DNA from: an uncultured Prevotellaceae bacterium
GTDB taxonomy: Bacteria; Bacteroidota; Bacteroidia; Bacteroidales; Bacteroidaceae
Direction of reading: 5' to 3'
Length of the DNA stretch: 38,267 nt
NCBI GenBank assembly: GCA_900313715.1
Contig: OMSH01000183.1
Span: 1-38,267, forward strand
A program made the translations under genes and the position numbers. Below, piece after piece: positions 1-38,267 of the stretch; within the stretch, counting starts at the first letter, position 1; each line of letters starts with the position of its first letter. The notes beneath the pieces were generated by a model. That model saw only the letters and a program-made list of their open reading frames with translations. It was not told the DNA's origin and searched no databases.

Positions 1-1121
1 ACCAAGTCACGAACCTTAACTTCTCCTGCTAACTCCATAGTTTTCCAATCGACGTTGAATTCAAATGGCTGTTCTGTAGGGTTGTAAAGGGCCATCGCAC
101 GTTTATTGCCATGAAGAGTCTCAATATCCTTTACAAAAGCATAGCTATCGCCAAAACGCTGAGCCACATAGGCCTGCAAGCCTAACCTATCCTGATTGAT
201 GGCTATTAGTTCTTTGTTTTTCAGCAAGTTCAATGAAGATTCACGTATGTTGGTCATATCACAACCAATGAGCAGCGGTGAGCTCATGATGCACCAGATG
301 CCGAAGTGTACCTCTTCTTCTGAAGGGGTGAGACTACGACCAATCTCCAGCATATCCATATCATTGTAATGACCGTCGTGTGCAAACGCTGACAAATAGA
401 GGCTCTCGCCTATGATGCTCTTTACAAAGCTCCAACCATCTTGGATATCACCGCTCATGCGCCATGAGCGTGCCAACTCAGCAGCCCAAGCACCTGGGTA
501 AGCCCAACGACAGATGTTAATACTCACATCATCACGACCTGTTTTGTGAATGGCATCGACAATCTCAGCATAACGCTGATGTTCATCCAAGCCAAGTTCA
601 CTGCCACCACAATAATCAATCTTGATGAAATCAAACCCCCACTCTTTTAAATACAAATCCATGTCTTGCTGCTCATGCCCATAAAGGCCTGAGCCAATAC
701 CACGCTCGTCATTGTCGCCCATTGAGCCACAAGTATTAGTACCTGCATCAGAATAGATACCTGCTTTAAGTCCTAATGAATGGATATGGTCAGCAACTGG
801 CTTCATGCCATTAGGAAAACGATCTGGATGAGCATGCATCAATCCTGTTTCATCACGCCAACCAAAGAAACCATCGTCAGTATTGATGTAGAGATAGCCC
901 ACATCTTTCAGTCCCTGACTCACCATTGCATCTGCCTGACGCTTAATCAGTTCTTCATTGATATTTACATGATAGGTATTCCAAGAACTCCATCCCATCA
1001 AAGGAGGAAGGAAAGCAGCCTTATCTTGTTCATCTACTTGATCGCTTGTTTTTTCTGCATTTCCGCTATCGCAAGAAACAAGGGCTCCAGCAAGCAAAGC
1101 CAAGAGTATAAGTTTTTTCAT
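1..1121 (-). CDS. Glycoside hydrolase family 27 alpha-galactosidase, lipoprotein; runs off the window's left edge and is absent from the ORF track
   Basis: Manual translation from ATG 1121: MKKLILLALLAGALVSC (lipobox), then PPLMGWSSWN, YINTDDGFFG, FDFIKIDYCG (nucleophile Asp), SWRMSGDI (acid/base Asp), YNDMDMLEIG, all GH27 motifs. Confidence 0.92.
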   Translation of the reverse strand, partial: MKKLILLALLAGALVSCDSGNAEKTSDQVDEQDKAAFLPPLMGWSSWNTYHVNINEELIKRQADAMVSQGLKDVGYLYINTDDGFFGWRDETGLMHAHPDRFPNGMKPVADHIHSLGLKAGIYSDAGTNTCGSMGDNDERGIGSGLYGHEQQDMDLYLKEWGFDFIKIDYCGGSELGLDEHQRYAEIVDAIHKTGRDDVSINICRWAYPGAWAAELARSWRMSGDIQDGWSFVKSIIGESLYLSAFAHDGHYNDMDMLEIGRSLTPSEEEVHFGIWCIMSSPLLIGCDMTNIRESSLNLLKNKELIAINQDRLGLQAYVAQRFGDSYAFVKDIETLHGNKRAMALYNPTEQPFEFNVDWKTMELAGEVKVRDL

Positions 1122-1141
1122 TTTGCTATATATAATTAAGG

Positions 1142-1645
1142 TTAAATGTTTATAGCCATAATATAGTCATTCATATAGAAACCGTTACCTATAGGAAAAT
1201 CTCCTTGACGGTCCTTGTGCATTCCCATGTGCTCATAAAAGGCTACAGCTTTATTGTTGCGATTTACGTTCAGTTCTACGACACAAGGTTCTGGATGTAC
1301 CTTCTTTATATACTTTAGTGCTTCCAGGAACATGAACTTGCCAGCCTTCAAGCCTTGATACTGAGGCAGAACATAGATTTTCTGTAAGTGCCAGAGGTGA
1401 TCGCCTTGTTGTTGCACGCTAATGTAACCTATGTCGTGGCCTTCGTCATCTGAAGTCAGGAAGTAAATGTGCCCGTCCTCCAACATTTGCTTCTGCAGGT
1501 TAGGGATGCTATACATCCAATCCATCATGAAGTCACATTGTTCTGGTGTGATAATGTCTTTGTAGGTCAAGGGAAAGACCTGTTCGGCTAACTCGTGAAT
1601 GAGTTGGCAGTCATCGATAGTTGCTTTGCGGATTTTCAACATCAT
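1142..1645 (-). CDS. GNAT family N-acetyltransferase
   Basis: 167 aa; acetyl-CoA motif A LQKIYVLPQYQGLKAGK and motif B LNVNRNNKAVAFYEHMG. Confidence 0.9.
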   Translation of the reverse strand: MMLKIRKATIDDCQLIHELAEQVFPLTYKDIITPEQCDFMMDWMYSIPNLQKQMLEDGHIYFLTSDDEGHDIGYISVQQQGDHLWHLQKIYVLPQYQGLKAGKFMFLEALKYIKKVHPEPCVVELNVNRNNKAVAFYEHMGMHKDRQGDFPIGNGFYMNDYIMAINI

Positions 1646-1657
1646 CTATAAAATGAT

Positions 1658-1683
1658 GAGACGGGGTTTTGATACCCCGTCTC
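1658..1683 (-). terminator. Hairpin or intrinsic terminator after the POT transporter
   Basis: Perfect 10-bp inverted repeat GAGACGGGGT/ACCCCGTCTC, 15 bp past the transporter stop codon. Confidence 0.7.
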
Positions 1684-1698
1684 TTTGTTAATCACATT

Positions 1699-3252
1699 TT
1701 ATCTTGCGACTTTTTCTAATCGTTTCATCATTACAAACATAAACAGAGCAGAGAGCAGGCAAAGAGCTATAAATACGCTCCATACAGCCCATAATGGCAG
1801 AGGACCCCATAACAAACCACCAACCATTACCAACTGGTTACCTATAGCAGTAGCAACAAACCAGCCACCCATCATCATACCTTTATATTTAGGAGGAGCC
1901 ACCTTGGTTACGAAGGAAATTCCCATAGGGCTTAATAACAATTCTGCAAATGTTAGAATTAAATAAGTACCTATTAGTAAGTTAGGTGTCACATCTGCCA
2001 CATGCTTAGCCACCATGATACCATCAGCGTCCAACTCGGTTTGAGGCTTAGGCAAGCCAACGCAGAAAGCTGCCATAACACAATAAGCCAATGCAGCTAT
2101 CAACATACCATATGCAATCTTACGAGGGGCAGTAGGTTCCTTTCCCTTACGACCCAGATAACCAAAGAGCGCCATGCTGACAGGAGTCAGTGCTACTACA
2201 TAAAAAGGATTGAATTGCTGGAAAATAGGAGCACTTACTTCCACTTGTCCATCAAGATTAAGATACTTGTAAAACAATACCAGCAAGGCAAGAATAATCA
2301 CACCACAAGCAATGATTCTGCTTTTTGCGGTCTTGGCATCATATAACATAAATCCAGCATATACAATGATGATAATCATTACTAGGTTAATCACATCAAA
2401 AGCCATACTTTCTAAACCAGATGAACTCTGTGCAGTAAACTCATTAGCAAAATAAGTCAGCGACAAACCATTCTGATGGAAAGCCATCCAGAAGAAAATC
2501 ACCACAGCATAAACCAAGCACAATGCCACGATGCGATCCTTGGTTTCCTTTGGACTCAGTTCTGGTTCATTAGAAACACTGGCAACAGCACGTTTGCCCC
2601 CCTCTGTATGAATAAAGGTAGAACGGAAAATATAATAAATGGCGATGGATACTATCAGCGAAACACAAGCTACGGCAAATGAGAAATGGTAAGCATCGTT
2701 TCCACTGAAGCCCAATGAATTCTCAGCCCAATCCTTTATTTTGATGGCTGCTGTAGGTGCAAACAAAGCACCAATATTGATAGCCATATAAAAAAGCTGG
2801 AAGCCAGAGTCACGCTTAGCTGCATAAGCAGGATCATCGTATAGATTGCCTACCATTACTTGTAAGTTGCCCTTAAACAAACCCGTGCCAAAACCTATAG
2901 CCAGCAGAGCTGCTATCATAGCACCCATCGCTATCATATCAGTCTGACCTGTAGCAGGATCAACACCTCCTAGTGGGATAGAAAGAAGCAAGTAGCCTAA
3001 AAACATGACGATGATGCCTGTGGTAACCATCTTGCCAAAACCGAACTTGTCGGCAAGCATACCACCAATCAACGGGAAGAAATAAACGAACATTAAGAAT
3101 GAGCTGTAGATGGTTCCTGCAACTCCTGCACTCAGACCGAAGTTAGCTCTCAAAAACAGTGCGAATACGGCTATCATGGTGTAGTAGCCAAAACGTTCAC
3201 CAGTATTGGCCAAGGCTAATGCCCACAGGCCTTTCGGTTGTCCTTCAAACAT
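1699..3252 (-). CDS. POT/PTR family proton-dependent oligopeptide transporter (MFS)
   Basis: N-terminal NTGERFGYY (ExxERFxYY variant), GTGLFKGN, FQLFYMAINIGAL (PTR2 signature), ELLLSPMG, many TM helices. Confidence 0.95.
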   Translation of the reverse strand: MFEGQPKGLWALALANTGERFGYYTMIAVFALFLRANFGLSAGVAGTIYSSFLMFVYFFPLIGGMLADKFGFGKMVTTGIIVMFLGYLLLSIPLGGVDPATGQTDMIAMGAMIAALLAIGFGTGLFKGNLQVMVGNLYDDPAYAAKRDSGFQLFYMAINIGALFAPTAAIKIKDWAENSLGFSGNDAYHFSFAVACVSLIVSIAIYYIFRSTFIHTEGGKRAVASVSNEPELSPKETKDRIVALCLVYAVVIFFWMAFHQNGLSLTYFANEFTAQSSSGLESMAFDVINLVMIIIIVYAGFMLYDAKTAKSRIIACGVIILALLVLFYKYLNLDGQVEVSAPIFQQFNPFYVVALTPVSMALFGYLGRKGKEPTAPRKIAYGMLIAALAYCVMAAFCVGLPKPQTELDADGIMVAKHVADVTPNLLIGTYLILTFAELLLSPMGISFVTKVAPPKYKGMMMGGWFVATAIGNQLVMVGGLLWGPLPLWAVWSVFIALCLLSALFMFVMMKRLEKVAR

Positions 3253-3306
3253 AGTATTAAAAATTTATTGTGTTAATATTAATTATATTTTGAATACTTT
3301 AAAGTA

Positions 3307-3337
3307 CAAAGATAATAATCTTTTGGAAAATCGCAAA
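3307..3337 (-). promoter_or_regulatory. Bacteroidetes housekeeping promoter for the POT transporter
   Basis: Minus strand TTTG-N19-TATCTTTG. Confidence 0.7.
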
Positions 3338-3445
3338 ACAATTATATAAAACTTTTCTTATGGACAGACATTATCATACTCATAACTTGAAAATGGATGG
3401 ATTTGAAGAAAATGGATGCATTAAAAAAAAAACAGACACTTTAAC

Positions 3446-3475
3446 ATTGTTGTATCAAAATAAAGCCTATCTTTG
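3446..3475 (+). promoter_or_regulatory. Bacteroidetes promoter upstream of the 3600 ORF
   Basis: ATTG-N18-TATCTTTG. Confidence 0.55.
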
Positions 3476-3599
3476 TACCAAACTTGTAATAATTAGGCTG
3501 CGCGCCTCTCTGACACACTTCCAAGCGATCTTGGCTTTGCGTTCCGACTCCGCTCAATCTCATTAGAAAAAAGGAAGTGTTTACCATAATAATATTTTC

Positions 3600-4100
3600 A
3601 TGGTTAAAGAAAGAAGCCAGCCAATGGTACCTGAATTGGGCGAATGGTATCATCTTAACGCTTACATGCTGCCCGGAGCAAATCATCATTCATTCTGCCT
3701 TTGCACAAAGTTAGATGCAGATTCAGTCACACTTCATGTGCGCAAACACCAAAAGACAGAAATCTTTAAAGTAGCCATTAAGGAAATCAAAAGAGCTCAA
3801 TGGGTTGTGAAAAACAGTTTTCACATGTTCTGTCTGTTCAAATTGAAACAAATCCTTAAAGCCGGCCCTTCAGCTGAAGAGTTGCATGGCAACCAGTGTT
3901 TCCAGTTGTGCTTTAACCTTGCCACCCAATTCCGTGTATATAGGGCAAATACGAATAATGATGCTATTGACTATGCTTATGATGTAGTGAGCAAAGGTAC
4001 AAAAGATAATATATCCATTGGACGTTTGTATCAACGAGAACTTTTAGAACAACTGCTACGTGAGCACAATGATTTTAAGAAGCTTTTCCACACAAGATGA
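3600..4100 (+). CDS. Hypothetical protein, 166 aa
   Basis: Fills the gap between the POT gene and uvrA; AT-rich leader and upstream promoter; no motif recognised. Confidence 0.65.
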   Translation: MVKERSQPMVPELGEWYHLNAYMLPGANHHSFCLCTKLDADSVTLHVRKHQKTEIFKVAIKEIKRAQWVVKNSFHMFCLFKLKQILKAGPSAEELHGNQCFQLCFNLATQFRVYRANTNNDAIDYAYDVVSKGTKDNISIGRLYQRELLEQLLREHNDFKKLFHTR

Positions 4101-4153
4101 AGTATAGTCATGAATATTATTAGATGCATTAAAAAAGCCTTTTCTTAATGTCG

Positions 4154-6988
4154 TCAAACATGATTTTTCAATTCTTCGCGTAAAAATTGTGGGGTATAGC
4201 CCTTTTCGCTCATTGCCACCTCTTCAGGAGTTCCTGTAGATAGGACGGTTCCACCTCCTTTTCCGCCTTCTGGTCCCATATCGATGATATAGTCGGCCAT
4301 CTTGATTACATCCAAGTTGTGTTCAATGACCACTACGGTATTTCCTTGATCTACCAAACGGTTCAGTACGTCCATCAACACCCTGATGTCTTCAAAATGC
4401 AGACCTGTGGTGGGTTCATCAAGGATATAGAGTGTCTTGCCAGTACCTCGTTTGCTAAGCTCTGTAGCCAACTTAACTCGCTGGCTCTCACCGCCTGACA
4501 AGGTGGTTGATGACTGTCCAAGTTTTATGTAGCCCAACCCTACCTCTTGAATCACCTTTATCTTGTTCAAGATAGCGGGCACGTTCTCAAAGAATTCAAC
4601 TGCTTGGTTGATAGTCATATCGAGAATATCGGCTATGCTTTTGCCTTTGAACCTCACCTCCAAGGTTTCATGGTTGTAACGTTTGCCGTGACATACCTCA
4701 CAAGGAACATATACATCGGGCAGGAAATTCATCTCAATGGTCTTGTAGCCGTTGCCCTGACAGGCTTCACATCGTCCACCCTTTACATTGAACGAGAAGC
4801 GCCCTGGCTTATAGCCTCTGATTTTAGCCTCTGGCAAATCCACAAACAGGTTGCGGATATCGGTAAAAACATTAGTATAAGTAGCTGGATTGGAACGTGG
4901 TGTCCTGCCAATGGGCGATTGGTCCACATTCACCACCTTATCAATATATTCAATGCCCTCGATGCTGTCGTATGGCAAGGGGTCTTGCAACGAACGATAG
5001 AACTTTTTAGACAAGATGGGTTGCAGCGTCTCATTGATAAGCGTGGATTTACCACTACCGGAAACGCCTGTCACACAGATTAGTTTACCCAACGGGAATT
5101 CCACATCGATATGCTTCAGGTTATTACCGGAAGCACCCCTGATAACAAGCTTCTTTCCATTGCCTGGGCGGCGTTGTTGGGGCACCTCAATACGTTTCTC
5201 ACCATTCAGGTATTGTGAGGTTAGCGTGTGGGTTTGCATCATTTCTTGTGGTGTGCCTTGATAGACGACCTTTCCTCCCAACCTACCCGCTTTGGGACCT
5301 AAATCAATTATGTAGTCAGCAGACAACATCATATCCTTATCATGTTCCACCACAATCACGGTGTTTCCCAAATCCCTCAGTGCCTTCAAGGAATTGATGA
5401 GTCGCTGGTTGTCACGTTGGTGCAAACCAATACTCGGTTCGTCAAGAATATAGAGTACATTCACTAACTGCGAGCCTATCTGGGTGGCCAAACGAATGCG
5501 CTGACTCTCTCCTCCTGACAGACTGGCGGAAGAACGGTCTAACGAGAGGTATTCCAAGCCTACATCCAACAGAAATTTCAACCGGGTTTTGATTTCTTTC
5601 AATATCTCTGCAGCTATGATCCCCTGCTTATGTGACAAGAAAGGATTGACTTGCTGCATCCATTCATATAATTCACTGATATCCATGCATGAAAGTTCGT
5701 ATATATTCTTGTCATGCAGGCGGTACGAAAGAGCAATCTTGTTCAGCTTGGCTCCCCCACATTCAGGACATACGGTTGTTTTGGCAAACTGCTCTGCCCA
5801 CTTTTGTTCTGTAGCCGAAGCATCGCTGTCCTGTAACATAGAGATATACTTCACGACTCCTTCGAAATTAACGAAATAATCAGAGGAAGTTCCTATTAGC
5901 GAGCTCTTTATCCTGACACGGTCAGAGGTTCCGTATAGGATTTCATCAATGGTTTCATCACTAAGTTCACTGATAGGTGTATCAAGTGTAGCCTCGTATT
6001 TTTCCAACACAGCCTCTATTTGCCAGAACACCATACTGTTCTTGAACTTACCTAACGGAACAATACCTCCTTCTCTAACAGAAATGTGACGGTCAGGAAT
6101 CACTTTATCAATATCTATTTGACTTACCACCCCCAATCCTTTGCACTTAGGGCAAGCTCCTTGAGGAGAATTGAATGAGAAGCTATGCGGTGCCGGCTCT
6201 GGATATGACAAGCCTGAAACAGGATCCATCAACAGTTTACTGTAATGCTTTATCTGACCAGTTTCCGCATCTAATATAAGCATCAGACCACTACCCTGTT
6301 GCATAGCGTTGTTCACGCTATTCTTTAACCTTACATCGTCTTTATCATTCACTTTCAGTTTGTCAATCACCACTTCGATATCGTGATTCTTATAGCGATC
6401 AACTTTCATGCCAGGAACCGTTTCTTTGATTTCTCCATCCACACGCACGTTGATAAAGCCTTTCCTGCGAATAGTCTCAAACAATTCACGATAATGACCC
6501 TTGCGGCTCTTTACCAAGGGTGCTAATATATAAATGCGTCTGCCCAGGTAATCATGCAATATAAGGTCAAGTATCTGTTCTTCTGTGTATCTCACCATTT
6601 TTTCGCCTGAAAGGTAGGAATAAGCTTCACCTGCACGAGCAAAAAGCAAACGAAGGTAGTCATAAATCTCAGTGGTGGTGCCAACTGTAGAACGTGGATT
6701 CTTGTTAGTAGTCTTCTGTTCGATAGATATAACAGGACTCAATCCAGTAATCTTATCCACATCAGGACGATTGAGGTTACCCAAGAAATTGCGGGCATAA
6801 GCTGAGAAGGTCTCAATATAGCGGCGTTGTCCTTCGGCATAAATGGTATCGAATGCTAACGAAGACTTGCCACTTCCACTAAGGCCAGTCATTACGGTCA
6901 AACTGTGTCTGGGTATGGTTGCATCGATGTTTTTAAGATTATGTACTCGGGCACCATAAACGTATATATAGTCGGTCTTTTCGCTCAT
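4154..6988 (-). CDS. uvrA: Excinuclease ABC subunit A
   Basis: GARVHNLKN, two Walker A motifs (GLSGSGKSS, GVSGSGKST), two LSGGE signatures, CxxC zinc sites. Start placed at ATG 6988 because the -7 promoter element overlaps 7007-7014. Confidence 0.98.
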   Translation of the reverse strand: MSEKTDYIYVYGARVHNLKNIDATIPRHSLTVMTGLSGSGKSSLAFDTIYAEGQRRYIETFSAYARNFLGNLNRPDVDKITGLSPVISIEQKTTNKNPRSTVGTTTEIYDYLRLLFARAGEAYSYLSGEKMVRYTEEQILDLILHDYLGRRIYILAPLVKSRKGHYRELFETIRRKGFINVRVDGEIKETVPGMKVDRYKNHDIEVVIDKLKVNDKDDVRLKNSVNNAMQQGSGLMLILDAETGQIKHYSKLLMDPVSGLSYPEPAPHSFSFNSPQGACPKCKGLGVVSQIDIDKVIPDRHISVREGGIVPLGKFKNSMVFWQIEAVLEKYEATLDTPISELSDETIDEILYGTSDRVRIKSSLIGTSSDYFVNFEGVVKYISMLQDSDASATEQKWAEQFAKTTVCPECGGAKLNKIALSYRLHDKNIYELSCMDISELYEWMQQVNPFLSHKQGIIAAEILKEIKTRLKFLLDVGLEYLSLDRSSASLSGGESQRIRLATQIGSQLVNVLYILDEPSIGLHQRDNQRLINSLKALRDLGNTVIVVEHDKDMMLSADYIIDLGPKAGRLGGKVVYQGTPQEMMQTHTLTSQYLNGEKRIEVPQQRRPGNGKKLVIRGASGNNLKHIDVEFPLGKLICVTGVSGSGKSTLINETLQPILSKKFYRSLQDPLPYDSIEGIEYIDKVVNVDQSPIGRTPRSNPATYTNVFTDIRNLFVDLPEAKIRGYKPGRFSFNVKGGRCEACQGNGYKTIEMNFLPDVYVPCEVCHGKRYNHETLEVRFKGKSIADILDMTINQAVEFFENVPAILNKIKVIQEVGLGYIKLGQSSTTLSGGESQRVKLATELSKRGTGKTLYILDEPTTGLHFEDIRVLMDVLNRLVDQGNTVVVIEHNLDVIKMADYIIDMGPEGGKGGGTVLSTGTPEEVAMSEKGYTPQFLREELKNHV

Positions 6989-7006
6989 AACTCCAATTTT
7001 GCACCA

Positions 7007-7038
7007 CAAAAATAAAAGAAAAGTATGTCAAAAACAAA
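7007..7038 (-). promoter_or_regulatory. uvrA promoter
   Basis: Minus strand TTTG-N20-TATTTTTG. Confidence 0.7.
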
Positions 7039-7148
7039 ACCCTATGTAAAAAAGTATATCAACTGACAGATTATTTCAATTAATAATTGTATTTTTGCAA
7101 CAAGGTTTGTTATGCCTATACGTAGAATCAGTATAAAAACACAAAAAA

Positions 7149-8969
7149 ATGAAGATTTATAGTAAAGTATGCCTAATTTTCCTGTTGGCTATGATGGTTT
7201 GGTGCCAAGCTTATGCACAAGAGAACCAGACATACATTATTCACACGATTCAGAAAGGTCAGAGTCTCTACTCTATTTCAAATATGTATGGCACTACAGT
7301 GGATGCCATTGTAAAACTCAACCCAGGCAGTGATCAGGTGATTGTTGAGGGCAAACAACTGAAAGTACCTCGTCCTGACACTATTACCGACCAGGGCACT
7401 TTCCATACCATACTACAAGGAGAGACACTGTATGGTTTATCGCAGAAGTACAAGGTGTCTGTAAAATCCATACTTGATGCCAATCCCGGTTTGAACGAGA
7501 AAAACTTCCGCTTTGGACAGGTAGTGAACATCCCTAAGGAAAGTGCGACAACAGAAGTACCTGCCGCACAGGTACAGCCCTCACAGCCAGAGGCGTCTAA
7601 AGTACAACAGGGCATTCCTGGTCCTGTGCAGAGCCGATGCAAGGAAATGCACAAGGTGGAAAGAAAAGAAACGGTATTTAGCATTGCTCGTAAGTATGGT
7701 ATCACAGAGCAGGAATTGTTGGATGCCAATCCTGAAATAAGCGATGCCAAGAAATTGAAAAGGGGCAAATTACTATGTATCCCTTATCCTAAAGCACAGC
7801 AGAGTGCAACAGCCCAACCTGAGAAGACGCCAACCGATGCGGAACTGTTTAGTCAAAATAAGGTTACTGAACAGAAAATCAGTGTCATCAAAGCAGCTGT
7901 GGTGTTACCGTTAGTTCCAGGAGAACAAGGTAAGGCCGAAAGTGCTCGTATGCTGGAGTACTATCAGGGATTTTTATTGGCAGTGGATAGTTTGAAACGC
8001 ACAGGCACATCAATCGACCTCTACACCTATGACTCTGGTTCAACGGTGGCTTCTGTAAATTCAATTTTAGCAAAACCTGAGATGCAACAGATGGATGTTA
8101 TCTTTGGTCCGCTTTACACAGAGCAGATTAAGCCTATGGCCGATTTTGCGAGCAAGCATCATATCCGCCTGGTAATTCCATTTACCAGTCGTGACAACAC
8201 GGTGTATCGCAATCCTGACATCTATCAAATCAATACCCCTCAATCGTATCTATACTCTGAGGTGTATGAGCATTTCGTACGTCAGTTCCCTCGCGCTCAC
8301 GTGATTTTCATCAATGCCACTACTGGCGCTGAAGAGAAGGCCGAATTTATCAAGGGGTTCCGTGAAGAGTTAACCAACAAGAAATTGTCTTTTACCAATC
8401 TGAGTGAGGATGCTACTGCTGAGCAGATGAAAGAGGCATTGCAAAAAGACAAATCGAACATTTTTGTTCCTACTTCTGGTAGCAACACTGTGCTTATAAA
8501 GGCGTTGCCTCAGCTGACTGCAATGATGAACGATTCACTTTACAAAGAGAAAGTCAATGCTGAAGTACATTTGTTTGGCTATCCTGAATGGCAAACCTAT
8601 ACAAAAGACCATCTGTCGGCTTTTTTTGAACTTGACACATATTTCTATACTTCGTTCTATACCAACAACCTATTGGCAGCTCCACGTAGCTTTAACTCCA
8701 GCTTCAGGCGTTGGTATGGTAAGGATATGGAAGACCGTTATCCAAAATACGGAATGTTAGGTTTTGACACAGGTTTCTTTTTCCTCAAAGGTTTGGCTCA
8801 ATATGGTTCGGGTTTGGAGAATAACCTTGATAAGATGAGACTTACGCCTATGCAAACTGGATTTAAGTTCGACCGAGTAAACAACTGGGGTGGTTTTATC
8901 AACAAGAAAGTATTTTTCGTAAGATTCACGCCTAAGTTTGAATTGATTAAACTTGATTTTGACCAATGA
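7149..8969 (+). CDS. Secreted protein with three LysM domains and a C-terminal type-1 periplasmic-binding-protein fold
   Basis: Signal peptide; HTIQKGQSLYSIS, HTILQGETLYGLS, HKVERKETVFSIA; AAVVLPL...YQGFLLAVDSL...DVIFGPLY. Confidence 0.9.
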   Translation: MKIYSKVCLIFLLAMMVWCQAYAQENQTYIIHTIQKGQSLYSISNMYGTTVDAIVKLNPGSDQVIVEGKQLKVPRPDTITDQGTFHTILQGETLYGLSQKYKVSVKSILDANPGLNEKNFRFGQVVNIPKESATTEVPAAQVQPSQPEASKVQQGIPGPVQSRCKEMHKVERKETVFSIARKYGITEQELLDANPEISDAKKLKRGKLLCIPYPKAQQSATAQPEKTPTDAELFSQNKVTEQKISVIKAAVVLPLVPGEQGKAESARMLEYYQGFLLAVDSLKRTGTSIDLYTYDSGSTVASVNSILAKPEMQQMDVIFGPLYTEQIKPMADFASKHHIRLVIPFTSRDNTVYRNPDIYQINTPQSYLYSEVYEHFVRQFPRAHVIFINATTGAEEKAEFIKGFREELTNKKLSFTNLSEDATAEQMKEALQKDKSNIFVPTSGSNTVLIKALPQLTAMMNDSLYKEKVNAEVHLFGYPEWQTYTKDHLSAFFELDTYFYTSFYTNNLLAAPRSFNSSFRRWYGKDMEDRYPKYGMLGFDTGFFFLKGLAQYGSGLENNLDKMRLTPMQTGFKFDRVNNWGGFINKKVFFVRFTPKFELIKLDFDQ

Positions 8970-9649
8970 AAAAGCTCCGTTTCATAGGGCTTTTTGTAGT
9001 GACTGTTGCCTTTTCAACAGTTGCTTCTGCACAAGTGGGCGATTTACAGAACAATTTTTCTGTAGGTGTTAATGCTGGTGTCAATCTAACCAGTGCACAG
9101 TTCTCTCCGACCGTACGCCAGAATCAGCTTATGGGCACAGTGTTTGGTGTAACAGGACGCTATATCTCAGAGAAATATTTCGGCATGACCTGTGGCATCC
9201 GCATGGAGGTGAATTATTCACAGCATGGATGGAAAGAGTTTGTTGAGGGTTTTGACGACTTACAATTCCAACGCACACTTAACTATGTTGATATTCCTTT
9301 CCTGGCACATCTGGCTTTTGGCAAGAAATTTCAGTTCTTCATCGATGGTGGCCCACAGATTGGTTTTTATTTGAGTGACAGCAGCAAAATTAGTGGTGAC
9401 TGGGACAGTGTGTCGGGTATAGTAGTTGAGCAGCACACGCTGGACGTAAAGCACAAGTTCGATTATGGTATAACCGGTGGCATAGGCCTTGAGCTTAAAA
9501 CCCGCAAGACAGGCAATTTCCTGCTGGAAGGCAGGTATTATTATGCATTATCAGACTTTTTCGGCAACGAGAAACAAGACTATTTCGGTCGTTCTGCCAA
9601 CACTACTATTAGTATTAAACTGACTTATTTATTTGACATCACAAAATAA
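8966..9649 (+). CDS. Outer-membrane beta-barrel protein (porin/PorT-like family)
   Basis: Signal peptide, amphipathic strands, LNYVDIPFLAH, EGRYYY; ATGA overlap with the LysM gene. Confidence 0.8.
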   Translation: MKKLRFIGLFVVTVAFSTVASAQVGDLQNNFSVGVNAGVNLTSAQFSPTVRQNQLMGTVFGVTGRYISEKYFGMTCGIRMEVNYSQHGWKEFVEGFDDLQFQRTLNYVDIPFLAHLAFGKKFQFFIDGGPQIGFYLSDSSKISGDWDSVSGIVVEQHTLDVKHKFDYGITGGIGLELKTRKTGNFLLEGRYYYALSDFFGNEKQDYFGRSANTTISIKLTYLFDITK

Positions 9650-9678
9650 TTTGGGGAAGGTACTAAATAAATATAGCT

Positions 9679-10362
9679 ATGAAGGTAGGTTATGCATACA
9701 GCAGCGAAGTTGAGCAAACGCTTGAGCAGCAAGTCAAGAGACTGCAAGATTCTGGTTGCGAACGCATCTATCAGGAAACCCTTGCTGGCGTACGTGCCGA
9801 TAGACCTAAGCTGAAAAAATGCCTTGATAGCTTGCGGGCGGGCGATACCTTCATAGTATGTCGCCTTGATCGCATCGGTACTCAGATCGAGAAGGTTTTG
9901 ATACTTCTCAATGAGTTTGTCAATATGGAAGTCACCTTCATCTCGCTGGACGATAATTTCAATACGAACGGTCTTACTGGGCAAGTACTCAGTCACATTG
10001 TCCAATGCCTCTTGTCTCTTAAGAAAGACGTGTTTATGGCCCGTGTATATGAAGGTCGGAAAGAGGCTGAAAAAAAAGGCGTAAAATTCGGGCGTAAGGA
10101 AGGCTCTATGAACAAGCGTAACAAAGACAAGCCCCAACAATGCCGCCAATTATATGATAACGGTCTGCCTGTAAGCCACATCATGACTTTGCTGAACATT
10201 CGCAGCTATTCTACCGTTTATCGCTACCTGCGACAAACAGGTACCTACCCTGATGGCAACAATATAGAAAAACAGAAGCCCTCTCCTAAATTGTCAAAGA
10301 AAGAGTTGCTGAAATTAAAGAAAGAAGTTTATGACAACAGTCATCAACTCGATTTATTCTGA
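9679..10362 (+). CDS. Serine recombinase (resolvase/invertase family) with C-terminal HTH; catalytic motifs degenerate
   Basis: GYAYSS (canonical GYARVS), GCERIYQE, RPKL, GDTFIVCRLDRIGT, GVKFGRK, HTH ending STVYRYL. Confidence 0.85.
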   Translation: MKVGYAYSSEVEQTLEQQVKRLQDSGCERIYQETLAGVRADRPKLKKCLDSLRAGDTFIVCRLDRIGTQIEKVLILLNEFVNMEVTFISLDDNFNTNGLTGQVLSHIVQCLLSLKKDVFMARVYEGRKEAEKKGVKFGRKEGSMNKRNKDKPQQCRQLYDNGLPVSHIMTLLNIRSYSTVYRYLRQTGTYPDGNNIEKQKPSPKLSKKELLKLKKEVYDNSHQLDLF

Positions 10363-10425
10363 AATATCAATTGGGGTTTTGCTTTATTGTCTGCTTACTT
10401 ATATCCAATTTCATGCCAGCGCTCA

Positions 10426-11433
10426 CTAAAAACGTTTGCCTATGATGATACGGCTGCGCCATTTATTATGTCTGAGACGAAAGTAATCATAGTCGCCTGC
10501 AGATGTGTAATTATATACCGTAGTTAGGCCCATGAAGAAGTGTTTGAAATAATGTACCAAAGAGAAACGCGCTACAATAGCTATCTCTGGAAAAGTAGAA
10601 CCCATTGCTTCTACACCTACCATCTTGATGATTTTGTTGTCACGCCAAAAAACAATTGTGGGTAACGTGGAAAGATGGATAAGCCATCTGCTGTTGGGCA
10701 CAAAATTATATCCATAGCCAACTCCTACACTGGCATAGCTTAGTTTAAACTTTCGGATATCTTCACTATCATATTCAATATCCTCATCTTGCATTATAGA
10801 AACAGATGTACGGTGATATGAAAGTCCAGCCATGAGACTGCCTGCACTACGTTTTTGTATATAGGACTGACTAAAAGCAGCCGGATAAGAGAACTTACGA
10901 CCATTAAAGGCATAGTAACCATTAATAGTAAGACTCTTTTCGCGAATCTCAGTATTTAAATCATACTCTTCACCACCCCAATCAATCTCGCCTTCAAATT
11001 GACCGTTGGTCTCATAAATAAAATCGAAACCATATCGGTTGCTGTAGGAATTGACATTAATCTCGGTACTGGTTTTCTTGCCAAACAAATGTGACGGATT
11101 AAAAGCTATAGAAACCGCAAGACCACGATAATTGGCACCAAGTGTGATGGTATGTCGAATGGGATCTTTGAAACGAAAATCTACATCTTCATCTTGTTCA
11201 TCAATAGCCTTGAGGGTAAAGTCAGTGCCAGAGATATTGTTAATCAAGCGTAGCGTCAAATGATGATCCGGACGAGACACATAGTTAGTGTCAATCTTAG
11301 ACTTCAGTTGCCTTATATCAAGAACACTGTCAATTTTATGGAATAATTTAAAGCGATGCTGAGCTGCAAGATTTGAAGGCAAGAGAAAAGTACTAATTGC
11401 AAAGCATATTATATATAAGCTGTTTTTTATCAT
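10426..11433 (-). CDS. DUF4421-like outer-membrane beta-barrel protein
   Basis: Signal peptide; YYAFNGRKFSYPAAFSQSYIQKRSAGS, GYGYN, C-terminal GKRF. Confidence 0.8.
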   Translation of the reverse strand: MIKNSLYIICFAISTFLLPSNLAAQHRFKLFHKIDSVLDIRQLKSKIDTNYVSRPDHHLTLRLINNISGTDFTLKAIDEQDEDVDFRFKDPIRHTITLGANYRGLAVSIAFNPSHLFGKKTSTEINVNSYSNRYGFDFIYETNGQFEGEIDWGGEEYDLNTEIREKSLTINGYYAFNGRKFSYPAAFSQSYIQKRSAGSLMAGLSYHRTSVSIMQDEDIEYDSEDIRKFKLSYASVGVGYGYNFVPNSRWLIHLSTLPTIVFWRDNKIIKMVGVEAMGSTFPEIAIVARFSLVHYFKHFFMGLTTVYNYTSAGDYDYFRLRHNKWRSRIIIGKRF

Positions 11434-11468
11434 GGGTCTTTATAATAACAAAAATATATTACAAATCT

Positions 11469-11500
11469 CTTGCTTTTGTGTTGAAAACTATATACCTTTG
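11469..11500 (+). promoter_or_regulatory. Plus-strand promoter with no downstream plus-strand gene
   Basis: CTTG-N20-TACCTTTG. Confidence 0.5.
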
Positions 11501-11504
11501 CAAA

Positions 11505-11585
11505 GGTTTGATTTATCAAATCACTTATTTGAATTTCGGTGTGAAGGCAACTGTCTGTGAAGATAGTTGCCTTCATTATTGTTTT
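11505..11585 (+). ncRNA. Candidate small RNA of about 75-80 nt
   Basis: Promoter followed by a hairpin (11542-11575) with a GUGA tetraloop, a G-U pair only on the plus strand, and a T-rich tail. Confidence 0.4.
11542..11575. terminator. Hairpin at the end of the rnf operon and of the candidate sRNA
   Basis: TGAAGGCAACTGTCT-GTGA-AGATAGTTGCCTTCA, 15-bp stem with one wobble. Confidence 0.75.
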
Positions 11586-12162
11586 AAACTTTTACCACGC
11601 CACTGAAGCCCATAAACGCCATAGCCAACAAACCTGCCACGATGAGAGCAATAGGTGTTCCCCTCATGCCTTTAGGGATGTTTACCAAGCTCATCTGTTC
11701 GCGAATACCAGCAAACAGGGTTAGTGCCAAACCAAAGCCTATAGCGGTCGCAAAAGCATATACAACGCCCGTAAGCAAATCGAAATCTTTCTGAATTACT
11801 AAGATAGCCACACCTAACACCGCACAATTGGTCGTGATAAGTGGCAGGAACACACCCAGAGCCTGATAGAGCGATGGTGACACCTTTTTCAGCACTATCT
11901 CCAACATCTGTACCAGCGAAGCAATAACCAAGATGAACGTAATGGTCTGCAAATACTGCAGTTCGAAAGCATCAAGGACATACTTCTGGATGAGATAAGT
12001 AACAATAGTAGCCAACGTAAGTACAAACGCCACAGCTGCACTCATGCCCAAAGCTGTATCAATCTTCTTCGATACGCCTAAAAACGGACAGATACCCAAA
12101 AACTGTGAAAATACGATGTTGTTGACGAAAATCGCCGCTATGAATATTAATAACAGTTCCAT
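11584..12162 (-). CDS. rnfA: Rnf/Rsx electron transport complex subunit A
   Basis: NNIVFSQFLGICPFLG, LPLITTNCAVLG. Confidence 0.96.
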   Translation of the reverse strand: MELLLIFIAAIFVNNIVFSQFLGICPFLGVSKKIDTALGMSAAVAFVLTLATIVTYLIQKYVLDAFELQYLQTITFILVIASLVQMLEIVLKKVSPSLYQALGVFLPLITTNCAVLGVAILVIQKDFDLLTGVVYAFATAIGFGLALTLFAGIREQMSLVNIPKGMRGTPIALIVAGLLAMAFMGFSGVVKV

Positions 12163-12171
12163 AATCCATCA

Positions 12172-12759
12172 TTATTTTGCTTCTCTCATCTTATTGACAA
12201 TGGCACAAAGGTAGCCCAGTGCTATGAAAGCCCCAGGAGCCAGCACAAAGAGCAACATACCATAATCCTCAGGAATGAGAGAAAGGTTAAACATCTTACC
12301 AGTACCCAACAGCTCACGTACAGCACCTAAAAGCGTGAGTGCCAAAGTGAAGCCTAAGCCTATACCTACACCATCGAAGAATGATGACACCGGGCCGTTT
12401 TTAGAAGCAAAGGCCTCAGCTCGACCCAATACGATACAATTCACCACGATAAGTGGGATAAACAACCCTAACGTCTTATACAAATCAGGCATGTATGCTT
12501 GCATCACCATTTGCAAAAGCGTTACAAAAGAGGCAATAATAACAATAAACGAAGGAATGCGCACCATATTAGGAATAACATTCTTTACAGCCGCAATTAC
12601 GGTGTTCGAGCAGATAAGCACAAACATGGTGGCCAACCCCATAGACATTCCATTAATAGCGCTCGATGTAGTACCCAACGTAGGACACATACCCAACATC
12701 AACACAAAAGTGGGGTTCTCGTTTATGATACCGTTTATCAAAACTTTCAAGTTACTCAT
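12172..12759 (-). CDS. rnfE: Rnf/Rsx subunit E
   Basis: ENPTFVLMLGMCPTL, IPLIVVNCIVLGRAEAFA. Confidence 0.96.
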   Translation of the reverse strand: MSNLKVLINGIINENPTFVLMLGMCPTLGTTSSAINGMSMGLATMFVLICSNTVIAAVKNVIPNMVRIPSFIVIIASFVTLLQMVMQAYMPDLYKTLGLFIPLIVVNCIVLGRAEAFASKNGPVSSFFDGVGIGLGFTLALTLLGAVRELLGTGKMFNLSLIPEDYGMLLFVLAPGAFIALGYLCAIVNKMREAK

Positions 12760-12776
12760 AATTACATCCCCTCCTA

Positions 12777-13430
12777 TTATTTAGCGGCACCCTTTGTGGT
12801 GTCTGATAAAACAATTACTTGACTTGTAGCCTTTTGTGTGGCACCAGTTGCGCCATCAACAGACTGGCCAGAGAAAGCAGCGTATGCTGCATTAACAGCC
12901 TTCAAAAAGGCACGCGACGTAATAGTAGAAGCCGTAATAGCGTCAATCTGACCACCATCCTTACTTACTGTAAGCGGGCCATCCTTAGGACTCTTTCCTG
13001 TTATGTCACCCTTGGCACCTTTTTTAAACCAGCTGTCGGCCTTTGCGCCCAAGCCAGGTGTCTCAGCATGATTTAATAAAGAATAGTCATTAATTTGACC
13101 GTCCTTGTTAAAACCAACGAGGATTGTTAGTTCGCCGCCAAAACCCATTACTGTACTTTCTACAGCAGCACCTATATACTCGCTACCCTTCATTGCAGGA
13201 TAAATCTTATAAGATACACCATCGATATCTTGTATCTTCATCTCCTGAATAGGATTATTGTCAAAACCAGGAACTACGGCTTTCACTGCATCGCTCAGCG
13301 TTTTAGCGTTAGCAGCGGCGATAGGTTCTTTGGTCACCTCGTTCATGGCAGCCAGCAGACCTACACAAATAATGGTGATGCCTGTTAGCACCAACACCAT
13401 GTTCTTTAATGATGATTCTAATTTCTTCAT
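12777..13430 (-). CDS. rnfG: Rnf/Rsx subunit G (FMN-binding)
   Basis: N-terminal TM, HAETPGLG, DAITASTITS flavinylation motif. Confidence 0.94.
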   Translation of the reverse strand: MKKLESSLKNMVLVLTGITIICVGLLAAMNEVTKEPIAAANAKTLSDAVKAVVPGFDNNPIQEMKIQDIDGVSYKIYPAMKGSEYIGAAVESTVMGFGGELTILVGFNKDGQINDYSLLNHAETPGLGAKADSWFKKGAKGDITGKSPKDGPLTVSKDGGQIDAITASTITSRAFLKAVNAAYAAFSGQSVDGATGATQKATSQVIVLSDTTKGAAK

Positions 13431-14428
13431 TTCTTCACACTGACAGCCCTACTGCTGAATCTTTGAGGTTTAACATACGTATTGATAAGGGGCACGAATG
13501 CATTCATAATGAAAATGGCAAACGACATACCTTCCGGATAGGACCCCCAGAAACGAATAACCATCGTGATGAGACCAATGCAAACACCATAAATCAGCTG
13601 TCCGCGATAGTTCATCGGAGAGGTCACATAATCTGTAGCCATGAAGATGGCACCCAGCATCAAACCACCACTAAGCAAGTGATACTCTGGCGATGGATAT
13701 ACCGTTGGATCTACCAGATACATAACACCGGCAAACACGAGCACCGTAGCAAGTATTGACACAGGGATGTGCCAAGTAATAATTCTTTTCCACAACATAT
13801 AGGCGCCACCAAGAAGCAATGCCAAAGCGCTGACCTCACCTAATGAACCACCTATATTATTACCTAACAACATGCCCAATGCATCTGGCAAATCGCCCAA
13901 AGCAGCCGGATTACCATTTACTGCTTGTTTCATCAATGACAGTGGTGTTGCTCCTGTTACAGCGTCGGTGTATGACATCAACTGTCCCGCCTGTGGCCAT
14001 GAGGTCATCTGCACCGGGAAAGAAATCAGCAGGAAGATACGCCCTGCCAGTGCTGGATTGAACGGGTTACAGCCCAAACCGCCAAACGACATCTTGCCCA
14101 CACCAATGGCAAACAGGGCACCAATTATGATAATCCATATCGGCAGGTTCGATGGCAGGTTAAACGCCAGCAATACGCCCGTGATGATGGCAGAACCATC
14201 AGTGATGGTGAGGCGTTCACGTTTCAAGATATACTTGCTGATGGCCCACTCGAAGAACACGCAGGCAGCTACCGATACAGCAGTAACCACCAATGCACCA
14301 ATGCCAAAGGCGATGAGTGACACCAGAAATGCAGGTATCAGTGCAATGAGCACACCATACATATTCTTCTGCACACTATCATTGGCATGATCGTGGGGCG
14401 AAAGTGATACTAATAACTTATTTTCCAT
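13427..14428 (-). CDS. rnfD: Rnf/Rsx subunit D
   Basis: FGGLGCNPFNPAL, DAVTGATPL (FMN-Thr), FMATDYVTSP. Confidence 0.96.
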   Translation of the reverse strand: MENKLLVSLSPHDHANDSVQKNMYGVLIALIPAFLVSLIAFGIGALVVTAVSVAACVFFEWAISKYILKRERLTITDGSAIITGVLLAFNLPSNLPIWIIIIGALFAIGVGKMSFGGLGCNPFNPALAGRIFLLISFPVQMTSWPQAGQLMSYTDAVTGATPLSLMKQAVNGNPAALGDLPDALGMLLGNNIGGSLGEVSALALLLGGAYMLWKRIITWHIPVSILATVLVFAGVMYLVDPTVYPSPEYHLLSGGLMLGAIFMATDYVTSPMNYRGQLIYGVCIGLITMVIRFWGSYPEGMSFAIFIMNAFVPLINTYVKPQRFSSRAVSVKK

Positions 14429-14434
14429 TTTAGA

Positions 14435-15772
14435 TTATTTTTTTGTGCTGCGGGCACGAATGATAGCTCCTACCCTTGTCTTGCCCAAGCTGATATAATC
14501 CAGCAACGGACGATTGGCAGGACAGGTGAACTGGCAAGCGCCGCAACTCAAGCAGTCCATAATGTCTTCTTTCTCTAATCTCTCGAATTCTGCATGCTCA
14601 GCTAACTGTGCCATGAGGTATGGCTCCAAGCCCATTGGACAGGCACTTACGCACTTGGCACAACGGATACAAGGCTGCGGTTCACCACGCTTGGCATCCT
14701 TCTTATTTAATATGGTGATTCCAGACGTACCCTTGGCGGTTGGCACCTCGGTGTTAACCAGTGCCTTACCCATCATAGGACCACCGCTGATAATCTTGCC
14801 TGTATCTTCAGGTATGCCTCCACAAGCATCAATAAGTTGTTGGATAGGTGTTCCAATGCGTGCCAAGAAATTACCAGGTTGTTTAACCGACTTGCCCGTA
14901 ACAGTCACCACGCGTTCAAACAACGGTTTATTCTTCTGAATGGCCTCATATACAGCAAAAGCGGTTCCCACATTCTGTACCAAGGCGCCAGTAGAAATAG
15001 GTAACGCTCCACTACCTACATACTTGTCAGTTATAGCCTGTATCAGCTGTTTCTCACCTCCTTGTGGATATTTCATCTTGAGTGGCACAATCTCGATGCC
15101 AGAAAAATCTTTGGCAGCTTTCTCTAAGGCTGCTATAGCATCTGGCTTATTGTTCTCCACGCCAATGTATGCCTTGTTCACACGCATAGATTTCATAAGG
15201 ATGCTCACTCCTACCATGATCTCAGGGGCATGTTCCAGCATCAAACGATGGTCAGCTGTAAGATATGGTTCACATTCAGCACCATTAATCACCACACACT
15301 CAGGTTTGAAAGCAGGAGGTGGAGAGAGTTTCACCTGTGTTGGGAAGCATGCGCCACCTAAACCGACAATACCCATCTCGGCCACTTTCTTGTTAATTTC
15401 TTCTGGAGTGAGTGTGCACTCCTTTACCAACGTGTCTGAACGATCAATGCTCTCAAGCCACTCATCCCCCTCCACATCAATGAAGATAGCAGGTTTAGAA
15501 TAGCCACTGGCATCGATAATGTTATCAATCTTTGAGACCTTTCCACTGACAGATGAGTGGATAGCAGCTGAGACGAAACCACCAGGCTCCGCAATCTTCT
15601 GTCCCACCTTCACCGTATCGCCCTTTGCCACAATAGGCTTGGCGGGTGCGCCAATGTGCTGTCCCAACAAGATGGCAACCTTGGCTGGAATGGCAGCCTT
15701 GACGATAGGCTGACCTGCTGAAAGTTTATTTCCGTGAGGATGAACTCCTCCGATTGAAAATGTCTTCAACAT
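14435..15772 (-). CDS. rnfC: Rnf/Rsx subunit C
   Basis: QHIGAPA, GLGGACFPT, NGAECEPYLTADHRLM, two 4Fe-4S motifs. Confidence 0.97.
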   Translation of the reverse strand: MLKTFSIGGVHPHGNKLSAGQPIVKAAIPAKVAILLGQHIGAPAKPIVAKGDTVKVGQKIAEPGGFVSAAIHSSVSGKVSKIDNIIDASGYSKPAIFIDVEGDEWLESIDRSDTLVKECTLTPEEINKKVAEMGIVGLGGACFPTQVKLSPPPAFKPECVVINGAECEPYLTADHRLMLEHAPEIMVGVSILMKSMRVNKAYIGVENNKPDAIAALEKAAKDFSGIEIVPLKMKYPQGGEKQLIQAITDKYVGSGALPISTGALVQNVGTAFAVYEAIQKNKPLFERVVTVTGKSVKQPGNFLARIGTPIQQLIDACGGIPEDTGKIISGGPMMGKALVNTEVPTAKGTSGITILNKKDAKRGEPQPCIRCAKCVSACPMGLEPYLMAQLAEHAEFERLEKEDIMDCLSCGACQFTCPANRPLLDYISLGKTRVGAIIRARSTKK

Positions 15773-15799
15773 AATATTATTGTTCTTTATTTCTCTGAA

Positions 15800-17203
15800 T
15801 TATAATAATGTAGATGCAATCTTCTCAACTACAGCTACAGCCTCTTCTTGCGTCTTGGCAGCTCGCTTGATGGCCACCAAACCTGTGGTCTTAACAGGTA
15901 CTATCGGCGTAGTATCTACTACTGCCGCATCGGCTTTAACAGGGTGCTTGGCTGCATTTGCCAATGCCTGGGCTGCAATCTTTGCTACCACATCTACCTT
16001 GGGGTGAGCAGCAATGTTCACCAACTCAACAGCAGGAGCAGCGGTCTTTGCCACAGCTGGTTGCTCTACTGGTGCAGGAGCTGCTTCAGCCTTAGGTGCT
16101 TCGGCAGGCGCCTTAGGACCGTTCTTCAGCAAGTCGGCAATCTTAGCCATTACCTCGTCACCTCCTACAGAGCAAGACTTATCTCCTATTCCACCGTCTT
16201 TTACGATAGCTGCAGCAAAGGCAGGGCAATCGTCGAAACCGCAGGCACCACAGTTGGCTTGTGGTAACAGTGACACAATGGATGCAGCACTTGGCATAGC
16301 CACAGGAGCAGTTGACTGAACGGCTTCAGCAGGCTTAGCTACTGGCTTGTCGGCTTCAGCAGCTGGAGCAGCCGGTTTAGCTGGTTTTGGTGGGAAGTTC
16401 AAGTCGATAATGGCGTGTGTAGGACAAACTTCGACACACTTACGGCATGACTTGCACTTATTATAATCAATGTATGCCAGATTGTTTTCTACGGTGATGG
16501 CCCCAAACGGACAAGTCTTTTCGCATTTGCCACAGCCTATACAACCAACGGTACATGCTTTACGAGTGAGAGCTCCTTTATCTTTATTGACACAACGCAC
16601 ATATACACGGCGGTTCTTCACACCTTTCTTGCGCAGCTCTATAATTCCCTTAGGACAAGCCTTAGAGCAAGCTCCACAGGCTGTACATTTTTCATCATCA
16701 ACCTCAGGCAAACCTGTCTCTGGGTTAATGTGGATGGCATCAAACTTACAGGCCATGGTGCAGTCACCATAGCCCAGACAGCCATAGCTACAACTTGTTT
16801 CACCACCATAAAGCGCAGCTGCAATAGCACAGCTCTTCACACCGTCATACCGGTTGACGCGGGGACGGTTGGCACAGGTACCATTACAACGTACCACAGC
16901 CACCATGGGGTCTTTAGCATCAGCCACAAGTCCCATCACGGCAGCTACTTTCTCCATCACAGGCTGACCTCCGACAGGACAGGATTTACCTTCCAAAGAG
17001 CCAGCTTTCACGATGGCACTTGCCAAACCGCTACAACCAGGATAACCGCAACCGCCACAGTTGGCCTGAGGCAAAACCTCGGCTATCTTTGCGATACGCG
17101 GGTCTTCGTGCACAGCAAACTTCTTAGAAGCCACATAAAGCACCAGTGCTGCCACCAACGCTATAACTCCTATTGAGATTACTGCTATCAGAATTACATT
17201 CAT
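15800..17203 (-). CDS. rnfB: Rnf/Rsx subunit B with a C-terminal extension carrying a second Fe-S domain
   Basis: N-terminal TM, LPQANCGGCGYPGC, polyferredoxin motifs, then a second LPQANCGACGFDDC. Confidence 0.94.
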   Translation of the reverse strand: MNVILIAVISIGVIALVAALVLYVASKKFAVHEDPRIAKIAEVLPQANCGGCGYPGCSGLASAIVKAGSLEGKSCPVGGQPVMEKVAAVMGLVADAKDPMVAVVRCNGTCANRPRVNRYDGVKSCAIAAALYGGETSCSYGCLGYGDCTMACKFDAIHINPETGLPEVDDEKCTACGACSKACPKGIIELRKKGVKNRRVYVRCVNKDKGALTRKACTVGCIGCGKCEKTCPFGAITVENNLAYIDYNKCKSCRKCVEVCPTHAIIDLNFPPKPAKPAAPAAEADKPVAKPAEAVQSTAPVAMPSAASIVSLLPQANCGACGFDDCPAFAAAIVKDGGIGDKSCSVGGDEVMAKIADLLKNGPKAPAEAPKAEAAPAPVEQPAVAKTAAPAVELVNIAAHPKVDVVAKIAAQALANAAKHPVKADAAVVDTTPIVPVKTTGLVAIKRAAKTQEEAVAVVEKIASTLL

Positions 17204-17246
17204 AAAATTAGTTAGTTTTATTAAGTTGTTGATTATATTCGTTTTA

Positions 17247-17678
17247 CTAATTCTTTTTCGAAATTGTGAACCTGAAGGTCTTCTTCATTTTGTCCTTGCC
17301 GAAGTAGTAAAGCAACAGATAGTAGATAGCCACACATGCTAAAGAATACAGTGCTACCGACAGCTCGTTATCGTTGCCCCACCATTTTGACAGACCTATC
17401 ACCAATACCATAAGAATAATCAATGGCAACAAGTAACCATACCATACAGCCAAGCGGCTCATACTGGTAGAACCCATTATCCATACTTCATCACCCACAC
17501 GGTATTGACTAGCTTCTTTGTCATACACATCAATAAGATGCTCTTTAGATTCCGCCGATGTACAGTGATTTTTAATACTGCACGACGAGCAGGATGTGGT
17601 CTGCACTATTTTCACTTGCAAGAAATTCTTTTCAATTTTCTGCACTAATCCACTGTGCTTCACAACATCTTCTTTCAT
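17247..17678 (-). CDS. rseC: RseC/MucC family (SoxR-reducing system) membrane protein
   Basis: TSCSSCSIKNHC, VGDEV, two C-terminal TM helices; first gene of the rnf operon. Confidence 0.85.
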   Translation of the reverse strand: MKEDVVKHSGLVQKIEKNFLQVKIVQTTSCSSCSIKNHCTSAESKEHLIDVYDKEASQYRVGDEVWIMGSTSMSRLAVWYGYLLPLIILMVLVIGLSKWWGNDNELSVALYSLACVAIYYLLLYYFGKDKMKKTFRFTISKKN

Positions 17679-17709
17679 GTGACGATTATTTAGTCATTAA
17701 ATTTCACTG

Positions 17710-17740
17710 CAAAAATAATGTATATTTTTGTAAGGACAAA
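17710..17740 (-). promoter_or_regulatory. Promoter of rseC-rnfBCDGEA
   Basis: Minus strand TTTG-N19-TATTTTTG. Confidence 0.72.
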
Positions 17741-17753
17741 ATAATTTTACCTT

Positions 17754-19226
17754 TTACCAACTATAACTCAAACCAAAGCTAAGCAACTCACTCAACTGGA
17801 AATAACTCGTACTGCCATTCAATGGTGTTGCACTGTCATCGTAGCGAGCATGTACATACACTTTTGTAGAAAGGAATCTGTTAATAGCCAAATTAAGAGT
17901 ATTCTCCCACTCTATACGTACCCATTTGTAACTGGTAAGGTAGTCGAGACGCGACTCTAAAGTGATGTTTTTGGCAATGTTCCATGTAATAGTAGGCTGA
18001 ATTTGAGAACCAAAGTTATGCTTTACATGCTTTCCTGGATCAAGTCCGTAAGTCGTTTCATCCACCTCATCGCTTCCAATATAGCGCATGGTCCAGTTAA
18101 GAGGTGCAAGCAACAAAGAAAAGGTGTATTTATCTGTCTTTTTCTTGTAATCCATACCAAATGCCACTGTGAGATCGGCTGGTGCCAGGAAGGTTGATAT
18201 CAACGTAGGGTCATTAGATTTGTAGCCATTGATAAACTGTGTCTTGAACTCTGCCGACACGGTGTAGTACCAATTCTTGGCTGCCTGAATACCTAATTTA
18301 CTGAAAATGCGCAACTGGTCGGTATTGGTAAGATACTTATGCACTTGGTCTGACGGCGTGGAAGCTAATCCCAATTTGGCATCCAAGAGGTTTTCCCACT
18401 GCACCTTTTCCTTATCATTATAGTTAGCTGTCAGCTGTACAGTACCAATCATGGAAACGCTACTCACACCACCCTTGTACCAGTTGTCTGACAAATAGTG
18501 TTGTGAGAACTGCAATGAACCATTTCCGGCGACTGTCCAGAATTTCGGCTTGCGCAACTCCACCTCAGCTTCCTGCTCCAAATCTAATGGAGAACTGGAA
18601 GTAAGCACATCCATCATTTCACGCTTGGCATTATTGATATTAGTCACTTCTTCCGACGCTATGTTATCCACAAAAACACCTGCAGCATCTAACTCGTCTT
18701 CTGTAAAGACAATAGCCTCAGGATTGTTCAAGTATAAATTCATCAAAGCTTTGTCAACTACCTTATTCACACGCTCTTTCGTAGTAAACTGATTCTTGTC
18801 TATCAATAAGGATTCATCAATAACAGAAGGTTTGTCTTCGGGTAACAATGCATCTGTTTTGACAGTAGATAACTGAGCAATAGACGACTTATAATAAGTG
18901 GCGGGAACAAACAACCGATAATAGTCTGGGTCAACTGGAATATATCGTTGCGGTGTAGCAGGATTATTCAATGAATCTAAAACGGATATATACTTATCAT
19001 ACAGGAATGAAACAGTATCGTTTTTATAAACATTCTTTTTTTCAGTAGGTGTTTGTCTTTGGAAGAAATATTTTCCCAATAAATTTGGCAACTGCTTCAC
19101 TTTTACAGTTTCTGATGGCATCGTACTCTCAATGGGAGTATAACTAATGACAGGATTAATGGCCCATGCCGATGAAAACGATAAAAATGCAACTATACAC
19201 AGCAGTGACAGATATCTCTTTTTCAT
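17754..19226 (-). CDS. DUF3078-like outer-membrane protein
   Basis: Signal peptide; GSLQFSQHYLSDNWYKGG, WENTLNLAINRFLST, C-terminal GLSYSW. Confidence 0.85.
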   Translation of the reverse strand: MKKRYLSLLCIVAFLSFSSAWAINPVISYTPIESTMPSETVKVKQLPNLLGKYFFQRQTPTEKKNVYKNDTVSFLYDKYISVLDSLNNPATPQRYIPVDPDYYRLFVPATYYKSSIAQLSTVKTDALLPEDKPSVIDESLLIDKNQFTTKERVNKVVDKALMNLYLNNPEAIVFTEDELDAAGVFVDNIASEEVTNINNAKREMMDVLTSSSPLDLEQEAEVELRKPKFWTVAGNGSLQFSQHYLSDNWYKGGVSSVSMIGTVQLTANYNDKEKVQWENLLDAKLGLASTPSDQVHKYLTNTDQLRIFSKLGIQAAKNWYYTVSAEFKTQFINGYKSNDPTLISTFLAPADLTVAFGMDYKKKTDKYTFSLLLAPLNWTMRYIGSDEVDETTYGLDPGKHVKHNFGSQIQPTITWNIAKNITLESRLDYLTSYKWVRIEWENTLNLAINRFLSTKVYVHARYDDSATPLNGSTSYFQLSELLSFGLSYSW

Positions 19227-19415
19227 AGTTCAACTACAAATCTTTTAATGGTTATTACTTATTGCAAAGATAATGTTAATAACTTAATCAAGCAAGAATA
19301 TCGAAAAAAATCAGCTTTCTTTAGGCACTTCAGTCTTATTTTATTACTTTTGCAGCTAAAATGTCGAAAAACGGCATTAACATACCTATATTTATTAATA
19401 AAACAGGCTTAAAAA

Positions 19416-21260
19416 ATGGATAAAAATACCATTACCGGCATGGTGCTGATATTCCTCGTATTGATTGTTTTCAGCTATCTGAGCCGTCCGTCACAAGAAC
19501 AACTTGCTGCCCAACAGCAGTATTATGATTCTATAGCACAAGTGCAGCAACGTGCTGCTGAATTGCAGGCTAAGGCCGAAGCGGCTTTGGCCAACGAGCG
19601 TGCTACAGCTTCCAAAGACTCTGCTTCATTGTTTTTCGGCGCCACACAAGGTACATCCGAGTTGGTAAGCATAGAGAACAATTTGGCCAAGCTGACGCTC
19701 AACACCAAAGGTGGCAGCCTCTATTCTGTAACCCTGAAGGAGTATATGAGTCAGGACAAGGTAACACCAGTTACCCTGTTTGAGGACAGAGATGTATCAC
19801 TTAACTATCTGCTGTATAACGCCCAAGGTGCTATTGAGACCAGCGAATACTACTTCACTCCTATCAACAAAAGTGAGCAGGCTGTAACGATGCGTCTGAA
19901 AGCTTCAGAAGAGAGCTATGTTGACTTTACCTACACCATGCATCCTGACACCTATCTGGTGGACCTGAACATTCAAGCTGTGGGTATGAATGGCAAACTG
20001 GCTTCCAGTAACAACCATATTGACATTGAATGGAGACAGCGAGCTCGCCAGATTGAGAAGGGTTATACCTACGAGAACCGCCTGGCTCAGTTGACTTACA
20101 AGACAGCTGACGATGTAGAGGAGATGTCTGCCAGTAGTGAAGACCACGAAGAAGTGGCTGAGCCTCTGACTTGGGTGGCTTTCAAGAACCAGTTCTTCTC
20201 AGCAGTAATGATTAGTGACACCGGCTTTAACAGTGCCAAATTAGACTCTAAGATGGAGGATCGTAACAGTGGATATATCAAGGACTATGCTGCTGATATG
20301 AATACCGCCTTCGACCCGACAGGCAACCAGCCAACCGAGATGCACTTCTACTTCGGTCCCAACCATTACAAGATTCTCTCTGCCCTTGATGACAACAGAG
20401 AAAAGGACTGGAATTTGCAGCGACTTGTATATCTGGGATGGCCTATCCTTCGATGGATCAACCAATTCTTTACCATCAACGTATTCGACTGGCTCACTAA
20501 GCTGGGCTTGGGCATGGGGCTTGTGTTGCTCTTTATGACACTGATTGTAAAGATTGTGATTTTTCCTACTACCTGGAAGACCTACATATCTTCTGCCAAG
20601 ATGAAAGCACTGAAGCCAAAAGTCGATGAAATCAATGCAAAATACCCCAATGAGGCTGATGCAATGAAGAAACAGCAGGAGATTATGACGATGTATAGTC
20701 AGTACAGGGTAAGTCCTATGGGCGGCTGCCTGCCAATGCTCATTCAGTTCCCTATCCTGATGGCCTTGTTCTTGTTTGTTCCAAGTGCTATTGAACTGCG
20801 TCAGCAGAGCTTCTTGTGGGCGGATGACTTGAGTACTTACGACTCGTTTGTAACTTTCCCTTTTAACATTCCGTTCCTGGGTGATCACTTGAGCTTGTTC
20901 TGTGTATTGATGTGCGTTACCAACCTGCTCTACATGATGTATAACATGAAGATGCAGGACACTGGTGCCAACCCATCAATGGCAGCTATGAAATATATGA
21001 ACTACATCATGCCTGTGGTATTCCTTTTCATCTTGAACGACTATCCTGCGGGCTTGAACTATTACTACTTCCTGAGCACCCTCATCAGTGTGGTAACAAT
21101 GGCCTGGATGCGTTATTCTACCGATGATGCCAAGTTGCTGGCGCAGTTAGAAGCCAACAAGAAAAGCCCTAATGAAATGCGTAAGACGGGCTTCCAGGCA
21201 CGTTTGGAGGCGATGCAGAAACAGCAGGAAGAGATGCAACGTCAACGTAAAAACCGTTAA
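19416..21260 (+). CDS. yidC: Membrane protein insertase YidC
   Basis: [51 protein letters not shown]. Confidence 0.97.
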
Positions 21261-21263
21261 AGA

Positions 21264-22328
21264 ATGGCAGAAAAGAGATCCATTAATCGCAGGCAGTTCA
21301 TCAAGAATTCTGCATTGCTGAGCATGAGTGGCTTTATTCCTGCATCAGGGATTGCTGCTACACGTGTTGCTACTACTACAGGTGAAAAGTTCATGAACTT
21401 CACCTATAAACCTAATGGGAAGTTCAAGATCTTGCAGCTCACCGACACCCATTATATAGCTGACGACCCTCGCTCTGAACGTGCTTTGAAAAATGTATGC
21501 GAAATGCTTGATGCAGAAAAGCCAGATTTGGTGATTCATACGGGTGATATCATCTTTGGGAAACCAGCAGAAAAGAGTGTGCGTGAGCTTTTCGCACCCA
21601 TTTCAGAACGTAAGATTCCGTTTGCGGTAGCGTTAGGCAATCATGATAGCGATTTTGACCTAACCCGCCAAGAAATTTTCGATGTGATTAAGTCGTTGCC
21701 ATATAATATTAATTCTACTGTTACAGGACTTTATGGCGTGAGCAATGACATTATCACCTTATCGAAAGACAATGAAGAAAAACCTCAGTGGGTGTTTTAT
21801 CTTTTCGATTCTAACAGTCTATGCGGATTACCCGGGGAGATTGAAAAGGGTTGGGGCTACATCCATTTCCCTGAAATCAACTGGTATCGTCAGCATAGTG
21901 CGGCATTCACCAAACAGAATGACGGAAAGCCAGTGCCATCATTATCATTCTTCCATATTCCCCTTCCCGAGTTCATCTATGCCTTTAGACTTGAGAACCA
22001 TCGCATCTTGAAGGGTAACTTCGGGGAAGAGCCTTGTTCTCCTCCTGTGAATTCTGGTATGTTTGTTAGCATGAAAGAAATGGGTGATATAAAAGCTATT
22101 ATTTGTGGACATGACCACGATAATGACTATGCTATGAAATGGAACGACATCTTCTTGATGTATGGCCGTTTCAGTGGCTGTGATACCGTTTACAACAATT
22201 TGAAACCTAATGGGGCCAGAATTATCGAGCTTACGCAGGATGACACCAGCTTCCGCTCGTGGGTTAGGTTGTATGGTGGTGAAATTACTCAGGATCTCAA
22301 ATATCCGGATGACTTCAGAACTTATTGA
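21264..22328 (+). CDS. Calcineurin-like metallophosphoesterase with a twin-arginine-type leader
   Basis: NRRQFIK leader; TDTH, TGDI, LGNHD, FFHIP, CGHDH motifs. Confidence 0.9.
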   Translation: MAEKRSINRRQFIKNSALLSMSGFIPASGIAATRVATTTGEKFMNFTYKPNGKFKILQLTDTHYIADDPRSERALKNVCEMLDAEKPDLVIHTGDIIFGKPAEKSVRELFAPISERKIPFAVALGNHDSDFDLTRQEIFDVIKSLPYNINSTVTGLYGVSNDIITLSKDNEEKPQWVFYLFDSNSLCGLPGEIEKGWGYIHFPEINWYRQHSAAFTKQNDGKPVPSLSFFHIPLPEFIYAFRLENHRILKGNFGEEPCSPPVNSGMFVSMKEMGDIKAIICGHDHDNDYAMKWNDIFLMYGRFSGCDTVYNNLKPNGARIIELTQDDTSFRSWVRLYGGEITQDLKYPDDFRTY

Positions 22329-22637
22329 TGCTACTTCACGGGATAGCATGACAAAAGGTATATCATGAGTATTGCCACCGTCATCTATCCCCTTCTCTGA
22401 TAATCCCCACGAGGTGAAGGAACGGCATCTACGGGGTGTTCCGATATCTGTTATACCCCCATAGAAATATCTCCTTACCCTCGTAGATGACTTTGCGATA
22501 CCCCATGGCAGATAGCGGAACAAGGCAAAAGAGTCATGAGTATTATCAGTTAATAATAACATCCACTGAATCAACTACTTACTAAATGCTTTTTTATTTT
22601 GATGCCGAAGTGATTCATAGTGAAAAAGCGAACAATA

Positions 22638-22672
22638 ACAATAAAAGCTGCTCATTGAGCAGCTTTTATTGT
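22638..22672. terminator. Intrinsic terminator directly downstream of tRNA-Asp, probably bidirectional
   Basis: Perfect 16-bp inverted repeat ACAATAAAAGCTGCTC/GAGCAGCTTTTATTGT. Confidence 0.85.
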
Positions 22673-22673
22673 G

Positions 22674-22747
22674 CGGTGCGTACGAGACTCGAACTCGTGA
22701 CCCCGTGCGTGACAGGCACGTATTCTAACCAACTGAACTAACGCACC
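22674..22747 (-). tRNA. tRNA-Asp (GTC)
   Basis: GGTGCGTTAGTTCAGTTGGTTAGAATACGTGCCTGTCACGCACGGGGTCACGAGTTCGAGTCTCGTACGCACCG folds as a cloverleaf; anticodon loop CTGTCAC; CCA not encoded. Confidence 0.97.
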
Positions 22748-22765
22748 ATTGTTGGTTTGCAGATG

Positions 22766-22796
22766 CAAAGGTAATACAATATTTTGAATCTGCAAT
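22766..22796 (-). promoter_or_regulatory. tRNA-Asp promoter
   Basis: Minus strand ATTG-N19-TACCTTTG. Confidence 0.7.
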
Positions 22797-22828
22797 AGAA
22801 ATATGCAGAAAAAAACGAGCAAAAGACA

Positions 22829-23872
22829 CTATATCTTGGTAAGTTTCTGTAATTGTTTCTTTCCTATATCAATTAACTCGTTGTTGCGCTGACGGATACC
22901 CTCAAAAAATTGCTCATTTATCTGACGAATACCATTGATCACTTCCTGTGCCAGGTCTAATACCGAGTTGTTCTTGCTATCGTCGGCAGGGACTATCACC
23001 TGCAGACCTGCATGATGTATCTTGACTTTCAGATTGGCACCCATATTCACAGGATCGCCGTCATAGTGCACTACTCCAGGCTTCTCACGACGTATGTTGA
23101 TGGTCTTACAGCGGAAAGTCTTGATATGGCTATTCTGGTCTATCGTCTTGGTAAACAACTGCAATGCCAACGATGGCACGTCCAATGGTGTAAATGGATT
23201 AAGGATGGTAACATCCAGCAAACCATCATTAAGAGTGGCCTTGGGGGCAATATAGGCATTGTTTCCATATTGGGCCGCATTGCCGCAGGCAATGAGAAAC
23301 GCCTGATACGTCTCTGTCTCATTGCCATCAACGGTCACTTTATAGGTTTCTGGCTTATAATTCAGTGAAGCATTGAGCGATTGTTCAATATACGTATTTA
23401 GGCCTCGCTTCCCAGCTTCAGCAAACTTCAAGCTTACGAAAGCATCGAACCCCACCCCACAGGTACAGAAAAACTTGCGACGATTAATGGTACCGTAGTC
23501 AATGCTTTCCACATGTCCCTCGTTAATCACCTCCAACGCCTTTTGAGGCTGCATACTGATTTGCATATGGCGAGCCAAACCATTTCCTGAACCACAAGGA
23601 ATGATACCCAATGCAGTTGATGTATGTGTCAATGCACGAGCCACTTCGTTCACTGTACCATCACCACCAATGGCCACCACGGCAAAATGTCCCTCTTTGG
23701 CACACTGTGCAGCAATCTCTTCTGCATGACCCGCATATTGGGTATATTGAATCTGAAACGTATATTGATCTATATCCAGCTGTTCATTGATCAAAGCAAT
23801 AATCTGCTCCTTTTCCTGAGTACCGGATATAGGATTGACGACAAAGGTAATATGTTTTTTTTCTTTTTCCAT
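22829..23872 (-). CDS. Diacylglycerol/lipid kinase family protein (YegS/DAGK-like)
   Basis: VNPISG, GGDGTVNEV, IPCGSGNGLAR, YGNN, DGLLDV, HYDGD. Confidence 0.93.
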   Translation of the reverse strand: MEKEKKHITFVVNPISGTQEKEQIIALINEQLDIDQYTFQIQYTQYAGHAEEIAAQCAKEGHFAVVAIGGDGTVNEVARALTHTSTALGIIPCGSGNGLARHMQISMQPQKALEVINEGHVESIDYGTINRRKFFCTCGVGFDAFVSLKFAEAGKRGLNTYIEQSLNASLNYKPETYKVTVDGNETETYQAFLIACGNAAQYGNNAYIAPKATLNDGLLDVTILNPFTPLDVPSLALQLFTKTIDQNSHIKTFRCKTINIRREKPGVVHYDGDPVNMGANLKVKIHHAGLQVIVPADDSKNNSVLDLAQEVINGIRQINEQFFEGIRQRNNELIDIGKKQLQKLTKI

Positions 23873-23892
23873 AGTTAACGGTCAGGCATCAG

Positions 23893-26262
23893 TTAGAACT
23901 TAAACGCTACATCTGCCTTGATCCATCGACCTTGCTGCAGCAAGGCTCCATTCGAGTTCATACCGCCTTGATAATACTTCAGGTTAAACAAATTATGGAT
24001 ATTCACGCCCAGTTCCAAACGTCCAATCTTATAGTTAGCGCCTGCATCCACCAACACACGTCCGGCAACATCAAATTCCCTCATAGCGTTTAATTGGTTC
24101 CAATGGGCAATAAAACCTGACTGACCACTGTACGTGGTAATATGGGTATGAAGTTTTAAGTTCTTAACCATTTCCCAAGCCAAAACTGTATTGGTAATAA
24201 AATTAGGCATGTAGAGAATCCTATGAGGATGCAATGTTGTGGAATATTCAGCATCATCCGATCTCATCACCTCCATAGAAAAGTTGGCACTGAACCTCTT
24301 GCTCTTATACGAAGAGCTGAGTTCCAAACCGTATGTTGAATATGGAGTTGAATTCACATGTAAGAATCCATTCGCATAGATCAGGTCATCTGAATGATTG
24401 AAAAATCCGTTCAGTTCCACCATCAAACCAGGTACAGGGTTTACCAATTGGAATGTCAGCTGCCATGATTTCAGTTTCTCTGGCAGCAAATCTGTTGACG
24501 CCCTCAACAAATCATTGGTTTTCCTGTAAAGATAAGGAGCATCAACGAACGACCTTGAATAACTCAACTTAACATTCCATTTGGGTTGCAGGAAAATTAA
24601 TGCCACACGTGGTGAAAACTCATGGATGATCTTATTGTTATATTGTTTTTTATAGTCATATCTTAATCCGGCGCTCAATATCAGGTTTCCCCAGATATGC
24701 TTCAATTGGGCAAAGGCATCAATGCTATGTTCTTTGCCTAAATTACCTCTAAGGTATTGCGACATATCAGCCAACACTTGGTTATAACTATGCCCCAATA
24801 CATAACGGACATCCAACAGTTCATAGTAGTCATACTCCGTACCGGCCGTTATCAAACCACGATGATTATCACCCAGCTTATAGGATAAATCACCTTTAAA
24901 CTGGATGCCTACGGTGCGGTCCTGTCCATCAAGATAGTGATAAATACCATTATATAAACTTAAGATACTATCTACATTAACTCCTGGTATATTGGGCAAA
25001 CCAATAAACTCACTAAGGTGTTCAGCCTTTTCGTCAGTCACCACATTATACCTCATCATGTCGCTTTCATCATATTGGAGTTTTCCTCCGAGAGATAAGT
25101 TCCTCCTGGTCCAGGTATAAGCAACATCAAGATGATGAGAACGCGTGGATGTACCAGGACGCCTGCCATTGAAGGTTGTATAATTGCCATATTCATACGG
25201 AGAAGCCGTATATCTGTAGGACAATGGTGGAATAAACTGAGAGAAATGTGTATTGTACAAAAGAGAAAGGCCTTTCCATTTTAAAGACAAGCCCAGGTCG
25301 TAGGTCGGCAGATTACCTATTCCACCAAGCGTTATATCACCTTCTTTCAGCATCAAGCCTGTATCTTGAAGGGGCATAAAACGCTGTTGTCCCTTAGCCT
25401 TATATATATTTGCCCATACCAATACATCCAAGTCGAAATAACGCTTTCCAAACAAGAAATCACCGCTAATCTGTCCGTAGTTACCCAAGCTGCCCTTCAC
25501 CTTGACGCCATCCACATCAGCACCATTCTTGGTAATAATATTCACTACGGCCGACAAAGCCACACCACCATAAAGTGATGAAGCAGGTCCACGCAACACC
25601 TCTATCTGCTTTACCTTCTCTAAGCTCATACTGAAGTCAGGACTTGCCGTATTGGTAGTATAGCTGTTCAATCGATGACCGTCTAAGAGGAATAGAATCT
25701 TCTCCTGGGATGAGCTGTACATCGAACGCATCGAAATGTTGAGATCTTCGTTGCAATCTACATCCGTCATGCCTGGCACGAATGCCAACAGCGCTTCCTT
25801 AATGTTCCTGGCTCCACTGTTGATGATCATCTCTTCGGTAATCAAGGTTACAGGCACAGGCGACTCATTGAGATTCTCAGCCTGACTTGATGCAGTGGTA
25901 ATAGTAGCACCCATACCGCTCTTCATCTTTTCCACCAGGTCTATGAATCGCTGGGGGTCTTCAGAAGTAGTAGTATAATAAGGATTTTCCTGTAAGAGCA
26001 AAGATACATAGCTTTCGGCATTAGCATCGTTATCCAATCCCAAGTTGGCGAGAGCCAATAACCTATAGGCGCCTTGCTTTGAAGTACCCTTGAACAGATT
26101 AATGTTTTTCGTTAACAAATCATCCACATATTCCAGTCTTCCAATGGAATACGCATTCTCAGCATCGTTAAAGATAGAAAGCTGTTGGTCTGTGTCAACT
26201 TGTGCATGAAGCTGCGACATCATGCACACACACATTATTATATAAATAGCCAGTCTTTTCAT
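23893..26262 (-). CDS. TonB-dependent receptor with an N-terminal helical (TPR-like) extension
   Basis: Signal MKRLAIY...LHAQ (ATG 26262 overlaps the kinase stop as ATGA); plug ESPVPVTLIT...LLDGHRLN...IEVLRGPASSLYG...VVNIITK; SAGLRYD, NIHNLFN, terminal Phe. Confidence 0.9.
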   Translation of the reverse strand: MKRLAIYIIMCVCMMSQLHAQVDTDQQLSIFNDAENAYSIGRLEYVDDLLTKNINLFKGTSKQGAYRLLALANLGLDNDANAESYVSLLLQENPYYTTTSEDPQRFIDLVEKMKSGMGATITTASSQAENLNESPVPVTLITEEMIINSGARNIKEALLAFVPGMTDVDCNEDLNISMRSMYSSSQEKILFLLDGHRLNSYTTNTASPDFSMSLEKVKQIEVLRGPASSLYGGVALSAVVNIITKNGADVDGVKVKGSLGNYGQISGDFLFGKRYFDLDVLVWANIYKAKGQQRFMPLQDTGLMLKEGDITLGGIGNLPTYDLGLSLKWKGLSLLYNTHFSQFIPPLSYRYTASPYEYGNYTTFNGRRPGTSTRSHHLDVAYTWTRRNLSLGGKLQYDESDMMRYNVVTDEKAEHLSEFIGLPNIPGVNVDSILSLYNGIYHYLDGQDRTVGIQFKGDLSYKLGDNHRGLITAGTEYDYYELLDVRYVLGHSYNQVLADMSQYLRGNLGKEHSIDAFAQLKHIWGNLILSAGLRYDYKKQYNNKIIHEFSPRVALIFLQPKWNVKLSYSRSFVDAPYLYRKTNDLLRASTDLLPEKLKSWQLTFQLVNPVPGLMVELNGFFNHSDDLIYANGFLHVNSTPYSTYGLELSSSYKSKRFSANFSMEVMRSDDAEYSTTLHPHRILYMPNFITNTVLAWEMVKNLKLHTHITTYSGQSGFIAHWNQLNAMREFDVAGRVLVDAGANYKIGRLELGVNIHNLFNLKYYQGGMNSNGALLQQGRWIKADVAFKF

Positions 26263-27089
26263 TTCTTTGCTGGTATAGTAAATGTGAAACAAGCATACTC
26301 ACCTTCCTTTGAGTCCAAGTCTATACGTCCGTGATGCCTGTTCACAATAATATCATACGTAATGGCCATTCCTAATCCTGTACCCTGCCCGGCAGGTTTG
26401 GTGGTAAAGAAATTCTCATAGATATGTTTCTTCACTTCTTCGCTCATGCCTTCGCCATTATCTTTTAAAGTAACCACCACATCATTGCCGTCACTTTTAA
26501 CACTAACCTCTATTGTTGGAACATAGTCAGCAGGAGCATATTGTGATTTCTTCCATACAGCATAGCATGCATTGTTCACCACATTCAGAATAGCCCTGTT
26601 AAAGTCTTGTGGAATTATCTGAACCATAGGCATATTCTCTTGATAATCCTCATGAATGCTGATATTGAAACCCTTGTAATTAGCACGCATGGCATGATAC
26701 GACAACCACACATACTCTTTTACAGAACGGCAAATATCAGTAGGAATAAACTCTCCTTCCTTTCCTCTAGACATCATTAAAATGCCCCTGATGATACTGA
26801 TGGCCCGCTCACCATGCTCTACGATTTTGTTCATGTTTTCTTGCAAGTCGGCCACGATGTCATCCAATTCCTCACGGTCGGCCTCGTCTATCTTGTCTTC
26901 GTTATCTTCAACGATATCATTAAGATCTTTCAATAATTTGAAAGACATCTTGCTGAAATTGATGACAAAATTCAGGGGATTCTGAATCTCATGGGCAATG
27001 CCGGCACTCAACATTCCCAACGATGCCAGCTTTTCCTGGTCTTTTAGCTGTTGTCTCAGCGTTTCCAATTCTTGATTCTGCGTATCCAT
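26259..27089 (-). CDS. Stand-alone cytoplasmic histidine kinase (HisKA + HATPase_c) with no sensor or TM segment
   Basis: EKLASLGMLSAGIAHEIQNPLNF (H-box), LNVVNNA (N-box), DNGEGM (G1), FFTTK (F), GTGLGM (G2); only about 18 aa precede the H-box helix. Confidence 0.93.
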   Translation of the reverse strand: MDTQNQELETLRQQLKDQEKLASLGMLSAGIAHEIQNPLNFVINFSKMSFKLLKDLNDIVEDNEDKIDEADREELDDIVADLQENMNKIVEHGERAISIIRGILMMSRGKEGEFIPTDICRSVKEYVWLSYHAMRANYKGFNISIHEDYQENMPMVQIIPQDFNRAILNVVNNACYAVWKKSQYAPADYVPTIEVSVKSDGNDVVVTLKDNGEGMSEEVKKHIYENFFTTKPAGQGTGLGMAITYDIIVNRHHGRIDLDSKEGEYACFTFTIPAKK

Positions 27090-27093
27090 ATCA

Positions 27094-29982
27094 TCATTGT
27101 TTTAATAAAGGAATCTCTATAACAAACTCGGCAAATTCGTCTTTTACCGATTCCACTCGTATATTACCACCATGATTCTGAATAATTTCATGGCTCAGGT
27201 ACAATCCTACACCAGACGCCTCACCAGTGGTCTTGGTGGTAAAGAATGGGTCGAATATCTTGTCAATAATCGTCTGCTCAATACCCACACCATTATCGTG
27301 CACCGTCAGTTTCACCTTATCCTCCAAACGCTCCACTTTCAGCACAGCTTCAGGCTGGAATTGAACACGTTGCGACTTCTTAACCAAAGAATAAATGCTG
27401 TTGCCCAGAAAACTCATAATGGATTTACTCAGTTGCTCAGAATTTCCCATCATATGCAAAGAGTCATAGGGGCAATCCAGTTTAGTAACGATGTGGCACT
27501 CTTTTATATCCTTCTCGTAATACTTGTTCATCATCTCAAAATTGAGGTTCAGCAGTTCAACCAGATTCATTTCCTGCATGCCACCCGACCTGTCTTTAAG
27601 GATTTCCTCCATCGCCTTGAGGGTTCGAGTGGTACTCAGTCCGTGCTGCTCTACCTTCTCCAAGTTTTGTGACAACATCTCAAGCACATCCATCGTGTCC
27701 TCAAAGTTCTCTTGATCCATGTGGTCCTCTTCATCCTCAATATTGGCCTTCAAGTCTTTAATCAAGCCGCTCGACAACTTCGAGAAGTTGTTGATGTAGT
27801 TCATCGGGTTCAGAATACGGTCAATCAAACCCTGGGTCAGTTTACCAGCTGTAGCCATCTTCTCCTGACGAATCAACTGTTTCTGGGCAGCTTCCAAATC
27901 ATTCAATGCTTTCTGCAAGCTGGCAGATTTTTCCTCAATCTCATCTTTCTGCTTGACAATCTCATCTCTTTGCTTCACCACCTCAGCTGTACGTTCCTGC
28001 ACTATACCTTCCAATTTCAACTTTTCCCTCTCCAATCGGCGGGTACGCCAACGGGCAACAGCCATCATCAACAAGACCAACAAGAAGACATATACCACTC
28101 CCATATACCATGTTAAATATATTGGAGATTTGATGCGGAAATGCAATGGTTCTGCTTCCCACAATTTTCCCTTGGCATCTAATGCCTGTACCACCAGATT
28201 GTAGCTTCCGTAAGAAAGGTTGACAAACTCAATTGTCTGGTTCTCCGACCAAGTAGTCCAGCTGTTATTATTCAGCTTATATCTATATAATGTCTGTCCT
28301 ACCAACGATTCAGAATGCAATGCATACGTAATGGTCAGATGTCTTTCTGTACTGGGCAAATTACGAAGGGTTTCAGGCGCTTTGTCGAATCCAGCCCAAA
28401 CCAGACTATCATTACTAATTCTTACAGTACAGATGTCAAGTTCGTTATCAGCAGTCAGCAACGGGTCAGGATGAGTGATATCCAACACCACCAGTCCGTA
28501 GTTGCCACCAATCCACAACAAGCCGTCTTTCAATACCATGGAACGCACGGTATAGTCCTTCAATGGAGAGAGTATTTCATCATATTCATCCATCCGTCTG
28601 CCGTCTTTGTAAGCATAGAGATTTTTACTCTCTTTATCTGTCAGCCAAAGCACTCCATTGTCATCGGCAAACGAGAAACCAGGGTAAGCGAATGGCTCTT
28701 CGTCATCCACCGTTACCACCGTCACGTTTCCGTCTTGATAGATAAAGGTTGCCAATTCCTCATTCCTGGCGTATTCTGTATTGGCAAAGAGCTTTCCGTT
28801 GAAGGTTGTTTTTCCCACCTCACCATATAGGTTACGCAGCCATAATGTGCCCTCTTGGTCAACCTTCATGTCCATTACGCTTTCCATGCTCAGCACCTTA
28901 GTATGTTCAAATCTGGTGTTGAAATAAACACCGTCAATCTCACCGCTATAGAAACCATCATTGCCGAGCATGATGGATGTAGTACTGGATGTGGTCAAGT
29001 GTTCTACTTTGTTGCCATTGATACGATACACACCATTAGAGGTTGCTGCCAGTAATGCATCACCACGTCTGTTTAACTGCCAACAAGCCAGGTCAAATCC
29101 AGGTATTTGTACGAAACGAGTGCCCTCTTGCTTGAATAAGCCTGCCATGGTACCCACATACAGCTGATTATTCAACACATACATTGACAGCACCTCACCC
29201 CTCAATCCTTCTGTAGCTGTATATCTGGTATATGACGAAGGCACCATTATGGAAAACACACCATTGTCAGTAGCTCCCCACAACATACCCTTACCATCAT
29301 AGGACATTCGGTTTATATTATTGTTTATGAGTCCGTTTTCTTCAGTGAAGCTAAATAACACATTTCCTTTGCCATCAGTAAAGTTAATACCCTTACCTTC
29401 TGCTGCCACCGCATAGAAATTATCCTCCAGCTGCAATCTTTGGGTATGATCTATTGAATACGACTGAAGTCCATCTTGTTTTTCCTGTGGAATAGAAACC
29501 GCGCCATCCACTACTTTTGTCCACTTGTCATTCTCATCCACACGATATACCACGTTATCCACCGTCGAGAAAAACAGTACACCGTTCGCCTCCCATATTC
29601 TGTTAACTTCACTCCTTATATTAGCGATTTCTTCAAGAGGATGAAACGTGAGGTCTTTCACCTCATTAAGTTCCAAGTAGCCCATATAGTTGTAGCCACC
29701 ACTCCAAATGGTACCATCACTGTCTTTATAAAGAGCGGTTACACGTGTAATACCTGGTGTATGCTTGATATCCCATGTAGCTTGGTCATAAATCAGCAAA
29801 CCTTCAAAATTGGCCACATATACCACCCCCTCTTCTGGTTCTGCCAGAATATCAAAATTGCGGTTATGGGCATCATATTCTTCTGGCAGATAATTGCGAA
29901 AGAAAGGCAATCCCTGTGCAGAGACAGCCGTTGTGCCCGCTACACAAGCGATGATAAACAATATGTAATGTATAAATTTCAT
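27094..29982 (-). CDS. Membrane sensor (periplasmic beta-propeller + Y_Y_Y + TM + coiled coil + HK-like module) lacking the phosphoacceptor His
   Basis: Signal peptide, LWGATDNG-type propeller repeats, YRYKL...LSYGSYNLVVQA, TM, LEGIVQERT coil; H-box reads GLIDRILNP; N, G1, F and G2 boxes present. Confidence 0.9.
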   Translation of the reverse strand: MKFIHYILFIIACVAGTTAVSAQGLPFFRNYLPEEYDAHNRNFDILAEPEEGVVYVANFEGLLIYDQATWDIKHTPGITRVTALYKDSDGTIWSGGYNYMGYLELNEVKDLTFHPLEEIANIRSEVNRIWEANGVLFFSTVDNVVYRVDENDKWTKVVDGAVSIPQEKQDGLQSYSIDHTQRLQLEDNFYAVAAEGKGINFTDGKGNVLFSFTEENGLINNNINRMSYDGKGMLWGATDNGVFSIMVPSSYTRYTATEGLRGEVLSMYVLNNQLYVGTMAGLFKQEGTRFVQIPGFDLACWQLNRRGDALLAATSNGVYRINGNKVEHLTTSSTTSIMLGNDGFYSGEIDGVYFNTRFEHTKVLSMESVMDMKVDQEGTLWLRNLYGEVGKTTFNGKLFANTEYARNEELATFIYQDGNVTVVTVDDEEPFAYPGFSFADDNGVLWLTDKESKNLYAYKDGRRMDEYDEILSPLKDYTVRSMVLKDGLLWIGGNYGLVVLDITHPDPLLTADNELDICTVRISNDSLVWAGFDKAPETLRNLPSTERHLTITYALHSESLVGQTLYRYKLNNNSWTTWSENQTIEFVNLSYGSYNLVVQALDAKGKLWEAEPLHFRIKSPIYLTWYMGVVYVFLLVLLMMAVARWRTRRLEREKLKLEGIVQERTAEVVKQRDEIVKQKDEIEEKSASLQKALNDLEAAQKQLIRQEKMATAGKLTQGLIDRILNPMNYINNFSKLSSGLIKDLKANIEDEEDHMDQENFEDTMDVLEMLSQNLEKVEQHGLSTTRTLKAMEEILKDRSGGMQEMNLVELLNLNFEMMNKYYEKDIKECHIVTKLDCPYDSLHMMGNSEQLSKSIMSFLGNSIYSLVKKSQRVQFQPEAVLKVERLEDKVKLTVHDNGVGIEQTIIDKIFDPFFTTKTTGEASGVGLYLSHEIIQNHGGNIRVESVKDEFAEFVIEIPLLKQ

Positions 29983-29987
29983 ATCTC

Positions 29988-31562
29988 TTATCTGTCAATA
30001 AATGTTTCGTAAGGAATATTGGTACCAATATAATAGTTCCATTCCTCCTGAGTGAAATTCCTGGTCAGCGACTCCTTGATTGTTGTGGCCATCAATGGCA
30101 CAGAGATAACTGTCTGAGTCAGGTTTCCCCTTTGATCGCCAGTCCACATAAACTCGCCTCCCATCATCATCATGGATGTAATCCAATTGCCGGAAGAAAA
30201 CACATTAACAGGTTCCACCTTCTCTTTCTGCCAGTCCCAAATCTTAGCCGTTCCGTCATAGCTCGTAGATAAAAGCAGTCTTGGATTCTGCGGATGATTT
30301 GACAATTGTGAAATCTTCGACCGATGTCCCACTAAACGGGTTATTTGCTCATTTTCGTCCACCATATAGATGGTTCCGTCGTTAGTACCATAGAAGACTG
30401 TATTCCAGTTTCTACCTCTGGAAACAGCTGTTACCCCTTTTATTGGTATTTTTTTATTCGTCAGTTTCGTAACGTTTTCATCAGTTATTTTCACTTCATC
30501 AGATTCATCAAACAAAACCAGCTGACCTTTATCAGATGAGCTGAGGAGGATGGGCTTATCCACCAGAATCTTTCTTTCTATTTCCAGATTTCCCAATGCT
30601 ATCACAAACAGACCGTTCTCTGCCACAATCACCACATCCATCTGATTCAAACTATAAATGCGCATAGGATGTATTGCTTCATCTATGTGCCGTATCACCG
30701 GCTCTGCCTTATTGGGATTGAACACCAGAAGGTCTCCCGTGCGACTGATGGCATAAATCATTCCATTTGAAAAATACCAAATATCGCGAATGTCATACTG
30801 ACTGTTCTGGAACAAATAGGTGGTCTCCAATTGTCCATTCTTCAATTCATGCTGGGCAATCGAACCATAGTCACTGATAGAAAGGAACTTGGTTCTTTCT
30901 TGGTTAGTGAAATAAAGCTTTTTCACGGCTCCACGGTGGGCAGACCATGTTCTGGTACTCTTACTGATGAGTGATAAAGCCTCATAGATAGACGGTTGAT
31001 AGACATCTCCCTTATAACGTTCTGTAAACAGATAAGATGTATAGGCCAGCAACAGAGCCAAGTCATGGTTGCCGGTATTCTCTTGTGTCACGGCCTCAGA
31101 ACCTAAGTTACGAGCCAACGCCACATAGCTCAACGTATCAGCCACCTTACGGGCATATTCAGCCTCTTCACGCTGCTGCTCAGCCAGGATTCTCTGACTT
31201 TCAGCTTGCTGTGATGCGACAACCGCACGCTGTTCCGATTCCAGCGCATTGCGCTCTGCCTCTAACGCATTGCGTCGTTCAATTTCCGAACGGTTTCTCA
31301 TCTCATTAGCAATGCGTGTTTGCACCACGGCCTCCTCGCGCTGTTTGTCAGATACTTCTTTCTGTTGGTAGGCAATTTCCTCCATTTGCGTACTGATACT
31401 ACGCAAAACAGCACTTCGTTTCTCTTTCTCGGTGAGGTCTTTCACTTGAACCTCCAAATCCCGATTTTTCTTTGAAACGTAGTAAGTCTGGCTGCCAAAA
31501 GAAAAACATAAGACACCCAGTACCGCCAAGGCTCCGTATTTTATGTATTTGTTTAAGTCCAA
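29988..31562 (-). CDS. Membrane-anchored coiled-coil + WD40 beta-propeller protein (TTG start)
   Basis: N-terminal hydrophobic segment, about 120 aa E/Q/R/A-rich coil, AHRGAVKKL, GHRSKISQL...STSYDGTAKIWDW, C-terminal RNFTQEEWNYYIG. Confidence 0.85.
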   Translation of the reverse strand: MDLNKYIKYGALAVLGVLCFSFGSQTYYVSKKNRDLEVQVKDLTEKEKRSAVLRSISTQMEEIAYQQKEVSDKQREEAVVQTRIANEMRNRSEIERRNALEAERNALESEQRAVVASQQAESQRILAEQQREEAEYARKVADTLSYVALARNLGSEAVTQENTGNHDLALLLAYTSYLFTERYKGDVYQPSIYEALSLISKSTRTWSAHRGAVKKLYFTNQERTKFLSISDYGSIAQHELKNGQLETTYLFQNSQYDIRDIWYFSNGMIYAISRTGDLLVFNPNKAEPVIRHIDEAIHPMRIYSLNQMDVVIVAENGLFVIALGNLEIERKILVDKPILLSSSDKGQLVLFDESDEVKITDENVTKLTNKKIPIKGVTAVSRGRNWNTVFYGTNDGTIYMVDENEQITRLVGHRSKISQLSNHPQNPRLLLSTSYDGTAKIWDWQKEKVEPVNVFSSGNWITSMMMMGGEFMWTGDQRGNLTQTVISVPLMATTIKESLTRNFTQEEWNYYIGTNIPYETFIDR

Positions 31563-31564
31563 TA

Positions 31565-32731
31565 TTATAATCTCTTAATAGCTAACATAGTAATATCATC
31601 GCTTTGTTCGGCTTCGCCCACAAATTCTCTCACCCTGCTCAGCACTTTCTCGATGGATTCTTTGCAGTTAAGACCTACACATTCATTCAGTGCCAGTTCC
31701 AGTCGTTCGTCAGTAAACTCCTGGTTATCCACATTGCAAGCTTCATCCACTCCGTCGGTGTACATCACCAGCATGTCACCCTCCTCCAGTTTCTCACTTT
31801 CGTCGTTGAAATCCATGAATTCAAACACACCCAGCATAGTACTTTCACTGTTAGGCAACCGTTCCAGTTTACCGTTCTTTCTCAAAATATAAGGAGGATT
31901 ATGACCGGCATTGCAGAAGTTAATATCTCCTGTCTTTACATTATAGATGGCATAAAACAGTGTGACAAACATGTTGTCAACCGACTCCTTGCAAAGCATC
32001 TTGTTGGTAATGGTCAGGCATTGTGCAGCCGTATAATCTTGCTGGAAGCCACAAATATGCACCATCGTACGGCTCACAGCCATGAAGATGGCAGCAGGAA
32101 TACCCTTACCGCTCACGTCAGCCATCACCAGACCTATCCTTTCATCATCTATCTTGAAATAGTCATAGAAGTCACCACCAATATCTTTGGCAGGTTTCAT
32201 GGATTGCCACAGGTCGAACTTGCCTACACCCTCATCGTAATCCGGCATTTTCTTAGGCAAGATGGCTTGCTGAATCTCAGCCGCTACCGACAAATCGCTC
32301 TTAATCATCACCAGCTGTGAATGTTCTTTTTGCGACTGTTTCACATAATTAATCTGATCAATGGCCTTCTCAATGGTGATGCTCAAGTCATCCAGGTCAA
32401 TAGGCTTTGTAGCAAAGTCGAATGCACCGTTGTTCATGGCCGTACGGATATTTCCCATATCGCCGTATGCAGACACCATGATGCATTTCAGGGCAGGATT
32501 TCTCAACTCGTTAATCTTGGTCAGCAACGTCAATCCATCCATTTCAGGCATATTGATATCACTCAGTATAATGCTAATGTCGGGTTGTTCCAGCAACACC
32601 TTCAGTGCTTCAATGCCATTGTGTGCAAAAAAGAACTCATACTCGCCCTTACGGATCTTTCTTCTAAAATATTGCGTCAACAGCATCTCGAGATCCAACT
32701 CGTCGTCAACACTTAAAATCTTTACTGCCAT
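31565..32731 (-). CDS. Receiver domain + PP2C (SpoIIE/RsbU-type) Ser/Thr phosphatase
   Basis: REC: VDDE, SDINMP, VSAYG, TKP. PP2C: GGDFYD, ADVSGKG, NAGHNPP, YTDGVDEA, SDDIT. Confidence 0.95.
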   Translation of the reverse strand: MAVKILSVDDELDLEMLLTQYFRRKIRKGEYEFFFAHNGIEALKVLLEQPDISIILSDINMPEMDGLTLLTKINELRNPALKCIMVSAYGDMGNIRTAMNNGAFDFATKPIDLDDLSITIEKAIDQINYVKQSQKEHSQLVMIKSDLSVAAEIQQAILPKKMPDYDEGVGKFDLWQSMKPAKDIGGDFYDYFKIDDERIGLVMADVSGKGIPAAIFMAVSRTMVHICGFQQDYTAAQCLTITNKMLCKESVDNMFVTLFYAIYNVKTGDINFCNAGHNPPYILRKNGKLERLPNSESTMLGVFEFMDFNDESEKLEEGDMLVMYTDGVDEACNVDNQEFTDERLELALNECVGLNCKESIEKVLSRVREFVGEAEQSDDITMLAIKRL

Positions 32732-32756
32732 AATCTACATTTTTTAATTTATTAGG

Positions 32757-32784
32757 CAAATATAAGCATTTTTTGTTAACTTTG
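32757..32784. promoter_or_regulatory. Back-to-back divergent -7 promoter elements
   Basis: Minus TATATTTG at 32757-32764 and plus TAACTTTG at 32777-32784; neither has a consensus -33 element. Confidence 0.55.
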
Positions 32785-32810
32785 CGGCGAAATATTAAAA
32801 AAAAGTTAGA

Positions 32811-34439
32811 ATGAATAATCTTAAGACCATATTTGAGAGCCGTTATACCTGGATTGAGGGGTTTATGCGTAATGTTAGACGTTATGGCGGCAAATTGGCG
32901 ATGATCAATCCTGACGATGGACGCCAATGGACTTACACCGAAATGAACGAGGAATGTAACAGGCTTTCCAATGCATTGATTGCCGATGGTTTGCAGAAAG
33001 CCGATGTTATTATGCTGCAGCTCATTAACTGTCCGGAATTTGCTTTTGGCTACCTGGCTGCACACAAGAGCCACGCAGTTTGCTGTCCCGTTAATTTCAG
33101 ATTGAAACCAGGTGAGCTCGCGTTCAACATTGACGATTCCAAACCTATGGCCATCATCTTTAACGAGGTGAACAAAGCCGATATATTAGAAGCACTTAAA
33201 ATTACCAAGCACCAGCCCAAGAAGTTGATTGTGGTAGGTGGTGCTTCTGACGGCAAGGTTACGTCATATGCTGATTACGTACGAGATGCTTCTGTGAAAG
33301 AGCCTGTATTCGACTACGATTACAATATCTACGACGAGACTACCCGTCTTTACACATCTGGCACCACAGGTTTCCCCAAGGCAGTGCCACTGACCAGCAT
33401 CAACGAGGTGTTATCAGCACACGATGTGATGATTCACTTCCCTATGAATTACAAGGATGTGACCATGAACACCACCCCTTGGTTCCATCGCGGAGGCTTG
33501 CACTGTGCAGGTCCCTGCCCTGCTTTCTATGCCGGAGCCACCATTGTAATCATGGGCAAGTTCAATGCCGAGCTTACACTGAAATATGTTGACCACTACA
33601 AGATTACGTTTATTGTGGGCGTGCCTACCGTATTGGAGGAACTGGCCGACAATCAGGAACGTAAAGGATATAATATCAGTACGTTGAAGGGTATCGTTAC
33701 CATGGGTAGCCCGCTGGAGCGTTCTGCTTGTATCCGCTACCAGCACGTACTGACGCCTAACATATTTAACGGCTATGGTACCACCGAGACGTTCTGGAAC
33801 ACTTTCCTGCGTCCGTTCGACCTGCCCGAGAATGCAGGTACAGCTGGCGCTTCGTGTGTGGATGACGATGTGCGTGTGGTAAAAATATATGAGGATCACC
33901 GTGCTACTCCTGACGATTTGGCAGCAATGGACGGCATTGAGGTAGGTGAAGTCATCATCTGTTCACCCGCCAAATCACCTTATTCTTATGCCAACAATGT
34001 GGGTGAAACCGACCGTAAATATGCTAATGGCTTTATTTACACCAACGATTTAGCTACTTGGGATAAGAATCAGTTTATCACCATTGTAGGTCGCAAGGAT
34101 GATATGATTATTTCTTCTGGTGAGAACATCTATCCTACCGAGGTGGAGGCAGTGTTGAACATGCACCCCAAGGTAAAAGATTGCATCGTTACTTCCGTAC
34201 CCGACAAGATGCGTGGCCAGATTGTGACCGCCTATGTCGTGCGTGACGATATGAGTCTGACACCCGAAGAGCTGGACAGTTATTGCAAGGAAAGTCCTAA
34301 TATCTCCAACTTCAAGCGTCCCCGCTTCTATCGTTTTGTGGCGCAGATACCATTCAATGCCACTGGCAAGAAGCTGCACGTCAAGATAAAGGAAACTGCC
34401 CTTGAGGACCTCAAGAACGGTTTGCTCTACCGAGTTTGA
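32811..34439 (+). CDS. Acyl-CoA synthetase / class I adenylate-forming enzyme
   Basis: LYTSGTTGFPKAV, NGYGTTET, YTNDLA, GRKDDMIISSGENIYPTEVE, NATGKK. Confidence 0.93.
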   Translation: MNNLKTIFESRYTWIEGFMRNVRRYGGKLAMINPDDGRQWTYTEMNEECNRLSNALIADGLQKADVIMLQLINCPEFAFGYLAAHKSHAVCCPVNFRLKPGELAFNIDDSKPMAIIFNEVNKADILEALKITKHQPKKLIVVGGASDGKVTSYADYVRDASVKEPVFDYDYNIYDETTRLYTSGTTGFPKAVPLTSINEVLSAHDVMIHFPMNYKDVTMNTTPWFHRGGLHCAGPCPAFYAGATIVIMGKFNAELTLKYVDHYKITFIVGVPTVLEELADNQERKGYNISTLKGIVTMGSPLERSACIRYQHVLTPNIFNGYGTTETFWNTFLRPFDLPENAGTAGASCVDDDVRVVKIYEDHRATPDDLAAMDGIEVGEVIICSPAKSPYSYANNVGETDRKYANGFIYTNDLATWDKNQFITIVGRKDDMIISSGENIYPTEVEAVLNMHPKVKDCIVTSVPDKMRGQIVTAYVVRDDMSLTPEELDSYCKESPNISNFKRPRFYRFVAQIPFNATGKKLHVKIKETALEDLKNGLLYRV

Positions 34440-34474
34440 TTCGGTTGTTTTCAGCACATAATCGTTTCACTGCA

Positions 34475-34789
34475 TTAGCTCTTGATTCTCTTTCTGAATA
34501 CAGGAACTTCCTCAACGGGCAAGGCTGCCAGGCATTCCTCGACACTCTTGCCTCCAAGTGGATCTATCCCCTGCTCTATCTGCTGGCACAGCTCCATGCG
34601 AATTTGGGATACCATGCATCCGTCGCCTTGTATCTTGTTGAGCCTGTACGAACCGTCAGCCTGCTCTTCAAAGCTCTCCCCTGCGTAGCAAGGTATATTA
34701 CAGTAGCGGCAATAGTCGTGCTGTCCACATTCAGGGAACATCTGTTGCTGGTCGGCTTGGCGTAACTGCAAGCGTTTTGGATTCCGCAT
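34475..34789 (-). pseudogene. Orphan C-terminal SPASM-like portion of a radical SAM peptide maturase (remnant, or a small stand-alone Fe-S protein)
   Basis: ECGQHDYCRYCNIPC...GCMVSQIR...GIDPLGGKS resembles, from recall, C-termini of Bacteroidales rSAM/SPASM proteins; no rSAM core is encoded upstream. Confidence 0.55.
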
Positions 34790-35016
34790 AGTTTTGTGTT
34801 AAAATAGTTAAAAGCAAAGTGTTTATATGATGACTTTTACCATGACTGCCTTGCTCCCTTTTCCACTCGTTTTGTTTTTTTAGACAAATAGTTTGGAAGA
34901 TTATGAAAATAGGGTGAAGACCACACCTTCATGGGTGTCATTGATTAATCTCAATAAAACAATAAGCCCGATAAGGAAATGATGTGACCCCGAAAAGTTG
35001 GACGATAAATTAAACG

Positions 35017-35922
35017 TTAATTTTTTATTTCTCTATAGTAGTGAGCTCGGTATTGTACTGGGCTCATTCCTTTTAACCTCAGTTTTATTCTTTTATTGTT
35101 ATACCAATCAATATATCTTTTTAGTGCTCTCTGAAAATCCTCTATACTTTCAAACTTGTCAGCATATAAGAGTTCGTTCTTCATTAAGCCAAAAAAGTTC
35201 TCCATCATAGCATTATCCAGGCAGTTGCCTTTGCGTGACATGCTCTGAGTGATGTCATGGCCTTTAAGCATCCTCTGGTATATTCTATGTTGATAATGCC
35301 AGCCTTGATCCGAGTGCAGAGTGAGACCATCCAGTTGCGGATACTTCTTCAAAGCCTTCTTGAGCATAGATGTGACCATCTTCAAATTTGGACTGGTAGA
35401 AATGGTGTAAGATATGATACCTCCATCAAACATATCTAATATGGGTGACAAGTACAGCTTTCTGTCGTTTATGCATACTTGTGTAACATCAGTAGCCCAT
35501 TTCTGATTGGGTCTGTTTGCGCAGAAATCACGTTCCAGCACATTGGGAGCAATCCTGCCTATCTCCCCTTTATAGGAGTGATAGTGCCGTTTCTTGGTCT
35601 TTGCCTTAAGTCCAATCTGGTTCATCAGCTTCTGCACTGTTTTGTGATTAATAATTATATCTTCATTGCGCAATTCCATACAGATTCTCCTGTACCCATA
35701 GCGCCCATGATTATTGTCATAAATTTGCTTTATACGTTCCCTGATTCCATCATATCCATCGCTGTCGTCCATATGCGACATATGGTAATAGAATACAGAA
35801 CGAGCCATCTTTATTCTATGCAGCATAAACTGCAGAGGGTGTCCTTCACGCCTTAGTTCTTCGATGGCTCGTGCCCAATCTCTCGTAGTCGGGCATTCCT
35901 TTCCTCGACTAAGGCTCTCACT
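35017..35922 (-). CDS. IS3 transposase OrfB (DDE), reached by -1 frameshift
   Basis: YGYRRI, WATDVT, HSDQGWHY, DNAMMENFFG; the -1 frame is open back to the A7G slippery site at 35921-35928. Confidence 0.92.
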   Translation of the reverse strand, partial: SESLSRGKECPTTRDWARAIEELRREGHPLQFMLHRIKMARSVFYYHMSHMDDSDGYDGIRERIKQIYDNNHGRYGYRRICMELRNEDIIINHKTVQKLMNQIGLKAKTKKRHYHSYKGEIGRIAPNVLERDFCANRPNQKWATDVTQVCINDRKLYLSPILDMFDGGIISYTISTSPNLKMVTSMLKKALKKYPQLDGLTLHSDQGWHYQHRIYQRMLKGHDITQSMSRKGNCLDNAMMENFFGLMKNELLYADKFESIEDFQRALKRYIDWYNNKRIKLRLKGMSPVQYRAHYYREIKN

Positions 35923-36389
35923 TTTTTTAGCAGAGCATTCTCTGTCTTGAGCTCTTGCACTTCCTTGCGAAGCCTTTCAAGCTCTGTGAGTGGCTTACTA
36001 TTTTTCATTGGCCTTCCCATACATGGTGGTCTGCCTCGTTTTTTTGTGCTATTCAAAGCTGCCAAGCCCCCTGTCCTGTACTGCCGTAGCCATGTTGATA
36101 TACATTGAGGGCTGGCCTCATATTTGAGCGAAGCTGCGCACAAAGATAGATTGTTTTCTTCAATATCAATAATGATTTTCTTTTTTAATGAAAAATCTGT
36201 CTTGATTCTTTGGTTCTGCTTCAGCCCTGCTGTCCCATACATTAGGTATTTTGCCCTTAATACTTTAAGCCGATGGTGATTGATTCCATACTTATTACAG
36301 ATTGAATCAATGGATTTACCCTCTTCCAGCAGACGCATGTATTTTAGTAAATCTGCATACCCATGTATCTTGTATTTTCTTGTTGACAT
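35853..36389 (-). CDS. IS3 transposase OrfA (HTH + coiled coil)
   Basis: Two HTH-like segments, RGRP, ELERLRKEVQELKTENALLKK. Confidence 0.9.
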   Translation of the reverse strand: MSTRKYKIHGYADLLKYMRLLEEGKSIDSICNKYGINHHRLKVLRAKYLMYGTAGLKQNQRIKTDFSLKKKIIIDIEENNLSLCAASLKYEASPQCISTWLRQYRTGGLAALNSTKKRGRPPCMGRPMKNSKPLTELERLRKEVQELKTENALLKKVRALVEERNARLREIGHEPSKN

Positions 36390-36450
36390 AATAAACCCCG
36401 AAAGTTTTTGTCTAACTTTCGGGGTTCACTTCAGAAACTTACCGGGCTTA

Positions 36451-36675
36451 TTATTTGTATTCAATCTGCAACGACAGACCACAATCCGTCATGTCGCAGG
36501 TTATTTTAGCGTTACAGATAAGGTCAATCTATCGATTATCCTTAATACAGAATTTCAGAGTACCACCAGTAACTTGATCAAGTTCATCATCATCAAGTTC
36601 CAGCTTTTTCACCCCTTTCTCATCAAACATCTCGTAGGTAATAGCAACCTTCTTAAATTCGTCTTTCTTTTCCAT
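36451..36675 (-). pseudogene. Double-glycine-leader peptide precursor 2 with an in-frame TAG at 36529-36531 (48 aa to TAG, 74 codons if read through); not in the ORF track
   Basis: MEKKDEFKKVAITYEMFDEKGVKKLELDDDELDQVTGG-TLKFCIKDNR*IDLICNAKITCDMTDCGLSLQIEYK*; the final TAA abuts the terminator arm. Confidence 0.75.
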
Positions 36676-36737
36676 AATATTTTGTATCAATGCAATTACG
36701 CCATGTTATTAAAGTATTAGGTCAGCAACAGCTGTCA

Positions 36738-36932
36738 TTAATCCATCATGATGCAAGCATTTAAAAGACCATCAGTTTTGCAGTTAGAGTTGAGACCCTT
36801 TTTGGGGCAGAATTTAATATCACCGCCAGTAACCTGACCAAGATCCTTCTCATTCAGTTCATTCATCACCACTTTCTCATTTGACATTTCGTTTGTGATA
36901 GCGCTTTTCTTGGTTTCGTCATTTCTTTCCAT
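36738..36932 (-). CDS. Double-glycine-leader peptide precursor 1 (bacteriocin/RiPP-like)
   Basis: MERNDETKKSAITNEMSNEKVVMNELNEKDLGQVTGG-DIKFCPKKGLNSNCKTDGLLNACIMMD; ELxxxxLxxVxGG leader; start 36932 chosen by alignment to its paralog. Confidence 0.82.
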   Translation of the reverse strand: MERNDETKKSAITNEMSNEKVVMNELNEKDLGQVTGGDIKFCPKKGLNSNCKTDGLLNACIMMD

Positions 36933-37056
36933 AATACTCATTTTTTAATAATTACATCTTCTTTCTTTTATCTCTTGTGTATCTTACGCTATATAAATCA
37001 TCATTCTTTTCCGGAATCAATCTGTTTTTAGCTTAGCATTAGCATATTGTATGTTG

Positions 37057-37088
37057 CAAACATATATCATTTTAATAGCATCTCCAAA
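37057..37088 (-). promoter_or_regulatory. Consensus promoter upstream of the precursor peptide genes
   Basis: Minus strand TTTG-N20-TATGTTTG. Confidence 0.7.
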
Positions 37089-37157
37089 TAATTACTGCAA
37101 AAAAATGATAAAAGTATGTATATATTTGCAAAAAGCTCCCTGTCAGTAACGTGCTGA

Positions 37158-37820
37158 AGACTCTTTGGTGCCGACGGCCAATTGTTAGAAGAGAGCTACA
37201 CCCCATTCCGCCTGATGAGTCTCGCCTTCCTGCCCAATGCCATATCAGAGACACTGACAGTGATTTATTTCGTGCAGGGTCATCAGAAGCTCTGCCGTTG
37301 GATAGAAGTTGTTACCAACGTGGGAACCATCATCGTCATTGTCATCTTGTCCCTTTATACCCCCAAGTTGCTCTGGTATATCCTGCCCATCACTGCTTGG
37401 CTCCTGCTGCTGATGATGATGGTATTAGCTTTTGTGGTGCATCGCAAGAACCCCATTTATTCCTGGCCTACGCTGGAGAATACCGTGCCGTCTAACCCTG
37501 CCATCACATTCTCTGTACCTTATACTACCAACGGTGTAGAGGAGTTCCTCACGCAGGTGCGACCCTTTATTGAGGCATGTGAGCTGCCTGACGGCATGGC
37601 GGTGGACATGGCGCTGGAGGAACTGCTCTACGAGGTGGTAGAGACGCATGACGAGCCCACCTCCGACAAGGATAAGTCCTTCGATGTGCGTATCATCGAC
37701 AAGGAAAAGGAATTCACGGTGGTGGTCAAGAGCAAGGGACCTCTGCGTAATCCTATTTATAAATATTCCGATGAGGAATTGATGAATATCGACAAGAACC
37801 ATATGAATCATGAATCATGA
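37158..37820 (+). pseudogene. Fragment of a MATE-like transporter C-terminus fused to an anti-sigma-type HATPase_c domain, truncated at both ends
   Basis: Frame opens after TGA 37155 with RLFGADGQLL...FRLMSLAF and about 3 TM helices; then MALEELLYEVVE...FDVRII...VVVKSKGPLRNP; ends inside a tandem repeat. Confidence 0.6.
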
Positions 37821-37842
37821 ATCATGAATCACAGAATCACAG
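37803..37842 (+). repeat. Heptamer tandem repeat (ATGAATC)x4 followed by degenerate ACAGAATC-ACAG
   Basis: Read directly from the sequence. Confidence 0.9.
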
Positions 37843-37906
37843 GGACGGTTCTACTGACCCACTAAATGATGAAAACAGATCAATGACCTGCCACCTTGAT
37901 TTCTGA

Positions 37907-37946
37907 TGCCCCTCTGTGCTCCCTTTTTAGGGGAGCTGCAGGGGCA
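37907..37946. repeat. GC-rich imperfect palindrome (terminator or REP-like)
   Basis: TGCCCCT-CTGT-GCTCCC-TTTTTAG-GGGAGC-TGC-AGGGGCA. Confidence 0.5.
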
Positions 37947-37988
37947 GGACTTGTACGGACAGGGCAGAATAAAAAACTTGATCTATTG

Positions 37989-38018
37989 TTTGGTGTTTAA
38001 TAAAAAAGCCTAATTTTG
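37989..38018 (+). promoter_or_regulatory. Promoter for the 38079 ORF
   Basis: TTTG-N18-TAATTTTG. Confidence 0.6.
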
Positions 38019-38078
38019 TGACCGTACTCCCGAATTTCTTATAAAATTTGGGAATACAGTAACAATATTAAAGGCATT

Positions 38079-38267
38079 ATGTACAAGAGAATCTTCGATA
38101 TTGAGAACAAGTTAGACGAGGGTATGTTCCTATTCGGGGCACGCCAGACAGGCATCAGTGCCACCACTTTCAGCGACCTGCTGCATGGTCGCAGAGCATT
38201 GAGTTTCGACATTGCCCGCAGCCTACGCAAGGTGCTGGGGGTGCCTGCTGATATCGTGCTGGCATAA
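38079..38267 (+). pseudogene. Chimeric ORF: AAA-ATPase N-terminus cut within Walker A, fused to the C-terminus of an XRE/HigA-like HTH protein
   Basis: MFLFGARQTG (GxRQxGKS/T expected) continues as GISATTFSDLLHGRRALSFDIARSLRKVLGVPADIVLA. Confidence 0.7.

Follow-up and report, generated by a model that had tools for sequence, protein, structure and literature searches.

Gene content and surroundings of the locus

The window, the whole 38,267-nt stretch of DNA that was analysed, contains five intact co-directional genes on the - strand, identified from open reading frame (ORF) calls and Pfam matches. They lie in the order REC-PP2C, stalk, sensor, soluble kinase and receptor, separated by 2, 5 and 4 nt and ending in a 4-nt overlap (-4); the close packing described in the initial annotation was thus borne out by the ORF coordinates. 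The genes and neighbouring features were as follows.

31565..32731, - strand: REC-PP2C response regulator, 388 aa (PF00072 and PF07228)
29988..31562, - strand: stalk (anchor/coil/WD40), 524 aa, TTG start (PF00400)
27094..29982, - strand: inner-membrane sensor, 962 aa, with a signal peptide, a periplasmic region (25-618) of Reg_prop and Y_Y_Y, TM 619-647 and HATPase_c
27817..27822, - strand: Asp721-Arg722 codons in the sensor, replacing the canonical His-Glu
26259..27089, - strand: soluble histidine kinase (His33), 276 aa (HisKA and HATPase_c, no TM)
23893..26262, - strand: TonB-dependent receptor, 789 aa, ATG at 26262 (Plug)
25903..26196, - strand: receptor N-domain (residues 23-120), periplasmic and TPR-like, predicted to pair with the WD40 propeller
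32732..32810, no strand: divergent intergenic region, 79 nt, with one TAnnTTTG box per strand
22829..23872, - strand: YegS/DAGK-type lipid kinase, 20 nt downstream of the receptor
32811..34439, + strand: divergent acyl-CoA ligase-like gene

No SusD, FecR, ECF sigma, AraC or STAS protein was found by Pfam among the 29 window proteins scanned, in agreement with the earlier description, and the adjacent SusD and glycan-active enzymes of a SusC/SusD polysaccharide utilisation locus were absent at the locus by the same method. The lipid kinase gene after the receptor, followed by a tRNA-Asp and a terminator-like hairpin, had been overlooked previously. It was rejected as a core component, being the next gene in only 3 of the 44 receptors compared (the window's own included), and is probably a neighbour by position. 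The acyl-CoA ligase-like gene occupies the same place in L027 and L040, while L125 has an unrelated 25% homologue there; it is a possible stand-in for the peptide synthetases of other loci. A peptide synthetase was rejected as part of the system of this genome (74.75% complete), in which no condensation domain was found, nor was one found in the genome of L040.

The TAnnTTTG motif, which we take to be the Bacteroidetes -7 element, has 45 matches across the window and is hence a weak promoter sign for the intergenic region. Scans for sigma-70 promoters and terminators gave chance-level results (28 vs 28.2 and 10 vs 8.2, respectively). RNA-library contigs from two studies end at 32735, and such contigs span all four gene junctions; strand, level and a single transcript are beyond their reach. 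For the co-transcription implied by the initial annotation, the bridging of every junction fits one transcript and does not prove it. Three RNA runs contained next to no sequence words of the locus.

Searching with the soluble kinase gave matches in 23 of 400 family genomes, related genomes not being independent in this or any other count. Stalk, sensor and kinase were present at all 23 loci and the receptor at 22, L064 having kept stalk and sensor without it. The REC-PP2C gene lay within the fetched stretch at 19 loci; at the other four it was on the same contig, some 10.5 kb upstream. The gene set was found again in metagenomes. A collection scan using the single sensor protein as query recovered 2 loci only and was too narrow for use. 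The five-gene set is conserved across many gut Bacteroidales, and its recurrence in 23/400 family genomes indicates that the operon, whose genes do occur together elsewhere, is not a chance arrangement.

The kinase pair and the proposed phosphatase output

The pairing of a sensor lacking the phospho-acceptor His with a kinase lacking a sensor, noted in the initial annotation, was recovered in full: the sensor gave no Pfam match to HisKA and finishes after HATPase_c, and the kinase has no TM segment. When the two were aligned, Asp721-Arg722 of the sensor fell at the position of His33-Glu34 in the kinase. This replacement was invariant in 30/30 aligned rows and in 120/120 listed homologues. The N, G1, F and G2 box residues were retained in the His-less sensors, leaving the ATP-binding site intact. 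His780, in the second helix of the sensor core (residues 690-962), is invariant as well. Sensor core and soluble kinase fall within a single kinase subfamily, at 30% identity. Against genome G010, dS was saturated and dN came to 0.14 for the His-less core, similar to the 0.11 of the true kinase. The 37 Asp-Arg rows made up one side of a branch (99) in a tree built by a quick method from an alignment that included the Asp-Arg columns.

Gene pairing followed the substitution. A search of the 400 genomes with the His-less domain gave eight non-self matches, all adjoining a soluble kinase, and in metagenomes the kinase stood beside 21 of the 22 loci with downstream room. Among propeller sensors of 1,250-1,280 aa, it followed immediately in all four that carry Asp-Arg and was in the locus of one of the ten that keep His. 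In L115 and the truncated L126 an Asp-Arg-type sensor precedes the receptor with no adjacent soluble kinase. The His-less sensor and the soluble kinase likely act as one two-part kinase, judging from conservation and gene pairing.

The receiver-gated PP2C described earlier was upheld by the presence of both domains, with phospho-acceptor Asp58 and the PP2C metal-binding motifs intact. The receiver is 81-94% identical in 23 of the 28 operon loci that hold it, and the closest solved relative of the protein is 3EQ2. The STAS and anti-sigma-type genes expected elsewhere in the genome were located on contig C62, outside the operon: a STAS-only protein with a conserved serine motif (10299-10601) and an RsbW-type kinase (12426-12857). 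An RsbW-type kinase was present in 23/23 operon genomes vs 99/377 others (within genera, p ~7e-5). In two relatives STAS and RsbW genes lie inside the gene run; the order in L113 is REC-PP2C, STAS, RsbW, stalk, sensor, kinase and receptor, and L128 and L101 are similar. The REC-PP2C substrate is likely the STAS protein. A second PP2C in the genome (Cache-HAMP-SpoIIE, contig C49) could act on the same protein. Six ECF-sized sigma matches were found in the 74.75% complete genome, none of them in the window or on contigs C62 or C300.

The receptor, the stalk and their predicted contact

The receptor model (pLDDT 86.9) comprises a signal peptide, a TPR-like N-domain, a TonB-box-like strand, a plug and a 22-strand-type barrel, and there is no SusD partner. 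The TonB box was assigned by position alone, and the N-domain stops directly ahead of it. None of 43 N-domains matched an STN-type signalling domain; TPR_2 matches were obtained in 11 of them, and the modelled domain is all-helical. Searching the ESM Atlas with the N-domain gave matches all below 0.9. A fold search with the receptor returned FhuA/BtuB-class barrels, and since these are only 12-17% identical the ligand cannot be read from fold relatives. Across operon loci the plug is conserved at 52-80% and the barrel is hypervariable (25-50%). Between L067 and L068 the barrel has been swapped (31% identity), with the N-domain and kinase 100% identical and the sensor barely altered. In 15 of 44 receptors the type of barrel goes together with the architecture of the neighbouring peptide synthetase.

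The stalk was modelled (pLDDT 87.7) as an N-terminal signal anchor, a long helix (residues 6-162), a helical clamp and a 7-blade WD40 propeller. Beyond the anchor the modelled helix runs for about 134 residues, or ~200 A, a predicted length that is sufficient for crossing the periplasm. The protein has next to no cytoplasmic part, and residues 52-80 are its most conserved segment. It is homologous to the C-terminal half of nSTAND1-TM-coil-WD40 proteins, minus the NTPase: the P-loop NTPase (PF20703) is present in relatives of ~1,030 aa and absent from the 524-aa stalk, and tblastn gave no nSTAND1 match in the genome. The long nSTAND1 forms adjoin, or are fused to, TIR/DUF4062 proteins. A 290-aa gene of the long-form loci was considered as a binding protein and rejected, Pfam giving a weak formyltransferase match only. 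Fold searching with the stalk returned generic 7-blade propellers at 12-18% identity, and the ESM Atlas returned only unnamed WD40 clusters of equal size.

Complex prediction for the N-domain and the WD40 propeller scored 0.87, the best of three controls scoring 0.00, a model that supports a receptor-stalk contact. Runs shared at least 93% of contacts, with partner pLDDT of at least 90. Of 157 solved complexes 116 attained this score mark, as did 2 of 215 mismatched pairs; with the alignments used here these figures are only rough. The receptor N-domain is therefore predicted to dock on the stalk propeller. On the propeller, conservation was higher in interface columns than elsewhere (0.43 vs 0.33, p 0.02), and on the N-domain interface columns showed no significant excess (p 0.10). 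An N-domain gene was present at 41 of 44 stalk loci, and a stalk at 41 of 42 N-domain loci. At phylum level the stalk gene lay directly upstream, within 1.5 kb, for only 5 of 11 N-domain genes, both (2/2) receptor-fused ones included.

A candidate trans-envelope relay, alternatives and known systems

We consider it reasonably probable that the operon encodes a trans-envelope relay leading from the TonB-dependent receptor through its TPR-like N-domain and the WD40 stalk to the two-part histidine kinase, the REC-PP2C and a STAS protein. The initial annotation had suggested an outer-membrane-to-cytoplasm relay, and as a reading this is supported by the conservation of the gene set, the STAS and RsbW finds and the predicted receptor-stalk contact. 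By analogy with FecA-type transducers, a small molecule on the variable barrel would shift the plug/TonB box and the adjoining N-domain. The N-domain would be seated on the propeller, as predicted, with the modelled stalk reaching across the periplasm. With so little of the stalk in the cytoplasm, the signal would move laterally to the sensor next to it, probably by way of residues 52-80. Conservation and gene pairing suggest a sensor/soluble kinase heterodimer in which the sensor would supply the input and the ATP site and its partner the His. Phosphate would then be transferred to Asp58, and the active PP2C would dephosphorylate the STAS serine, opposing the RsbW-type kinase; this last step is modelled on RsbK-RsbY-RsbV-RsbW and draws on homology and co-occurrence.

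The Reg_prop/Y_Y_Y region is the ligand-binding fold of hybrid two-component systems, and Bacteroides hybrid sensors bind their ligand in the periplasm. The sensor has this periplasmic region in full, and the receptor might merely import a ligand that the propeller sensor then binds, the stalk being a non-signalling tether that keeps the receptor near the sensor. Good conservation of the plug would be expected of genuine transport, and the predicted contact suits a tether equally. We nevertheless regard this account as unlikely: the L067/L068 barrel exchange, with N-domain and kinase constant, fits specificity in the receptor, and the stalk derives from STAND switch proteins. The receptor might instead serve as bait for, or detect, phage, bacteriocin or damage to the envelope, with the relay starting a stress programme. 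The available part of PMC8195603 defines nSTAND1 in predicted conflict systems; the TIR/DUF4062 association of the long forms and the hypervariable barrels point the same way, as does the clustering of DJ-1/PfpI, isoamylase and epimerase genes with STAS and RsbW in several loci. However, in the window the stalk no longer has the NTPase and lacks an effector domain, and the tracking of peptide synthetase architecture by barrel type points to a metabolite, so that an alarm function appears distinctly improbable.

Very little probability is assigned to two functionally unlinked modules, a receptor-stalk unit and a kinase-phosphatase unit, under one promoter. Stalks with N-domain barrels do occur without kinases (L031, L032, L036), and Parabacteroides-sized forms (366-384 aa; L042, L044, L045) have the kinase pair and phosphatase but none of propeller, stalk and receptor, so the cytoplasmic half functions on its own. 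Yet kinase-pair loci missing the envelope half also miss the sensor propeller, and in lineages ranging from Bacteroidaceae to free-living families (L050, L054, L055, L101) the two halves remain interleaved despite rearrangements.

The trans-envelope relay shares parts with several known systems. Bacteroidetes hybrid two-component systems combine Reg_prop and Y_Y_Y periplasmic domains with one TM and a kinase core. The sensor has the same Reg_prop, Y_Y_Y, TM and kinase core, but no phospho-His, fused receiver or AraC domain, and its operon has no SusC/SusD or glycoside hydrolase genes. Signalling by TonB-dependent receptors is known chiefly through FecR/ECF sigma pairs. In FecA-FecR-FecI, PupB-PupR and HasR-HasS a receptor N-domain by the TonB box binds an inner-membrane protein with one membrane pass, at its C-terminal portion in the periplasm (PMC9249621, in the text available). 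The system here likewise has an N-terminal periplasmic domain beside the TonB box and a single-pass inner-membrane partner (binding predicted), but the N-domain is helical, TPR-like and without STN, a coil of 200 A tipped by a WD40 propeller takes the place of FecR as partner, and with no ECF sigma in the locus the output would be by phosphorylation. Clustered genes for a receptor, a periplasmic mediator and a histidine kinase are shared with PahS-PahP-PahK-PahR of Cycloclasticus, in which, on the accessible portion of PMC10570129, a TonB-dependent receptor signals through a periplasmic protein to the kinase (three genes clustered). There PahP is a soluble ligand carrier that detaches and the regulator is GacA-like; here the mediator is membrane-anchored, a PP2C phosphatase stands in the regulator's place and the kinase is divided over two proteins.

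In Bacillus cereus a histidine kinase acts through a REC-PP2C on a STAS/RsbW partner switch (RsbK-RsbY-RsbV-RsbW; PMC12848376, partial text). The REC-PP2C here, like this one and the Pseudomonas RssB type (3EQ2), would feed STAS/RsbW; unlike RsbK-RsbY, it would be combined with a Gram-negative envelope input and a pseudokinase/soluble kinase pair, with no linked SigB-type sigma factor seen in the 74.75% complete genome. Kinase-like proteins govern partner kinases in DivL-CckA, RcsD-RcsC (with RcsF-IgaA) and RetS-GacS, and Rcs relays from the outer membrane into the cytoplasm (PMC12189002, as far as its available text goes). Set against those examples, the sole sensor here is the His-less partner, which retains the ATP site and has the invariant Asp-Arg, and the active kinase consists of no more than a soluble core. 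The TM, coil, clamp and propeller of the stalk are homologous to those of nSTAND1 (PF20703) TM-coil-WD40 proteins, and in both cases an outer-membrane barrel that has the same N-domain comes next; the stalk differs in the missing NTPase, and membrane-anchored or receptor-linked forms are not described in the portion of PMC8195603 at hand.

The literature covered (main texts of mostly open-licence papers) contained no account of this system, although Aravind-group tables could list such loci, and no studies of partner-switching circuits in abundant gut Bacteroidales. In these bacteria the relay would represent a different bridge, testable at a residue-level interface, and a different output. 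A sensor with a His-to-Asp change, whose ATP site is intact and to which a soluble partner is dedicated, would offer a clean natural model of pseudokinase control over histidine kinases. That barrel type is linked to small peptide synthetases hints at possible chemical signalling in the rumen. Only tentatively do we extend this to a distinct class of TonB-dependent signalling, in which a STAND-derived TPR-WD40 bridge might span the periplasm and mechanically couple a swappable barrel to an obligate heterodimer of pseudokinase and kinase and to a phosphatase of the partner-switch type, with rumen Bacteroidales sensing small nonribosomal peptides and this genome being a synthetase-free listener. 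Cultured carriers of the sensor family include Prevotella sp. E2-28 (P0108) and Bacteroides gallinaceum (P0130).

Operon structure and distribution

The five operon genes all read from the minus strand and are spaced 2, 5, 4 and -4 nt apart. They encode a REC-PP2C protein, a stalk (a membrane-anchored long helix bearing a seven-blade WD40 propeller), a His-less sensor, a soluble His kinase and a TonB-dependent receptor. The co-directional arrangement and the protein domains named in the initial annotation were both confirmed, the latter by domain annotation. The GC content of the five genes (0.41-0.44) was close to that of the source genome (0.442; 2.2 Mb, 74.75% complete; the window is its contig C300). 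A lipid kinase gene lies 20 nt 3' of the operon, followed by tRNA-Asp and a hairpin. The same genes were present at 98-100% protein identity in L040, labelled as a goat-reticulum MAG of Bacteroidaceae.

Part of the stretch was present in 13 runs recorded as RNA. Operon junctions were bridged in four of these, from four studies: REC-PP2C/stalk by contigs of X4, X8 and X10, stalk/sensor in X4, and the sensor/kinase/receptor junctions in X1. Contigs of X1 and X10 ended at 32735, 4 nt upstream of the first ATG. These contigs fit a single transcript, which contigs cannot prove.

The soluble kinase was matched in 23 of 400 family genomes (E <= 1e-60). Stalk, sensor and kinase occurred together at all 23 loci, as the co-occurrence check proposed earlier had called for, and the receptor at 22. 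REC-PP2C was found inside the fetched stretch at 19 of the 23 loci; at the other four it lay some 10.5 kb further upstream. At two rearranged loci (L082, L083), kinase and REC-PP2C are divergent from the remaining genes. Identity to the window across 28 operon loci was 81-94% for the receiver, 54-83% for the kinase, 52-80% for the receptor plug, 45-74% for PP2C, 33-69% for the receptor N-domain and 25-50% for the barrel.

At the order level the kinase subfamily was present in 62 of 400 genomes (E <= 1e-50), and neighbourhoods were fetched for part of these 62. At six loci (L085-L089, L096; e.g. G337:C19 55001-90000), between 3 and about 8 kinases of this subfamily stand in tandem, every one of them having His. 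In place of PP2C, these arrays close with a lone receiver plus a related receiver-adenylate/guanylate cyclase fusion (Pfam on L086). A short form (L042 9085-13394, L044 7983-11846, L045 7796-11678, L118) comprised a 366-384 aa Asp-Arg pseudokinase with a membrane segment only, sometimes as a tandem pair, with soluble kinase and REC-PP2C; L044 and L045 included STAS and RsbW, and human-gut-labelled contigs (L117, L121, L122) also carried this form. A long form (L054 3366-18836, L055, L101, L033) comprised an nSTAND1-stalk, an N-domain receptor, a propeller-GAF sensor, REC-PP2C and RsbW/STAS, together with either an HMGL-like gene or one for a 290-aa formyltransferase-like protein, and a 1,000-aa membrane/HEAT protein.

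The proposed divided kinase and the predicted bridge

Sensor residues Asp721-Arg722 stand where the soluble kinase has His33-Glu34. The fetched loci gave 116 rows of the kinase family, and in 37 of these Asp-Arg replaced His-Glu. The 37 rows represented 36 loci, all of which also encoded a short His kinase, although 31 had been fetched via that kinase. Searches using the His-less domain itself are free of this bias: among 400 genomes of the order, each of the 8 matches other than the query itself lay at a locus with a soluble kinase, and in metagenomes, where 26 of 72 loci had the motif and 22 of these had room downstream, it came next in 21. The loci without it next were L115 and the truncated L126. 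All 120 protein homologues listed had Asp-Arg. Alignment of 30 rows showed the N-box Asn, the residues of the G1, F and G2 boxes and an Asn four positions beyond the His site to be invariant, and dN of the His-less core was like that of the true kinase. Among long propeller sensors of other families, a soluble kinase was found at 1 of 10 loci with sensors keeping His and directly after all 4 sensors with Asp-Arg. In a quick tree with the trait columns included, a single branch (99*) set the Asp-Arg rows apart from the others; the soluble partners formed two clades echoing the deep splits among the Asp-Arg rows. The pair is read as a sensor kinase with divided jobs, in which the membrane subunit would provide input and ATP site and the soluble subunit the His. 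The sensor may trans-phosphorylate its partner, work by allostery or serve as a regulated phosphatase.

The stalk was modelled as a single helix (residues 6-162), a helical clamp and the seven-blade propeller (pLDDT 87.7), with about 134 helix residues (~200 A) extending past the anchor. The anchor and its preceding basic residues are kept in relatives, and the remainder is therefore probably periplasmic. In other families the stalk is the C-terminal half of ~1,030-aa nSTAND1 proteins. After these come outer-membrane barrels of two kinds, small ones of 340-360 aa and TonB-dependent receptors. These barrels share with the window's receptor an N-terminal domain (residues 23-120 in the latter), helical and TPR-like, ending just before a TonB-box-like strand. 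This N-domain was encoded at 41 of 44 stalk-gene loci (two of the three exceptions stop at contig edges), and the stalk gene was present at 41 of 42 N-domain-gene loci. In a phylum draw the N-domain was found in 8 of 300 genomes, with the stalk gene directly upstream at 5 of 11 loci, including both receptor-fused ones.

Complex prediction of N-domain with propeller scored 0.87 (best of three controls, 0.00), with contact agreement of at least 93% and partner pLDDT of at least 90; the score mark was reached by 116 of 157 solved versus 2 of 215 mismatched pairs, numbers that apply only approximately to these alignments. Predicted contacts were N-domain residues 39-44, 75, 77, 103-105 and 108, and propeller residues including 232, 414-416, 435-437 and 460. 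Propeller interface columns were conserved above the rest (p 0.02); the excess in N-domain columns was not significant (p 0.10). No close solved relative of N-domain or stalk was found, although the model could still draw on generic complexes of TPR domains with propellers. The model supports binding without demonstrating it. In NTPase-less stalks the most conserved part was residues 52-80 (0.74 at 61-80 versus ~0.4 in the propeller), a candidate contact with the sensor.

Output and interpretation

Asp58, the phospho-acceptor, and the PP2C motifs are intact in REC-PP2C. A candidate for the STAS partner expected elsewhere in the genome is a STAS-only protein with the serine motif, in one run with RsbW and an SLC13-type permease:

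G000:C62 10299-12857 (L025), RsbW, SLC13/TrkA-C permease and STAS run

A second PP2C was found on C49 of this genome. An RsbW-type domain was present in 23 of 23 operon genomes versus 99 of 377 others (chance within genera ~7e-5, kin not being independent). Within the fetched stretches STAS was found at 10 and RsbW at 9 of 28 operon loci. The order at L113 was REC-PP2C, STAS, RsbW, stalk, sensor, kinase, receptor, and L128 and the long-form L101 were arranged similarly. No sigma factor matches were found on C62 or C300; the switch may therefore act in the end on an unlinked ECF sigma, the permease or an enzyme. Permeases of this family, along with STAS and RsbW, also flank the operon at L075 and L080, which makes the permease a possible target.

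At six loci (L028, L043, L063, L067, L068, L078) REC-PP2C and the stalk gene are separated by a highly conserved inserted cluster, comprising an epimerase-family gene, STAS, isoamylase (77-94%), another STAS, RsbW and DJ-1/PfpI. Many family-genome RsbW matches fell in 600-830 aa frames; two inspected (L178, L180) were PP2C-RsbW fusions with STAS next. A wider partner-switch network was present in 122 of 400 family genomes.

The observed anatomy, conservation and co-occurrence are probably best read as a relay. Ligand binding at the receptor would move the N-domain, the stalk would pass this movement to the sensor, the sensor would govern the soluble kinase, Asp58 would gate the phosphatase, and the STAS/RsbW switch would flip. 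Receptor-stalk binding is predicted by the model; we infer the other steps, of which stalk-to-sensor is the weakest. It is unlikely that the receptor transports and the propeller sensor then senses, with the stalk as a tether. An envelope-threat alarm appears less likely still, and two unlinked modules very improbable.

The proposed relay resembles FecA-FecR in working at the outer membrane (PMC9249621), but the operon lacks an STN domain, FecR and an ECF sigma factor. PahS-PahP-PahK sets a precedent for signalling from a receptor through a periplasmic protein to a kinase, although its parts differ (PMC10570129), RsbK-RsbY-RsbV-RsbW matches the lower half (PMC12848376), and DivL and RcsD are analogues for pseudokinase control (PMC12189002). 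This arrangement was not described in the main-text portions available of PMC8195603, PMC7159879 and PMC8256260. The initial annotation knew of no characterised system of this composition, and no description of the operon was found in the mainly open-access literature, as far as its texts were available. The system is real and conserved, a variant of known signalling logic; the bridge and kinase pair are apparently undescribed.

Receptor barrels and neighbouring genes

Between L067 and L068 the N-domains are 100%, plugs 76% and barrels 31% identical, and the adjoining synthetases differ. A peptide synthetase was the next gene for 15 of 44 receptors compared, whose barrel clades followed synthetase architecture. 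The window's barrel belongs to a nine-member clade near barrels tied to one-module synthetases; no member adjoins a synthetase (L103 stops shortly past the gene). No condensation domain was found in the source genome (74.75% complete) or that of L040, so the window's copy may be either a listener for others' compound or a binder of an unrelated nutrient. Upstream of the operon in the window, in L027 and, independently, in L125 lies a divergent gene for an acyl-CoA ligase-like protein, which may be linked to the operon. At L069 (9837-17106) and L074 (9834-17113), a single-module peptide synthetase lies between two N-domain receptors with barrels 28% identical.

Elsewhere in the window, a lone serine resolvase (9679-10362, +) comes after the genes for a LysM protein and an outer-membrane barrel, and no accompanying mobile genes were seen. 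An ordinary, complete Rnf electron-transport operon (11584-17678, -) is preceded by an RseC/MucC gene. An IS3-family element (35017-36389, -) consists of an HTH transposase ORF and an integrase-core ORF with 26 nt between them, and RNA-library contigs stemming from other copies accumulate there.
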